A stretch of 62,992 bases of DNA, counting the filler, from Chthonomonadaceae bacterium (GTDB taxonomy: Bacteria > Armatimonadota > Chthonomonadetes > Chthonomonadales > Chthonomonadaceae), in the NCBI GenBank assembly GCA_035650735.1. It is 4 parts of 4 records of this genome, joined end to end, with 100 filler letters (N's around TTAATTAATTAA, not from the genome) between each part and the next. Parts side by side here need not be neighbours in the genome. Positions count along the whole stretch, not along the records: positions 1 to 18,420 come from DASRGZ010000109.1; 3 more parts are not named here. One strand, written 5' to 3'. A program made the translations under genes and the position numbers. Of this stretch, positions 1 to 62,992 are shown piece after piece. The notes under the pieces are model-generated. The model searched no databases and was not told the origin of the DNA. It was given only the letters and a program-made list of their open reading frames with translations. Each line of letters opens with the position of its first letter. The first letter of the stretch is position 1.

Positions 1-1
1 T

Positions 2-385
2 CTCCAACCCGACAGCCGCCGTCACGTCAGTAAAATGGCCCTTGCCGTCGCCTTTGTAGAGGGCAAGCTTGGGTCCGACCAGCAGAATATCGAGGAAGCC
101 GTCGTTATCATAATCCAGGAAGGCGCAGCCGTTGCCGATAGATTGCAAGATATTGAGAGGACGCTTGCCCGCAATCTGCCAACGGTAGTGAAGGCCGGCA
201 GACTCGGCCACGTCTACGAAGATCGGCGGGCCGGCCTGTTGTGGGGCGGGCGTAGCGGCGTGCGCAGGGACGTCCCGGGCAAGTGCGACGATGCGAGAAT
301 CGGTTGTTCTACAACCAACCAGGCTGACTAGGGGCAGAGCGATGGCGAACAGCGCGAATGCCTTGTGGGGTAAAGAGAGCTTCAT
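2..385 (-). CDS. CRTAC1/FG-GAP repeat lipoprotein, N-terminal part (runs off window edge)
   Basis: Manual translation (absent from ORF track): MKLSLPHKAFALFAIALPLVSLVGC (lipobox-like LVGC) ... GCAFLDYDNDGFLDILLV ... GHFTDVTAAVGL, typical FG-GAP motifs. Confidence 0.85.
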   Translation of the reverse strand, partial: MKLSLPHKAFALFAIALPLVSLVGCRTTDSRIVALARDVPAHAATPAPQQAGPPIFVDVAESAGLHYRWQIAGKRPLNILQSIGNGCAFLDYDNDGFLDILLVGPKLALYKGDGKGHFTDVTAAVGLE

Positions 386-439
386 TACAGAGCATTATAA
401 CATATCGGAGGCGGGAAAGGGAGGGGAGAGACCTCGCCC

Positions 440-712
440 CCGGCCCCCACTGCTAGGGTCGGGGCTGCAATGGTTCGCCCCTCCGCCTTGCGATCCTCAA
501 TTCTAGGGGAGGGGAGAGCAGAAGCCAACAAGGTCTCTGCCCACGTAGGTGTGGCGAGGCAGAGGGCTGTCGCAAGGTGTCGCAAGGCGGAGGCAAGGGC
601 CGTAACCCTGCCGACCCTGGCAGTCCATTGCAGGCCCGACCCTGGCAGTGGCGCGAGCGAGCGCAGCGCCGACCCTTGCAGCGCCCCACAGCGGCAGGGT
701 TTAGCCTGCCGC
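440..712. repeat. Composite intergenic repeat, family A
   Basis: Reiterated CCGACCCT(G/T)GCAG units in both orientations, GTCGCAAGGTGTCGCAAGGCGGAGGC, and hairpin GCGGCAGGGTTTAGCCTGCCGC; 540-616 is near-identical to 53513-53590. Confidence 0.85.
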
Positions 713-759
713 AAGGAGGTTAGGTCAGAAGCCCGCCTTTAGCCGCCCGAAACGAAGTC

Positions 760-3700
760 TTACTTCTCCAGCGTGATCGCGGCGATCTTGATCTCCGGAG
801 CGTTGGGCAACTGGAGGGCGATGAGCTTGCGCGGCTCCCGGATGCGGATCACGTAATGATAGAGCGCGACCGCGCCGGGCTGGAGGCCGTTGCGCGTCTG
901 ATGGCGGCGGGCCAGGAAGGCTATCGGCTCGCCGCGCTCCGGCGGGCGATCCCAGCGGCTGGCCGGAAGCACATACATATCCTCCGACTGGCTGGTCGGC
1001 TCCTGGAAGATCAGCTTCAGATCGGCAAAGAGGTCCTTGCCGGTGCTGGCCGCAACGATATGCAACAGGCGGCACTGTTCGCCAGACTTGCCGATCTGTA
1101 TCTTCTGGCCCTGGCAGGCGATAAAGTTTTTGGCCTTCTCGCCCTTGGGGCCCCATTGGAAACTGATACGCCGCTCCGACTCCGGCCCGCCCTTGCCTGG
1201 CAGCCAGATACCTGAGGGCACGGTGGCCGTATTGGCAAACGGAGGCATCGGCAGGGAGGGGAAGGCGTTGCCCTGACCGTCGAAGTTGCCGCCGGACAGG
1301 TCCTCCGCGTCCGTGATGCCGTCCAGATTATAGGCTTTGGTCAGGTCGGCGAAGGTAAGGCGTCCCTGGATGACCTGCACCTGATGCACGGTCTGATCAA
1401 AGGGGTGCGCGCTGGCCGTCGTAGAAGCCCAGGTATCCCCGACCTTGACATCCCAGACCAGCCAGTAGGTGCCGTCGTAGGGCGGCGGCGTGATCCAGGC
1501 GAGCATGTCCGTGACCTTGCCACCCGGCGGCACGTCCTGGGGCAGCGCGGTCGTCTCGTCGTCGAACACGTACTCCGTGCCGTCCAGATAGTACCAGTGA
1601 TATCCGACGCGCACGCTGTCCCGCTTCCAGGTTTGCGGGCCGACGTTTTGCAGGCTCAGGCGCACGGGCAGGCGGCGTTCGGCAGGCAGGGACGGCAGCG
1701 TTCCATCCGCCGTAAAGCGCACGCCAAAATCAAAATCCACCACGCCGAGAGGTGTGGGCGCGATGCTGACGCCCCTGGCGCTAGTGTCGGCCTCGGCGAC
1801 CGGGCGCAGAGAGGCGGTGCGCGGCGCGTCGGCGGCGACCTCCCACCGCGCAATATACATCCAGGGATCGGCCTGGCTCCAGACCGGCAGCGGCTTGCCC
1901 TGCGGGTCCACCAGCGCCAGCAGCAGGCGCACCGTCGCTGTCTGGCCGGGCGGCACATCCTCGGTCAACTCGGCGGTGGCGTCGGCGGTGGCGACGAGCG
2001 TCGGCGTCGGCGCGCTGCCGGAGGCGCTGCCCGTCAGCGCGGCGCGGTAGAGGCGCAGGGTGACCCGAGTACCGTCGGCCTTGCGCCAGGGCTGCGCCCC
2101 GTCGTTGCGGAGGGTCGCCTGCACTGGATAGACCCCGCCCGACTCCAGCGTGGTCGGTAGATCGGTGCTGAGGAGCGTCGCGGCCCAGGCCGAAACGCCG
2201 CCATCCGCCGCCGAGCGCACTTTCACGGGAACCTCCAGGCTCAGGCTGCCCGGCAGGTCGCCTATCCAGGCGTCCGCAGAGCCCTTTTTGGACGCCTCGA
2301 CCGCGCTGATCTCCAGCGTGTAATCGCCCGTCGGCAGCGCCGCGCCGTTCGCCCCGGCAGCCCTGATCGGAACCGTAAGGTTGACATCCTGCCCGGCGAG
2401 GACGGGATCGGACAGGGCCGTCAGCGCGCCGGTGGCGAGCACCTGATCGCCGCGCCGCCAGCGATAGGCGAAGGCGACCGGCAGCTGGTCTGAGCCGACC
2501 GGCCCCCAGCCCTCGGTGCCCGTGTTTTGCACGCGGACCGTCACCGCAACCGTGCTGCCGGAGAGCATCGTTGAGGGCGCATCGTGCCAGAGGAACTTCT
2601 GGCTGCGTGGGGCCGAGCCGGCAAACATGCGCGTGAAGACCCGCGTGAGATCGGCGTAGCTGAAGCCTGTCTCCAGCGTCGGGGCCAATTCGGTGCCGTC
2701 GGCGTAGTCGTTCCAGCTATCGAGCAGCACCCAATCGGGCTTTTTGCTGAGGGCGGCCAGCCACTCACGGCGGTAGGTCTCGCCGTCGCGGCGGGAACGC
2801 GCGACGGGCTTCTGGGCGCCCTCGTCGGACAGGAGGGGATCGTAGCCCGGCGAGACGCTGGCGGTCTTGATCCAGCCGTCGCCGTTGAACTGCCCGCCTT
2901 TTTCTCTGGCCGGAACGAAGTAGCCGTCCAGCTGCGCTTTCGGCTGGAATCCGCTTTCCCCCAGGATCAGGAGGTCAGCCCCGTCGAAGTCGGCGGCGAA
3001 GCGGCGGCGCACGGCCTCCACAAATGTGGAATCGAAATCCTTGAAGGCGCCGGCATCGGAGAGGAACACTACATAGGCCGTTCGCCCACCGTTTGTCGCC
3101 GTGAGCGGCACGACGTAGCGGAAGGGAGCGGGAATGGCGCGATAGAAGTCGCGGATCATTCCGTAGAGCGCCGCCTGCGCCCCCGGATCGCGCAGATCGG
3201 GCCGGTCGCCTAGCGCCTCGATCAGCGCGCTGGTATCCAGGTAGAGCGCCACCTGCGGGTAGTCCTGGCCGGACTGGCGCAGGGAGTTGAGGGCTTCGGC
3301 CAGCACCATCAGCCCTTTGCCGGCGTAAAGCTGGCGGTCGCGCGCCGTGCCGCGATAGACAGGCAGGACCACATCAATGCCGGCCCGGCGCATCTCCTGA
3401 AGCTGACGGCGGTGCCAGTCGGCGCGGTCGTAGCTCAGCCAGGGGCCGACCCCCTCAAGCGGATGGTGGATCAGCGCGCTGCTGCCGTCGGGCCGCAGGA
3501 CGTTCTGGGCGGGAGCGGCTTTGCGCGTGTCCGCCTGGTACCAGTAGACGTAGCGGGCCAGCACGAGGGGCGCAAGACGCTGCGCCCGATGCGCCGCAAG
3601 GGAGGGCAGTGACGCCTCTGGCTCCGATAGCGGCACCGCCGGGCGGGGCGGGCGCGGCGTGAACTCCGGGCGGACGCGTGCGGCTAGTGTGTTGGACAGA

Positions 3701-4596
3701 GGCGAGCCGGCGGTCCGATTGCTGATGCGCTCCCCGAACTCAAAGGCCGTGATGTGGTTCCACTCGCCGCCGCTCAGCTCGCCATCAATGACGGGCTTGT
3801 TGGCAAGGACGCGCGCGCAGATGATAGCTCCGGAGGGGGCCACGTTGGGCGAGTTGCTGAAGAGGATCTCGGTCCACAGGGAGGGATTGTCGAGATCCGA
3901 GCCGCCCTTGACCCTGGGCGACAGGCTCTGTAGCGGCGGACTGCCCGGCACAGTGCTTTGCGCGGCGACGTTGAAGCCCATCTTCGCGCCAGGCTCCGGC
4001 TTGCCTCCCAGATCCACCCAGGGAATGGCGACCTCCAGGGTATAGCCGGGCATGGTCAGGCCCCCGGCCAGCGTCGCGCCCTGCGGGTTCACCTTGAACT
4101 TGAGCAGGCTCGCTAAGAGCGCCGTGCGCTTGGCCTCCTGCGCAACGGTATCTTTCTCGTTGGTGTTGATGTCTTCCAGGCGCTGCTGGAGGTCTTTGAG
4201 GCCCCGGAAGAGCGGCTTTTTGTCCGGGCCGGAATAGAGCTGGGCGCCGCCCGCCGCGCTAAGCGCCACGGTGAAGGTATGCGCGTTGCGCTGGGTCGCC
4301 TGGCGGTTGTCGTCTGTCTGGAGGGAGATGATCGCGGCATCGTCCTCCAGGGGATTAGAGAAAGGCTCGCTGTTTTTGCCGTTGAGGGTCGGCTTGTTGA
4401 TCTGGAGAGCGATATAGAGGTAATCGTCGTCCCATGCCGTGAAGCCGAGGATACGGTTGGTGGCATCGGAGGAGCTAGGCGCTGCCGAAGCGGGCGCGTT
4501 GGTCGGAGGGGGAAGGGATTGCGATTGCGTCGGGGTGAGGCCCCCCGGGCGTAGCAGCAGCATCGCCGTTACGAATAGCAGGGCAAGCTTGCCCAT
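760..4596 (-). CDS. Large secreted multidomain protein (CBM9/DOMON-like + glycoside-hydrolase-like barrel + Ig-like domains)
   Basis: Start moved to ATG 4596 (AAGGAG RBS, signal peptide MGKLALLFVTAMLLL). WDDDYLYIAL and GYTLEVAIPW are CBM9-like; YVYWY, EMRRAGIDVV and LDSWNDYADGTELAP are GH99/GH71/DUF5010-like; repeated V.N.G...W Ig-like modules. Confidence 0.7.
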   Translation of the reverse strand: MGKLALLFVTAMLLLRPGGLTPTQSQSLPPPTNAPASAAPSSSDATNRILGFTAWDDDYLYIALQINKPTLNGKNSEPFSNPLEDDAAIISLQTDDNRQATQRNAHTFTVALSAAGGAQLYSGPDKKPLFRGLKDLQQRLEDINTNEKDTVAQEAKRTALLASLLKFKVNPQGATLAGGLTMPGYTLEVAIPWVDLGGKPEPGAKMGFNVAAQSTVPGSPPLQSLSPRVKGGSDLDNPSLWTEILFSNSPNVAPSGAIICARVLANKPVIDGELSGGEWNHITAFEFGERISNRTAGSPLSNTLAARVRPEFTPRPPRPAVPLSEPEASLPSLAAHRAQRLAPLVLARYVYWYQADTRKAAPAQNVLRPDGSSALIHHPLEGVGPWLSYDRADWHRRQLQEMRRAGIDVVLPVYRGTARDRQLYAGKGLMVLAEALNSLRQSGQDYPQVALYLDTSALIEALGDRPDLRDPGAQAALYGMIRDFYRAIPAPFRYVVPLTATNGGRTAYVVFLSDAGAFKDFDSTFVEAVRRRFAADFDGADLLILGESGFQPKAQLDGYFVPAREKGGQFNGDGWIKTASVSPGYDPLLSDEGAQKPVARSRRDGETYRREWLAALSKKPDWVLLDSWNDYADGTELAPTLETGFSYADLTRVFTRMFAGSAPRSQKFLWHDAPSTMLSGSTVAVTVRVQNTGTEGWGPVGSDQLPVAFAYRWRRGDQVLATGALTALSDPVLAGQDVNLTVPIRAAGANGAALPTGDYTLEISAVEASKKGSADAWIGDLPGSLSLEVPVKVRSAADGGVSAWAATLLSTDLPTTLESGGVYPVQATLRNDGAQPWRKADGTRVTLRLYRAALTGSASGSAPTPTLVATADATAELTEDVPPGQTATVRLLLALVDPQGKPLPVWSQADPWMYIARWEVAADAPRTASLRPVAEADTSARGVSIAPTPLGVVDFDFGVRFTADGTLPSLPAERRLPVRLSLQNVGPQTWKRDSVRVGYHWYYLDGTEYVFDDETTALPQDVPPGGKVTDMLAWITPPPYDGTYWLVWDVKVGDTWASTTASAHPFDQTVHQVQVIQGRLTFADLTKAYNLDGITDAEDLSGGNFDGQGNAFPSLPMPPFANTATVPSGIWLPGKGGPESERRISFQWGPKGEKAKNFIACQGQKIQIGKSGEQCRLLHIVAASTGKDLFADLKLIFQEPTSQSEDMYVLPASRWDRPPERGEPIAFLARRHQTRNGLQPGAVALYHYVIRIREPRKLIALQLPNAPEIKIAAITLEK

Positions 4597-4747
4597 CACA
4601 CTCTCCTTTGCTCGCAAAACATAGAACAAGAAAATGCAGGGCGGCGGGGATTGCCGATGACCCAAACTGCGCGATAGTAGCATACATTCGGAGTCAGTGT
4701 CAAGGGCAGGAAGCGGAGGCGGGAGGGATGCGCAGACCACACCCAGC

Positions 4748-4790
4748 AAAAAAACGGCCCCGGTTCCGCTTGCAGGGGAACCGGGGCGTT
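4748..4790 (-). terminator. Intrinsic terminator of PEP-CTERM gene
   Basis: Minus strand CCCCGGTTCC/GGAACCGGGG stem followed by a T7 tract. Confidence 0.8.
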
Positions 4791-4817
4791 GGTGGCTATA
4801 CGTCTGGCGAGCGTGGT

Positions 4818-6083
4818 TTACGCCTGCTTTTTGCGGCGGCGCAGCAGCAGGCTGCCGCTGACCAGACCGCCCAGGAAGAGGGAGACGGTGCCGGGCTCAG
4901 GAACGGCGACCTGGGAGGGAGTGAACTGATCGAAGAAGTAGTAGAACGTGAATGTGCTAGTCCCACCTGCCGGAACATCGATCAGCGGGGAGTAAAGCAC
5001 CAGGCCGGTCTCGGCAGCTTGCGAGGAGAAGGCTACCTGATTGCGGAAATCCGTGCCCTGGAAGTCGGTGCCGAAGTCGGTGGTCGAATTGACGACGTTG
5101 CCGGCAGTATCCACAAAATCTGCGCCGTTGTCGCCGGTGTGCAGCATGACATAGTTAAAATTGGGGGCCGTGCCGGGCTCAAGGGGGTTTGGACTGAACG
5201 GATCTAACAGATCGACGTTGGTATCCAGATTGCCGCGATTGAGCAGATCGCCCTCCAGGAACTCGTTGGGCGTAGCGACCAGGGCCGTGCCGTGCGTATT
5301 GGGGTCGGTGGGAAAGACGCCGATGCCCAGGTTCAAATTGGCGTTGGTGGCGTTGATCAGGAAGGCGCCCGGGAACAGATCCCGCAGATAGGACTGCGTG
5401 GTAATGTTGCTTCCCTGCGGCAGGCCCGGGTTGGGATTGACCACGCGTGCATAGCGCAGGTTGGTGATAGCGCTAGTGCCGGCGGTATTATCGAAGGTGA
5501 CGGTGAACTTGGCTCGGTTCAAGTTGTTATTGGTATTGAAGGTGACGCTCTGCCGCAGGACCAGGCCCGGAACGCCGGTGGTCAGCGCGGAGTTTGCCGT
5601 CAACTGGCTATTGATCGCGCCGGTGGTGGTGAAGGCTCCGGGGACGGGGGTGAATCCGGTATAGGGCATCCAACTGCCGTCGCCGATACGAATGGCATAG
5701 CCTTCCGCGTTGCTGGAGAAGCCGGTGATATATTCGCGTTTGGCCCCAACCGAGTCGCCGACGGTGCCAGCGCCGGCGCCTATCGTGGAGGTACTGCTAA
5801 AGAGTGCGCCATAGGTGCCGCTGGTTACAGACCCGTCATTGGCAACGCCGGTCGGATGTCCGGTGGAATCCAGCGGGCCGGCGGGCTTGGCCAGGCCCTG
5901 ACGAGGAGCGCCCAGATCGCCGCGCTCATTCAGGTAGAGGGCCAGAAATTCGCCGTTTAACAGGCCATAGGCCTCTGTCGGCCCTGTGAACGTAAGGCCC
6001 TGCGCCTGCGCGCCGGTGGAGAGTAGCAGCCCGGCAAGCGATAGGGCTGCCAGACTGAGCAAGCCTTTCAGGCGAGATTTCAT
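4818..6083 (-). CDS. PEP-CTERM sorting domain surface protein
   Basis: Signal peptide; C-terminal VPEPGTVSLFLGGLVSGSLLLRRRKK; AAGGAG RBS. Confidence 0.92.
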   Translation of the reverse strand: MKSRLKGLLSLAALSLAGLLLSTGAQAQGLTFTGPTEAYGLLNGEFLALYLNERGDLGAPRQGLAKPAGPLDSTGHPTGVANDGSVTSGTYGALFSSTSTIGAGAGTVGDSVGAKREYITGFSSNAEGYAIRIGDGSWMPYTGFTPVPGAFTTTGAINSQLTANSALTTGVPGLVLRQSVTFNTNNNLNRAKFTVTFDNTAGTSAITNLRYARVVNPNPGLPQGSNITTQSYLRDLFPGAFLINATNANLNLGIGVFPTDPNTHGTALVATPNEFLEGDLLNRGNLDTNVDLLDPFSPNPLEPGTAPNFNYVMLHTGDNGADFVDTAGNVVNSTTDFGTDFQGTDFRNQVAFSSQAAETGLVLYSPLIDVPAGGTSTFTFYYFFDQFTPSQVAVPEPGTVSLFLGGLVSGSLLLRRRKKQA

Positions 6084-6169
6084 TGTGTTTCGATCTCCTT
6101 TCCAATTTCCAGCGGCGTCACCGCGCCGGGGTCAAGGGGTCGTGCTTGGAGATGACATCAACTACCATA

Positions 6170-6463
6170 CGATTTACCCCATGCGGGCAGAGAATAGTCG
6201 GGTTCCAGGTTTCTTTAGGGTTCTAAGGGTGCTAGTTCCCCCCGCGCGTGGGGGAATAGGCTCACGGACAGGCCAGGGGGAGCCAGGCATCGCTAGTTCC
6301 CCCCGCGCGTGGGGGAATAGCATGCGCCCCTCCACATCTTTCACGAGCGCAAACTAGTTCCCCCCGCGCGTGGGGGAATAGCTTAGAACCTTAGAACCCT
6401 AAAGAAACCTTAAGCACCCTCTAGAACCCTAACCACGGTTCACCCCGCACATGCGGGGAATAG
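6170..6463 (-). CRISPR. Orphan type I-E-like mini CRISPR array: 3 identical repeats plus 2 divergent outer repeats
   Basis: Identical 28-nt CTAGTTCCCCCCGCGCGTGGGGGAATAG at 6232-6259, 6293-6320, 6354-6381 with two 33-nt spacers (61-nt period); variant CGGTTCACCCCGCACATGCGGGGAATAG at 6436-6463; degenerate copy at 6170-6197. Minus-strand form (..TTCCCC..GGGG..AACCG) matches I-E orientation. Confidence 0.88.
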
Positions 6464-6711
6464 GTCGGCAAGATACAGCCCCAATAACAGCAAAAGACAT
6501 AGGACCGAATAGCGTGCGGCTGCGCCGCCCCAGGGCCGAGCCGTCGAGCGGCTGCGTTGGGAGGCGCGAGAGCCTTACGCCGCCGTCGCGGCGGAATGTG
6601 ACTGCCAAACCTGGGTTTGCATTAATTGTGCCAAAGGGCCATATGCGCCGAAAAACCTGGTATTATTTTGGGAAATTAAGCTGGAAAGAGAAGTCGGTTC
6701 AGGAAAGACCT

Positions 6712-6787
6712 AAACACGGATAGGACGGATGCAACGGATAAGGGTCTGGAATCCGTATTATCCGTTGCATCCGTCCTATCCGTGTTT
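6712..6787. repeat. Perfect 30-bp inverted repeat with internal 9-nt periodicity
   Basis: AAACACGGATAGGACGGATGCAACGGATAA (6712-6741) and its exact reverse complement (6758-6787), 16-nt loop. Confidence 0.95.
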
Positions 6788-6819
6788 CTCTAGCGATGGT
6801 GGGGAATAGAAGAGCGTGC

Positions 6820-7551
6820 TTATTGGGGTGCCGTTTTGGGGGCTGAGGCGGCGCCGATCTGCTGGCTGCTGCCGTCGGCGGGAGCGGCCTCTCCCTCGAC
6901 AACGGCGAAGGAGTCGCGCCACTCTTTAGCGCGCAGGGCACGCAGGTGCGCCGCTTCTCGCTCCCGCTGAATATCCTCGTCGCTGGGGGCGGTTTCCTCG
7001 AAGCTCTCGGCCTCCTCGGCGATGATCCGATGCGCGAAGAGACAGCCAAACAGCGCGATAATGCCGGTTGCGCATAGCATCACCGATTGCCAGGAGCTAT
7101 GCCAGGCAAAGTTGATGAAGCCGATACCGCTGAAGTAGAGCGCCGCCGCCCCGAAGTAGCAGCGCCGCGCCCAGACGGTGCCGGGCTGGACGGTCTCGGC
7201 GATGGCGGCCAACGCGGCCAGGCCGGCCACCAGGATCAGCGCCGCCGGGCCGATCTCTTCGATTGGCTCATAGGCCAGCAGGGGGGGAAGGGGCTGGGCG
7301 TGAAGGCTATCCCGGAAGGCCAGGAACGTCACGCCGAAGCAGAGCGTGACCATCAGCAACTGCCGCAAGCGCGGATGCAGCAGCGCCGTCAACAGCAGCA
7401 GAACCGCCAACGGCAGTACGGACTCGCGCCCTTTCATCCAGGCGGTAATGGCCGGTTCCAGCAGAACAATCAGGAATGCCGCCAGGGCAGGTCCCACCCC
7501 ACTTAAGATCGGTATGTAGCGCCGCAATGCGTCATTTCTCCCTGCCGCCAT
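6820..7551 (-). CDS. Hypothetical integral membrane protein
   Basis: About six hydrophobic segments followed by a charged C-terminal tail. Confidence 0.75.
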   Translation of the reverse strand: MAAGRNDALRRYIPILSGVGPALAAFLIVLLEPAITAWMKGRESVLPLAVLLLLTALLHPRLRQLLMVTLCFGVTFLAFRDSLHAQPLPPLLAYEPIEEIGPAALILVAGLAALAAIAETVQPGTVWARRCYFGAAALYFSGIGFINFAWHSSWQSVMLCATGIIALFGCLFAHRIIAEEAESFEETAPSDEDIQREREAAHLRALRAKEWRDSFAVVEGEAAPADGSSQQIGAASAPKTAPQ

Positions 7552-7740
7552 CCCTCGAAAAGCGGCTGCGTGGGGCGCCGTCGCCCTCTTTCCTCTGCCG
7601 ATACCAGGCTCGCGGGCGATGCTATCGCACCCAGTACCAGTATATCAGGCTTCCCAAAGAGTGTCAAGCAAAGCAAGCAAAGCCACCGACTCGACAAGGA
7701 GGAACAGGTTCAAGCAAAGCCGTTAGGAGCGGGAAACGGA

Positions 7741-7808
7741 GAAGCCGGGTCCCCCCCTTCCCTGTGAGCCTAGCGAACGTATTAGGGAAGGGGGACGGGG
7801 GGTTAGGT
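7741..7808. repeat. REP-like palindromic repeat, family B
   Basis: Near-identical inverted copy at 55671-55738 (AGCCGGGTCCCCCC..CCCTGTGAGC..AGCGAACG..AGGGAAGGGGG.CGGGGGGTTAGGT). Confidence 0.85.
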
Positions 7809-8110
7809 CAAGAAGGACGGCCTTGACGGACGACAACAATTCGGAACAGGAACCCGACCTGGAGTGTCGAACTTATAATCGGGCACGGCAGTCGGGACTC
7901 TGGCGCGGGCTGTTGCAGGGCAGAGGTACACCCCCGCGCCAAAATGGCTGCCTTCGGCTATAGGCTGAACCGGCAAAACTGCCGATAAGAAGGCTACGGC
8001 CTTGCCTGGCGGGTGCAGCCGTCGGTTCCGGCCTGGCACGAGAGGGTGCGCTTGCCGCGTGCCCGATACTGCATTTACGTTCGGATTTGCCCCTGGGAGG
8101 AAACCAGTTT

Positions 8111-9844
8111 ATGACTATCTCCGTACCCCCGTCTTCCAAAGCGCCGGTTCCGCAGGCTTACGAGCAGCCTGCCGGGAGCGCGCGGCAGCGGCCCGAGGAG
8201 CCGATTGTGTTTATTATCTTCGGGGCCTCCGGCGACCTGACCCGGCGCAAGCTGATCCCGGCGCTCTATAACCTGGCCTGCGCCAACCTGCTGCCGCCGC
8301 AGTTCGCGGTCATCGGCTTCGCCGTCACGCCCATGAACGACGACTCCTTCCGAGAGGCCATGCGCCAGGCGGTCCAGGCCAGCACGGAGGTCACCTCGTT
8401 TAATCCCGACCTTTGGGACACGTTCGCCAAAGGGCTGCGCTATATCACCGCCGATTTTCTGGCTCCCGAGGGCTATCAGAAACTGAGAGATCGGATCGGC
8501 GAGATCGAGTCGCATGCTGGCCGTACTATCAACCGCCTGTTCTATCTGGCCACGCCGCCCAGCTTCTACGATGACATCGTGACGCGGCTCGGCTCCCATA
8601 AGCTCGTCACCAAACATGCCAAGCAGCAGGACGAATGGACGCGTGTCATCGTCGAAAAGCCCTTCGGCAACGACCTGGCCTCGGCCAACGCGCTCAACAA
8701 CGCGATTCATCGTGTCTTCAAAGAGGATCAGATCTATCGGATAGATCACTATCTGGGCAAGGAGACGGTCCAGAACATCCTCGCTTTCCGCTTCGCCAAC
8801 TCCATCATCGAGCCTATCTGGAACCGCCGCTACGTAGACCATGTTCAGATCACGGCGGCGGAGACGCTGGGCGTGGAGCATCGGGGCAAGTACTACGAGG
8901 AGGCGGGCTGCCTGCGCGATATGTTCCAGAACCACATGCTGCAACTGCTCTCGATGGTGGCGATGGACCCGCCGATCCGCTATAGTGGCTCCAGCGTGCG
9001 CGACCGCAAGGCCGATGTGCTGCGGGCCATCGTGCCGATCAATCCGGAGAACCTGGGCGATACCGCCGTGCGCGGCCAGTATGGGCCGGGAATTATTAAC
9101 GACACGAGCGTGCCGGGCTATCGCCAGGAGGAGGGGGTCAACCCCAACTCCAACACAGAGACGTTCGTGGCCTTGAAGCTCTTCGTGGATAGCTGGCGGT
9201 GGGCGGACGTGCCGTTTTACCTGCGCTCCGGCAAGCGCCTGCCCAGGAAGCTCACCGAGATAGCCATCCAGTTCAAGCGCGTGCCGCATCTATTCTTCCA
9301 CCTGACTCCGGAAGACCAGATCGAGCCAAATCTGCTCATCATGCGTATTCAGCCGGACGAGGGCATCTCGCTGCGCTTTGGAGCCAAGCTGCCCGGCCCG
9401 GAGATGCACATTCGGCAGGTGCAGATGAATTTTAGCTACGCCGAAGCGTTCAACGTTCAGCCCGCAACGGCCTATGAAACGCTGCTCCTGGATGCGATGC
9501 AGGGCGACCAGACGCTCTTCACCCGCAGCGACACGGTGGAGATGGCCTGGACGATCCTGGAGCCGCTGTTGGACATCTGGCAGGCGACCAAGCCCTTCCA
9601 GCCCTTCCCGAACTACGCGTCTGGCACCTGGGGCCCCGCCGCTGCCGATGCGCTGATCGCGCGCGATGGACGCGCCTGGCACAATCCGCCGGCCTCGCAG
9701 CCGCCAACCGCCACCCATCCGGTCGTGCGCGTGGAGTGTGCGGGCGAGCCGATGGGCGCGCTGCGTAGTCGCCCTGGCAATGGGCAGGGCGATGGTCGCG
9801 GAGGGGATGAGAAGCAGGAGCCAACCGAGCGTTCCCGCGCTTAA
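8111..9844 (+). CDS. zwf: Glucose-6-phosphate 1-dehydrogenase
   Basis: [53 protein letters not shown]; start ATG 8111 after GGGAGG. Confidence 0.97.
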
Positions 9845-9890
9845 AGGGCTAGGCCCCCACCCCCTAGCGGCAGGCTAAACCTTGCCGCAC

Positions 9891-9922
9891 AAAAAGGCGT
9901 CCATCCGAAACGGATGGACGTC
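9891..9922 (-). terminator. Terminator downstream of tRNA-Thr
   Basis: Minus strand CGTCCATCCG-TTT-CGGATGGACG stem then CCTTTTT. Confidence 0.75.
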
Positions 9923-9938
9923 CGCAAGAATGCTTCTA

Positions 9939-10010
9939 AGCCGACGGGGAGATTCGAACTCCCGACCGGCGGTTTACGAAACCGCTGCTCTACCTCTGAG
10001 CCACGTCGGC
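9939..10010 (-). tRNA. tRNA-Thr(CGT)
   Basis: GCCGACGTGGCTCAGAGGTAGAGCA GCGGT-TTCGTAA-ACCGC ... GTTCGAATC ... CGTCGGCT cloverleaf. Confidence 0.96.
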
Positions 10011-10023
10011 GCGTGCTCGCCAT

Positions 10024-10052
10024 AGTATAGCAGAGGCGAGCGTGTTTGTCAA
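10024..10052 (-). promoter_or_regulatory. Sigma70 promoter of tRNA-Thr
   Basis: TTGACA-17 nt-TATACT on minus strand. Confidence 0.85.
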
Positions 10053-10092
10053 GGCCGATCCGAGCGCCATCGGCAGTCCCCTTCCCCGCTCG

Positions 10093-11649
10093 CTACCAGC
10101 GTTCCGTGATGGATTTGGCTTGCAGGAAGTGGCTCAGATAGTCGCGGCCCCCGGCCTTGCTGTTGGTGCCAGAGAGGTTAAAGCCGCCGAACGGCTGCAC
10201 GTCCACCAGCGCCCCGGTGATCTTACGGTTCAGGTAGAGGTTGCCAACGTGGAACTCGTGGCGGGCGCGCTCCAGGTGGACGCGGTTATTCGAATAAACC
10301 CCGCCCGTCAGCCCGTAGATCGTGCCGTTGGCGATGTCGAGGGCATGGTCGAAGTCGCGGGCGCGTATCACCGGCAGCACCGGCCCGAAGATCTCCTCCT
10401 GCGCGATGCGCGCCGTCGGCAGCACGTCGGCGATAATGGTCGGGCGGATAAAATAGCCCCCCTCGCGTGGCTCTTCGGAAACCTCGCCGCCCAGCACGAC
10501 CCGGCCCTCCTCACGCCCGATGGCGATATAGGACATGATCTTGCGGTAGGCGTCGGCATCAATCACCGCGCCCAGGTAGTTCTGCGGGTCCGCCGGGTCG
10601 CCGATGGTCAGCTCCGAGGCGCGCTTTACCACCTTCTCCAGCAGCGCATCATAGATGTTCGTATGGGCGATCAGCCGCGAGCAGGCGGAGCACTTCTGCC
10701 CCTGGAACCCAAACGCCGACACGACTGCGCCCTCCGCCGCCGCCTCCAGATCCGCGCTCTCGTCCACGATGATGGCATCCTTGCCGCCCATCTCCAGGAT
10801 GGCGCGCTTGAGCCACTTCTGTCCCGGCTGCGGCGCGGCGACCCGCTCGTAGATGCGCACGCCCACATCCTTGCTGCCCGTGAAGGAGACGAAACGAATG
10901 CCGGGGTGCCCCGTAAGCGCCTCGCCGACGACCTCGCCCGATCCCGGCACGAAGTTGACGACGCCGGGCGGCAGACTTGCCTCTTCCAGCAGCTCTACAA
11001 ACTTCGCGGCGATCACCGGCGTCTGCTCGGCGGGCTTAAGGAGGACCGTGTTGCCCGTGACGATGGGCGCAACCGTCGTTCCCACCATGATCGCCAGGGG
11101 GAAGTTCCAGGGCGTGATGACCGCGCCCACGCCCAGCGGGAAGTAGCGTACCTCGTTCTCCTCGCCCGGATAGGGCGTCGTCGGATGCGGCTGGCCCCAG
11201 CGCAGCGCCTCCCGCGCGTAGAATTCCAGAAAATCTATCGCCTCGGCGGCGTCGGCGTAGGCTTCGCTCCAGTTCTTGCTGGCCTCATAGACCATCCAGG
11301 CGGCAAACTCATAGATACGGCGGCGCAGAATGGCGGCGGCCTTGACCAGATAGCGAGCGCGGACCTCCACCGGAACGCGCGCCCACTCTACAAACTTCTC
11401 CGAGGCCGCCAGCACCGCCCGATCCACCAGCAGCGGCTCGCCGTCGCAGACCGCGCCGACGACCTGCGCCGGGCAGGCCGGGTTGCGGCTGACCGTCTTG
11501 TTCTCGGTCCAGATACGCTCCCCGCCAATAATGATCGGATACGTGCGTCCCAATTCGCCCGCGACCGTAGCCAGCGCCACCTCCATCTTGCGGCGCGGCC
11601 CCTCCTCGGCAAAGTTGACATAGGGTTCGTTCTGAAAGGGCGTGAACAT
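10093..11649 (-). CDS. pruA: L-glutamate gamma-semialdehyde (P5C) dehydrogenase
   Basis: FQNEPY N-terminus, PWNFPLAI, FTGSKDVG, LEMGGKDA, AFGFQGQKCSACSR, EEIFGPV; start set at ATG 11649. Confidence 0.93.
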   Translation of the reverse strand: MFTPFQNEPYVNFAEEGPRRKMEVALATVAGELGRTYPIIIGGERIWTENKTVSRNPACPAQVVGAVCDGEPLLVDRAVLAASEKFVEWARVPVEVRARYLVKAAAILRRRIYEFAAWMVYEASKNWSEAYADAAEAIDFLEFYAREALRWGQPHPTTPYPGEENEVRYFPLGVGAVITPWNFPLAIMVGTTVAPIVTGNTVLLKPAEQTPVIAAKFVELLEEASLPPGVVNFVPGSGEVVGEALTGHPGIRFVSFTGSKDVGVRIYERVAAPQPGQKWLKRAILEMGGKDAIIVDESADLEAAAEGAVVSAFGFQGQKCSACSRLIAHTNIYDALLEKVVKRASELTIGDPADPQNYLGAVIDADAYRKIMSYIAIGREEGRVVLGGEVSEEPREGGYFIRPTIIADVLPTARIAQEEIFGPVLPVIRARDFDHALDIANGTIYGLTGGVYSNNRVHLERARHEFHVGNLYLNRKITGALVDVQPFGGFNLSGTNSKAGGRDYLSHFLQAKSITERW

Positions 11650-11764
11650 GGCCTTCTCCCTGATTGCTGTCTCTAGCATATCTATTGTATACATACGCAC
11701 TAGCTCTCTCCAGAGTCGGCGCTGGAGATAGAGGCGGCTTCCGGCTGCGCAATGAGGAAGGGTA

Positions 11765-12142
11765 CTATCCGGTTCCCTGAGGTCGGCGCTGGAGGAAGAG
11801 ACGGCTTCCAACCCGTATATTGTGCGCGGAGATCGTTCCGGCGGGCAGTTCGATCACGACGCGCGCGCCCCGCACCGGCCCGCCGATCCGCCACGGACAC
11901 AGGTTAGGAACGGCGCGCAGCACGGCGCCCCCAGCATCGAGGAACAGCACATCTATCGGGAAGCGCAGGAAGAACGTATGGATGCCGTTGCAGGGCTCCA
12001 GCCAGAGGCCGCTGTCCGCCGTCAACTCCGCCCGGCCCATGAGGCCAATCGCGCGCTTCCAGGCCGTGTCCGCCACTTCCAACCGCGCCGCCAGCACGCG
12101 CCCGGTATCTGCCTCACGCAATTCCGCCCATGAGGTCGCCAT
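11765..12142 (-). CDS. DUF192 family protein
   Basis: VADTAWKRAIGLMGR...IHTFFLRFPIDVLFLD...VIELPAG. Confidence 0.88.
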   Translation of the reverse strand: MATSWAELREADTGRVLAARLEVADTAWKRAIGLMGRAELTADSGLWLEPCNGIHTFFLRFPIDVLFLDAGGAVLRAVPNLCPWRIGGPVRGARVVIELPAGTISAHNIRVGSRLFLQRRPQGTG

Positions 12143-12255
12143 GCCCTGCCATTCGCCGCTCCTCGCGCGCTTCCCTGCCGCATCGGGGTCCTTCCGTTTT
12201 CCCTGTACTCGCCGCCGGGCACGGAAAGTACCCGGCTCTAGGGCCTAACGGCCAA

Positions 12256-12430
12256 GCGACTGCAAGGGACGCCGCTCAACGGTTCGCGGCTCGGCCTTGC
12301 GACTGGCGGACGCCCCGTAAAGCCCGGTGTTCCGTTCGCAGTCGCAAGGCAAAGGCACGCGTGTCGCGAGGCGGAGGCGCCAACCATGGCAGCGCCGACC
12401 CTGGCAGTGGCAGTGCCGTCCCTGGCAGTC
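12256..12430. repeat. Composite intergenic repeat, family A (diverged copy)
   Basis: GTCGCAAGG...GTGTCGCGAGGCGGAGGC...CCGACCCTGGCAGTGG...CCCTGGCAGTC, same motifs as 440-712. Confidence 0.75.
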
Positions 12431-12566
12431 GGTTGGCGGCAGGCCCACCAGACGGGTACTTTTCGTGCCCGGCAAGGATCGGAGGTTTTCAGCCCCCGGC
12501 TCGGTGGCCTGCGTCCGCTAAAAATGCGACAGCGCCGAAAACGGAATGCCCTTGGTCCTTCCAGAC

Positions 12567-14603
12567 TTAGCCAGATTCCAGAGGGCGTTGCGCGTTTCGC
12601 TCCTGCCAGGTACGCTGTTCGCTATCCGCGATCTGTTCCAGCCATGCACCCGCCTGCGCCTCCTGATGCGCCAGGCTAACAACCCGCCCGACGTAGACCA
12701 GCAGCAGCAGACTGATCAGGGGAACGGCGAGCGCGCCAAAGCCGCGTACCAGCCCTACCGAAATGGGCACGCGCCGCACCCGGCTTATCAGCGCCAGCAG
12801 GATCACTAGCAGCAGCGGCAGCGCCAGCCACAACTCAAAGGCAATGCCAAAGAAGCCTTCAGAAAAGAGCTTATCAACGGTCTCGGAGTAGCTCCAGAAC
12901 CCGAATAAGACGCTCACGAGGCGCACGGCGGCGTGCGCGCCTGCCGCTCCGACCGCCAGCACGCTATAGAAGCCCAGGATCGTGATGGCTATCGCAAAGA
13001 GGGTCGCTTTTGTCAACTGCTCTGAGGTGAACCGGCCCACGACTCCGACCAGCGCGGCCCAGGCCAGAATCGCGGCCACGGTCGGCAGCAGGCCGCCATC
13101 CGGGGCAAAACCTCTGTAAATAAACGGGCACGCCGCAAGGCCGATGGCAAGGCCGATGCCCAGGTGAATCCCCAGTTTGATCGGCGGCGATATCGGGGCG
13201 GGAGGACGCATGTCAAAGCGGCGCAGATATAGCAGCAGCGCGGCCACGCCGCCCAGCAGCAGCAAGAGCGCGCATTCCATCAAAAGCCATTGATTTCCCA
13301 ACCACGCGAACGGGAGGAGCTTATAGGAGTTATACACATCGTCAGGCAGGGGCGCCGCCATAACGGTCTGGTTGAGGGAGTACTGGCGCCAGACCCATCC
13401 GGCTTCCTCCGCGTGATGGTGCCCATGCAAAAAGCGCACGTACTGCTCCATAACTTGCCGCTGCCAACTCTCTTCCGACTGCGAGCCGAGCAGCCATCGA
13501 GCATGACTCTGGTCACCTGACGATGCTGGCTGCCGTTGCCCGCTCTTTTTCGACGGTCCGGCCTTCATCCTGGAGTTGGGCCTGGATGGAGCCTGTTCTG
13601 CCGGATGGCTATAGGCGATGTCGAACAGGCTCACAGCGGCCAATGTTCCCATGCGCCGGCGGTCTTGGTCGCGCATGAGGGCGGCAACGCGCATCAGCCT
13701 GCCGCGCAGCGCGATGCCGCCCTCTATGTCTCCGCCGCGCTCCTGCTGAATGGCCTGCCACACCACCAGCTTAGCAACGGAACGCAGTTGGTCATAGTAG
13801 GACTCCAGGGTGGTATCCCAGGCAAACCAGCGCGCCACGTTGCTCTGCTTGCCAAATGCAGCCGCATTCAAGCGCCAGAGACCGTGCGCCTCTTCCTGGG
13901 AGTAATCCTCCCAGCGTGGCTTTGCGGCGGCGCGCGCCAGGTCTTCCAGCATCTCCCGATCTCGATGCGCGGCACCGTGCGCCACCGCCAACAGCATCGG
14001 AAAGAAGGCATTCTCCGGGTCCACTCGCTCTCCACTGCGCGCCACCCGTTCATACGCCGCGAGTTGCGATGGCGCGTTGGCGCCTATGGGCGCCTGATCC
14101 TGCTTGGGCGGCGCGCTGCCCTCCAGCCAGAACTCCTCCGCGCGGTGAATCCGGATGACGCCCTGACAGGCGTGCCGCAGATAGGCTGCGTAGGGCAGCG
14201 GATCGGAGGGGAAACGGTCTATCTGCGCTTGCAGGCGCGGCAGCAGCGAGAAGAGGCGATCCAGCGACGTAGAAGAGGTGTCTATGCTGAGCGTCGTCGG
14301 CTGCCCGGCATGGATGGCATAGGCTACCTGCGCTGCGGCATCGTCGCGTAATTGGCGGGCCGCAAAATCCTGGCGCTCTCGCTTCCCCGAATCGCCGGAG
14401 GAAGCCGCGTGGAGCGCCCACAGGCCCGTGCTGCCTTCTCCCAAACCCAGCGTAGCGGCAAGCTGCGTGCGCACAATCCAGCCGGTTCCCGGCGCCAGGC
14501 CGACCGCCAGCAGCGCCCCCACAGCTACTCCCAGCAGCCACCACTGCCAGCGTCCCCGCCGGGGCTGGAAGGCTCTCGATTGCGTCGGTTGCGAACTTGG
14601 CAT
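12567..14603 (-). CDS. Hypothetical membrane protein (N-terminal TM, large helical extracytoplasmic region, C-terminal multi-TM)
   Basis: 678-aa ORF with AAGGAG RBS, third gene of the ECF cluster; hydropathy pattern. Confidence 0.75.
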   Translation of the reverse strand: MPSSQPTQSRAFQPRRGRWQWWLLGVAVGALLAVGLAPGTGWIVRTQLAATLGLGEGSTGLWALHAASSGDSGKRERQDFAARQLRDDAAAQVAYAIHAGQPTTLSIDTSSTSLDRLFSLLPRLQAQIDRFPSDPLPYAAYLRHACQGVIRIHRAEEFWLEGSAPPKQDQAPIGANAPSQLAAYERVARSGERVDPENAFFPMLLAVAHGAAHRDREMLEDLARAAAKPRWEDYSQEEAHGLWRLNAAAFGKQSNVARWFAWDTTLESYYDQLRSVAKLVVWQAIQQERGGDIEGGIALRGRLMRVAALMRDQDRRRMGTLAAVSLFDIAYSHPAEQAPSRPNSRMKAGPSKKSGQRQPASSGDQSHARWLLGSQSEESWQRQVMEQYVRFLHGHHHAEEAGWVWRQYSLNQTVMAAPLPDDVYNSYKLLPFAWLGNQWLLMECALLLLLGGVAALLLYLRRFDMRPPAPISPPIKLGIHLGIGLAIGLAACPFIYRGFAPDGGLLPTVAAILAWAALVGVVGRFTSEQLTKATLFAIAITILGFYSVLAVGAAGAHAAVRLVSVLFGFWSYSETVDKLFSEGFFGIAFELWLALPLLLVILLALISRVRRVPISVGLVRGFGALAVPLISLLLLVYVGRVVSLAHQEAQAGAWLEQIADSEQRTWQERNAQRPLESG

Positions 14604-14617
14604 CTTCTGGCTCCTTC

Positions 14618-15151
14618 CTATTTCGCGCGCTTATCCGCCGGGCGCACGGGCCTGTTGGCACCCGCAACGCCCCCAGGCACGCCACCGCGCGGGGCCGATA
14701 TCGCTCCCGGCACGAAGCCGGTTATGACTCCCATCGGCGGGCGCCGTTCTGTGGAGAGGGGCGGAAGCGGCTGATGGGAAATTCGCAGATGCGCGGGCAG
14801 GGCAGGCAGCGGCGGCGCGGGCCGGGCCTGATGGATACGCGGATAGGGCGGCGGCAGGGTTGGCAGCGCGCGCTCCTGCCAGGTGGCGATGGCATAGGCT
14901 GTCCCAAAGCCAACTGCGGCCGGCAGCAGCATCCAGCGTGCGCGCCGGAGGACCTGCCGCCACCAGGGATCGAAATCGCGCCCGGAGGTCATGGCGGCCA
15001 GCACGCGGGCGTTGAAGTCCGCGTGGGGCGGGATCACCGGCAGGCTGTGCAGGCCGGCCCGCAAGAGAGCTTCCTGACGCGCATCCAGCCGCACTTCGCT
15101 CTCCGTCTCTTCCGGGGCGGGCGTCGCAGGGGTCGGCAAGGGCTCAGACAT
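14618..15151 (-). CDS. Putative anti-sigma factor (single TM)
   Basis: Overlaps the ECF sigma stop; L..LP...P..DF.ARVLA segment then one TM and a Pro-rich tail. Confidence 0.6.
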   Translation of the reverse strand: MSEPLPTPATPAPEETESEVRLDARQEALLRAGLHSLPVIPPHADFNARVLAAMTSGRDFDPWWRQVLRRARWMLLPAAVGFGTAYAIATWQERALPTLPPPYPRIHQARPAPPLPALPAHLRISHQPLPPLSTERRPPMGVITGFVPGAISAPRGGVPGGVAGANRPVRPADKRAK

Positions 15152-15836
15152 GGTGACTCTCCTCCATCGCGCGCTGCCATAACGTTCGGAGCTGGGCGCG
15201 GGCCGCGTTCAGGCGCGAGCGCACGGTTCCCACCGGAATCTCCAGCGCCTCGGCGATTTCGGCATATTCCAGCCCTTCGAGCTCCCGCAGCACGAGGGCG
15301 GCGCGCAGCGGCGGCGTCAGGCGATCCAGCAGATTCTCGATCAGCAGCCTGGTTTCGAACGCCTCGTTGCTGAGCGGCTCCTGCGACTCCACAAACGTCT
15401 CGTCTCCTGAGATCGGCTCGCTGTCTCGCCGCCACCAAGGAGCGCGCTTGCGGTTGAGGCAAAGCCGCACGATAATGCGATAGAGCCAGGTATAAAAGGC
15501 GCAATCCCCCCGAAAGCGGCGTATCTGCCAGAAGGCGCGCAGGAACGCCTCCTGCGCCAGGTCTTCGGCCTCCGCCGGACGCCGCAGGATGTGCGCTGCC
15601 AGCCGGACGGCCCGGTCACGGTAGCGGATCATCAGCCAATCAAAGGCTGCTTCCTCGCCCGCCTGCGCGCGCCGCACCCAGCTCGCCTCGTCCGGGTCGA
15701 GCGGCAGGCGCAGATGGGCCAGTTCCACCTCCGGCTCTGCCATCGCCTGCGGCGTCTGTATCGTCTCAGGTCTCATCCGCTCCTCGCTGCCCACAGGAAG
15801 CCTCCACGCGAGAGATGCTTTGCCCGAAAAGTCCAT
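15144..15836 (-). CDS. ECF RNA polymerase sigma factor
   Basis: AEDLAQEAFLRA, FYTWLYRI, EGLEYAEIAEALEIPVGTVRSRLNAAR; exact start uncertain. Confidence 0.93.
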   Translation of the reverse strand: MDFSGKASLAWRLPVGSEERMRPETIQTPQAMAEPEVELAHLRLPLDPDEASWVRRAQAGEEAAFDWLMIRYRDRAVRLAAHILRRPAEAEDLAQEAFLRAFWQIRRFRGDCAFYTWLYRIIVRLCLNRKRAPWWRRDSEPISGDETFVESQEPLSNEAFETRLLIENLLDRLTPPLRAALVLRELEGLEYAEIAEALEIPVGTVRSRLNAARAQLRTLWQRAMEESHHV

Positions 15837-16052
15837 CGCGTTCGCGCTCCTCTCCGCATTCTACCGATACCGACACGGGCCGGTGGCCGGGAGTTCGCCC
15901 CGGCAAGAAATTTGCAGAGAGACTATTCTGGTACAATGGAAGAGAGGAGCGCGAAGTTGGGAGGCAGCAAAAAGGCTCATATCCGCTTAAAGGCGAATAT
16001 GAGCCGATTCGGAGGACTTTTGAGCCAGTTATCTGTGAGTAACTGTCAACAA

Positions 16053-16126
16053 TAGCGGAGGTCAGACTCGAACTGACGACTCTACGGGTATGAACCGTAT
16101 GCTCTGACCAACTGAGCTACTCCGCC
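16053..16126 (-). tRNA. tRNA-Met(CAT), elongator type
   Basis: GGCGGAGTAGCTCAGTTGGTCAGAGCA TACGG-TTCATAC-CCGTA ... GTTCGAGTC ... CTCCGCTA; paired first acceptor position argues against initiator. Confidence 0.92.
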
Positions 16127-16138
16127 AGAAGCCCTATA

Positions 16139-16167
16139 ATTTTACCATAGCCATGCCCGTTTGTCAA
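16139..16167 (-). promoter_or_regulatory. Sigma70 promoter of tRNA-Met
   Basis: TTGACA-17 nt-TAAAAT on minus strand. Confidence 0.8.
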
Positions 16168-16405
16168 AACCAGGTTAAGAAAAAAGCGGCGTCCCGCTCC
16201 TGCGTTGCGTAATGGCCACGCCGGAAGGGAGGCAGGAGGAGAGCGCGCGACGCCGAACTATAGGCTGTTGGAGGCATTGTCGGGCACCCATTGCGCCCTG
16301 GATGCCCTCCGGGACGATGCCGTCGCGCCTGTCACGAAGCCAGACCGCGCAAAGAGCGTTGCTGGGAGGAAAATAGGCTGTTTGGATTAAGGGGAGGGAA
16401 CGGCA

Positions 16406-17818
16406 ATGTACCAGGTTCATACCATTACTACGCCGGGATTGGCGCAGAACAGCTATCTCCTCGCCAGCGGCACGGAGGCGGCGGTCATTGACCCGCGCCG
16501 TGATGTCGAGGGCTACCTGGAGACGGCGACCCGGCTGGGCGTGGCCATCACGCACATTTTCGAGACGCACTCCCATGCCGATTTCCTCAGCGGAGGGCCG
16601 CAGTTGGCAGCAGCCACCGGCGCGACGCTGCATATCAGCGCGCTGGTCAACCCGGCGGTGCCGCACGTTCCCCTGCACGACGGCGACATCTTCACGATTG
16701 GGGATGCGCGTCTGACCGCCCTGCACACGCCCGGCCACACGCCGGAGCACATGGCCTACTACGTCACCGATGCCGCCGACCCCGCCATCCCGCCCGCGTT
16801 GTTTTCCGGTGACCTGCTGTTCGTCGGCGATCTGGGACGGCCCGAACTGCTGGGGCAGGCGCTGGCGCAGGAGCTGGCCCCGCGTCTCTATGACTCGGTA
16901 TTCGGCATCGTAGGAATGCTGCCGCCGGAGACGGTTCTCTATCCGGGGCACGGCGCGGGCAGTCTGTGCGGCAAGGCGCTTTCGGACAAGCCGACCTCCA
17001 CGCTCGGCGAGGAGTTTGTGGCCAATCCGGCCCTACAGATACGCGATAAGGCCGAGTTCGTGGCCTATATGCTCTCCGGGCAGCCGCGCGTGCCGGGCAA
17101 CTTCGCGCGCATGGCCGCGCTCAATCGGGCGGGCGTGCCCCTGCTGCCGGAGCAGTTCCCGGCCCGCGAGTTCCGCGTCGAGGAGGCGGAGGCCGCCCTC
17201 GCCGATCCGGGCTGCCTGGTGGTGGATGCCCGCACCCCGGAGGAGTACGCCGCCGCGCACATTCCCGGCAGCGTTTACCTGGGGCTGGACCCAGGTCTGC
17301 CGACGTGGCTGGGCTGGCTCTTCCCGCCGGAAAAGCGAATCGTGGCGGTTGTGGAGGATGCGGCGCAGGCGCACGCTTACTACACCTGGCTGGTGCGTGT
17401 CGGGTATGATAATCTGATCGGCTACCTGCCCGAAGGCGTCGCGCGATGGCGGAAAGCGGGCAAGCCGTTGCGGTCGCTGCGCCTGGCAGCGCCCGACGAG
17501 GCAAGGCGCGCAGTGGAGGCGGGGCGGCTTCTGGTGGATGTGCGGACGCCGCGCGAGTTCGCGGGCGGCTCGCTGCCGGAAGCGCGCAGCCTACCGCTGT
17601 GCGAGCTGCCGGGACGCCTGGGCGAGATTGCGCGCGATGCCTGCGTTACGCTGATGTGCCAGGGCGGATACCGGGGAACCATCGCCGCCAGCCTGCTTCT
17701 CAACGCCGGTTATCCGAACGTGGAGAACGTCGTGGGCGGCTATGGGGCGTGCGCGTGCGCGGCGAAGGAGCCAGTGGGGCCGCCTGAAGCGCAGAGGGCC
17801 GGTGTAAGCAATCAGTAA
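16406..17818 (+). CDS. MBL-fold metallohydrolase with two rhodanese domains (persulfide dioxygenase-like)
   Basis: ETHSHADFLSG, HTPGHTPEH, GDLLFVGDLGRPEL, YPGHGAGSLCG; two D.R...E rhodanese repeats, CQGGYR loop. Confidence 0.92.
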   Translation: MYQVHTITTPGLAQNSYLLASGTEAAVIDPRRDVEGYLETATRLGVAITHIFETHSHADFLSGGPQLAAATGATLHISALVNPAVPHVPLHDGDIFTIGDARLTALHTPGHTPEHMAYYVTDAADPAIPPALFSGDLLFVGDLGRPELLGQALAQELAPRLYDSVFGIVGMLPPETVLYPGHGAGSLCGKALSDKPTSTLGEEFVANPALQIRDKAEFVAYMLSGQPRVPGNFARMAALNRAGVPLLPEQFPAREFRVEEAEAALADPGCLVVDARTPEEYAAAHIPGSVYLGLDPGLPTWLGWLFPPEKRIVAVVEDAAQAHAYYTWLVRVGYDNLIGYLPEGVARWRKAGKPLRSLRLAAPDEARRAVEAGRLLVDVRTPREFAGGSLPEARSLPLCELPGRLGEIARDACVTLMCQGGYRGTIAASLLLNAGYPNVENVVGGYGACACAAKEPVGPPEAQRAGVSNQ

Positions 17819-17835
17819 GGAGCAAGACTCAGAGG

Positions 17836-18420
17836 ATGTTAACTCACGAGCCGCTGGATTTTTTTCATAAGAACGGTTATGTGCGTATTCCGCAGGTCTA
17901 TACGCCGGAGGAGCTCCGGGCCATGAGCGACGAGTTAGACCAGCTCATTCAGGACTGGGCCGTTACGAATATGGCCTGGACCGGCCCCTGGCGGCAGGTC
18001 TATATGAGCGCAGACCTGGAGAAGCGTTCGCTGCTGACGCACATGAACGACCTGTATCTCTACTCCGAAGCCTGGTGCCGCGCCGTTACAGGCCCCCGGA
18101 TCGCCGAAGCCATGTCCGACCTGCTCGGCCCCAACGTGGAGCTGCACCACATGACGCTGCACTGCAAACCGCCGGAGACGGGAATGCCCTTCCCGATGCA
18201 CCAGGACTCGCCCTTCTACCAGCATGAAGGCTTCGGCTATATAGACGCGATTATCCATGTGGACGACGCTACAGAGGAAAACGGCTGCCTGAAGTTCCTG
18301 CCCGGCACGCACCGGCTGGGACATCTGGAGCACATTACCCGCACGCCCGATGGAACGCCTTGCTCGCCCCATCTGCCCACCGACAAGTACCGCTTGCAGG
18401 ATGCCGTTTCCTGTCCGGCG
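17836..18420 (+). CDS. Phytanoyl-CoA dioxygenase (PhyH) family protein, truncated by contig end
   Basis: FFHKNGYV, KPP...MHQD, DDATEENGCLKFLPGTH. Confidence 0.88.
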
Positions 18421-18520
18421 NNNNNNNNNNNNNNNNNNNNNNNNNNNNNNNNNNNNNNNNNNNNTTAATTAATTAANNNNNNNNNNNNNNNNNNNNNNNN
18501 NNNNNNNNNNNNNNNNNNNN
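18421..18520. other. Artificial contig linker
   Basis: N run with central TTAATTAATTAA (stops in all frames). Confidence 0.98.
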
Positions 18521-19075
18521 ACCTTCGGCCTGGAAGAGATGCAGGCCGGGGGAGTAGCCGCCGCGCATGGCGGGGACTGTGGGCCGGCGCGCAAACCGCT
18601 GGAGGTGCGCCTGCTGGAGTGCGCCGGGCAGGCGGTGGTGGAGGAGGCGCGCGCTATCGGCTCTATCCCGCTGGGTGGGGCGAGCCTGACCGGCGCCGGC
18701 GCGCTGTCCAATGTCGGCCACATCATCCACCTGGGATGCCGTACGCCCGACGCCCCGGCCTACGCCGATAGCCTCTGGGATAGCGTTCAGTCTGCCCTGA
18801 TCCTGGCAGACGGGCACGGCTTCAAAACGCTCATTCTGCCTAATCTCGGCGCCGGCAAGAACGACTACGCCGCTGAGGCCGCCGCGCCGATGGCCCTGGA
18901 GGCCATTCTCAACTACATGCGGCATCTCGCCAGGTTTGGCCGGGAGAGCGGCATTGAGACCATCTACCTGGCCGCCGATACGCCGCATGAGGAGGTTGTC
19001 TGGCAGCGGGCGCTCCTCAAATACATGCCCGAGCCGCTGGCGGCGCTCCTCGAAGCCCATGACGAGGGCGAATAG
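18521..19075 (+). CDS. Macro domain protein, 5'-truncated
   Basis: GGVAAA, GGASLTGAGAL..VGHIIH, LILPNLGAG resemble macrodomain motifs. Confidence 0.65.
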   Translation, partial: TFGLEEMQAGGVAAAHGGDCGPARKPLEVRLLECAGQAVVEEARAIGSIPLGGASLTGAGALSNVGHIIHLGCRTPDAPAYADSLWDSVQSALILADGHGFKTLILPNLGAGKNDYAAEAAAPMALEAILNYMRHLARFGRESGIETIYLAADTPHEEVVWQRALLKYMPEPLAALLEAHDEGE

Positions 19076-19104
19076 CCGCGACACCGCGTCGGTGCAAGGG
19101 ATTT

Positions 19105-19866
19105 ATGGAGATCAGGGTAGCGTTTTTGCCGGAGCAGGCGGGAGATGTCTCCGGGGCGGTGTGCGTGGTGGTGGACGTGCTGCGGGCGACGACAGTGATC
19201 GCGACACTGTTTGCGCGCGGCTGTCCGCGCGTCTATGTGACGGCCTCCCACGAGGCCGCGCGGGCCTTTGCGCGGGAGCGCGGCTACGTCCTCTGCGGCG
19301 AGACCGGCGGCTACAAGGTGCCCGATTTTGACTACGGCAACTCGCCGGTCGAATTTGCCGCGCTGGACTTCACGGGGCGACCGGTTGTCCTCTCCACCAC
19401 CAACGGCACGAAGGCGGTCGCGGCGGTGGCCGGGGCGCGGCGCGTGCTGCTCGGCGCGGCGGTCAACCGCCGGGTCGTGTCGCAGGCGGCCTGGCAGGCT
19501 GCGCGGGAAACGAGCTCGGATATCGTGATCGTCTGCGCGGGAACGGAGACCCAGTTCACGCTGGAGGATGCGACGGTCGCCGGGCTCTACGTGGAGGCCA
19601 TCGCGGCGCAGGCGGGCGCGTGGGAGATGCCGGAGCAAGCCGACTCCGCCATCGCCGCACGGCGGCTCTGGCAGGCTGAGCCGAACCTGCTGCGCGGCTG
19701 GATAGAAGGACACCACGCGCAGACATTAGCCGACCGGGGATTCGGGGAAGACCTGGGCTATTGTGCCGCCATAGACACGCTCTCCATCGTTCCTACGCTG
19801 GTCTCCGAAGCCGACGCCATGCAAGTAAGCGCGCCCGTGCTGTTAGCTCAGGAATCGGGCGAATAA
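19105..19866 (+). CDS. comB: 2-phosphosulfolactate phosphatase family protein
   Basis: VVVDVLRATTVI, LCGE.GG, FDYGNSP.E, LSTTNGT, VCAG, F.LED. Confidence 0.9.
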   Translation: MEIRVAFLPEQAGDVSGAVCVVVDVLRATTVIATLFARGCPRVYVTASHEAARAFARERGYVLCGETGGYKVPDFDYGNSPVEFAALDFTGRPVVLSTTNGTKAVAAVAGARRVLLGAAVNRRVVSQAAWQAARETSSDIVIVCAGTETQFTLEDATVAGLYVEAIAAQAGAWEMPEQADSAIAARRLWQAEPNLLRGWIEGHHAQTLADRGFGEDLGYCAAIDTLSIVPTLVSEADAMQVSAPVLLAQESGE

Positions 19867-20442
19867 GGACCTTGGATCTTCAAGGGCAATATCCCGCCCT
19901 GCCCGCCCCAGGGCAAGCGTAGTTCTACCGGTCACTGCACGACCTCTGTAAAACGCCTCCGGGTCGGTCTACCTACCCTGGTGTGGCGCCAGAGCTTTAG
20001 CCCCCGTCTCCCCCTGCCGCCTCCTGGCCAAATACCGTAACACTGCGGGCACGCATCCCCCGGCCCTTTCGGGAATAATTCGATGGGACGCCGAAATCAA
20101 GAGTCCTCCCAACCTGAGAACAAGCGCTAACAGCGCCCACGCGCGCCAGCGGCGCCTGCTTGGCGACCCAGTAAAGTTTTCCTAATCGTGCGCGGCTCGG
20201 GAGAGCAGGCCGCCCGTTGACATAAAAACCAGGCCCACGTTTTCCTAAAGAGCGCGGGGAAGGAGTTCGCAAACTCCTGCGGACGGGGCCGGAGAGCGCA
20301 GCAATTTTGCGCTCTCCGGCCCCCGTTTTTGGCTCTGTCTACCTGTTGCAACACGGGCAAATGCGGTACAATAGCCTCTGAGGCAAATCCGGCTGCAATG
20401 TCCGGGCCGATAGCGCCCATCCCCACCCTGGAGTGTCCCGCC

Positions 20443-21291
20443 ATGCCCGCCCGCAAATCCTCCGCCCGCAAGCCGTCCGCCAAGAAGAGCTCGGGGCGCA
20501 AGCCCACGCTCAGCCCCACCCGCATTGCCACCTATCTGGAGTGCGCTGTCCGCTACAAGTACATCTATGAGGATAAGATTGGGCGTTTCTTCATGCGCGC
20601 CAAGCCCGGCTACAGTTTCGGCTCGACGCTGCACCACGTCCTTCAGCACTTCCACGCGGAGGGCGCCACACACAGCGCCGAGGAACTGATCGTGCGCATG
20701 GAGCAGACCTGGATTGGCGCGGGCTACGCAACGGACGAGCAGGAACAGGCCCACCGCGAGGCCGGCCAGCAGATCGTGCAGGCGTACCATGCCGCCCACC
20801 AGGAACGCCTCGCGGGACAGGTCGAAACCATTGCCACGGAAAAGACCCTCAGCTATGACATGGACCAGTTCAAGCTCTCCGGGCGCATTGACCGTATTGA
20901 CCGCCATCCCGACGGCAGCCTGGAGATCATAGACTACAAGAGCGGACGCTGGGAGACGACCTCCGACGAGGTTGCCGGGGATCTGGCGATGTGCTGCTAC
21001 CAACTGATCCTCAAACGCTTACACCCCGATGCCCGCGTCTTTGCCACCATCTACTGCCTGCGCTCCGGAAATCAGGCCTCCGCCGAGCTCTCGGAGGAAG
21101 CGCTGGATCAGTTTGAGCGCGACATCCGCCAGATCGGCGCGGAGATTCTGGATCGCGACTTCAGCCAGGCGGAACCTGTCCGCAAGGACATCTGCCCGGA
21201 ATGCGAGTTTCTGCCTGTCTGTGAACGCTTCTGGCGCAACAAAGCGCGCCGTGAGCGCCTGGATGTCCCTCCCTCCCCGGACGGTGGTTAA
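20443..21291 (+). CDS. PD-(D/E)XK nuclease, RecB/AddB/Cas4-like with four-Cys Fe-S motif
   Basis: LSPTRIATYLEC, FGSTLH, GRIDRID, IIDYKSG, CPECEFLPVC. Confidence 0.88.
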   Translation: MPARKSSARKPSAKKSSGRKPTLSPTRIATYLECAVRYKYIYEDKIGRFFMRAKPGYSFGSTLHHVLQHFHAEGATHSAEELIVRMEQTWIGAGYATDEQEQAHREAGQQIVQAYHAAHQERLAGQVETIATEKTLSYDMDQFKLSGRIDRIDRHPDGSLEIIDYKSGRWETTSDEVAGDLAMCCYQLILKRLHPDARVFATIYCLRSGNQASAELSEEALDQFERDIRQIGAEILDRDFSQAEPVRKDICPECEFLPVCERFWRNKARRERLDVPPSPDGG

Positions 21292-21498
21292 ACGACTCCG
21301 CAGCTTCCGTGCGGACTCATTTTGTGAAGCGGCATCGGCGAAGTCTGGCCGCCAAGGGACGTAAAGCTCCTTTCCTTCCAAAGCAGCCGCACTCGCGCGT
21401 GATCACCTCTCGAAAACTCGGTCTTCACCCATAATTCTGCCGGATCAGCTATCCCTCCGATAATATTGCTGACAAAACCGGCAATCTCTACAGTCGGC

Positions 21499-21515
21499 TT
21501 GGCACGTGCTGTGCA
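21499..21515 (+). promoter_or_regulatory. Candidate sigma54 (-24/-12) promoter
   Basis: TTGGCACGTGCTGTGCA = GG-N10-GC, about 185 nt upstream of a PEP-CTERM gene. Confidence 0.5.
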
Positions 21516-21699
21516 CGAGACCAGATCGAACTCTGAATCTGGGGCACGGTACTTCCGGCTGCGCACATGCGCGCGTGCCGGCACAAGCCAGGCACCCTTA
21601 CACCCCACACGCGCTGTGATTGGAGTGGTACACAGCCACAATCCCTACGAGCACGCTCCTCCGACCCAGGCAACGCGGCTCATCTCTAAGGAGAACCTG

Positions 21700-22386
21700 A
21701 TGAAGAGATTGCTGTTGTTGTGCACACTGGGCCTGGCGACCCTCGGCGCTGCCGGGCAGGTCGCCTCCGCCGATATTAACGTGTTTGTCGGCTATGCCGA
21801 CAACCTGCGCCCCAGCCCCTTTTTCCCGTCCCCCTGGGATGGCGATCCGGGCGTCATCTTCCTGGGCCAGCATGGCGGCAGTTTCGACGGTGGGGCCATC
21901 CGCCTTCAGAATACCGGCCCCAGCGATGTTGTTTTAGGCCCCGGCGCGCACGTAGATGGCTTTAATAACGGCGCCAACTTCCAGCTCTGGGACGGCCTGA
22001 TCGGCACCGGCGTCACCATCCACCCCGGAGAGAATCTAGTTCTGACGCAAACGAGCGGAGAGAACTTCGATACCAGCGATCAAACCTCTGGCTCGCCGTC
22101 AAGCCCGGATACCAATCATCCGGTCATCCACCTGACGCTCAACAATCAAGCCCTCGACTTTGTTGACTCCGCGCAGGTGCTCAACACGGGCGGCTTTGAT
22201 CTGGCCGCGGTAAATAACTCGAATGAGTCGCTGCAGTGGCGGCCCATCGGCACCACCGGCATCGAGAATCCGGGCGGCAATCCCAACCCCGGAGGCGTGC
22301 CGGAGCCCGGTTCGATGGCCTTGCTGGGCAGCGGCCTACTGTGCCTGGGCGGTTTCGCCATCCGCCGCCGCGCGTCCCGCAAGTAA
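21700..22386 (+). CDS. PEP-CTERM sorting domain protein
   Basis: AAGGAG RBS, signal peptide MKRLLLLCTLGLA, C-terminal VPEPGSMALLGSGLLCLGGFAIRRR. Confidence 0.92.
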   Translation: MKRLLLLCTLGLATLGAAGQVASADINVFVGYADNLRPSPFFPSPWDGDPGVIFLGQHGGSFDGGAIRLQNTGPSDVVLGPGAHVDGFNNGANFQLWDGLIGTGVTIHPGENLVLTQTSGENFDTSDQTSGSPSSPDTNHPVIHLTLNNQALDFVDSAQVLNTGGFDLAAVNNSNESLQWRPIGTTGIENPGGNPNPGGVPEPGSMALLGSGLLCLGGFAIRRRASRK

Positions 22387-22588
22387 GCCCTCTAGCGGCA
22401 TCTGTTCCGCCCTTCGTCCTCTTCTCCTCTGGCTTTGCCGATGAGGGAAGAGGACGTTTTGCTGCCAGGCCGTGCCGGTCTGTTCGGTTGTGCTCCGATG
22501 CGCAGTCCGTTTGCCGGCAAAGAGGTGCTATACACCTGTTGACGAAATTCGGGATTAGGAGTAGAATAGCGAAAGGAGAAGCCTGCGA

Positions 22589-23455
22589 ATGATGGACGTT
22601 ATAGACGAGCAAAGTGAGCGCAGCGGCGAGGGACGTCCGGCGCGCAGCGGGGAGCGGACCGAGCGCGTCACCGTGCCGAGCCTGCGCCAACGCAAGCCGA
22701 ACGGCGAAAAGATCGTAATGCTGACCGCCTACGATTACCCGTCCGCGCGTCTTGCCGACAGGGCAGGCGTGGATATTGTCTTCGTCGGCGACACCGCGGG
22801 CCGAATGCTGCTCGGCTATGACAACACAATTCCGGTGACGCTGGAGGAGATGCTGATCCTGGTGCGCGCGGCGCGGCGGGGGGTGCGCCATGCGCTGCTG
22901 CTGGCCGACATGCCCTTTGGAACGTATCAGGTCAGCCCGGAGGAGGCGATTCGCAACGCGGCGCGTCTCTTGAAAGAGGGCGGCGCGCAGGCGGTGAAGC
23001 TGGAGGGCGGCGCTCCCGTCGTGGAGACGGTGCGCCGCTTGACGGAGGCGGGCATCCCGGTCATGGGCCATTTAGGGCTGACGCCTCAATCGGTCTATAT
23101 ACTCGGCGGCAATCGCGCCCAGGGCAAAGACCCGGACGCCGCGCAGCGCATGATGGAGGATGCCCATGCCCTGGAGGCGGCGGGCGCCTTCGGCCTGGTG
23201 CTGGAAGCGATTCCGGCCGCGCTGGCCGCCGAGATCACCGCCGCGCTCACCATTCCGACTATCGGCATCGGGGCCGGCGTCCACTGTGATGGGCAGGTAC
23301 AGGTCTGGCACGACCTGCTGGGCATCTATCCGGGTAAACTCTATCGTCACGTCAAGCGCTATGCCGAAATCGGGGACATGATGGAGGCGGCCATCCGCGC
23401 CTACGCTGAGGAGGTGCGGCAGCAGCAATTTCCCACCAAGGAGCACAGCCTCTAA
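22589..23455 (+). CDS. panB: 3-methyl-2-oxobutanoate hydroxymethyltransferase
   Basis: MLTAYDY, VGD, ADMPF, VKLEGG, GHLGLTPQ, IGIGAG. Confidence 0.97.
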   Translation: MMDVIDEQSERSGEGRPARSGERTERVTVPSLRQRKPNGEKIVMLTAYDYPSARLADRAGVDIVFVGDTAGRMLLGYDNTIPVTLEEMLILVRAARRGVRHALLLADMPFGTYQVSPEEAIRNAARLLKEGGAQAVKLEGGAPVVETVRRLTEAGIPVMGHLGLTPQSVYILGGNRAQGKDPDAAQRMMEDAHALEAAGAFGLVLEAIPAALAAEITAALTIPTIGIGAGVHCDGQVQVWHDLLGIYPGKLYRHVKRYAEIGDMMEAAIRAYAEEVRQQQFPTKEHSL

Positions 23456-23457
23456 TC

Positions 23458-24345
23458 ATGCGAACGTTTGAGCATATTGGCCCGCTGCGCACCTATCTGC
23501 GCGGCCTGCGCGCCGAGGGCAAAACGGTCGGCTTTGTCCCGACTATGGGAGCGCTGCATGCAGGGCACCTGACGCTGATCCGGCGGGCGAAATCCGATTG
23601 CGACGTGACGGTGATCTCCGTCTTTGTCAACCCCACCCAGTTCGGCCCGCACGAGGACTTTGCCGCCTATCCACGCAACCTGGGCCGCGATCAGAAGCTG
23701 GCTTCCGATGAGGGCGTGGATGCCCTGTTCGCGCCTTCCGTGGAGGAGCTGTATCCTGCCGGCTTCCAGACATCGGTGGAGGTAGCGGAACTGAGCGCGG
23801 TGCTGGAGGGCGCGCGCCGCCCAGGCCATTTCCGGGGCGTGGCGACGGTGGTGACGAAGCTGTTCAACATCGTCCAGCCCGACCGGGCCTACTTCGGGCA
23901 GAAGGACTACCAGCAGCTGCTCCTCATCGAGCGGCTGGTGCGCGACCTGAATATCCCGACGACGATTGTGCCGGTGCCGACGGTGCGGGAGCCGGACGGC
24001 TTAGCCATGTCCTCGCGCAACGCCTACCTGTCGCCGGAGGAGCGCCGTGCCGCCACCGTGCTCTATCGTGCCCTACAGCGCGCGGAGGAGCTCGTCAAAG
24101 CCGGTGCCACCGATCCGGTCCAGGTTCAGGCGGAGCTGGAAGCGCTTATCGCCTCAGAGCCGCTGGCACAGAGCGATTACGTCGCCCTCGTCCATCCGGA
24201 TACCCTTCAGCCGGTGACGACGCTGGCCGACGCGGTCACGCTGGTCGCCCTGGCCGTCCGCATCGGCAAGGTCCGCCTGATCGATAACGCGCTGATCGCC
24301 CCCAACGGCGTGCCCATCGTCCGCAATCGCCTCGGCAAGAGCTAG
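23458..24345 (+). CDS. panC: Pantoate--beta-alanine ligase
   Basis: VPTMGALHAGH, FVNPTQF, RPGHFRGV, FGQKDYQQ, DGLAMSSRN, RLIDN. Confidence 0.97.
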   Translation: MRTFEHIGPLRTYLRGLRAEGKTVGFVPTMGALHAGHLTLIRRAKSDCDVTVISVFVNPTQFGPHEDFAAYPRNLGRDQKLASDEGVDALFAPSVEELYPAGFQTSVEVAELSAVLEGARRPGHFRGVATVVTKLFNIVQPDRAYFGQKDYQQLLLIERLVRDLNIPTTIVPVPTVREPDGLAMSSRNAYLSPEERRAATVLYRALQRAEELVKAGATDPVQVQAELEALIASEPLAQSDYVALVHPDTLQPVTTLADAVTLVALAVRIGKVRLIDNALIAPNGVPIVRNRLGKS

Positions 24346-24410
24346 ACGGCAGACCTCAGGCGCTCGAACGGCCAATAGCTGCCTTTTGCGGAGTTTTGGC
24401 TAATTCAATC

Positions 24411-24439
24411 TTGACAGAACCTGGGGAGCATGGTATCAT
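24411..24439 (+). promoter_or_regulatory. Sigma70 promoter of tRNA-Asn
   Basis: TTGACA-17 nt-TATCAT with TG extension. Confidence 0.8.
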
Positions 24440-24482
24440 AATTATTGCGCGCCGTGCAGTATCAGGGTGCGCGTTTTCATGT

Positions 24483-24554
24483 TCCCCGCTAGCTCAATGG
24501 CAGAGCGTTCGGCTGTTAACCGAAATGTTGGTGGTTCGAGTCCACCGCGGGGAG
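24483..24554 (+). tRNA. tRNA-Asn(GTT)
   Basis: TCCCCGCTAGCTCAATGGCAGAGCG TTCGG-CTGTTAA-CCGAA ... GGTTCGAGTCC ... GCGGGGAG. Confidence 0.96.
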
Positions 24555-24604
24555 TATTACCCTCTCGTCGCAGTACAAAGTCTATAACTCACACCTTTCG
24601 TTTC

Positions 24605-24638
24605 AGGGCCATAGCATAGGCTGTGGCCCTTTCACTTT
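24605..24638 (+). terminator. Terminator downstream of tRNA-Asn
   Basis: AGGGCCATAGC-ATAG-GCTGTGGCCCT followed by TTCACTTT. Confidence 0.6.
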
Positions 24639-24749
24639 GCAGTCAATAGCTTACTCGGTCATTCCCTCAAAAAGCGAAAAGGCTACCTCATCTAGTATTC
24701 TGAGTCCCCTAGCCTCCTCTTATGAAAGCCGCCAGGAGTGAGTATGGTA

Positions 24750-26492
24750 TCACTGCAACTGGCCGCTGCCCTCTACTAACTTCCACATATGGTCCGCCGG
24801 AGCGGCGGGGATGTGGTCCACGATGCCGCTGGGCCACGTCACGACGAGCGAGGCCGATGTGGCCGCACCCAATCCGAAGTGCGCGCGCAGGTCACTGGCT
24901 GCGAGGTAGCTGGAGCCGCTGCGCACGTAGGTCACCTGGACCTGCCCGGCGGCCTGCGCGGTGATCCGCGCTCCAATGCCGTCCCGGTTGCTCTTCTTGC
25001 CCACCAGCTTGAGGGTGAGCCAGTGATTGGAGGTGGGCGTCTCGTTGTGCCAGAGATAGGCGGGACCGCCATTGCAGGTGAGAAGCACATCCAGCCTGCC
25101 GTCGTTATCATAGTCGCCCCACGCAGCGCCGCGCGCCACAAGCGGGCGCGTGAACGGCGCGCCGGAGGCGACGCCCACCTCATGGAAATGCCCGTTGCGG
25201 TCGTTTTGGTACAGAAACGGCTCTTCGGCATAGTGCACCTGGGGCTGCTCCTTCGCGATATTATCCTGGATGTGCCCGTTGGCCACAAAGAGGTCCTTCC
25301 ATCCGTCGTTGTCGTAATCGAAGAAGAACGTGCCGAAGGCCAGATAGTTCAGGCTCGGCGGCCCTACCCCGCTGGAAACCGTATCGTCCCGGTAGAGCGC
25401 TGCGCTCGCCTGGTCGTAGAGGGAGGTCTGCTGTCCCGAAAAGTTCGTAATGACGACGCTGCTCTGACCCTCGTTGTAAAGGTCGTTGACGTCAATGCCC
25501 ATGCCGGCGTGCGGCTGCCCCTGCTCGTCCGTGGCGATTCCCATCTGCATCCCTACCTCCTCGAATCGGTTATGGCCTAGATTGTGGAAGAGGAAGCCCG
25601 GCATGCCATCGTTGGTCACGTAGATATCGGGGCGTCCGTCATGGTCAACATCCCAGACGGCCACGCCCAGCGATTTGCCCGGCGTCGCAATCCCCGCGCT
25701 TTGGCTGATGTCGGTAAATGTTCCGTCGTGATTGTTATGGTAGAGCACGCAGTGCGAGGGCTTGAAGGCAGTTGGAATGGCATAGGCGCGCTCGCCCAAC
25801 GTATAGTAGGGAATATCGTCCTTGAGCGTGCGATAGGTGACGTAGTTGCAGACGAAGAGGTCTAGATAGCCGTCGTTGTCCACGTCCACCCAGGCGCAGC
25901 TTGTGCCCCACATGCCGTTGTTGGCGACCCCGGCGCGCTGCGTCACCTCGGTAAAGGCGCCCTGGCGATTATTGTGAAAGAGATGGCTCGGCCCCAGGGC
26001 GCAGGAGACATAGATATCGTCATAGCCGTCGTTATCGTAGTCTCCAACGGCCACGCCCATGGCGTACATCACGCTTTTATCCAGGCCGGCCTGATGGGTA
26101 ACGTCGGTGAAAGACCCGTTGCGGTTATTGTGATAGAGCCTGAGCGTCGGCCTGCCGTCCACATGCCCACCGGGCAACGGTGCGCCGTTCAGGAGCAGGA
26201 TGTCCAGGTAGCCGTCGTTGTCGTAATCGCCGAAGGCGCAGCCGGAGCCCATGGTCTCGACCAGGTATTTGGATGGTGTTCGGGAGGTGGTAGCGACGAA
26301 GTGGATACCGGCCTGTCCGGTCACATCGCTGAATTTGATCGCCGCCGCAGGAGCGCCCACCTGCCGCACGGGAGTCGGCCCGCTTTGACGGCGCGCTCCG
26401 CAGCCAATAAGGAATACCATCAGCAAGAGAAGGCCGCAACACGTGGTTACTCCTCTGCCTGAAGGCATGAAGCTTTGGGGTTGCGATTGCAA
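24750..26492 (-). CDS. CRTAC1 family protein (FG-GAP repeats + ASPIC/UnbV domain)
   Basis: Multiple DYDNDG..D repeats, SNRDGIGARI, SGSSYLA, HFGLG, WPSG; lipobox-like LIGC; TTG start after AGGAGG. Confidence 0.92.
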   Translation of the reverse strand: MQSQPQSFMPSGRGVTTCCGLLLLMVFLIGCGARRQSGPTPVRQVGAPAAAIKFSDVTGQAGIHFVATTSRTPSKYLVETMGSGCAFGDYDNDGYLDILLLNGAPLPGGHVDGRPTLRLYHNNRNGSFTDVTHQAGLDKSVMYAMGVAVGDYDNDGYDDIYVSCALGPSHLFHNNRQGAFTEVTQRAGVANNGMWGTSCAWVDVDNDGYLDLFVCNYVTYRTLKDDIPYYTLGERAYAIPTAFKPSHCVLYHNNHDGTFTDISQSAGIATPGKSLGVAVWDVDHDGRPDIYVTNDGMPGFLFHNLGHNRFEEVGMQMGIATDEQGQPHAGMGIDVNDLYNEGQSSVVITNFSGQQTSLYDQASAALYRDDTVSSGVGPPSLNYLAFGTFFFDYDNDGWKDLFVANGHIQDNIAKEQPQVHYAEEPFLYQNDRNGHFHEVGVASGAPFTRPLVARGAAWGDYDNDGRLDVLLTCNGGPAYLWHNETPTSNHWLTLKLVGKKSNRDGIGARITAQAAGQVQVTYVRSGSSYLAASDLRAHFGLGAATSASLVVTWPSGIVDHIPAAPADHMWKLVEGSGQLQ

Positions 26493-26937
26493 CGCTTTCC
26501 TCCTGATCACCGGGCAACCACACAGGTTAAAAAAGTGCTTGACGTACCAGCATAGAGCCTATATACTTAGATCATCGTTTCCGATGGCGATGAGCGCCAT
26601 CGTCTCTTCTTGTCCGGCGGCGAAGTCAGGCAGCGAACCCGTATTGGGCGATTGCAGGCCGCCTGGATGGTAACACCTCGACCCCTCTCACCGGCCGCGA
26701 TACCCTGGCCGCGATGCACTACACGCGTCGGATCGCGACGCATCCCGGTAACCACCTTATACAGGAGTAGCCTGCATTCCTTGTAACAGGAATTTCGCCA
26801 AAACCTAGCCCTCGCTTAATCGTCTTTATCCACATCAGCTATTCCCATCGCGGCCCTGGCAGGAGGAGGCGCAGCAGAGGTTGGCCTCCTGTCGAACGGT
26901 CAACCATCCAACCCTTGCTTCTCAGGAGGAGGCACTC

Positions 26938-27842
<905 letters not shown>

Positions 27843-27980
27843 GCGCGCGTTTCGTATAGCGACAGCAAGCGCTTCCGTCCCGTGGCCCCGCGCTTCGGGA
27901 CGGAAGCGTGTCGCGTGTAGCGCCCAGTCTTCGGGCCGGGCGAGAATGGAAACAAGCAAACAAATAAACAGGAGCCATCT

Positions 27981-28136
27981 ATGTCCATTGCTCGCAAGAA
28001 GCTGTTCGCGGGAGTGGTCCTGCTGGCAACCGCCGGCCTCTATCTCACGGTCTGGACCGGCTGCCATTCCGCTCCCGCACGGCCTCCAGAGAGTCCTCAT
28101 CAGCAAGCCCTGCGTAAGGCCAAGCGCGGCGATTGA
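27981..28136 (+). CDS. Small putative lipoprotein (51 aa)
   Basis: Manual: AGGAG RBS, MSIARKKLFAGVVLLATAGLYLTVWTGC|HSAPARPPESPHQQALRKAKRGD. Confidence 0.7.
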   Translation: MSIARKKLFAGVVLLATAGLYLTVWTGCHSAPARPPESPHQQALRKAKRGD

Positions 28137-28157
28137 CGCGGGCCGAAGGAATTCCGT

Positions 28158-28451
28158 ATGCTCCATAGACGTGTGCCGCCACGACTTGCGGCTCTGCTGC
28201 TCACAGGGGTTCTGCTGTGTGCCGTACTGATCGAAGGGGGCGCCTACTACTCCGGCGTTCAGGAAGAGGCGCGCGTCACTGCGCGCCGTCATCTGCCCGC
28301 GAACTACTGCATCTCGTGTCATTCCGACGCGCACTCGATGAAGGTAATGCGGGAGAAGGAAGACCGCGAAGGCGCCGAGCATCTGCCGGGCGGTTTCCTC
28401 GACCCGGATGCTGCCGGCGCCCACGCGCTTCCGCCTTCCGCGCTTAAGTAG
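28158..28451 (+). CDS. Small membrane-anchored protein with single CxxCH motif
   Basis: N-terminal TM then NYCISCH, with downstream Met residues as possible axial ligands. Confidence 0.6.
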   Translation: MLHRRVPPRLAALLLTGVLLCAVLIEGGAYYSGVQEEARVTARRHLPANYCISCHSDAHSMKVMREKEDREGAEHLPGGFLDPDAAGAHALPPSALK

Positions 28452-28478
28452 CCTCGTTCCGCAGCGACTCTTATCTGC

Positions 28479-29795
28479 ATGTCTCGACGTCCGCCAACCC
28501 CTGCCCGCTCGATGCCGACGCCCGCGCAGGCCGCACGGCCACTACGACCGAACCGCCGTGCCGCCATCCTGGTCGCGCTGGCGTGCGCCCTGGCAGCGCT
28601 GTGGCTTTGCACTCTGCCGCTGCGGGCGCGTCTGGCGCGCGAGACAGAGCGACTGAGGACCGAGGCACAGCGTCGCGAGCGTGAAGAGTCTGCCGCCCGT
28701 ATGCGGCAGGCCGCGCTGGCACAGGCGCTTCAGGCAGTCTCGGCCCAGCCCAACGACCCGCAGCGCCGTCTCCAGCTCTCGTCTCTGTACACCCTGCAAG
28801 GAGATTACCAGAGCGCGATTGACGAGGCGCGCATTGCGGAGAGATTAGCGCCCACCTCGGCAGCCCCGCACGATGCTCTCGGAGACCTCTACAATCGAGT
28901 CGGAGACATAGACCTAGCGCAGGACGAGCTGAAGAAGGCTATTGTCCTCCGCCCCGACGATACAGCCGCAGCGGCACTGCTCGCCTATCAGTACCTCTAC
29001 CTCGGCTGGACCGGGCAGGCTGAGGCGCTGCTGCGCCGTTCCCTCTCTCGCGAGCCTCTTAACGCGAACTTGCACGCCACCCTCGGCCTCGTCGCGTTCC
29101 AGGAGCACCACCTGGCGACGGCAGAGCGTGAGCTATTGGAAGCCCGCCGGCGGGCGCCGATGGACTCTTCGGTTTTCGCGCCCCTTTTCGATGTTTACCA
29201 GTTTTGGAAGAGGCCCGCCGACGCAATGCGGGTAGTCAACGAGGCGCTCCAGCACAAGCCCGATGACGCCGGATTACTGGCGCGTAAGGCCCAGGCGTTC
29301 CTCGACCTCGGAGACCCCGGCCATGCGATGGAGGCGGCAAACCAGGCGCTTCGCGTGGATGGGAATAATATGAATGCGCTCTATGTGCGCGCGCTGGCGG
29401 AGCGCGCGGGGGGAGATCGCGCGGCAGCTCTCCGCGATCTCCAACAGGTGGCGGACAAAGCTCCTGCCGCGCAGACCTTCATCCAGCTTGGCAGGCTGTA
29501 CCTTGAGGCCGGGGACCAATCGCGAGGACTGCGATATCTCGATCGGGGAAAACGCGCTCAGGCAGACCTCACGGGGCTCGCTCACGACATCACCGTCGTC
29601 AATGCGCGGCCCAACGATCCCGACGCACATCTGACAGCCGCGCGCTCCTATGTGCGGGTCCATGAAGACGCACGCGCAATCGTCGAGTTAAAGGAAACGC
29701 TCAAGCTGCGCCCGGGCGATGCTGCCGCACGCGCACTCTTAAAACAAGAACTACTCGCCCGTCACCGCACCGCCGAGGCGCAGAGACTCCGCTGA
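28479..29795 (+). CDS. Tetratricopeptide repeat protein, membrane anchored
   Basis: N-terminal TM and repeated TPR signatures (A...LG..Y...G....A.......AL...P). Confidence 0.85.
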   Translation: MSRRPPTPARSMPTPAQAARPLRPNRRAAILVALACALAALWLCTLPLRARLARETERLRTEAQRREREESAARMRQAALAQALQAVSAQPNDPQRRLQLSSLYTLQGDYQSAIDEARIAERLAPTSAAPHDALGDLYNRVGDIDLAQDELKKAIVLRPDDTAAAALLAYQYLYLGWTGQAEALLRRSLSREPLNANLHATLGLVAFQEHHLATAERELLEARRRAPMDSSVFAPLFDVYQFWKRPADAMRVVNEALQHKPDDAGLLARKAQAFLDLGDPGHAMEAANQALRVDGNNMNALYVRALAERAGGDRAAALRDLQQVADKAPAAQTFIQLGRLYLEAGDQSRGLRYLDRGKRAQADLTGLAHDITVVNARPNDPDAHLTAARSYVRVHEDARAIVELKETLKLRPGDAAARALLKQELLARHRTAEAQRLR

Positions 29796-29902
29796 CGCGC
29801 ATGGACGTGCTGTAATTCGCTGAGGCAGGTAATTTAGCCACCAGATTTCCACCTTCTGGGCTGTTTCCATCGCCCGCGGAGGTAGGTGATTTAGCCGGGG
29901 GC

Positions 29903-31051
29903 TTAGCCTGCGTCCACAGGGGCGGCGACGATGAGAATGTCAATCGCGCGCAGGTCGCGGGTCAGGCGATTGATGATCGAGCCTTTAATGAATTCCTGCC
30001 AACGGGTCCGATCTGAGTGGCCGATGATGATCTGGGTGATCTGGTTCTCGCGGGCGTAGCGGACGATCTCGCTCGCCACGTCGCCGTGCAGCGTCACGAC
30101 GGGCACGCCGAGCCTGTCCGCCAGGGCGAAATCGTTACGCAAGATCTCCTTCTGCGCCTCTGTGGGCGGCGCGTTCTCCACGTAGACGGCCGTGATCTCG
30201 GCGTGCAGCCGCTGGGCGATGCGCCAGCCGCGCCGGATGAGCCGTAAGGAGGATTTGTCCGGGCTGATGCAGACCATCACCCGGTCGTGGGTGGCCCAGG
30301 TCTCCTGGATGCGGCGCTCCCTGCGGTACGCCTCCACGTCCTCATCCACCTCCTGCGCGACTTCCCGCAGGGCGATCTCGCGCAGAGCGTTCAGGTTGCC
30401 CTCCCGAAACCAGTTGTGCAGTGCCTGGGGTATCTTGTCGGGCCGGTAGATTTCGCCGCGTTCCAGGCGATGGATTAGGGCGCGCGGGGTGATGTCCACC
30501 ATCACTATCTCGTCCGCCTCACGCACGATCCGGTCGGGAACGGTTTCGCGCATCCAGATGCCGGTGATGTCGTGAATCGTATCGTTCAGGCTTTCGAGGT
30601 GCTGTACGTTCAGAGTGGTAAGCACATTGATGCCCGCGTCCAGCAGTACCTCCACGTCTTGCCAGCGCTTTTCCCGCTCAGAGCCTGGCACGTTCGTATG
30701 CGCCAGCTCGTCCACGAGCACCCACTGCGGACGGCGTTGGAGGATGGCGTCGGTGTCCATCTCCTCGAAGGTCGCGCCCCGGTACGCAATCTTCTTGCGT
30801 GGGAGGATTTCCAGGTCTCCGATCTGCTCCTCGGTGCCCTTGCGCCCGTGCGTCTCGACATAACCGATGACCACATCCTGGCCCCGCTGCTTGCGGCGGC
30901 GTGCCTCGTTGAGCATCTCGTAGGTTTTGCCGACGCCTGCCGCGAAGCCGAGGAAAATCTTCAAGCGCCCGCACTTCTGCTGCTTCTCCTCGCGCATCAC
31001 CCGCGCCAGCAGCTCCTCCGGCGTCGGCCTGCGCTCGCTGTCCGTGTCCAC
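29903..31051 (-). CDS. kdpD: KdpD N-terminal sensor + USP domain protein (no TM or kinase part)
   Basis: LKIFLGFAAGVGKTYEML, ETHGR, LVDELAHTN, NVQHLESLND, then USP domain; ends at 382 aa. Confidence 0.92.
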   Translation of the reverse strand: MDTDSERRPTPEELLARVMREEKQQKCGRLKIFLGFAAGVGKTYEMLNEARRRKQRGQDVVIGYVETHGRKGTEEQIGDLEILPRKKIAYRGATFEEMDTDAILQRRPQWVLVDELAHTNVPGSEREKRWQDVEVLLDAGINVLTTLNVQHLESLNDTIHDITGIWMRETVPDRIVREADEIVMVDITPRALIHRLERGEIYRPDKIPQALHNWFREGNLNALREIALREVAQEVDEDVEAYRRERRIQETWATHDRVMVCISPDKSSLRLIRRGWRIAQRLHAEITAVYVENAPPTEAQKEILRNDFALADRLGVPVVTLHGDVASEIVRYARENQITQIIIGHSDRTRWQEFIKGSIINRLTRDLRAIDILIVAAPVDAG

Positions 31052-31067
31052 GTTCTTCTCTCCATCG

Positions 31068-31799
31068 CTACGCCGCCAGGACGGTATCCATGAACCGGCG
31101 CAGTCCGGTCGTCAACTCTTCGACGCGCAGTTGCCCCCCGGCAGGAAACTCGGCGTTCTGCCACAGGTAGTTCGCCAGCGCCTCCTCGCAGAGCGCCTGC
31201 CAGAAACGGTCGCCGCCCGGCATCTGCTCCCGGTCGGTATGTGCTTTCACTAGCTCGATGATGTAGGCGGGGAGGACGACGACACAGGTTTGGCATTGTC
31301 CCCCTGGATCGCAGACCGTGAATTCCTGGCGAAACCCGCCGTCAGCGTGCTCCCCAGAGTCCACCTGATACTCTATCCGGTAGCCATTGATGGTGGTGAA
31401 GCCAAACGTGACGCCGGTAGGGGAAACGGACGGTTGGGCCTCCTGTAAGGCCGATTGCACGGCTCCGCGCAGCACCTCGGCGGTGAAGGGCTTGCGCAGG
31501 AAGTCGGTTGCTCCGGCTTTTATGGCGTCTACGGCGAGGTCAATCGTTCCAAACGCCGTCACCATGATAATCCTGGCTTTCGGGTCGCGCTGGCGCATCT
31601 CGCGCAGTACCTCCAGCCCCTCCATGCCCGGCATCCGCTGATCCAGCAGCACCAGGTCGCAGCCGCTGCCATCGCCGAACTTATCCAGCCCCTCCGGGCC
31701 GTCCGAAGCGGTCTCTACGGTATGTCCGACGTATTGCAGCGCCAGGCGCATCATCGTGCGGATGTTGTTCTCGTCATCCACCACAAGGATCCGTGCCAT
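31068..31799 (-). CDS. Response regulator with uncharacterised C-terminal domain
   Basis: ILVVDDE, LLDQRMPGMEG, TAFG, KPF receiver motifs; about 115-aa C-terminus lacks OmpR/LuxR/AAA signatures. Confidence 0.9.
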   Translation of the reverse strand: MARILVVDDENNIRTMMRLALQYVGHTVETASDGPEGLDKFGDGSGCDLVLLDQRMPGMEGLEVLREMRQRDPKARIIMVTAFGTIDLAVDAIKAGATDFLRKPFTAEVLRGAVQSALQEAQPSVSPTGVTFGFTTINGYRIEYQVDSGEHADGGFRQEFTVCDPGGQCQTCVVVLPAYIIELVKAHTDREQMPGGDRFWQALCEEALANYLWQNAEFPAGGQLRVEELTTGLRRFMDTVLAA

Positions 31800-31818
31800 A
31801 ATCTCGTCTTCCTCCTGC

Positions 31819-31938
31819 AGCCCTCACCCTCTGTTCCCCAATAGATCTCACCCCCAGCCCCTCTCCTTTAGAAGGAGAGGGGAGAGGAGAAGCTGGGTCT
31901 CCCCTCCCCTGTTCTTGGGGGAGGGGATAGGGGTGGAG
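31819..31938. repeat. REP-like CCCCTCTCC/GGAGAGGGG palindromes
   Basis: Two GC-rich hairpins between the kinase and regulator genes; same type recurs at 48894-48946, 55740-55875 and 58045-58182. Confidence 0.75.
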
Positions 31939-31955
31939 GCCAAAACCCAATGCCC

Positions 31956-33788
31956 CTACCCTGCCACCGGCAGCGTAAATGTGAACGTGGCTCCTTTGCC
32001 GGGTTCGCTCTCCACCTTGATGTCGCCGCCGTGCGCCTTGACGATCGTCTGGGCGATAGACAGACCCAGTCCTGCCCCGCCGCGCGTCGCGCCGGGAACT
32101 TGTACGAAGCGCTCGAAGATGCGCGGCAGATATTCGGCGGGGATACCGATGCCAGTATCCTGCACTTGAAACCTGATTCTATCGCCATCAGCGGTAGCGC
32201 GCACGGTCACCCGCCCACCCTCCGGCGTGTGGCGCACGGCGTTATTGAGCAGATTGACCAGCACGCGCTGAATCAGGTTCCGGTCGGCGCGCACGGACGG
32301 CAGCGCCGCGCCGTCTTCGCGGCTCAGCGCGACGCCTTTGGCCTGGGCCTGCGCTTCCACGGACTGAACTGCCGTCTCCACCAGTTCTCGCGGATCCACG
32401 ATCTCAAAGCGCGGCGGCGTCACTCCCGCTTCCAGCCGGGTGATGTCGAGCAGATCGCGCATCATGCGTTGGAGACGTTCCAGGTCATCGCGCTGGGCCG
32501 CGATCACCTCTTGCTGCTCCGGCCTCAGCTTGCCGACCGCGCCCTCCTGCAACAGTTGCACGGATAGCAAGAGGCTCGTGACCGGCGTGCGCAGCTCGTG
32601 GGAGGCCACGCTGATAAACTCGGTCTTCAGACGGTCGAGCTCGCGCAGATGGGTAATGTCTTCCAAGACCGTCACGGCTCCGAGCAGATGACCCTCCGTG
32701 TCGCGCATCGGGCTGGCGCGCAGCCGATACGTACGCTGCGCCTCTTCCGCCTGCCGGGTCACGAATCCGGCCTCATCTTCCGCCGCCGATACCCGCTCCT
32801 GGTGAATGGCGCGCTCCACCGCCTCCACAATGCGCCGATCCCCGACAACCTGCGCGATAGGCCGCCCCTTAGCACGCTCGACCGGCCCGAATAGTCCTTC
32901 CGCAGCCGGGTTGAGATGGACGATTCGGCCTGCGGCGTCGGTCACGAGGACGGGATCATACAGGCTTTCCAGCGCGGCATCGGACATCCGTTCGGCCCGG
33001 TGCAGCCGCTCTTCCTCCAGGCGTCGCGCTACCCGCAGCTTCTCCGCCATCTGGTTGAACGCCGTTGCCAGTGCGCCGATCTCATCGGTGCGGTGAAGCT
33101 CAATGCGCTGGTTGAGGTGGCCGACGCCGATCTCCTCGGCCTGCCGCGCCAGAGAACGTAGCGGGGTCAGCGAGGCCCGGATTGTCCACGGCACGAGCAT
33201 CAGCGCCAGGACGAGCGCGCCGAGGGTAACGCCTACGCTCGTATAAGACGCGCGTCGAGCTTCGGCTTTGGCGCGCTCGTCGGCCCGCACGATAGCCGCC
33301 TGGTTCAGGTTAAGCACATCCTGCGCCCGATCTTTGAGATGGACAAACGCGGGTTCTAGCGTACCGAAATAGTTGGCCCGCGCCTGCTCCGCTGGCATGG
33401 GTGGGTCGGCGTAGAGCAACCGTTCCATGTTCCGGCGATACGCGCTGAATTGCCGCCCGATATCGTCGGCGATCTGCTGCTCACCTAACTCGGTGATGTT
33501 ATGCGCCTCGATCTGATAGGCGTCTCGGAACAGGGGCCAGTTGGCCTGGTACTGGGCACGGGCTTTCTCTACCTGCCCGGCGAGAAAGAAGGTGGCGGCG
33601 CTATCCTGCCGTTCTAGCGTGTCCTTCATGTCCTGCGCGGCGATGACGCTCTTGTAGTTGTCCTTGAGGATGCGGTCAATAGAGCGGCCCAAGCGGAAGA
33701 AGCTGATAACCGCCCCGATCATGACCATAACCATGAGCGCCACCAGAACCAGGTGACTCAGGAACAGTTGTGTGCGCAGGTTTCCCAT
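31956..33788 (-). CDS. Sensor histidine kinase (TM-sensor-TM-HAMP-PAS-HisKA-HATPase)
   Basis: DEIGALATAFNQM (HAMP), ASHELRTP, NLLNNAVRH, DTGIGI, GLGLSI. Confidence 0.95.
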   Translation of the reverse strand: MGNLRTQLFLSHLVLVALMVMVMIGAVISFFRLGRSIDRILKDNYKSVIAAQDMKDTLERQDSAATFFLAGQVEKARAQYQANWPLFRDAYQIEAHNITELGEQQIADDIGRQFSAYRRNMERLLYADPPMPAEQARANYFGTLEPAFVHLKDRAQDVLNLNQAAIVRADERAKAEARRASYTSVGVTLGALVLALMLVPWTIRASLTPLRSLARQAEEIGVGHLNQRIELHRTDEIGALATAFNQMAEKLRVARRLEEERLHRAERMSDAALESLYDPVLVTDAAGRIVHLNPAAEGLFGPVERAKGRPIAQVVGDRRIVEAVERAIHQERVSAAEDEAGFVTRQAEEAQRTYRLRASPMRDTEGHLLGAVTVLEDITHLRELDRLKTEFISVASHELRTPVTSLLLSVQLLQEGAVGKLRPEQQEVIAAQRDDLERLQRMMRDLLDITRLEAGVTPPRFEIVDPRELVETAVQSVEAQAQAKGVALSREDGAALPSVRADRNLIQRVLVNLLNNAVRHTPEGGRVTVRATADGDRIRFQVQDTGIGIPAEYLPRIFERFVQVPGATRGGAGLGLSIAQTIVKAHGGDIKVESEPGKGATFTFTLPVAG

Positions 33789-33817
33789 ACCGCCTCCACG
33801 CCCGGCCCGGTGCCGTC

Positions 33818-34450
33818 TTAATGCCAGGGCGAAGCCTTGTCAAGTGCCAGGTTTAACCGAAGCACGTTCACGCGCGGCTCGCCCAGAAACCCAAACTGCC
33901 GCCCTTCGGTGTTCTCCATCACCAGACGCCGTACCTGCTCCTCGCTCAGCCTACGCGCCTGCGCCACTCGCGCCGCCTGCAATTGGGCGTTGGCGGGGCT
34001 GATGTGCGGGTCGAGGCCGCTGGCGGAGCGCGTCACGGCGTCGGCAGGAATGGGCGCGTTGTCCGGCAGACCATTCTCCTTGCGGTAGGCGGCGGCCAGA
34101 TCCTTGATGCCGTCGAAGTTGCCGGGATCGTCCTGGCCGTTGGGCAGCTTCTTATGAATGCCGTTGATAAGCTTATCGCTGGTCGGCCCCAGGTTGGTAG
34201 CGCCCGAATTGGCGGCATCGTAACCGCTGCCTGCTGCCGACGGGCGCGGGTGGAAATAGCCCGGCGCGGTAAAATTCTGCCCGATCAATTCCGAGCCGAT
34301 GACCTTGCCGTTCTGCTCCATCAGGCTGCCCCGCGCCTGCTTGGGAAAGACCAGTTGGGCGATGCCCGTGATCGCAAACGGGAAGAGCAGTCCCGTCAGT
34401 ATCGTGAAGACCAGCACGCTCACGAGGGCCGGTCGCAGTTGTTGTAACAT
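33818..34450 (-). CDS. kdpC: K+-transporting ATPase subunit C
   Basis: GSELIGQNF, YFHPRPSA, SASGLDPHIS, GEPRVNVLRLNLALD; start ATG 34450 after AAGGAG. Confidence 0.96.
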   Translation of the reverse strand: MLQQLRPALVSVLVFTILTGLLFPFAITGIAQLVFPKQARGSLMEQNGKVIGSELIGQNFTAPGYFHPRPSAAGSGYDAANSGATNLGPTSDKLINGIHKKLPNGQDDPGNFDGIKDLAAAYRKENGLPDNAPIPADAVTRSASGLDPHISPANAQLQAARVAQARRLSEEQVRRLVMENTEGRQFGFLGEPRVNVLRLNLALDKASPWH

Positions 34451-34575
34451 GGTTTTCTCCTTTAAACCACCCGCTGCGCTAGAGCCACGGAGACACAGAG
34501 GAGTCACAGAGAAAAACCAAGAGAAAAAATCAGAGTTTTAATGTGAAGCCTCCTTTTTCCAGAGCGGGGGAGAAG

Positions 34576-36696
34576 TTAGGCAAGGTGCAAGAGCACCAGC
34601 AGGCGGTCAATGATCCAGATGCCGGGAAATGGCGCGATGAGGCCGCCGACGCCATAGATCAGCAGGTTGCGGCGCAGAATAGCGCCCGCGCCCATCGGTT
34701 TGTAGGCGACGCCGCGCAACGCCAGCGGGATTAGCGCGATGATGATCAGCGCGTTGAAGATGACCGCAGCCAGTACCGCCGAGTTCGGATTGGTCAGCTT
34801 CATGATGTTGAGCGCCGCCAGCGCCGGATAGGTGGGCATGAACATCGCCGGGATGATGGCGAAATACTTGGCGACGTCGTTGGCGATGCTAAATGTGGTC
34901 AGCGCGCCACGAGTCATCAGCAGTTGCTTGCCGATCTCGACGACCTCGATCAGCTTAGTCGGGTTGCTGTCCAGGTCCACCATGTTGCCCGCTTCCTTTG
35001 CAGCCTGGGTTCCCGTGTTCATCGCTACGCCGACATCGGCCTGCGCCAGCGCGGGCGCGTCGTTCGTGCCGTCTCCGGTCATGGCAACGAGCCTGCCGCC
35101 CTGCTGCTCCTTCTTGATGAGCACCATCTTGTCTTCGGGTGTCGCCTGCGCCAGAAAATCGTCTACGCCGGCCTCATCCGCGATGGATTTGGCCGTGAGC
35201 GGGTTGTCGCCGGTAATCATGACCGTCTTGATGCCCATCGCCCGCAGTTGGTCGAAGCGTTCCCGCATTCCCCCTTTGACGATGTCTTTGAGATAGATGA
35301 CGCCGAGCGGCTTGTCATTGAGAGCGACCACGAGTGGCGTGCCGCCTGCCGAGGCAATGCGCGTGACGATTTCGTCCAGTTCGCCGGGCGTGCTCCCGCC
35401 TTGCCCGGCAATGTAACGCTTGATAGAGTCGCCCGCGCCCTTACGAATCTGCATCCCATCCAGGTTCACGCCGCTCATGCGGGTCTGCGCCGTGAACGGG
35501 ATAAATTCCGCCTCATGGATTTGCAGTTCGCGCCCGCGCAGGCCATACTTCTCCTTTGCCAGCACGACGATGCTGCGGCCCTCCGGCGTCTCATCGGCGA
35601 GCGAAGAGAGCTGCGCCGCGTTCGCCAGTTCGCTGACATCCACGCCCGGCAACGGGATGAACTCGGTCGCCTGCCGGTTGCCCAGGGTAATCGTCCCCGT
35701 CTTATCCAGCAGGAGCGTGTCCACGTCACCCGCCGCCTCGACCGCCTTGCCGGACATGGCGAGAACGTTGTGCTGCATAACTCTATCCATGCCTGCGATG
35801 CCGATAGCCGAAAGCAGCCCGCCAATCGTCGTTGGAATCAAGCAGACCAGCAGCGAGATAAGCACCGTGATCGTCGGTGGGCTTCCCGCGCCTGCCGAGC
35901 GCACGCTGTAGATGGCATAAGGCTGCAACGTCACCGTCGCGAAGAGGAAGACAATGGTCAGGCCGGAGAGCAGAATCGACAGCGCGATCTCGTTGGGCGT
36001 CTTCTGCCGCTTCGCGCCCTCCACCAGCGCGATCATGCGATCCAGGAAGGTTTCACCAGGATTGGAGGTAATCCGAATCACAATGCGGTCCGAGAGAACT
36101 CTCGTGCCGCCGGTCACCGCGCTTCTGTCGCCGCCGCTCTCACGGATGACCGGCGCGCTCTCGCCGGTGATCGCCGACTCGTCCACGCTGGCGATGCCAT
36201 CAATCACCTCGCCGTCGCCGGGAATCACATCTCCAGCCTCACAGACGACCAGGTCGCCTTTGCGCAACTGGGTACCGGGTACGCGCTCTTCCCGCCTGCC
36301 GTCCACCAGCCTGCGCGCCACCGTCTCGGTTTTGGCTTTGCGCAGCGAATCCGCCTGCGCCTTGCCGCGTCCCTCAGCCATCGCTTCCGCGAAGTTAGCG
36401 AACAGGACGGTGAACCACAGCCATAGCGTCACCTGCCCGACGAAGAGCGCCGTTCCGTCGTGGATTACCAGCCCTTTGATCCAGTAATAGGTCGTGATGA
36501 CGCTTCCCACTTCCACCACGAACAGGACCGGGTTCTTCGCCACAAGGCGCGGATCGAGTTTCTTGAAAGCGTCCGCCATCGCGCGCTTGATAATCACCGG
36601 GTCAAACAGCGAGCGTGGGGCATTCTTTGGTTTATGATAGTAGCCCGGGGGCGCTCCAGCAGGCATGGAGGGCGGGGCTTGCATCTCAATTGCCAT
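34576..36696 (-). CDS. kdpB: K+-transporting ATPase subunit B
   Basis: [29 protein letters not shown]. Confidence 0.98.
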
Positions 36697-36725
36697 CTCC
36701 TATCTCCAAAGACACAAATCGCGGC

Positions 36726-38597
36726 CTAAAACGTCTTTCCGGCGAGCATCTGGAAGTGCTCTACAATCGGCCCTAGCGAGAGGGCCGGGAAGAACGTCAA
36801 CGCGCCGACGATGACAACCGTGCCCACCAGCAGCACGACAAACGTTCCCGAATCGGTTCGGAACGTGCCTGCCGTTTCCGGCACGAGTTTCTTCTTCGCC
36901 AGACTGCCCGCAATCGCTAGCAGCGGAATAATCATCAGGAACCGCCCGATGAGCATCGCTATGCCGCCGGTCAGGTTATAGTAGGGCGTGTTGCTCGTCA
37001 ACCCCGCGAAGGCTGAGCCGTTGTTACCGGTCTGGGAAGTATATTGGTACAGTATCTCCGAGAAGCCGTGCGCGGCGGAGTTGTTGACGTTGTTGTAGGT
37101 TGCGCCGTAGATAATGTCACTTCCCCCGTAGGCAATTCCCGGCCACCTGTTCCAGGCAGCGGCGGGCGAGGCTTTGAGCAGCGTCTCCTCCCTCGCTTTC
37201 TGGTCGGCTGTGAACGATTGCGAGGTAGTTCCCGGTGGAAAGTTTAGATTAGCTCCCAGCGCAGTAAAGCAGAGGATATCGGCGGCCAGCACCAGCACGG
37301 CCAGCATCGCCATCTTGACCTCATACTGCTCGATCTTCTTGCCCAGGTACTCCGGCGTGCGCCCCACCATCAGGCCCGCGATGAAGACGGCAAGGACCGC
37401 GTACATCAGCATTCCGCAAAGGCCCGCGCCAACGCCCCCAAAGATGACTTCGCCGGTCAGGATGTTCGCCAGCGGGACCATGCCGCCGAGCGGCGTGTAG
37501 CTGTCATGCATGGAGTTAACCGCGCCACAGGAGGCGTCCGTTGTGACCGTCGCAAAGAGCGCAGAGTTGGCGATGCCGAAGCGAGCTTCCTTACCCTCCA
37601 TGTTGCCGCCGGTTTGAGCCCCGGTGTCGGCAGCCATCACGCCCAGCCTGGCGACGTTCGGATTGCCCTTCTGCTCCTGCCAGTAGCAGACGCCGACGCC
37701 GATGAGGAACATCACGCTCATGGCGGTGAATAGCGCCCAGCCTTGTTTCGTGTTGCCCACCATCTTGCCGAAGGTATAGGTCAGGGCCGCGCCGATGCTG
37801 AGCAGCGAAAGCATTTGCAGTAGGTTTGTCAAGGGCGTCGGATTCTCGTAAGGATGCGCGGAGTTGGCGTTGAAGATGCCGCCGCCGTTGGTTCCGAGCA
37901 TCTTAATGGCTTCCTGCGAGGCGACCGGACCCTGCGCAATGTTCTGGGTAGCGCCTTCCAGCGTGGTCGCTTTTGTGTAGGGCGCGAAGTTCTGCGGCAC
38001 GCCCTGCTGCACCAGAACCAGCGCAAATACCAGGCAGAGGGGCAGCAGAATGTAGAGCGTGCCGCGGGTCACGTCCACCCAGAAGTTGCCGATGCCGTTG
38101 GCCGTGCGGCGGGCGAAGCCGCGCACGAGCGCAATGGCGATGGCCATGCCGCAGGCCGCCGACATCCAGTTATGGATCGCCAGGGCGACCATGTTGGAAA
38201 AGTAGCTGATGGTCACTTCTGGCGAGTAGTTCTGCCAGTTGGTGTTGGTTGTAAACGACGCTGAGGTGTTGAACGCCAGGTCGGGCGTCATCTGCTTGGT
38301 GTCGTAGTGCTGGGGATTGAGCGGCAGGAACTGCTGCAGCCGCAGGAGGATGTAAGTGAGGATCAGCCCCACCACGCTGAACATGAGCATGGCGAAGGCG
38401 TAAGTCGTCCACTTCATGTCCTCGTCTTCTTTGACGCCGAACAGCCTGTAGAACAGCCGCTCGACGGGTTGTAGGACCGGCGTCAAGAAGGTGCGCTCTC
38501 CCCCGAAAACGCGGGCCATATACGTCCCCAGTGGCCTGGTGAGCAGCAAGATCACCAGGAAGTACAGTAGGATCTGGAATATCCCGTTGGGTGTCAT
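36726..38597 (-). CDS. kdpA: K+-transporting ATPase subunit A
   Basis: [44 protein letters not shown]. Confidence 0.97.
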
Positions 38598-38610
38598 GGG
38601 CCGCTTCCTC

Positions 38611-38700
38611 CTAGAACTTTTCCGGCCTCAAGAGCGCGTAGAGCAGGTAGACGAGGAGGAGAAAGGCGACAAGGCCCGTCGCGATGTAGTCAATTATCAC
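38611..38700 (-). CDS. kdpF: K+-transporting ATPase subunit F
   Basis: Manual: GTG start, [29 protein letters not shown] with the YL.YALL.PE.F signature; GGAGGAG RBS. Confidence 0.92.
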
Positions 38701-38795
38701 AGGTCTCCTCCCAGCTTGTCGCAGCCGCGTACGTAAGCCGCGCTGACCGCGAAGAATATAAGCACGACGACGAGGTAAATAAGGTCGATCACCAT
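38697..38795 (-). CDS. Small hydrophobic peptide upstream of kdpF (32 aa)
   Basis: Manual: [41 protein letters not shown]; stop overlaps kdpF start (GTGA). Confidence 0.8.
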   Translation of the reverse strand: MVIDLIYLVVVLIFFAVSAAYVRGCDKLGGDL

Positions 38796-38799
38796 CGAA

Positions 38800-39033
38800 C
38801 TACCTCCAATCCGTCCCTCTTCTGCTCCCAACACATATCTGCGTCTCCTCCGTGTGGAGAGGCTTGGCGTCCGAGGGCATCAGCAAGGACGGCCTCTCCC
38901 ATCTTCTGCTGCGATCATATTTCTGTCTCTCTATCCATGACAGCCAGCGCGCATAAGCGCAGAGCACCATCAGGAAGACGATGCCGAACATCCAGTCGGA
39001 TGGAATGCGGAACTCGAATGGGATGTGAAACAT
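38800..39033 (-). CDS. Small single-TM hypothetical protein (77 aa), first gene of kdp operon
   Basis: GGAGGG RBS; WMFGIVFLMVLCAYARWL TM; stop abuts the RBS of the next peptide. Confidence 0.6.
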   Translation of the reverse strand: MFHIPFEFRIPSDWMFGIVFLMVLCAYARWLSWIERQKYDRSRRWERPSLLMPSDAKPLHTEETQICVGSRRGTDWR

Positions 39034-39061
39034 GGTCTGTTTCCCTCCGCGCGTCCGGCCC

Positions 39062-39195
39062 AAAGCAAAAAGGGAGGCCGGAAGTCGCGCAAGACACGCC
39101 AGGACGGTCTCCCGTCCGGGTGATATTGCGAACCTCGGCCTCCCTTTCGACTGGTAAGCGCACCGCCGACCCTTCGATATGGCAACCGGATGAGT
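39062..39195 (-). promoter_or_regulatory. Candidate attenuator/structured leader of kdp operon
   Basis: About 80-nt hairpin with 12-bp base AAAGGGAGGCCG/CGGCCTCCCTTT, GGACGG-GAGA-CCGTCC apex and U-rich tail on minus strand. Confidence 0.65.
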
Positions 39196-39318
39196 TCAGT
39201 ACCTTATGGATTTCTCTGTCTGATGCACTCTAACGGAGCCGACAGCGCTCCCTGAAAGCGTGGCTGCCGCTCGAAGGCTCCATGTCACACCACTTTTAAG
39301 TACGATGCTCGCCGGGCT

Positions 39319-39735
39319 TTAGGCTCCTCGTTTTGGGGCCAGACCGCTGAGGCGATCCAGGTCTTGCCGCAGGAGCCGCTTTTCCAGATTGGCTTCCAGT
39401 ACGAAGACCTCCATCTGCTCCTCCGCCTCCACGTTCACGTCATAGTAACTCCGAAGAACGGAGCATCCGGCGATATCAGCGATGATGCCCTCCTGTTCCC
39501 GATGGTTGATGCTGCGGAGTTCCTGCCGGGCGCTCTTAATGAGCCGCCGCCCCTCTTCTGTCACCGCAAGCCGGGCCTCCGTAGGTGTAAAGATGCCAGT
39601 ACACCGCACCAGGATCAGATCACCGAGCAGGTGAGCGCGCACATCGGTAGGGCCGCGCCCCTGCTGCTCACGCTGGAAGCGCACCACTGCGTTGGCGATC
39701 TCAGCTTCAATTGTTCCTTTTGTCGGTCGGCTCAC
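39319..39735 (-). CDS. DUF2294 / MpsC family protein
   Basis: TKGTIEAEIANAVVRFQREQQGRGP..VRA..GDLILVR..G..TP.E..L...EGRRLIK.AR; start uncertain (GTG 39735). Confidence 0.85.
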   Translation of the reverse strand: MSRPTKGTIEAEIANAVVRFQREQQGRGPTDVRAHLLGDLILVRCTGIFTPTEARLAVTEEGRRLIKSARQELRSINHREQEGIIADIAGCSVLRSYYDVNVEAEEQMEVFVLEANLEKRLLRQDLDRLSGLAPKRGA

Positions 39736-40067
39736 GGTGCGCTGCCCAAAACAAAAGACCAGCATCAACGGGGAATATTGCCGAGCCTGGCAGTCCCGCG
39801 AGGATGCTGGCCTACAAAGGCACTGGGCCACCAGCGCGGCCCCTTGCTTTCGTCAACCAGAGAAATTGTTGTTATTCAAGTCTACCACACGCGTTCCCAA
39901 AATGCAAGGTGCCCTTGCATTCTTGCTCCTTTTGGATTCCATTTTGCAGTCTTTACCATTTCGTACCGAACTGTCGGAATCCCTCCAGCAACGGATCGAC
40001 CGAGAAAAAGAGGATTTGAGACAGGAGAGAACCGAGTGCCCTTAGAATACTTCTCCACGGAGGTAAC

Positions 40068-41351
40068 ATGATCATGGAGAACGACACCGCATACCAGATC
40101 TCCGCCGCGAACGTGCGCTTCGGGCCTGGAGTCACCCGCGAGGTGGGCATGGATCTGAGCGATCTTGGAGCGCGCCGAACGCTGGTGCTGATCGACCCGG
40201 CATTGCGCGCACTGTCTGTAGGTGAGGTTGTCATCGAGGCGTTGCGAGGAGCCCACGTCTCGTTCGAAGTCTTCGACCGCATTGCCGTCGAGCCGACCGA
40301 CCGCAGCTTTCAGGAGGCGATTGAGGCGGCAACGGCGGACCAATTCGATTCGTTCGTGGCGGTAGGAGGGGGCAGCACCATGGACACGGCGAAAGCCGCG
40401 AACCTCTACTCGACTTATCCCGCGGATTTCCTGGATTACGTGAACGCGCCCATCGGCAAGGGACTTCCGGTGCCGGGGCCAGTGAAGCCGCTGATCGCCA
40501 TTCCGACGACGGCCGGTACGGGCAGTGAGACGACCGGCGTCGCTATTTTCGATTACCTGGAGCAAAGAGCCAAGACAGGGATCGCCCATCGCTACCTCAA
40601 ACCCACCCTGGGCCTCGTGGATCCGGAGAACACCCGTTCGCTTCCGCCTGCGGTCGCCGCCGCAGCCGGATTGGATGTGCTGAGCCACGCGCTGGAGTCC
40701 TACACGGCGGCTCCCTATAACGTCCGCCCGCGGCCGGCGCGCCCGCTAGAGCGCCCAGCTTACCAGGGGTCCAATCCGATTAGTGATATCTGGGCGCTTC
40801 GGGCGCTGGAACTGGTCAATGGTTATCTGCTGCGCGCTGTCGGCGACTCATCGGATGATGAGGCGCGCGGCCAGATGCTCCTGGCGGCGGCGATGGCGGG
40901 TATCGGTTTCGGCAACGCAGGCGTCCACCTGCCGCACGGCATGTCCTATCCAGTGGCCGGAATGGTGCGCAGCTACCGCTACCCCGGTTATGCCGTTGAC
41001 CACCCGCTCATCCCACATGGCATCTCCGTGATACTGCACACGCCAGCCGTTGTCCGGTTCACGGCTCCCGCCGCGCCGGAACGGCACCTGCGCGCCGCCG
41101 CTATGCTGGGCGCGGCGGTAACGGACGCGGCTCCCGAGGCAGCCGGCGAGATCCTGGCCAGCCGGATCACAGAACTGATGCGCTCCCTGGAAATGCCCAA
41201 CGGCCTTGAGGCCGTCGGCTACACAGAAGCGGACATCCCTGCTCTGGTAGAAGGGACGTTGCCGCAGCACCGCGTCACGAAACTCTCTCCGATCCCTGCC
41301 GGCCGGGACGAGTTGACCGCGCTCTTCCGTGCATCGCTGCGGATCTGGTAA
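40068..41351 (+). CDS. Hydroxyacid-oxoacid transhydrogenase (iron-containing ADH family)
   Basis: AVGGGSTMDTAKAANLY, PTTAGTGSETTG, YQGSNPISD, GNAGVHLPHGMSY. Confidence 0.92.
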   Translation: MIMENDTAYQISAANVRFGPGVTREVGMDLSDLGARRTLVLIDPALRALSVGEVVIEALRGAHVSFEVFDRIAVEPTDRSFQEAIEAATADQFDSFVAVGGGSTMDTAKAANLYSTYPADFLDYVNAPIGKGLPVPGPVKPLIAIPTTAGTGSETTGVAIFDYLEQRAKTGIAHRYLKPTLGLVDPENTRSLPPAVAAAAGLDVLSHALESYTAAPYNVRPRPARPLERPAYQGSNPISDIWALRALELVNGYLLRAVGDSSDDEARGQMLLAAAMAGIGFGNAGVHLPHGMSYPVAGMVRSYRYPGYAVDHPLIPHGISVILHTPAVVRFTAPAAPERHLRAAAMLGAAVTDAAPEAAGEILASRITELMRSLEMPNGLEAVGYTEADIPALVEGTLPQHRVTKLSPIPAGRDELTALFRASLRIW

Positions 41352-41645
41352 GAGCCTCATCCCCTCTAAAGTTCTGCGTAAGACTAACACTGGACATGCC
41401 CGACAGGAGGATTGCCTACCCGCCGCGCATAATTCCTCCACTGTGCAGGTCGTTCGAGTTCCGATCCCTCCTTCCTTCGTCACGCCGACGCCAATCCGCA
41501 GTGGATTGCACCCATAATCTCAAGAGCGTGTGGGCACGCCTTTTCATGCTAGAACTCAGGCCGCGTCGAACACCCCAAAATTGGAAACACGGAACGACCC
41601 ATTCCTCATCTGAGGGAGAGTACATAGCACGGAGAGATACTATTG

Positions 41646-43769
41646 ATGAGAGTTGGCAAATGGATGCCTGCCGTTCTGTTCGTAGCAGTGCTACTGTTTC
41701 CGCGCGCACGCGTCGCGACACAGACCGAGACGGCGTGGCAGCCGTCGGAGAGCCAGACAGAATGGCCGAGCTATGGCGGTGGCCCTGACGGAATTCGCTA
41801 TTCGAGCCTCACTCAGATAAATCGCGCGAACGTCTCTCAGCTTCAGGTCGCATGGACCTTTGATCCCGGTGAGGGGCCGGGCGAAACTCAGTGCCAGCCG
41901 CTTGTCGCCGACGGCGTTCTCTATGCCGTTACGCCGCACCATAACGTGGTCGCGCTAGACGCCGCCACAGGTAAGCCGATCTGGCGCTTCGATTCCAGCA
42001 TCATCGGGCGCGGGCCGAACCGCGGAGTCGCTTACTGGACCGACGGCAGCGAGCGGCGCGTCTTCGCGGCGGTCACGCACTTTGTCTATGCGCTGGATGG
42101 CGCTACCGGCAAGCCGATCCCGAGCTTCGGCGTGAATGGGCGGATAGACTTGCGAGAGGGTGTTGGACGCGATCCGGCAAAACAGTCGATCATCCTGACA
42201 ACCCCAGGGGTCATCTACAAAGACCTGTTGATCGTTGGAGGCCGAGTGTCCGAGGGGTTGCCGTGTACTCCTGGCGACATCCGCGCGTACGACGTCCGCA
42301 CAGGCCAGATGCGGTGGTCGTTCCATACAATTCCGCATCCGGGCGAGTTCGGATACAAAACGTGGCCGAAACTAGCATGGAAGGTCTCCGGTTCGGCCAA
42401 CAACTGGGCGGGAATGACTGTGGATGCCGCGCGGGGACTGGTTTTTGTGCCGACCGGATCGGCGGCTAGCGACTTCTATGGGGCCGACCGGGTGGGCGAC
42501 GACCTCTTTGCCAACACGCTGCTGGCGCTCGATGCAAATACAGGAAAGCGTGTCTGGCATTTTCAAGCGGTCAAACACGACATCTGGGACCGCGATTTTC
42601 CGTCACAGCCGGCTCTCGTTCGAGTCAAGCGCGGGCGGAGGTGGGTGGACGCCGTTGCCCAGACCACCAAGTCCGGACATGTGTACGTCTTCGAGCGAAG
42701 GAACGGGAAGTCCCTCTTCCCCATCAAATACCGTAAGTATCCGCCAAGCGATGTACCCGGCGAGGTAGCGGCTAAGACCCAACCACTGCCCACGAAACCC
42801 GCGCCGTTTGCCCGGCAGGTCCTGACGCAAGACATGTTGACCAATCGGACTCCCGAGGCGCACCGCTGGGCCGTGGAGCGTTTCCGAACGTTCTACGGCG
42901 GCACGCCGTTCGTGCCCTTCCGGGTCGGCCAGGAAACGCTCATCTTCCCAGGATTCGACGGTGGAGCGGAATGGGGCGGTCCCGCGTTCGACCCCGAGAC
43001 GGGGATCCTCTACGTCAACGCGAACGAGATGGCCTGGACTTCCCACCTGGCCAAAAACGAGCAGGTCAAATCCGCGCGGCAGCTCTATCTCCAGAACTGC
43101 GCCAACTGTCATGGCGACACGCTCGCCGGATCACCGCCTCAGTTGCCGAAGCTGCTCAATATGGGCCCGAAATGGGACGAGGCGGCGATTTGCAAGATCA
43201 CCCGCCAGGGCGCGGGCCGTATGCCCGGATTCCCCAACCTTTCCGACGCGGAAGTAAAGGCGGTGGCGCAATATGTCCTGAGTGGAGAGAGTAAAGAGAT
43301 CGAATCCGACGAGCCAGCCGCCGTGACACTGGACTATCGCTTTACCGGCTACCGCAAGTTTCTGGACCCCGATGGCTACCCGGCGATCGCGCCTCCGTGG
43401 GGTACTCTCAATGCCATTGACCTGAACACCGGCGAATATGTGTGGAAGATCCCGTTCGGCGAATATCCGGAGCTGGCGGAGAAGGGCATGAAGGACACAG
43501 GCAGCGAGAGCTATGGAGGCCCGGTTGTCACCGCGGGAGGACTGGTTTTCATCGCTGCAACGAACTACGATCGTAAGTTTCGGGCCTTCGATAAGACCAC
43601 GGGCCAGTTGCTCTGGGAGACCACGCTGCCGTTCTCCGCGAACGCCACTCCCGCTGTCTACTCGGCCGGGGGACGCCAATTCGTGGTGATCTGCGCCGAG
43701 GGGAGCAAAGGTCGCCCGAACGATCCCAAAGGCAGCAAGTATATAGCCTTCGCATTACCCCACCCCTGA
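41646..43769 (+). CDS. PQQ-dependent (glucose dehydrogenase-like) quinoprotein with internal cytochrome c domain
   Basis: Signal peptide, YSSLTQINRANV, WHFQAVKHDIWDRD, GGAEWGG, CANCH, PPWGTLNAIDL. Confidence 0.9.
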   Translation: MRVGKWMPAVLFVAVLLFPRARVATQTETAWQPSESQTEWPSYGGGPDGIRYSSLTQINRANVSQLQVAWTFDPGEGPGETQCQPLVADGVLYAVTPHHNVVALDAATGKPIWRFDSSIIGRGPNRGVAYWTDGSERRVFAAVTHFVYALDGATGKPIPSFGVNGRIDLREGVGRDPAKQSIILTTPGVIYKDLLIVGGRVSEGLPCTPGDIRAYDVRTGQMRWSFHTIPHPGEFGYKTWPKLAWKVSGSANNWAGMTVDAARGLVFVPTGSAASDFYGADRVGDDLFANTLLALDANTGKRVWHFQAVKHDIWDRDFPSQPALVRVKRGRRWVDAVAQTTKSGHVYVFERRNGKSLFPIKYRKYPPSDVPGEVAAKTQPLPTKPAPFARQVLTQDMLTNRTPEAHRWAVERFRTFYGGTPFVPFRVGQETLIFPGFDGGAEWGGPAFDPETGILYVNANEMAWTSHLAKNEQVKSARQLYLQNCANCHGDTLAGSPPQLPKLLNMGPKWDEAAICKITRQGAGRMPGFPNLSDAEVKAVAQYVLSGESKEIESDEPAAVTLDYRFTGYRKFLDPDGYPAIAPPWGTLNAIDLNTGEYVWKIPFGEYPELAEKGMKDTGSESYGGPVVTAGGLVFIAATNYDRKFRAFDKTTGQLLWETTLPFSANATPAVYSAGGRQFVVICAEGSKGRPNDPKGSKYIAFALPHP

Positions 43770-43969
43770 GGCCATTCTGCCGATAGGAGCCAGGCATAAC
43801 AGCCACACCGTACGCGCGTACGATTAGGGAAGTGAGGGCAACGCGGGCTTCGATATGGTTCTATCTATGCCGAGGTTCGACCGGCATGTTGGCAGCATAA
43901 CGCGTTCGACCGCAGTCGAAACGAACCGGACGGCTCGGTTCCAACCAACCCCCAAGCAGGAGACAGGCG

Positions 43970-45766
43970 ATGAACGACAAGACGCCGACACAGCAGGTGT
44001 CGGAATGGCTGGCCGTACTCGGCGCAGCACTCCAACGCGGCGACGCCAAGGGCGCTGCGGCGCTGTTCGGCCCCGACAGCTACTGGCGCGACCTGGTGGC
44101 CTTCACCTGGAACATCACCACCGCCGAGGGCAACGCCAAGGTGCACCAGATGATCGAGCGGGCGGTGATCCCCGCGAAGCCCTCCGCCTGGCAACTCGAA
44201 GGCGAGGCCAGCGAGGTCAACGGCGTGACCGAAGGCTGGCTCCGCTTCGAGACCGAGGTGGCGCGCGGCTGTGGGCACGTGCGCCTGATCGGAGGCAAGG
44301 CCTGGACGCTGTTGACGGCGATGACCGAGCTCAAGGGCTACGAGGAGCGCCGGGGGCCAACGCGCGACCGGGGCGTCGAACACGGCGTGCACCCCGGCCG
44401 CAAGACCTGGCTCGAGCAGCGTCAAAAGGAGGAGGCCGAACTGGGCTTCCTCAGGCAGCCCTACGTCGTGATCGTCGGGGGCGGGCAGGGCGGCATTGCG
44501 CTGGGCGCCCGGCTGCGGCGGCTCAACGTGCCCACGATCATCGTCGAGAAGCACGAGCGGCCCGGCGACTCCTGGCGCAAGCGCTACAAGAGCCTGTGCC
44601 TGCACGATCCGGTCTGGTACGACCATCTCCCCTACCTTCCCTTCCCCGATCACTGGCCGGTGTTCAGCCCCAAGGACAAGATCGCCGACTGGCTGGAGAT
44701 GTACACGAAGGTGATGGAGCTGAACTACTGGGGCAGCACCGAATGCAAGCGCGCACGCTACGACGAGGCCGAGCAGGAGTGGACGGTCGAGGTCGTCCGC
44801 CAGGGGAAACCGATGACGCTGCGGCCGCGGCATCTGGTGCTGGCCACCGGCGCGCTGGGCGTGCCCAACATGCCGTGTGTGCCGGGAATGGAGCGGTTTA
44901 CGGGAGACCTGCACCACAGCAGCCAGCACCCGGGTCCCGACGGCTACCGGGGCAAGAAGGCGGTGGTGATCGGCTCGAATACCTCGGCCCACGACATCTG
45001 CGCCGCCCTCTGGGAGGAGGGCGCCGACGTGACGATGGTGCAGCGGAGTGCGACGCTCGTGGTGCGCACCGACACCCTGCTGGAACTGGGCTTTGGTCCC
45101 CTGTACTCTGAAGCGGCGGTTGCCGCCGGCATCACCACAGAGCGGGCCGATCTGACGCTGGCCTCGCGGCCCTACCGGACGCTGCCGGGCCTGCATAGGC
45201 CGATGTGGGAAGAGATCAAGCAGCGCGATGCCGACTTCTACGCGCGGCTGGAGAAGGCCGGCTTCCAGCTTAGCTTCGGCGAGGACGGGTCGGGCCTGGC
45301 GGTAATGGGACAGCGGCGCGGCGGGGGCTTCTACATTGACGTCGGCGCGAGCGAGCTTATCGCCGACGGCCGGATCAAGCTCAAAAGCCGGGTCGGCGTC
45401 GAACGCATCAAGGAGCGCTCGATCGTCCTGACCGACGGCAGCGAACTGCCCGCCGACCTGATCGTCTTTGCCACCGGCTATGGCTCAATGAACGGCTGGG
45501 TCGAACAGCTCATCAGCAAGGAGGTGGCCGACAAGGTGGGCAAGTGCTGGGGATTGGGTTCGGACACGCGCTATGATCCGGGGCCGTGGGAGGGGGAGCT
45601 GCGCAATATGTGGAAGCCCACGCACCAGGAGGGGCTGTGGTTCCAGGGCGGCAACCTGCATCTGGCGCGCCACTACTCTCTGTACCTGGCGCTCCAGTTG
45701 AAGGCGCGCCTGGAGGGCATTCCCACGCCGGTCTATGGAATCGGGCCGGTGCATCACAGGTCGTAA
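43970..45766 (+). CDS. Flavin-containing monooxygenase with N-terminal SnoaL-like domain
   Basis: YWRDLVAFTWN, GGGQGG, WRKRYKSLCLH, HHSSQH, GSNTSAHD, FATGY. Confidence 0.9.
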   Translation: MNDKTPTQQVSEWLAVLGAALQRGDAKGAAALFGPDSYWRDLVAFTWNITTAEGNAKVHQMIERAVIPAKPSAWQLEGEASEVNGVTEGWLRFETEVARGCGHVRLIGGKAWTLLTAMTELKGYEERRGPTRDRGVEHGVHPGRKTWLEQRQKEEAELGFLRQPYVVIVGGGQGGIALGARLRRLNVPTIIVEKHERPGDSWRKRYKSLCLHDPVWYDHLPYLPFPDHWPVFSPKDKIADWLEMYTKVMELNYWGSTECKRARYDEAEQEWTVEVVRQGKPMTLRPRHLVLATGALGVPNMPCVPGMERFTGDLHHSSQHPGPDGYRGKKAVVIGSNTSAHDICAALWEEGADVTMVQRSATLVVRTDTLLELGFGPLYSEAAVAAGITTERADLTLASRPYRTLPGLHRPMWEEIKQRDADFYARLEKAGFQLSFGEDGSGLAVMGQRRGGGFYIDVGASELIADGRIKLKSRVGVERIKERSIVLTDGSELPADLIVFATGYGSMNGWVEQLISKEVADKVGKCWGLGSDTRYDPGPWEGELRNMWKPTHQEGLWFQGGNLHLARHYSLYLALQLKARLEGIPTPVYGIGPVHHRS

Positions 45767-46088
45767 CTGGCCCGGCACGACCGTCGGAGGTATTGCTGGC
45801 TGAGGCCGGTAAGATCGTTCCTGAAGCGGCATACGCAGTGAGGCGGGCAGGCGTGGGGAGCGCACAAGCACCGGCCCTGGCGAGCATGGATGTCATTGGA
45901 CATTGCGGGCGCGCTGACAACAGCGCCCTCAGCAGCCAATAGAGGCACTCAGAGACGCTTACAAGACGTTCCGTATCCAGGGATTTCAGACTAGCGCGCT
46001 ACAAAGAAACGGACAGAGGCAGATGGGACCTCCCGTTCGTGGGGAGAAGCGGCGTCTACGGTAGGCAGCCGCAGTCGCCAACCAAGCC

Positions 46089-47047
46089 GTGCCTTCGGAA
46101 AGGCAGCCCGGCGCGGTCATCGCCGTCGCCAACCGTGCCCAGAGGCTCTGGACGCCTGTGGTTTCCGGGGAGGACACAGGCGGAGGGGACACCCTCTTTC
46201 TGCTGGCCTCCATCTCCCAGTCCATCACCGCCTGCGCGCTCATGCGCCTGGGCGAGCAAGCAAACTGCTGCTCCAGCGTCCTGTCGGCGCCTATCTGCCC
46301 GAGTTTGCCAAAAACGGCAAGCAGAATAGCACCCCGTTCCCTCTGCTGACCCACACCAGCGGCAGGGACCCGACCCGCTGGGCGCAGGCGCGCTTCTCCG
46401 AGGGGGCCGAGATAGGGACCTGCTGCGAGGGGGCGTGCGAAGCCACGCTTATCTTCGCGCCGGGAAGCCAGATGGCCTCTCGGACGCTCTCCTTTGCCGT
46501 CCTGAGCCAACTCCTCACGCGCCTGGGCGGGCAGCCGTATCCCGACTATCTGCGCGACCAGATATTCACGCCGTTGGGAATGCGAGACACGGCTTTCCTC
46601 CCCACCGCCCCCCACCGCGCGGCGCCCGTCCACCACTCCGGCGAGTCGGCCCGCCGGCAACGTTTTAGGCAGCGGGCCATCGCGGGTGGCCGACTGTGGA
46701 GCACGGCGGCGGCCCTGGTGGCGCTGGGGCAGACACGCCTCAACGGCGGCCAGCACGGAGACTACACTCTGCTGGGCCCGGCGACCCTCGCGACGATGAG
46801 GCGCCTGCAAGCCTCAGACAAGCTGGATGGGGGCGATGGGATTGCGCCCCCTTTCTCCTCTGGGTTGGGCTGGGGCAAGGGATCGCTGGTACCGGGGGCA
46901 TGGGGCTCTGCGACCGCTTACGAGCCTGGGGGGGCGACGGGAACGCGGCTGTGGATAGACCCGGACTGGGACCTGGTTTTTGTCTATCTGAGCAATACCT
47001 GGGGCGACGAGACGGAGACGGCGCGGCGGGCGCTCAAGGCGGTGTAG
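46089..47047 (+). pseudogene. Degraded serine hydrolase (beta-lactamase family)
   Basis: Motif remnants in different frames: PGAVIAVA..FLLASISQS (SxxK lost), LLTHTSG, IFTPLGMRDT, GRLWSTAA, LWIDP..DLVFVYLSN. Confidence 0.75.
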
Positions 47048-47083
47048 GGCACGCTCACTGGTTAATTGGGTACAGCGAGTGTG

Positions 47084-47183
47084 NNNNNNNNNNNNNNNNN
47101 NNNNNNNNNNNNNNNNNNNNNNNNNNNTTAATTAATTAANNNNNNNNNNNNNNNNNNNNNNNNNNNNNNNNNNNNNNNNNNNN
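47084..47183. other. Artificial contig linker
   Basis: N run with central TTAATTAATTAA. Confidence 0.98.
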
Positions 47184-47321
47184 GCGCTTTAAGGCATCTC
47201 TTATGGCACAATAACGGGTGAGGTTGTCGCTCATTTTAGGTTCTCCAGTGTCTGTGGTAAGCACTAGAGTACCCAATGCGGCAACCTCTACGCCCTCCTT
47301 CCAAAAAGTGTACGGCAGTGA

Positions 47322-47407
47322 AGACGGGATTTATAGGATTAGACAAAGATAGGGAAGCAAAGCTTATCTGAGGGGTGGAAATCCGGTTAATTCCGTTAAT
47401 CCCGTCT
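47322..47407. repeat. Imperfect inverted repeat with 9-nt periodic arms
   Basis: AGACGGGATTTATAGGATT ... AATCCGGTTAATTCCGTTAATCCCGTCT; same architecture as 6712-6787. Confidence 0.65.
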
Positions 47408-47499
47408 GAATCTGGTTTTTGAGGCAAAAAGAAGGCTCTGCTTCCTCAGGAGTAAGGAAGCAGAGCTGCAGGAAGGGTTGAGCCTTCCCAGGAGGAAGC

Positions 47500-47913
47500 T
47501 TACGAGGAGTCGCGGCCCGGCTGGAAGCCAGCGTTGCCGTTGTCGCTTGTGTCATGCGCCTGGACGCTGCAGTGGATGGTGATCGGCCCCTGGTTGTTGG
47601 TGCCGGTATCCACCGTATAGGTGCCGCCCTCCGGGCAGATAGGCAGCGCCTGCAGGTCTTTGTCCGGCCCGACCAGCGGGCCGCCCGCGCTGAGATCGGC
47701 GGTATAGCCGCCGGGATTGCGGATCAGGTATGCCTGCTCCGCGTGGGCAATAGACTGCATATTGGCGCGACAGGTGCGGCGGCGCGACTCCTTAACGGCT
47801 GCCAGGTAAGCCGGAATCGCCACGGCCATCAAGATCGCCAGGATCAGAACTACGACCAGCAGTTCGACCAGCGTAAAGCCTTTGCGACGCTTTCGCGAAA
47901 GAATATGGTGCAA
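47500..47913 (-). CDS. Type IV pilin / prepilin-type protein
   Basis: RRKG|FTLVELLVVVLILAILMAVAIP, CPEGGTY...C..H; TTG start after AAGGAGG. Confidence 0.92.
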   Translation of the reverse strand: MHHILSRKRRKGFTLVELLVVVLILAILMAVAIPAYLAAVKESRRRTCRANMQSIAHAEQAYLIRNPGGYTADLSAGGPLVGPDKDLQALPICPEGGTYTVDTGTNNQGPITIHCSVQAHDTSDNGNAGFQPGRDSS

Positions 47914-48045
47914 GCGAGTTGCCTCCTTTTCGTCGAATGTGAGCGAGCGGCTTTCCCCGAAACCGGAGCGGGCCGTCTCATTCACGTTATGCCATGTTCC
48001 GCGCCGCGATAACCTGACAGGAACGCCGGATTCTGGCGGTATGCG

Positions 48046-48786
48046 TCAAGGAGTTTCGGTCACAGGCGCCGATGCGACGGGCGGCTCGGCGGCTGGCGCA
48101 ACGGTGGGCGGGGCCGGCGTCTCCTGGCCCGCTTTGGCAGGCGGCCAGGCGTGGCCCACTTCCAGGGTAATCCGGCGCGTGCCGGCCTTCAAGACAACGC
48201 CCGTCTCGGCAATATGCTCCACCAGCCATCCGTTGGGCAGCCGCTCCTTCTCTTTTTTGTCGAAGATCTGCCCATCCAGGCGGAGAACAGCGATGGTCGG
48301 CTGGCCGAGCACCACGCCTTTCAACTCAATAACCGGCTGCTCGGGCGGCGTCGGGGATGTCGTCGGCGCCGCAGCGGGGACGGGCGGGGCAATCGCCGCC
48401 AGTTTGGGCCGCGTGTCGCGCGGCAGAACGCTGGGACCGGGCGGTGCGGGCCGCCTGGGAGCCAGGTGTGGAGCGGCCAGGAATCTGTTTACCGGACGCG
48501 CAGCCACAGGCGGCTCGAAGGGGTCGCGCTCCGCCGGAGGCGGTACGCTCAAGTCCTGAGCGACAGCCGTTTTATCGGGCGTAGGCTGTGCAGTGCCCGG
48601 TACTCCGACGGCAGCCTGTGCGCCCGGCAGGCTGGCCGGCACGATGGTCGGTGCCGCCGGCCTGGGTGTCCCATGCGACGAGCCAACCGCGCGCGGAATA
48701 ATAAAGACAACTCCATATCCCAAGACAAGGACAATCGCGGCGCCAAGGCCGATTAGGCGCTTACGATCTTCTGGTCGGTATGTCAT
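48046..48786 (-). CDS. PilP/GspC-like pilus assembly protein
   Basis: N-terminal TM, Pro-rich linker, RDPF motif, LKGVVLG...AVL beta domain; operon context. Confidence 0.6.
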   Translation of the reverse strand: MTYRPEDRKRLIGLGAAIVLVLGYGVVFIIPRAVGSSHGTPRPAAPTIVPASLPGAQAAVGVPGTAQPTPDKTAVAQDLSVPPPAERDPFEPPVAARPVNRFLAAPHLAPRRPAPPGPSVLPRDTRPKLAAIAPPVPAAAPTTSPTPPEQPVIELKGVVLGQPTIAVLRLDGQIFDKKEKERLPNGWLVEHIAETGVVLKAGTRRITLEVGHAWPPAKAGQETPAPPTVAPAAEPPVASAPVTETP

Positions 48787-48893
48787 CCATGAACCTCCTC
48801 ATACTGGAGCCATTCAGCTCTCTCCAGGCGGTAAAACCGCAGTACTAAAAGCACAAAGTCGCCCTACGGCGACTGTCCACTCCCTGTTAAAGC

Positions 48894-48946
48894 CTTCACC
48901 CCCTTCCCCTCCCCCACGCTGCGGGAGAGGGGAAGGAGGTGAGGGC
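48894..48946. repeat. REP-like palindrome
   Basis: CCTTCACCCCCTTCCCCTCCCCC..GGGAGAGGGGAAGGAGGTGAGGG. Confidence 0.7.
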
Positions 48947-48968
48947 CGCTGGTCGGGGTCCAGGCGTC

Positions 48969-50762
48969 CTACTTGACGATATGCGGCGTGATAAAGACCA
49001 GAATATCGCTGTGCCGTCGGTCGGTGGAGCGCTTGCGGAAAAGCTCTCCGATCAGCGGGATCTTGGAGAGGATAGGCACCTCCTGAACGGTCTTGCTGAT
49101 CTCGTCGCGAATCAGGCCCCCGATCACCACCGTCTCGCCATCCTGCACCATGACCGTCGTCTCCGCCTCACGCGAGCTGGTCTGCGGGATGTTGTTGGCG
49201 CTGAGGCCCGTGACGGTGCTCACGACCGGGTGAACGCGCATGGTGATCCGGCCATCGCTGTTGATGTGCGGGCGCACCAGCAAGATAATCCCGACCGGGA
49301 ACTCCAGCACCTGTAACGTCGTGCCGGCCAGGCTTGACTGCGAGACCTGCGTGCGAATGGTCTCCCCGATGAAGATGTTGGCGTCCTGGTTATCCACCAC
49401 CTGAATACGTGGGTCGGCCAGGATCTTGGCCTCCTTGCGGACGGTCATCGCGCTCAACACCGACTGGAACGACCAGGGAACGCGGCTGATGGCGCCGAAG
49501 CCCAGCGGGCGCGTGGCCTTGTCGAAGTCTGAGGCGGTCGTGCCCGGATGCGCCTCCAGGAAAGTGAAGGGCGTCCAGCTCCACGTCAGGCCCAGCTCCT
49601 CGGCCCGCTCCGGCGAGGTATCCACTACCTTGACCTCGACCATGACCTGCTGGGGCGGCACATCCACCTGCGCCAGCAGCCCGAACGCCTTATCCAGTTG
49701 CTCCGGCGTGCCGTTGAGTACCAGGAAGCGGGCGTGACTGCCGTCCTCGGGTTTGGACTGAGACGTACCGTTCTCTCCTGTGCCCGCCGCTGTGCCGCCA
49801 CCATTGCCGTTATTGCCGCCTGCCATCGCGCCGCCGTTGTTGGTGCCGATTGTAGCGCCGGAGAGCGGGCGGAAGCCGGGCGCGGACGGCGCGTAGTTCT
49901 CCGGCCCAATGAGCACGGAGACATCCAGGCCGGACTTCTCCAGGAAGTCGCGCAACACCGGCGCGCTGCTGTAGCGGATGGGATAGACGCGGTACTCGTG
50001 GTCGGAGTCGCGCGGAGCGTTGGGCGCATCTATGGTATGGAGCGCCTCTTTGGCGCCCTCCACCGCGGATTTCGGCCCGGCCAGGCCCAGCGCGCCACCG
50101 GGCTTGTCCGCCGCGCCTACTGCCTGCGCCTTCAGGTCCGGATACATCGTCTTCAAGAGCGTGGCGACCTGCGCCGCCGGCACATAGCGCAAAGCGACCA
50201 CATCCGTCGTCGCCGGATCGTTGGGCTTGGCCTTGTCCTGCGCGGCCAGGATCGTGCGCGCCTGCTCAATATCCTCCGTGCCGCCAATAGCAAGCACCTG
50301 ATTGCCCGCCTGGCGAACGGTGAGGTAAGGCAGCGCGCCCTCCAGCAGTTTCACGGCGTCCGCAGGCGCCAGCGTATTGAGCGGCAGGAACGTTTTCGCC
50401 CCGAACGGCTCCAGCGCCCGGCGCAGGTCGCCCGGCGCGGCCACGACGTAGGTGCGCCCGATCTGGCGGAAGGCCAGCCCGGAGGCCGCCGTGATAAAGC
50501 TCAGCGCCTGGTCGGTCGTGTCCGCTGCGACGTCTACCGAGATGGACTTGCGCAGCCCCGTCGGGTAGACGATGTTGGCGTGCGTCTGCAGGGTGAGCGC
50601 CTGGATTACATCCGAGAAATCGGTATTGGCAAACCGCAGGCGAATGCGCGCTCGGGGTCGTATCGGATTAGCCGGGCGCGGGTTGCCGGCCGGCGTCTCC
50701 GCGGGCGCCGGGAGCGCGCTGAGCAGGAAAAGCCCTGCTGCGAGTAAATGGAAGCGTTTCAT
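48969..50762 (-). CDS. Secretin (PilQ/GspD family)
   Basis: Signal peptide, N domains, QQVMVEVKVVD, GETVVIGGLI, VPILSKIPLIGELFR, ILVFITPHIV. Confidence 0.93.
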   Translation of the reverse strand: MKRFHLLAAGLFLLSALPAPAETPAGNPRPANPIRPRARIRLRFANTDFSDVIQALTLQTHANIVYPTGLRKSISVDVAADTTDQALSFITAASGLAFRQIGRTYVVAAPGDLRRALEPFGAKTFLPLNTLAPADAVKLLEGALPYLTVRQAGNQVLAIGGTEDIEQARTILAAQDKAKPNDPATTDVVALRYVPAAQVATLLKTMYPDLKAQAVGAADKPGGALGLAGPKSAVEGAKEALHTIDAPNAPRDSDHEYRVYPIRYSSAPVLRDFLEKSGLDVSVLIGPENYAPSAPGFRPLSGATIGTNNGGAMAGGNNGNGGGTAAGTGENGTSQSKPEDGSHARFLVLNGTPEQLDKAFGLLAQVDVPPQQVMVEVKVVDTSPERAEELGLTWSWTPFTFLEAHPGTTASDFDKATRPLGFGAISRVPWSFQSVLSAMTVRKEAKILADPRIQVVDNQDANIFIGETIRTQVSQSSLAGTTLQVLEFPVGIILLVRPHINSDGRITMRVHPVVSTVTGLSANNIPQTSSREAETTVMVQDGETVVIGGLIRDEISKTVQEVPILSKIPLIGELFRKRSTDRRHSDILVFITPHIVK

Positions 50763-50781
50763 AGGTCAATCTCCACCCTCC

Positions 50782-51507
50782 TTAGAGCTTCCCGGGCGCT
50801 GCGGCGGATACGACAGGTGTGCCGGGCGGGTTGCTGATCGGCGTGGCCGCATACGGGCCAGATGTTCCCGGCGACACGGGATGCTGCGACTGGGCCAGAG
50901 TCAGCGCCTGCAGGTCCGAGTCGCGCAGTGCCGCCTTGCCGGGAGGCGCGACGTAGCGCGTCAATGTGAACGTCACGTGGGTCTGCGGCCAGGTGTCATC
51001 GCGCATCCATTTGATGTCCGTCAGGTTCAGCAGGCGCGGCGAGCGCAGGATACTATACAGAAAATCCCGTATCCCCAGATAGTGGCCGGCGATCTCGACC
51101 TGGCTGACAATCGCCGTCACGTCGGGCGGCAGGGATTTGCCCTGCGCCTCTTTGTTATCGGAGCCGGAGGCCGACGCGACGCTTGCGTTGTTGGCCGTAT
51201 TGGCGCTGTTGTTGGACCAATGGACGAACCGCACGTGCGCTCCGTCGGCATAGGCGCGCAGCACGTTCAGGAAGTTGGGCTGTTCCTGCGACGACTGCTC
51301 GGCGGTTGGAAAGCGGGCCGGGCGCGGCTTGGAGCCTGATGTGGTGATCAGGGTATCCAGCGCGGCAATCTGCTTGCCTGCCAGCTCCCATTCGCTTTCG
51401 AGATGCTGGGCGCGGCGGGCATGGTAGAAGGCCAACCCGCCCGCCAGAAAGAAGGATAGCACCGGCAGGCCAATGGCCAGTGAGTTATGAAGACGTAAGT
51501 TGTTCAC
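50782..51507 (-). CDS. PilO-like pilus assembly protein
   Basis: N-terminal TM, coiled coil, GHYLGIRDFL..I...PRLLNL ferredoxin-like segment; operon position. Confidence 0.7.
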   Translation of the reverse strand: MNNLRLHNSLAIGLPVLSFFLAGGLAFYHARRAQHLESEWELAGKQIAALDTLITTSGSKPRPARFPTAEQSSQEQPNFLNVLRAYADGAHVRFVHWSNNSANTANNASVASASGSDNKEAQGKSLPPDVTAIVSQVEIAGHYLGIRDFLYSILRSPRLLNLTDIKWMRDDTWPQTHVTFTLTRYVAPPGKAALRDSDLQALTLAQSQHPVSPGTSGPYAATPISNPPGTPVVSAAAPGKL

Positions 51508-51516
51508 GGTATATCC

Positions 51517-53175
51517 TCAACGCGTGCCGGGGGCTGCGGCCTGGGGGCGCTCCTGGCTGACATAGTGCAAGGAGATCTGGAAGCGCACCACCGGCGGGCG
51601 GCCCGTCACGTTCCCTTTGGTATCGAACGTATCCAGCGACGTATTCTCAAAGCTCGGGCTGCTTTTAAGCCCTTCGAGTGTCCTGATAACGGCCTTTTCG
51701 TTGGCGGCTTCGCCGGTCACGAGCACCTGGCCGCTCATGTCCAGGCTAACGCCGGTCAGGCCAACGTCCGGGGCAATCGCATGGGAAACCGCATCCATAA
51801 TGCGGGGAAATGGAAAGCCCTTGGGTTGGAGCGTTTGCAACTGTTCTGTCTGGGCCTGGAGCTGATCCAGGTATTCCTGCTTGAGCTTCTGTTTGGTGCT
51901 AAGCTCCGCCTGCCGTTGCTGCAGTGAGATCGCCACCATGCCGGCTTTGCGATTCATGGCAAAGGCCACGATTCCGCCGATGAGCAGGCAGAGAACGGAG
52001 AGCGCCAGCGAGACGGCCAGGCTGCGCTTCCCTAGCTGGATGACCCGGGGGGCGCGCACTCCCCTCAAGAGGTTGAAGCGCGGCACCGCCACCGGCTGAC
52101 CGGCCAGCCCATGCATAGCCAGACCGATGGCGCCCAGATAGCGCAGGCCCTCCGGTCCTTGAAGCTGAGCGGCGGCCTCGGGTGCGGCCTCTGCGGCGCC
52201 AGACAGCTCGGCGACCGTCGTTTCGATGGAGAGCGCCTGGGAAAGCCAGTTGGCAAGCGGCGTCAGGGCCGGATCGTTGGTGACCATCACGGCGCGGCTG
52301 ACGGCGCTGGATTGCGGATACTGGCTGCTGTAGTAATCTAGAGAGCGCTGTATCTCGATGACCAGGCTGCTGGCCGAGGCGACGTTGATCTGCCGGGCCG
52401 TTTCCGTCGGGCGGCCCTCGGATTCCGGCCCGGCCTCTTCTATCTCCTCGCCCAGCAGGCTGCGGGCGGCAGGCTTGTTCTCCGTCCGGGCGCCGCGCTG
52501 CCCCGCCTGCGGCTCGACGATCAGGCTGCTGCGGCCCATGTCCACGCGCCGGTAGAGCCGGATCTGGCCGTGGCTGACCACGGTGATCTCGACCTCGCCG
52601 TTGTTGATGGCCAGGCATAGGGCGGCCGGCTCGGCCTGCACTTTGGCAAACGCGACGCGATACATTGCCAGCAGCACCGGCTCCAGCGCCAGCAGGCGGA
52701 CCTGCGCCTGTTCGGCGACGGCGCGGTAGCCGCCGACGATCATCTCCTCTGCCGCCATGACCAGCACCTGTGGGCTGGCGTCGGCCAGCTCCTCGGGCCG
52801 CTGCAGCCGCATAAAGTCGAAGGCGCCGGTGTTGTCGCGCAAAATCTGGTAGTGGGCCAGCTCGCCCTGGATGACCGCTCCCATCTCGTTGTCGGGCATG
52901 CTGGGCACATCGAGCACGCGCGTGATCACGCCGCGCCCGGCAATGCCGAGCACAGCCTCGTGCGGACCTACGCCCATGCGCTCCAGCAACCGCTTTAACG
53001 TCTCAGCGACTGCCGCCGAGTTGACGATGTTGCCGCCCTCCAGCGCGCCGGCAGGCATAGGGGCAGAGCCGGCGCAGACCACCTGGGCGTTGGTCCAGTT
53101 GCCGCGCATCCCGACGGCATAGATTTCCGAAACATTCAAGTCCACGCCGATTAGCAGGCGTCCTTTTGCAGCCAT
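51517..53175 (-). CDS. Fused PilM-PilN pilus assembly protein
   Basis: IGVDL, VITRVLDVP, EIQRSLDYY, AIGLAM (PilM); then FNLL, TM, coiled coil and ferredoxin-like domain (PilN) with no stop between. Confidence 0.85.
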   Translation of the reverse strand: MAAKGRLLIGVDLNVSEIYAVGMRGNWTNAQVVCAGSAPMPAGALEGGNIVNSAAVAETLKRLLERMGVGPHEAVLGIAGRGVITRVLDVPSMPDNEMGAVIQGELAHYQILRDNTGAFDFMRLQRPEELADASPQVLVMAAEEMIVGGYRAVAEQAQVRLLALEPVLLAMYRVAFAKVQAEPAALCLAINNGEVEITVVSHGQIRLYRRVDMGRSSLIVEPQAGQRGARTENKPAARSLLGEEIEEAGPESEGRPTETARQINVASASSLVIEIQRSLDYYSSQYPQSSAVSRAVMVTNDPALTPLANWLSQALSIETTVAELSGAAEAAPEAAAQLQGPEGLRYLGAIGLAMHGLAGQPVAVPRFNLLRGVRAPRVIQLGKRSLAVSLALSVLCLLIGGIVAFAMNRKAGMVAISLQQRQAELSTKQKLKQEYLDQLQAQTEQLQTLQPKGFPFPRIMDAVSHAIAPDVGLTGVSLDMSGQVLVTGEAANEKAVIRTLEGLKSSPSFENTSLDTFDTKGNVTGRPPVVRFQISLHYVSQERPQAAAPGTR

Positions 53176-53438
53176 AGTTACAATCCCTCGGTTCATACTG
53201 CGATTGGCGGGCCATCACAGGGCTCGCCAATCCGCGCGCCTCCTGCGCGCCGATTTCCAGGCCGTAAGGTTTACCAGCAAAACAGCAGTAGGAATCGGGT
53301 CGCCCCTCAGCGGGTGGAAGAAATCCCGCCGGAGGGCAGCCTCGCGGCATCTGGCCTTTGTGTCAGGTTGATTATTGCCGCATTCCTCGGTAAGCCATAG
53401 AGCAAACGAAGTTAAATTGACTCCCCGGTTCGCCTCAA

Positions 53439-53590
53439 GCGGCAGGCTGAACCCTGCCGCTCGGGGGCGCAAAGCGCCCGTCGCCCACCTACGTGGGCGA
53501 AAAAGGTGTTTTGCCCGCGTAGGTGTCGCTAGGCAGAGCCGTGTCGCAAGGTGTCGCAAGGCGGAGGCAAGGGCCGTAACCTTGCCGACC
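53439..53590. repeat. Composite intergenic repeat, family A, at contig end
   Basis: GCGGCAGGCTGAACCCTGCCGC hairpin plus about 78 nt near-identical to 540-616. Confidence 0.88.
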
Positions 53591-53690
53591 NNNNNNNNNN
53601 NNNNNNNNNNNNNNNNNNNNNNNNNNNNNNNNNNTTAATTAATTAANNNNNNNNNNNNNNNNNNNNNNNNNNNNNNNNNNNNNNNNNNNN
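53591..53690. other. Artificial contig linker
   Basis: N run with central TTAATTAATTAA. Confidence 0.98.
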
Positions 53691-53691
53691 C

Positions 53692-53937
53692 AACCACCTG
53701 GTCACGGTGGTCATTCCCGAATTCGTGCCTACCAAGTGGTGGCATCATCTGCTGCATGGCAACCAGGGCTTGCTGCTCAAGTTTGCTTTGTTGGGGCGAA
53801 ACGATGTCATCGTGGCCAACGTGCGCTACTACCTCCAGCAGACGGAGGAGGCGCCGCCCGTAGATGCGCTGGCCGAGGAGGTTGCGCCCGTTGTGCGCGG
53901 CCATAGCCCGGAAGGAGCAGTCGCCCATGATCATTGA
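53692..53937 (+). CDS. APC family permease (KimA/YdaO-like), C-terminal fragment
   Basis: VTVVIPEFVPTKWWHHLLH.NQ.LLLKFALL...VIVANVRYYL, characteristic C-terminal tail. Confidence 0.85.
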   Translation, partial: NHLVTVVIPEFVPTKWWHHLLHGNQGLLLKFALLGRNDVIVANVRYYLQQTEEAPPVDALAEEVAPVVRGHSPEGAVAHDH

Positions 53938-54730
53938 GACCAAAGAGGACGTGGTGCGCCTGTCGGGCTCGCTGCATAAGAACCAGTGGCTGACCATCCG
54001 GGCGGCGGCTAATCTGCTGCTACAGGAGCACCCGGAAGGCATCATCATTGACTGCGGCGGTCTGGAAGAGATCTCCGAGGACGGCGCGCGCACCTTTCTG
54101 GAGGCCATGCGCGACATCGAGGCCGCCAAAAGCCGCATTATTGTCGCCAACCTGCCGGAGAAGGTGCTGGCCGTCCTGCGGACGGTGCCGGGCGTGCGCT
54201 CTCAACTGCCCATCGCCGACTCGGTCGAGGAGGCGCGCGCCTCCCTGCGGCTGACCCACCGGCACCCGGCGGCGCCGCCGGCGGTGAACGGAGCCCGACG
54301 CGGCAATGTGCTCCTGGTGCCGCTGCTGGCGGAACTGGATCTCACTTACGGCGCCCATCTGGCAGGACGGTTAGCGCAGGGCACACGGGCGGAGGTGCAT
54401 CTGGTCTATCTGCTGGAAGTGGAGCGCACGCTGCCCCTGAACGCGCCCCTGCTGGATAAGGAACAGGCCGCACAGGAAGCGCTCTCGCAGGCGATACGAC
54501 ATGCCAGACAGTACAGTGTGCCGGTGCAGGAGCACGTAGAGCGCGTGCGCGGAGTGGAAGATGGAATTCTAACGGCTATCCGGTCCAACGCGGCGGATAT
54601 GGTCGTCCTGGGTGCGACGAGCGAGCCTATCGGGGAGGAAGGGCACGAGGTATTCCACCGCCTGGTAGATAGCCTGCTGCATCGCGCTCCATGCGAGGTG
54701 ATCGTCGGGCGAATGCGGCCTCGTGAATAA
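53927..54730 (+). CDS. STAS-like + universal stress protein (USP) fusion
   Basis: N-terminal IIIDCGGLEEISEDG (STAS-like); C-terminal LLVPL..VHLVYLLEV..DMVVLG..LLHRAPCEVIV (USP); AAGGAG RBS. Confidence 0.8.
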   Translation: MIIETKEDVVRLSGSLHKNQWLTIRAAANLLLQEHPEGIIIDCGGLEEISEDGARTFLEAMRDIEAAKSRIIVANLPEKVLAVLRTVPGVRSQLPIADSVEEARASLRLTHRHPAAPPAVNGARRGNVLLVPLLAELDLTYGAHLAGRLAQGTRAEVHLVYLLEVERTLPLNAPLLDKEQAAQEALSQAIRHARQYSVPVQEHVERVRGVEDGILTAIRSNAADMVVLGATSEPIGEEGHEVFHRLVDSLLHRAPCEVIVGRMRPRE

Positions 54731-54771
54731 ACTCCCTTCCCTAATAGAATCAATCAAGGAACGAACGAGCG

Positions 54772-55632
54772 ATGCCCTTTATTGCGTTGGATGTTGAAGA
54801 GATCGTTCGGCGGGCGCTGGCCGAGGACATCGGGACGGGCGACGTGACGACGCTGCTGACCGTTCCCGAGGAGGCGCAGGCGCGCGCCGTGATGTGGGCG
54901 AAGGCGGAAGGGATCGTGGCGGGCCTGCCGGTCGTGGCCGAGGTCTACCGGCAGGTGGACCCGACGCTGACGGTCGAATTCGCGGTCGCAGACGGCAGCC
55001 GCGTTCTTTCGGGTGATGCGATCTGCGTGATCGCCGGGTCGGCGCAGAGTATCCTCACGGGGGAGCGTGTGGCGCTCAACTTCGTGCAGCGGCTATCGGG
55101 GATCGCGACTAAGACGGCGCGGTTCGTGGATCTGGTCGCCGGGATGCGGGCGCGCATCGTGGACACGCGCAAGACGACGCCGGGCCTGCGCTCCCTGGAA
55201 AAATATGCCGTGCGCGTTGGCGGTGGCCACAATCATCGCTTCGGTCTCTACGACGCCATACTGATCAAGGACAACCACATCCAGGCGAGCGGCGGCATCA
55301 CGGCGGCGGTGCAGCGCGCGCTGGCGCAGGCCCCGCATACCATGACCGTAACGGTCGAATGCGAGACGCTGGAGCAGGCCCAGGAGGCGCTGGCAGCGGG
55401 CGCGGATATTCTCCTGCTGGATAATATGTCGCCGGAGCAGTTGGCCGAAGCGGTGGCCCAGGTGGGCGGACAGGTCACCATCGAGGCCAGCGGCGGCGTG
55501 ACAGAGGAGACTGTCGCCGCCATCGCGCAGGCGGGAGTGGATATTATTTCGGTCGGCGCGCTCACGCATTCTGCCGTTGCCCTCGACATCAGCCTGGACC
55601 TGGAAACCCTGACTTCTCGTCCCACTCCTTGA
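54772..55632 (+). CDS. nadC: Nicotinate-nucleotide diphosphorylase (carboxylating)
   Basis: ALAEDIGTGDVTT, ERVALNF, DTRKTTPGLR, LIKDNH, LLDN, EASGG. Confidence 0.97.
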   Translation: MPFIALDVEEIVRRALAEDIGTGDVTTLLTVPEEAQARAVMWAKAEGIVAGLPVVAEVYRQVDPTLTVEFAVADGSRVLSGDAICVIAGSAQSILTGERVALNFVQRLSGIATKTARFVDLVAGMRARIVDTRKTTPGLRSLEKYAVRVGGGHNHRFGLYDAILIKDNHIQASGGITAAVQRALAQAPHTMTVTVECETLEQAQEALAAGADILLLDNMSPEQLAEAVAQVGGQVTIEASGGVTEETVAAIAQAGVDIISVGALTHSAVALDISLDLETLTSRPTP

Positions 55633-55670
55633 GAAGAAGAGGGGCCAGCTTCTGCTCTCCCTCGTGCTTT

Positions 55671-55875
55671 ACCTAACCCCCCGGCCCCCTTCCCTGATGC
55701 GTTCGCTTCGCTCACAGGGAAAGGGGGGACCCGGCTTTACTTCCCCCTTCTCCCTGCAAGGGAGAAGGGCCGGGGATGAGGGGAGATAAGCCAGAACGGA
55801 AGAACCTGGAAGGAAGAGAGTCTCCCCTCTCCTTCTCAAAGAGAGGGCCGGGGGTGAGGTCTTCTAGGGTGAGGG
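55671..55875. repeat. REP-like palindrome cluster (family B copy plus CCCCTCTCC-type hairpins)
   Basis: 55671-55738 is the inverted copy of 7741-7808, followed by two more GC-rich hairpins. Confidence 0.8.
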
Positions 55876-55896
55876 TTGGCAACGGAGTGTGCGCAG

Positions 55897-56709
55897 ATGG
55901 TCCTGGAAATCCTGGAAAGCGTGCCTTCGACGATGGATGTGGCACGGGAGAACGTCCTATTGGGACGTGTCGTGTTTGATGTACGGGGCCGCCCTAATTA
56001 CGAAGCGGTCCTGGCGCGCGAACAGACAGCGGGACGCGGGCAGCGCGGGCGCGTCTGGTATGCGCCTCCCGGCGAAGCCTTCTGCGCCACCTACTACTTC
56101 CGCCGCGACCGAACCGATCCGCAGCACGTCGGCGAGATCGCCCTGCTGGCCGGCGTGGCCGTCGTCGAGGCGCTGCGCTCCCTGCTCTGCCCTCTAGCAC
56201 CGAATACGATGGCGGGCGCTCCCGAAATCCGGCAGGTGCCGCCTGCCCTCTGCCTGGGGCTGAAATGGCCCAACGATGTAACCTTGAACGGCAAAAAGCT
56301 GGCCGGCATTCTGATTGAGATGGTCAAGGCCCCCGATGGAAAGTGGACGGCCTTGATTGGCATTGGAATCAACCTTGGGCAGCGTGCGTTTCCGCCGGAG
56401 TTCGCCGCCAGCGCGACCTCGCTGGCCCTGGAGGGCGCGCTCGCCTGCGACTGGCAAACGCTCGGCCTACGCATTGCCGAGGCGCTGCACGCGGAGGCGG
56501 ATCGGCTCTGCAGCCGGGGCTTCCCGGCCCTCCTACAGCGGTGGCGTGCCTACGATCAGACCCCTGGGCGTCGTTACGAAACACAGATAGATGGCGTCAC
56601 CCTGCAAGGCATCGCGCTGGGCGTTAATGCTGTGGGCGCGCTGCGGCTGCAACTGGAGGATGGGCGCGAGGTTGCGGTCACAACCGCAACCTCTGTGCGT
56701 GAGTCATGA
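55897..56709 (+). CDS. birA: Biotin--[acetyl-CoA-carboxylase] ligase (no N-terminal HTH)
   Basis: STMD, EQTAGRGQRGRVW, LKWPNDV, KKLAGILIE, GIGIN. Confidence 0.92.
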   Translation: MVLEILESVPSTMDVARENVLLGRVVFDVRGRPNYEAVLAREQTAGRGQRGRVWYAPPGEAFCATYYFRRDRTDPQHVGEIALLAGVAVVEALRSLLCPLAPNTMAGAPEIRQVPPALCLGLKWPNDVTLNGKKLAGILIEMVKAPDGKWTALIGIGINLGQRAFPPEFAASATSLALEGALACDWQTLGLRIAEALHAEADRLCSRGFPALLQRWRAYDQTPGRRYETQIDGVTLQGIALGVNAVGALRLQLEDGREVAVTTATSVRES

Positions 56710-57767
56710 ATATGGTCTCATTTCTCAAAGGCAGAAAGCGATGGTTTGCAGCGCTGGCGATCCCTGGCCTGGCGCTGCTGGCGGGTGCGCCAGGCGCCAC
56801 TCCGCTCCCTGAGGCAACGCCCCCGGATCGGCAGGATGCGGCCCCTCCGGCATCGACGGCTTCGGCAGAGGCGTCAGGATCGGAGAAGGCAGCCTCCGTT
56901 CTAACGTTGAGACGGCGCGTCCCGGGTGATTTTTGCCTGCGCCTGCTGCCGGGCTGGCGGGTGCAGCCGGAGGGCGGCGCGCTGCGTCTAATCGCTGCGG
57001 CGGATCGCCCGGACGGCGGCGCTGCCTTTCGCCTGGAGCTGGACGCGTTGACAGCGCCGATCACGGCGGGCGGGCCGCTGCCGCATACGGAGTTGCTAGG
57101 CCAGATCCGGGAGCGGCTGGGAGCTTCGCTACGCAACGCGCGCGAGCGGATAGAGGCACGGCAGGTCTTTACCACGCCGAGCGCCGCCGGGATCACCTAC
57201 CATTTCCAGGGGGAGCGCCGCTCTGACGGGCGCGCCGTGACGGATGTGCCCGTGACCGTGTTGATCGGCGAGGGCGGAAAGCGCACGGCGCTGCTGGCAC
57301 CGCTTGAGCCGGCTCCCCTGCCGCCCGATCTGGAGGCAGATCTGGGAGCCATGCTGCGCGCGGCGCGTTTCCTTCCCTCGGAGGCCAGGCCGGATACGAC
57401 ACAGCAATTTTCAGGCCGCCTGGTCGGCCAGGAGAACACCTTTTTCCTCTGGCTGCGCAACAAGGGGGACGCCGAGGCCGTGTGGAAGACCTTCACGCCC
57501 AACGGAACCGAGATGTCGGCGCGGTTTGCCGGCTCGTATGCGCTGCTCGGCAATCGAGTGCGCGCGGCCCTGCTGCGCACCGGCGGAGAGAACCGCTACG
57601 CGGCCCGCCTGCTGGAGCTGGACCTGACGCCGGTGGGTGGGGTGGCGCGCGGCACGGTCCGCCTGGACGACACGCGCCAGATGCCTATTGCAGACCTGAA
57701 GCTGATCAACGTCAGCCTCACGCAGGGGCGTACCTCCGACCTGCCGACCTTCGCCCGACCTCAGTGA
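56706..57767 (+). CDS. Hypothetical exported protein
   Basis: Signal-like N-terminus; ATGA overlap with birA. Confidence 0.7.
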   Translation: MNMVSFLKGRKRWFAALAIPGLALLAGAPGATPLPEATPPDRQDAAPPASTASAEASGSEKAASVLTLRRRVPGDFCLRLLPGWRVQPEGGALRLIAAADRPDGGAAFRLELDALTAPITAGGPLPHTELLGQIRERLGASLRNARERIEARQVFTTPSAAGITYHFQGERRSDGRAVTDVPVTVLIGEGGKRTALLAPLEPAPLPPDLEADLGAMLRAARFLPSEARPDTTQQFSGRLVGQENTFFLWLRNKGDAEAVWKTFTPNGTEMSARFAGSYALLGNRVRAALLRTGGENRYAARLLELDLTPVGGVARGTVRLDDTRQMPIADLKLINVSLTQGRTSDLPTFARPQ

Positions 57768-57889
57768 CCGCGCGTTCCCGGTTTTCCGCAACGGCCAGAT
57801 GATCTGCAATAGATTCGGCACTCTCTACACCCTACGCCAGGATCATTCCATTTTCCTTATCGGGCGGCTCAAGCCGCAGCAACCAGGGT

Positions 57890-58182
57890 ACCTAACCCCC
57901 CCCAGCCCCCACTGCTAGGGTCGGCCCTACAATGGACTGCAAGGGTCGCGCCTGCAACGGTTCGGCCACTGCTAGGGTCGCCGGAGTTACGGCCCTTGCC
58001 TCCGCCTAGCGACCCTACGAGGGAAGGGAGTGACCCGACTTCTGCTCTCCCCTCTCCTTGAGAAGGAGAGGGGGGGCCGCAGGCCGGGGTGCGGTCTCTC
58101 CCCTCTCCCGCAGCGTGGGAGAGGGGTCGGGGGTGAGGTCTCTCCCTTCTCCTTGTGAAGGAGAAGGGTCGGGGATGAGGTC
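57890..58182. repeat. Cluster of family A repeat (inverted) and REP-like palindromes
   Basis: CCACTGCTAGGGTCG twice, GTTACGGCCCTTGCCTCCGCC (reverse of the family A core), then three CCCCTCTCC/GGAGAGGGG-type hairpins. Confidence 0.85.
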
Positions 58183-58381
58183 TTTAGTCGCCGTAGAGCG
58201 ACTTTGTGCCTTGGTTGCCGCGAATTGATTCGCCCGCTACCAAAACCGGAGCGCGTCCGCTAGATTTCGGCCCTAAACTGTCACGGGACGCCCTCCGCGG
58301 CGTAATTAGAGACCGTCTATCAAGGCCCGCTCCGATGCGCGCAGCGCCCGCAGTCGGAGGGCACAAAGACGGTCTCAGCCT

Positions 58382-58585
58382 ATGACAAATGAAACCAATA
58401 AGAACGCGCGCCCGCCGGGGCGGAAAACCCGCTGCGCTGCGAGGCCGCTCTATGCGTGGCAGGTGCTATGCCTCGCGGCGTTCCTGGCGCCGATCCTGGT
58501 CTCGGACGGTACGGAGACGCATGGCGCTCCGCAGCCGACGCCGCCCCAGACGCGCCTCACCGCCGCGCTGACAATTCCCATCTAA
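58382..58585 (+). CDS. Small hypothetical protein
   Basis: 67-aa ORF with one hydrophobic segment; no clear RBS. Confidence 0.35.
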   Translation: MTNETNKNARPPGRKTRCAARPLYAWQVLCLAAFLAPILVSDGTETHGAPQPTPPQTRLTAALTIPI

Positions 58586-58685
58586 GCGGCAGGCTGCCTG
58601 TTTGCGCAGGTAGCCTGCCTTTCCTCTCCATTTCCCCGGCACGATTGCCCCCCGATCCGCCGTTTTCGTGGAGCCAGAAAGACCC

Positions 58686-58916
58686 ATGTGCAAGAAATAC
58701 CCTTCCAGGCAACTGGATACCTCCTCGGTCGAGGACGGCGACGCCACCACGCTTTCCCTGATCCGTGCGCTACGCACGATTCCCAGGCCCGGCCCAGGGA
58801 TTCCCTTCGGGCTTTCGCTGGATGCCGAGATAGAGGAAGAATGGATATGCCGCGCCCGCCAGTTCCATTTCCTGCTGGATCAGATCAACGCTAGCCTCGC
58901 CGAACTCTTTTCCTGA
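58686..58916 (+). CDS. Small hypothetical protein
   Basis: 76-aa ORF, no recognisable motif. Confidence 0.35.
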   Translation: MCKKYPSRQLDTSSVEDGDATTLSLIRALRTIPRPGPGIPFGLSLDAEIEEEWICRARQFHFLLDQINASLAELFS

Positions 58917-59103
58917 TCTCAATGCCGCGCATGAGTCCCTAGCAAGGAGAGGAGCGGCTTCGCCTGGACTCGTAAAATAAATTTATCTCCGGCAGGATTC
59001 TGCCTGTCTGCATGGAATTGCGATATGGACGATTCATACCGCACTATTCGCAGGTTCGTCCTATCCCAACCGGCTCGAAGAACCGGGAAAGGAGAAAGCT
59101 TCC

Positions 59104-59913
59104 ATGTCCGTTCCGGCGATTCCTGTAGGAGCGAAGTTCAACTGGACGTCTTCCGACACATGTACGGTAGAGTGGGACCAAGTTACAACCAACACCCACA
59201 CGCGAAAGCTGGTGATCAAGGGCCCCGATGGAAGAACCTATGAGGTGACGCTGACCGATGAAACCACCTCTACAACACACATGACGTACCACAACATACG
59301 CAACAAGAGCGGTCAAATCGAACTCACAGGTCTCCTTGCGGCGTCTGGAGTGGCATCGCAAGCGCGCTCTGCCTCGGCCAGGCAGGAGGTTGCCAATGTA
59401 TCCGGCTACCGATTCAGGGGCACCATCGCGCCTGAGAGAAGCGTGGATAGCTACAGTTTTGCCTTTGATGGCATAGACGGCATTGACAACGGCGTGCATA
59501 CCCTTGCCTTCCGGATTGATGGGGCCATTACCTCTGGCGCAATCCGCTTCATTGGCGAGCAAGAAGGTTCCATTCTTACCACTACGAGCGGCGATTTCCA
59601 ATACTTCGTCCGGGGGCGCAGCAATCGTCCATTCGCTACCGTGGCAGGCAAACCCATACCGCTTGGCGATGTCACCCTCATTAGCCGTCCGGACTCCGTG
59701 AAAAACTTCATGCTTACCCTGGATTTGGCTAAGGGATTCGGGCATTTTGACTTCGACGTTATCGAGGAAATGTATGCGCGCTCCATCTTCATAACGACGA
59801 CGAACAATCAGTCAGGGAATATGGAGGCGATCAGACCCGTGCTGTTCCGTACCCATAAATCGGGAAGCCTCCAGCTTCTTCGCAACGATTTCTGGGCTGA
59901 ACTGCGCGACTGA
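59104..59913 (+). CDS. Hypothetical beta-rich protein
   Basis: 269-aa ORF with AAGGAG RBS; no family recognised. Confidence 0.75.
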   Translation: MSVPAIPVGAKFNWTSSDTCTVEWDQVTTNTHTRKLVIKGPDGRTYEVTLTDETTSTTHMTYHNIRNKSGQIELTGLLAASGVASQARSASARQEVANVSGYRFRGTIAPERSVDSYSFAFDGIDGIDNGVHTLAFRIDGAITSGAIRFIGEQEGSILTTTSGDFQYFVRGRSNRPFATVAGKPIPLGDVTLISRPDSVKNFMLTLDLAKGFGHFDFDVIEEMYARSIFITTTNNQSGNMEAIRPVLFRTHKSGSLQLLRNDFWAELRD

Positions 59914-59995
59914 ACAATGTGGATGCTGCTCCTCGGAGATACTCCGTTTGAGAAGGAGCCACACGACGGGATGTCTGCCGGAACGTGGGGTGATG

Positions 59996-60748
59996 ATGAA
60001 TATCCAGGTGCATCGAGTGGAATACAAAGAGGTCGAGGCTATGCGGGAGCTCTACCGCCAGGAAGCCAACTGCCAGATCAGGCGTGACTCGGCTCTGTCA
60101 CGCGGTCTGGCCGATCCCTACATGATTGTCGTGGAGGGCCGGAGGGCAGGCTACGGGGCCGTCTTGAACAGATACGACGTGGGCCGACTCACGGAGTTCT
60201 ACACGCTGCCGCATGTGCGCAGCAGCGCGCTGCCTCTGTTCCGCGAACTCCTGGCCGTCAGTCAGGCCACAGAGATCGAAGCCCAGACCAATATTCCCTG
60301 GATGCTCACCATGCTCTACGACTGTGCCACCGATATAGCCCAGGAAAGTATCCTGTTCCAGGATGCGTTCGTCACTCAGCTTGCCTGTCCTGACGGTGTG
60401 TTCCGACGAGCCACACCAGAAGATGCCGGGGCGATTTTTCCCCATCACCATGAGCCGGTCGGCGAGTGGATCATAGAGGCGAAGGGCGCTGCCGTGGCGA
60501 CGGGAGGCTTCCTCTGCCACTACAATCCGCCCTACGGGGATGTCTTTATGGAAGTTTGGGAACCGGCCAGACGACAGGGCTTTGGCAGCTATCTGGTACA
60601 GGAGGTCAAACGGGTCTGCTACGAAGCCGGCAAGAAGCCTGCGGCGCGGTGCAATCCGACCAATGTGGCTTCGCGACGCACCTTGCAGAAGGCGGGCTTT
60701 CTGCCGTGTGGGCGGTTGTTAGTGGGCAAAGTAGGCCCGTCGGCTTAA
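59996..60748 (+). CDS. GNAT family N-acetyltransferase
   Basis: RRQGFGSYLV and NVASRRTLQKAGF motifs. Confidence 0.88.
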   Translation: MNIQVHRVEYKEVEAMRELYRQEANCQIRRDSALSRGLADPYMIVVEGRRAGYGAVLNRYDVGRLTEFYTLPHVRSSALPLFRELLAVSQATEIEAQTNIPWMLTMLYDCATDIAQESILFQDAFVTQLACPDGVFRRATPEDAGAIFPHHHEPVGEWIIEAKGAAVATGGFLCHYNPPYGDVFMEVWEPARRQGFGSYLVQEVKRVCYEAGKKPAARCNPTNVASRRTLQKAGFLPCGRLLVGKVGPSA

Positions 60749-60768
60749 CAGGAAGGCCTGGGGATAAG

Positions 60769-61893
60769 TTACCAATCCACGACCGCGCCATCCTCCGGGG
60801 CATAGGTCTGCGGATTCTTCCAGTCCTCCTCCGTGATCTTATCTGCCAGCGCCTCCTCGTCCAGCTCGATGCCCAGGCCCGGTCCCTGCGGCAGCGCGAT
60901 GTAGCCGTCCTGGACGGCAAAAGGCTGTTTCAGGTATCCAACGCCCAGCGAGCCCTGCTCCTGAATGAGGAAGTTGGGAATGGCGGCGTCAAGCTGGAGG
61001 CAGGCCGCCAGCGCTATCGGCCCCAGGGGGCAGTGCGGGGCAATGCCTGCATAGTAGCTCTCGGCCATGCCCGCGATCAGCCGGCACTCGAAGATGCCGC
61101 CCGCGTGCGAAAGATCGGGCTGGAGGATGGAGGCGGCGCGCTGCTCCAGCACTTCCCGGAAGGCCCACTTGGTAAACAGGCGCTCGCCTGTAGCAATCGG
61201 GACATGCGTCTTACGGGCCAGGTCCGCCAGCACCTCCACGTTCTGGCACTGCACCGGCTCTTCGATAAAGAGCGGCTGGTAAGGCTCCAATCCCTTGATG
61301 AGCAGGCCGGCGGTCTGCGGGCTAATGGCCCCATGAAAATCAATGGCAAGGTCTATTTCCTTGCCGACCGCTTCGCGCATCGCCGCAAACGCCGCCACAG
61401 CCCGCTCCACGAAGGCCGGATTTTCGATGAGCCGCGCCGCGCGTCCCCCGGCCCCGCCCGTCTTCAGGGCCGTGTAGCCCTCCTGAGCCCGCGCCTTCGC
61501 ATTGCGGGCCGCCTCCTCCGGCGTGCCGCCCCCGACGCTGCAATACATCCGAATCCGCTCGCGCAGCGGTCCGCCCAGCAGTCGGTAGACGGGCATTCCC
61601 GCCGCCTTCCCGGTCAGATCCCAGAGCGCCTGCTCCACGCCGGAAAGCGCGCTCGTCAGGATAGGGCCGCCGCGATAGAAGGCGTGCCGGTACATCGCCT
61701 GCCAGTGGTGGACAACCCGGGTCGGGTCCTTGCCGATAAGATAGGGTTCGAGCTCGGCCACCGCCTGCGCGCAGGTACGCGCCCGACCTTCCAGGATCGG
61801 CTCTCCCAGGCCGACCAGGCCCTCGTCCGTGTGGATTTTGAGGAACAGCGAGCGCGGCTTAACGAGGAACGTTTCCAGCTTCGTGATCTTCAT
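60769..61893 (-). CDS. dgoD: Galactonate dehydratase (mandelate racemase/enolase superfamily)
   Basis: MKITKLETF, FYRGGPILTSALSG, DFHG, FIEEP, ATGERL, APHCPLGPI, DGAVVDW; start ATG 61893. Confidence 0.92.
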   Translation of the reverse strand: MKITKLETFLVKPRSLFLKIHTDEGLVGLGEPILEGRARTCAQAVAELEPYLIGKDPTRVVHHWQAMYRHAFYRGGPILTSALSGVEQALWDLTGKAAGMPVYRLLGGPLRERIRMYCSVGGGTPEEAARNAKARAQEGYTALKTGGAGGRAARLIENPAFVERAVAAFAAMREAVGKEIDLAIDFHGAISPQTAGLLIKGLEPYQPLFIEEPVQCQNVEVLADLARKTHVPIATGERLFTKWAFREVLEQRAASILQPDLSHAGGIFECRLIAGMAESYYAGIAPHCPLGPIALAACLQLDAAIPNFLIQEQGSLGVGYLKQPFAVQDGYIALPQGPGLGIELDEEALADKITEEDWKNPQTYAPEDGAVVDW

Positions 61894-61933
61894 ATGTCGG
61901 GCAAGCCTCCTTTGACGTCGCGCCTGAGCCGGG

Positions 61934-62686
61934 CTACCTGCCAGACCCGCTGCCCGTGCCCGCAGCGCCTCCGCCGATGCCGGGCCCGGCAGTATTCCCA
62001 CCGCCATTCCACGGCCCGAAGGTGTTGCCGAAGCCGCCGAAGGAGCCGGGGTTTCCGAAGCTGCCCAGCAGGCCGATGCCGTTGAAGTCTCCCAGCAGGC
62101 CGCTGCCCTGGCGCCCGGTTCCGTTATTGCCGCCGAGGATGCCGTAGTTCTGGTAGTTGACCTGAAAGACCTGCCCGCCCAGGGCGGGAACAATGTCCGC
62201 CGGGTCAATATGCAGCAGCGAGATCTTCGTGATCTGCTTCTCTTTCCCCTCTTCGGTTTTGGCCGGGCCGGTCTGGGGCAAGCCTGCCTGGACGTCCGGC
62301 GTCTGCTGTTGTAGCTCAAAGCTGTAGATGTTGTCTTCCATGCGGTACGTGGCGGGGATGCTGCTTGCCTTCAACAGCGTCTCCAGGGCCGTCCGCAGGG
62401 GCACATGGGTCAGGCTGGCCGTCACGACCGCTCCTTGCAGCCTGGCATCCAGGGTGTAGTTCGCGCCAACGCTCTCCATCAGCAGCTTGATCGCCTGGGT
62501 CAACCGTCCGTCCTCGATTTGCAGCGAGACCTTCTTGTTTTCCAGCCGGACCTCGTCTGCGGACTGAGCCTGCGATGCGGCAGGCTGTTGCGCCCGTGCC
62601 GCGAGCGGACCCGCCAGCAGGGACGCGCACGAGAGAGCCGCCATGCCGCCCCACATCCAGGACTGTCTGCGTATCTGCCTTTCCAT
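61934..62686 (-). CDS. Exported protein with secretin N-terminal (STN/N0-like) domain and Gly-rich tail
   Basis: Signal peptide; KKVSLQIED..L.QAIKLL, VTASLTHVPLRTALETLL; no secretin barrel. Confidence 0.7.
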   Translation of the reverse strand: MERQIRRQSWMWGGMAALSCASLLAGPLAARAQQPAASQAQSADEVRLENKKVSLQIEDGRLTQAIKLLMESVGANYTLDARLQGAVVTASLTHVPLRTALETLLKASSIPATYRMEDNIYSFELQQQTPDVQAGLPQTGPAKTEEGKEKQITKISLLHIDPADIVPALGGQVFQVNYQNYGILGGNNGTGRQGSGLLGDFNGIGLLGSFGNPGSFGGFGNTFGPWNGGGNTAGPGIGGGAAGTGSGSGR

Positions 62687-62756
62687 TCCTGATTTTCTCC
62701 TCTCCTCCGGCTGCATCTGATATTTTCTGCCCGATTAGACGAGAGTGCGCAGCGTT

Positions 62757-62869
62757 TAGTTAACCCAAGTTGCTACCTAGGAACACGTTTGAGAGAATCG
62801 CTCTGGAAACCGGCTTTTGCATCACCGTTTGCCTTCTCGAAGAGGCAAGGTAGCAACTTGAGTTAGTTA
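62757..62869. mobile_element. MITE-like element, 101 bp
   Basis: 16-bp TIRs ACCCAAGTTGCTACCT (62763-62778) / AGGTAGCAACTTGAGT (62848-62863), one mismatch, flanked by direct repeat TAGTTA. Confidence 0.8.
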
Positions 62870-62882
62870 CTCCGCTTGCGCT

Positions 62883-62990
62883 TCACTGGTTCCATCCGAG
62901 TCTGCCGTTGAAGGAAACGCTGTAGGTGGCCTGACGGGTGACCATAGCATAGAAGGCCCACACCATCTCCGCGCAATACTCCGCCAGGAT
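62883..62990 (-). CDS. C-terminal end of a gene running in from the window edge
   Basis: Frame with coding-like GC3 bias: ILAEYCAEMVWAFYAMVTRQATYSVSFNGRLGWNQ*. Confidence 0.45.
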   Translation of the reverse strand: MLAEYCAEMVWAFYAMVTRQATYSVSFNGRLGWNQ

Positions 62991-62992
62991 GA

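What the first reader, a model, noticed from the sequence alone, without database searches (positions are those of the whole stretch)
6170..6463. Mini CRISPR array bracketed by mutually complementary, tandem-repeat 'spacers'
Seen: three identical repeats and two ordinary 33-nt spacers are enclosed by two abnormal spacers (34 nt at 6198-6231; 54 nt at 6382-6435). These share a perfect 22-bp inverted repeat: AGGTTTCTTTAGGGTTCTAAGG (6207-6228) vs CCTTAGAACCCTAAAGAAACCT (6389-6410). Both are built from ~9-nt (C)TTAGAACC(C)-like units, and the outer repeats (6170-6197, 6436-6463) differ from the inner three. Established: normally acquired spacers are unrelated to each other and uniform in length. 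Inference, three alternatives: (a) an inverted-repeat-bounded mobile or invertible cassette carrying a two-guide array; (b) a pre-crRNA that folds into a 22-bp duplex gating processing; (c) a self-directed regulatory guide.
Basis: partly seen in the sequence, partly recalled or inferred. Interest (0 to 1): 0.82.

Follow-up and report, generated by a model that had tools for sequence, protein, structure and literature searches.

The report
Hairpin-wrapped orphan CRISPR mini-array
The two odd "spacers" are the arms of a small hairpin repeat scattered through this genome; the hairpin carries a CRISPR repeat at its tip, occurs in this form at three gene leaders and took up real spacers there, one from the host's own chromosome, which hints at how stray CRISPR arrays get seeded.

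Summary
The 34- and 54-nt 'spacers' are not guides. They are arms of an intergenic hairpin family built of 8-10-nt units that has expanded in this genome (0 of 41 family relatives). A variant type I-E repeat sits at the hairpin tip. The same unit (outer repeat, arm, variant repeat, arm, outer repeat) occurs at three unlinked gene leaders with 2, 1 and 0 inner spacers; in one copy the inner part is flipped between the arms. The inner spacers look like type I-E acquisitions: 61-bp period, and one matches the host's own gene 32/32 with an AAG PAM. No I-E cas gene was found (MAG 97.6% complete). These units belong to 19 dispersed orphan I-E repeat sites, 16 in sense with the next gene. A congener's site is empty. 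Best reading: a probably neutral, lineage-specific composite of a mobile hairpin and relic CRISPR repeats that served as a leaderless Cas1-Cas2 integration site. The mobiliser is unknown and no present function is shown. This scan noted analogous hairpin-in-array cases on other DNA, not this sequence.

The parts
6619..6633 (-). sigma-54-like promoter site, putative start of the transcript that carries the array
   Evidence: 1 mismatch to the recalled -24/-12 consensus (not significant alone, 41 of 200 shuffles match); a similar site lies at the orthologous place in G001; no sigma-70 site found
6436..6463 (-). outer repeat A, canonical-like type I-E repeat, first in the transcript
   Evidence: aligns with the dispersed repeats; same family forms long 61-bp arrays beside I-E cas7 in relatives
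6382..6435 (-). upstream hairpin arm (54 nt), member of the genome-wide tandem-unit family
   Evidence: shares 20 nt with the matching arm at C127
6389..6410 (.). one half of the perfect 22-bp inverted repeat
6354..6381 (-). inner variant repeat 1 (nearly palindromic; its 3' end matches the start of an arm unit)
6321..6353 (-). spacer; 6322-6353 match G000:C91:1275-1306 32/32 with a 5'-AAG PAM, inside a small conserved ORF
6293..6320 (-). inner variant repeat 2
6260..6292 (-). spacer, source not found
   Evidence: no hit in own genome (6, 18), IMG/VR exact (32), phages (68); only partial weak plasmid hits, best E 0.9 (69)
6232..6259 (-). inner variant repeat 3 (oldest), fused to the downstream arm
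6198..6231 (-). downstream hairpin arm (34 nt)
   Evidence: shares 18 nt with the arm at C19
6207..6228 (.). other half of the perfect 22-bp inverted repeat
6170..6197 (-). outer repeat B, degenerate type I-E repeat
4818..6083 (-). PEP-CTERM protein gene in whose 5' leader the unit lies
   Evidence: ORF; TIGR02595 over cut-off, E 3.7e-5

Best explanation
A lineage-specific composite of two dispersed repeat families. (1) Shown: a hairpin family with tandem-unit arms has spread through intergenic DNA of this genome; one version carries a variant type I-E repeat in place of its short loop and lies between two ordinary I-E repeats. (2) Shown: this unit exists at three unlinked gene leaders with shared junctions, so it was copied; inferred: by recombination at the outer repeats or by whatever moves the hairpins. 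(3) Supported: recombination between the arms flipped the inner part in one copy. (4) Inferred: while a type I-E Cas1-Cas2 was present, it inserted spacers at the hairpin-tip repeat instead of the first repeat, without a normal leader, probably helped by the hairpin; one spacer came from the host chromosome. (5) Inferred: with no I-E effector in the genome now, the array makes no working guides and the self-match is harmless; the arms simply fold the mRNA leader into a long stem. It is most likely neutral baggage.
For: Arm family: 22 loci with 3 or more units; 39 arms against 7 and 5 in shuffles; 6 of 10 short-loop hairpins share one 5-nt loop, at the position where the variant repeat sits. 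Three composites share junctions. Polarity test: C19 outer ends fit the same polarity (13/12 of 15 against 9/9 and 10/10 flipped), inner ends fit the flipped one (13/13 and 13/11 against 10/11 and 10/8). I-E signatures: 61-bp period, 8 nt plus G after the anchor motif as in the E. coli ruler (PMC5039180 Results), AAG PAM, 32/32 match, chance 7e-13. Only 2 of 18 same-strand neighbour pairs of dispersed repeats are identical, both inside this hairpin; the C19 inner pair differs by one G. No I-E cas7, cas6e, cas2, cas8e (tblastn); the only cas1, cas3, cas5 lie in a locus with an unrelated repeat. G001 sites empty. Composite not found elsewhere.
Against: No mobilising enzyme was tied to either repeat; the two RAYT-like transposases are flanked by other hairpins. 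The arms are low-complexity, so the inversion margin is only 2-4 bases per end. The base before the oldest inner repeat differs from the other two, and the C19 interval is 27+34, so the duplication rule is not met cleanly. One pair at C126, outside any hairpin, differs by only 1 nt, so recent acquisition is not strictly confined to hairpins. The sense bias (16 of 19) and one solo repeat shared with G001 are not explained by neutrality. The genome is an incomplete MAG, so an unbinned I-E module cannot be excluded. PMC6698737 (passages) reports that cruciform formation by a repeat's own inverted repeats is not needed for adaptation.
Confidence: 0.6

Rival explanations
1. Spacers first: both arms were ordinary spacers taken from opposite strands of one of the genome's own hairpin repeats, then grew by unit slippage; the three-repeat array was copied afterwards.
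For: One arm is 34 nt at C109 and at C127, near spacer length; the longer ones (54, 61) differ by about whole units; the family is abundant in the chromosome.
Against: The inner repeat is altered to pair with the arms and sits exactly where plain hairpins carry their loop; arm pairs around repeats are more complementary than any of 11 plain source hairpins; no exact 22-mer in IMG/VR and only a 23-nt, E 4 phage hit.
Confidence: 0.15
2. Regulatory device: dispersed I-E repeats in gene leaders are kept as RNA processing or stability signals, and the arms act as a switch that hides them; the self-spacer silences the C91 gene through a Cascade without Cas3.
For: 16 of 19 sites are in sense with the next gene against a 52% null (p 0.004); 7 of 10 clear dispersed sites in relatives likewise, by eye; stem pairs 90% kept; arm duplex p 0.99; 4 of 19 sites are enclosed by an inverted repeat of 14 nt or more.
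Against: No I-E Cas6 or Cascade found; only 1 of 7 orthologous leaders checked is shared; the inverted-repeat excess vanishes when the three related units are counted once (2 of 17 against 11 of 250, p 0.2); regulatory mini-arrays in print lie in cas loci and match promoters partially (10.1101/2023.03.03.530964, passages), while this match is full-length and in a coding region.
Confidence: 0.12
3. Active invertible switch: an invertase flips the inner array to turn guide production on and off.
For: 22-bp inverted arms; the C19 copy is flipped relative to the other two.
Against: No joint or strand change in the contigs of 4 runs (contigs drop rare variants); no recombinase noticed among the ORFs of 1-20000 (by eye); no effector.
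Confidence: 0.07
4. Assembly or binning artefact.
For: MAG with 3.4% contamination; repeats and hairpins are hard to assemble.
Against: Identical second assembly; contigs run through both arms; C91, C109, C19 and C127 have ordinary composition (ranks 61, 92, 158, 96 of 175).
Confidence: 0.03

Closest known systems
Type I-E CRISPR array (orphan)
   Same: Repeat family, 61-bp period, anchor-to-end spacing, AAG PAM at the one identified protospacer.
   Different: No cas genes or leader nearby; new spacers lie in the middle, inside a hairpin; outer 'spacers' are repeat-family arms; 19 dispersed sites.
REPINs / BIME-type mosaics (PMC3116915, passages)
   Same: Short non-coding inverted doublets forming hairpins, intergenic, lineage-specific expansion, inserted into or next to other repeats.
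   Different: Arms are tandem 8-10-nt units, not palindromic REPs; no cognate RAYT identified; the loop cargo is a CRISPR repeat that accepts spacers.
Regulatory mini-arrays and single repeat units, crlRNA (10.1101/2023.03.03.530964, passages)
   Same: Short arrays with degenerate repeats; a self-directed spacer with the canonical PAM.
   Different: Not in a cas locus; full instead of partial match; target is coding DNA; not conserved in relatives.
Neo-CRISPR arrays by off-target integration (Nivala 2018; seen only as cited in 10.1101/148544 and PMC7054753)
   Same: Spacer uptake away from the leader, spawning small arrays in the chromosome.
   Different: Here the acceptor is a true I-E repeat that had itself been moved, not a look-alike host sequence.

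Membership tests
Type I-E CRISPR array | Repeat of the I-E family | tested here: met
   Same pattern forms long arrays on the cas7e contig in 4 of 7 cas7e-bearing relatives; inner variant differs from the consensus
Type I-E CRISPR array | About 61-bp period with unique spacers | tested here: met
   Met for the two inner intervals (61, 61), not for the outer two (64, 79 between hits)
Type I-E CRISPR array | Protospacer with AAG PAM | tested here: met
   1 of 2 spacers has an identified source, with AAG
[quoted passage not shown] | Cognate cas genes in the genome | tested here: not met
   cas7e, cas6e, cas2e, cas8e not found; MAG 97.6% complete
Type I-E CRISPR array | Leader with growth at the first repeat | tested here: not met
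   Identical repeats are internal; the first repeat differs by 8 edits from the next; upstream DNA is the host gene's leader, shared with the empty site
Type I-E CRISPR array | Processed crRNAs | not testable with these tools
   No RNA holder listed
REPIN | Two inverted units forming a hairpin, intergenic, multi-copy | tested here: met
   14 two-armed loci compared; intergenic
REPIN | Cognate RAYT flanked by the same repeat | tested here: not met
   3 Y1 transposase hits, none flanked by these arms or by I-E repeats
REPIN | Excision or insertion events in reads | tested here: inconclusive
   Only contigs available; no joints
crlRNA regulatory mini-array | Located in a cas locus | tested here: not met
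   Flanked by a PEP-CTERM gene and a gene of no family
crlRNA regulatory mini-array | Partial match to a promoter | tested here: not met
   32/32 match within a conserved ORF
MITE | Terminal inverted repeats plus target-site duplication | tested here: inconclusive
   Arms are inverted, but the copied unit includes direct outer repeats; the empty site is too diverged to read a duplication
Invertible switch (inverton) | Both orientations in one population | tested here: inconclusive
   One orientation in contigs; opposite orientation only at a paralogous site

The most novel reading that the evidence does not exclude
A self-seeding CRISPR unit: a hairpin element that carries a type I-E repeat at its tip, copies itself into gene leaders where host promoters transcribe it, and whose cruciform replaces the leader as the signal for Cas1-Cas2, so that each new copy starts a new array. 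It would be a natural route for the birth and spread of orphan arrays, and the sense-oriented I-E repeats in gene leaders across this family would be its older traces.
Probability: 0.25. Interest if true: 0.78.

Novelty: new variant of a known kind. Interest (0 to 1): 0.5.

Why it matters
How orphan and extra CRISPR arrays arise is open. This genome holds three copies of one unit at different stages (0, 1 and 2 spacers), which shows that a mini-array can be copied to new promoters and can then grow at an internal, hairpin-enclosed repeat. That is directly testable with a type I-E Cas1-Cas2 from a relative. It also warns that array finders will call repeat-family arms 'spacers'. The limit: it is seen in one genome and probably does nothing today.

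Tried and rejected
Phage or plasmid origin of spacers and arms: no exact match in IMG/VR for either spacer, the C19 spacer, the variant repeat or the 22-mer (exact matches only); no useful BLAST hit. Composite elsewhere: 5 hits in GTDB genomes, all 5 read as chance, with no repeat or arm; 2 metagenome hits, both this organism; one search used a faulty pattern that missed G000 itself and is discarded. Arm family in 4 of 300 other phylum genomes; none of 10 loci read had an I-E repeat. Self-targets among other dispersed spacers: no further full-length spacer match; other long hits were to repeat families. An autonomous gene between arms: none seen. IS-end origin of the units: no support. Rfam: 5 weak hairpin matches, all below gathering score. 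General excess of enclosing inverted repeats: not significant after merging related loci. No RNA holder listed. The protein family of the self-targeted ORF was not determined, so its function stays open; my codon model did not call it, though its DNA is conserved in 6 of 40 relatives. Literature: 10 searches (listings and abstract starts only) showed no description of this arrangement; the library lacks most subscription papers, Nivala 2018 was not held, and no supplements were read.

Full report
Observation. Every element is at the stated place. The repeats are type I-E-like when read on the minus strand, the same strand as the downstream PEP-CTERM gene (4818-6083). A sigma-54-like site at 6619-6633 (consensus recalled, not significant alone) has a counterpart at the orthologous place in the congener G001, so the unit probably lies in that gene's 5' leader. 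A second assembly is identical and contigs from 4 runs show no rearranged form; these sources are not fully independent of the genome.

The odd spacers. Both are built of units found all over this genome: 22 loci hold 3 or more units, and a looser scan gives 39 arms against 7 and 5 in two shuffles, 8 of the 39 lying inside genes and probably noise. Typical members are head-to-head hairpins in intergenic DNA with a 3-6-nt loop; 6 of 10 share one loop. One pair encloses about 250 nt of another repeat family, so the loop can take cargo. A strict three-unit pattern hits 13 times in G000, in 0 of 41 family genomes and in 4 of 300 phylum genomes, so the expansion is recent and local.

Three copies. 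The same arrangement occurs at C19:53100-53307 and C127:16190-16366. C109 has three variant repeats and two spacers, C19 two and one, C127 one worn repeat and none. C109 and C127 share the junction of outer repeat A with the arm and 20 nt of arm; C109 and C19 share the junctions of both arms with the inner repeat; all three have a similar arm to outer repeat B junction. The variant repeat occupies the loop position and pairs continuously with the arms. The copied unit therefore includes the outer repeats. In C19 the inner repeats face the other way while the outer ends keep the polarity of the other two copies, which is what recombination between the arms would give; the margin is small because the arms are low-complexity. 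G001 lacks the unit at the two clearly syntenic sites; the third comparison was not clearly orthologous.

The true spacers. The inner period is 61 bp, as in the long arrays beside cas7e in relatives. The variant keeps 8 bases plus G after the anchor motif, matching the ruler described for E. coli, where a deletion behind the anchor is made up with the neighbouring base (PMC5039180, abstract and Results read); this would explain why arm-like bases end each copy. Spacer 6322-6353 matches G000:C91:1275-1306 at 32 of 32 with AAG upstream (chance 7e-13). The target is the coding part of a small ORF conserved in 6 of 40 relatives at 70-87% DNA identity, so the exact match points to this genome's own copy. 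The other spacer and the C19 spacer have no identified source.

No cognate Cas. cas7e, cas6e, cas2e and cas8e were not found (each control rang in Thermus), nor by tblastn with proteins from six relatives' I-E loci. The only cas1, cas5 and cas3 are on C93 beside an array with an unrelated repeat (subtype labels I-B and III-A are my reading of the ORFs). The MAG is 97.6% complete, so this is 'not found', but a perfect self-target with a consensus PAM is easiest to carry without interference.

Wider setting. A repeat profile finds 19 sites on 17 contigs, with 1-5 mostly worn repeats and unrelated spacers (weaker clusters under 15 bits dropped). Sixteen of 19 are in sense with the next gene (null 52%; p 0.004; crude gene caller, three sites related). 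Of 18 same-strand neighbour pairs only 2 are identical, both inside the C109 hairpin, so the newest acquisitions happened there and not at the first repeat. An RNA model matches 23 of 41 family genomes, a count that mixes long arrays, dispersed repeats and weak hits; 10 clear dispersed sites were read, 7 in sense by eye. One solo repeat is shared between G000 and G001 at the same gene; 6 other orthologous leaders lacked it. How the solo repeats first spread, and why in sense, is unexplained.

Mechanism. Shown: family membership of the arms, three copies, empty congener sites, I-E signatures, self-match. Supported: one internal inversion. Inferred: copying by recombination at the outer repeats or by the hairpin's mobiliser; leaderless uptake helped by the hairpin. 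A review states that Cas1-Cas2, without a CRISPR locus, integrates near inverted repeats able to form cruciforms (PMC9180970, passage); against this, cruciform formation by a repeat's own palindrome was not needed for adaptation (PMC6698737, passages). The RNA folds far better than shuffles (z -7.9) and the arm duplex is nearly certain, yet shuffling the arms raises only one inner hairpin (0.06 to 0.58) and leaves the other two low, so gating by the arms is weak.

Comparison. It works like a REPIN/BIME mosaic (PMC3116915, passages) whose cargo is an orphan I-E array. It fails membership of a CRISPR-Cas system, of REPINs (no cognate RAYT) and of regulatory mini-arrays (10.1101/2023.03.03.530964, passages). 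Off-target birth of arrays is known (10.1101/148544 and PMC7054753, passages), and self-spacers from naive acquisition are known (PMC6990116, passages). Ten searches showed no account of a hairpin-tip repeat that is copied and gains spacers. Gene labels such as greA, pilT, prfB, rpoB and Nif3 are recalled from the look of translations and come from no call.

Verdict. Real, explained in anatomy, new as a combination, confined to one genome and probably without function. Interest 0.5.

Noticed in passing
window 6712-6787: Perfect 30-bp inverted repeat of a second tandem-unit hairpin family, with at least six further copies in the genome and absent from the G001 site.
   Followed up: partly
G000, 19 sites; G001 L102, L107, L116, L085; G022 L088; G048 L087; G019 L092: Worn type I-E repeats and mini-arrays in gene leaders across the family, mostly in sense with the next gene, for example before an rpoB-like gene in G022. 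Origin unexplained; may deserve its own study.
   Followed up: partly
G000:C32:19721-19746 and G001:C36:400-429 (L107): A solo I-E repeat directly before the start codon of the same gene in both congeners: an old, vertically kept copy.
   Followed up: partly
G000:C69:3854-3990 (L053): A second, unrelated case: the 20-nt spacer of a two-repeat array is complementary (16 nt perfect) to sequence further along the leader of a prfB-like gene, enclosing the second repeat.
   Followed up: partly
G000:C19:51300-51603: The same arms enclose about 250 nt of another dispersed repeat family; at C21, C60, C119 and C194 a single arm is nested in a third hairpin element.
   Followed up: no
G000:C93:5500-22500: CRISPR locus with an unrelated repeat and what look like I-B and III-A genes; this contig has the most atypical tetranucleotide profile of 175, so it is a recent import or a binning stray.
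   Followed up: partly
G000:C166:80026-80454 and 12519-12951: Two RAYT-like Y1 transposase genes, each flanked by its own GC hairpins.
   Followed up: partly
window 416-742, 53433-53590, 55613-55854, 57899-58180: Further dispersed GC-rich hairpin and mosaic repeat families; this genome is rich in them.
   Followed up: no
window 18421-18520, 47084-47183, 53591-53690: N-plus-linker joins: the window is several contigs stitched together, so distances across them mean nothing.
   Followed up: yes
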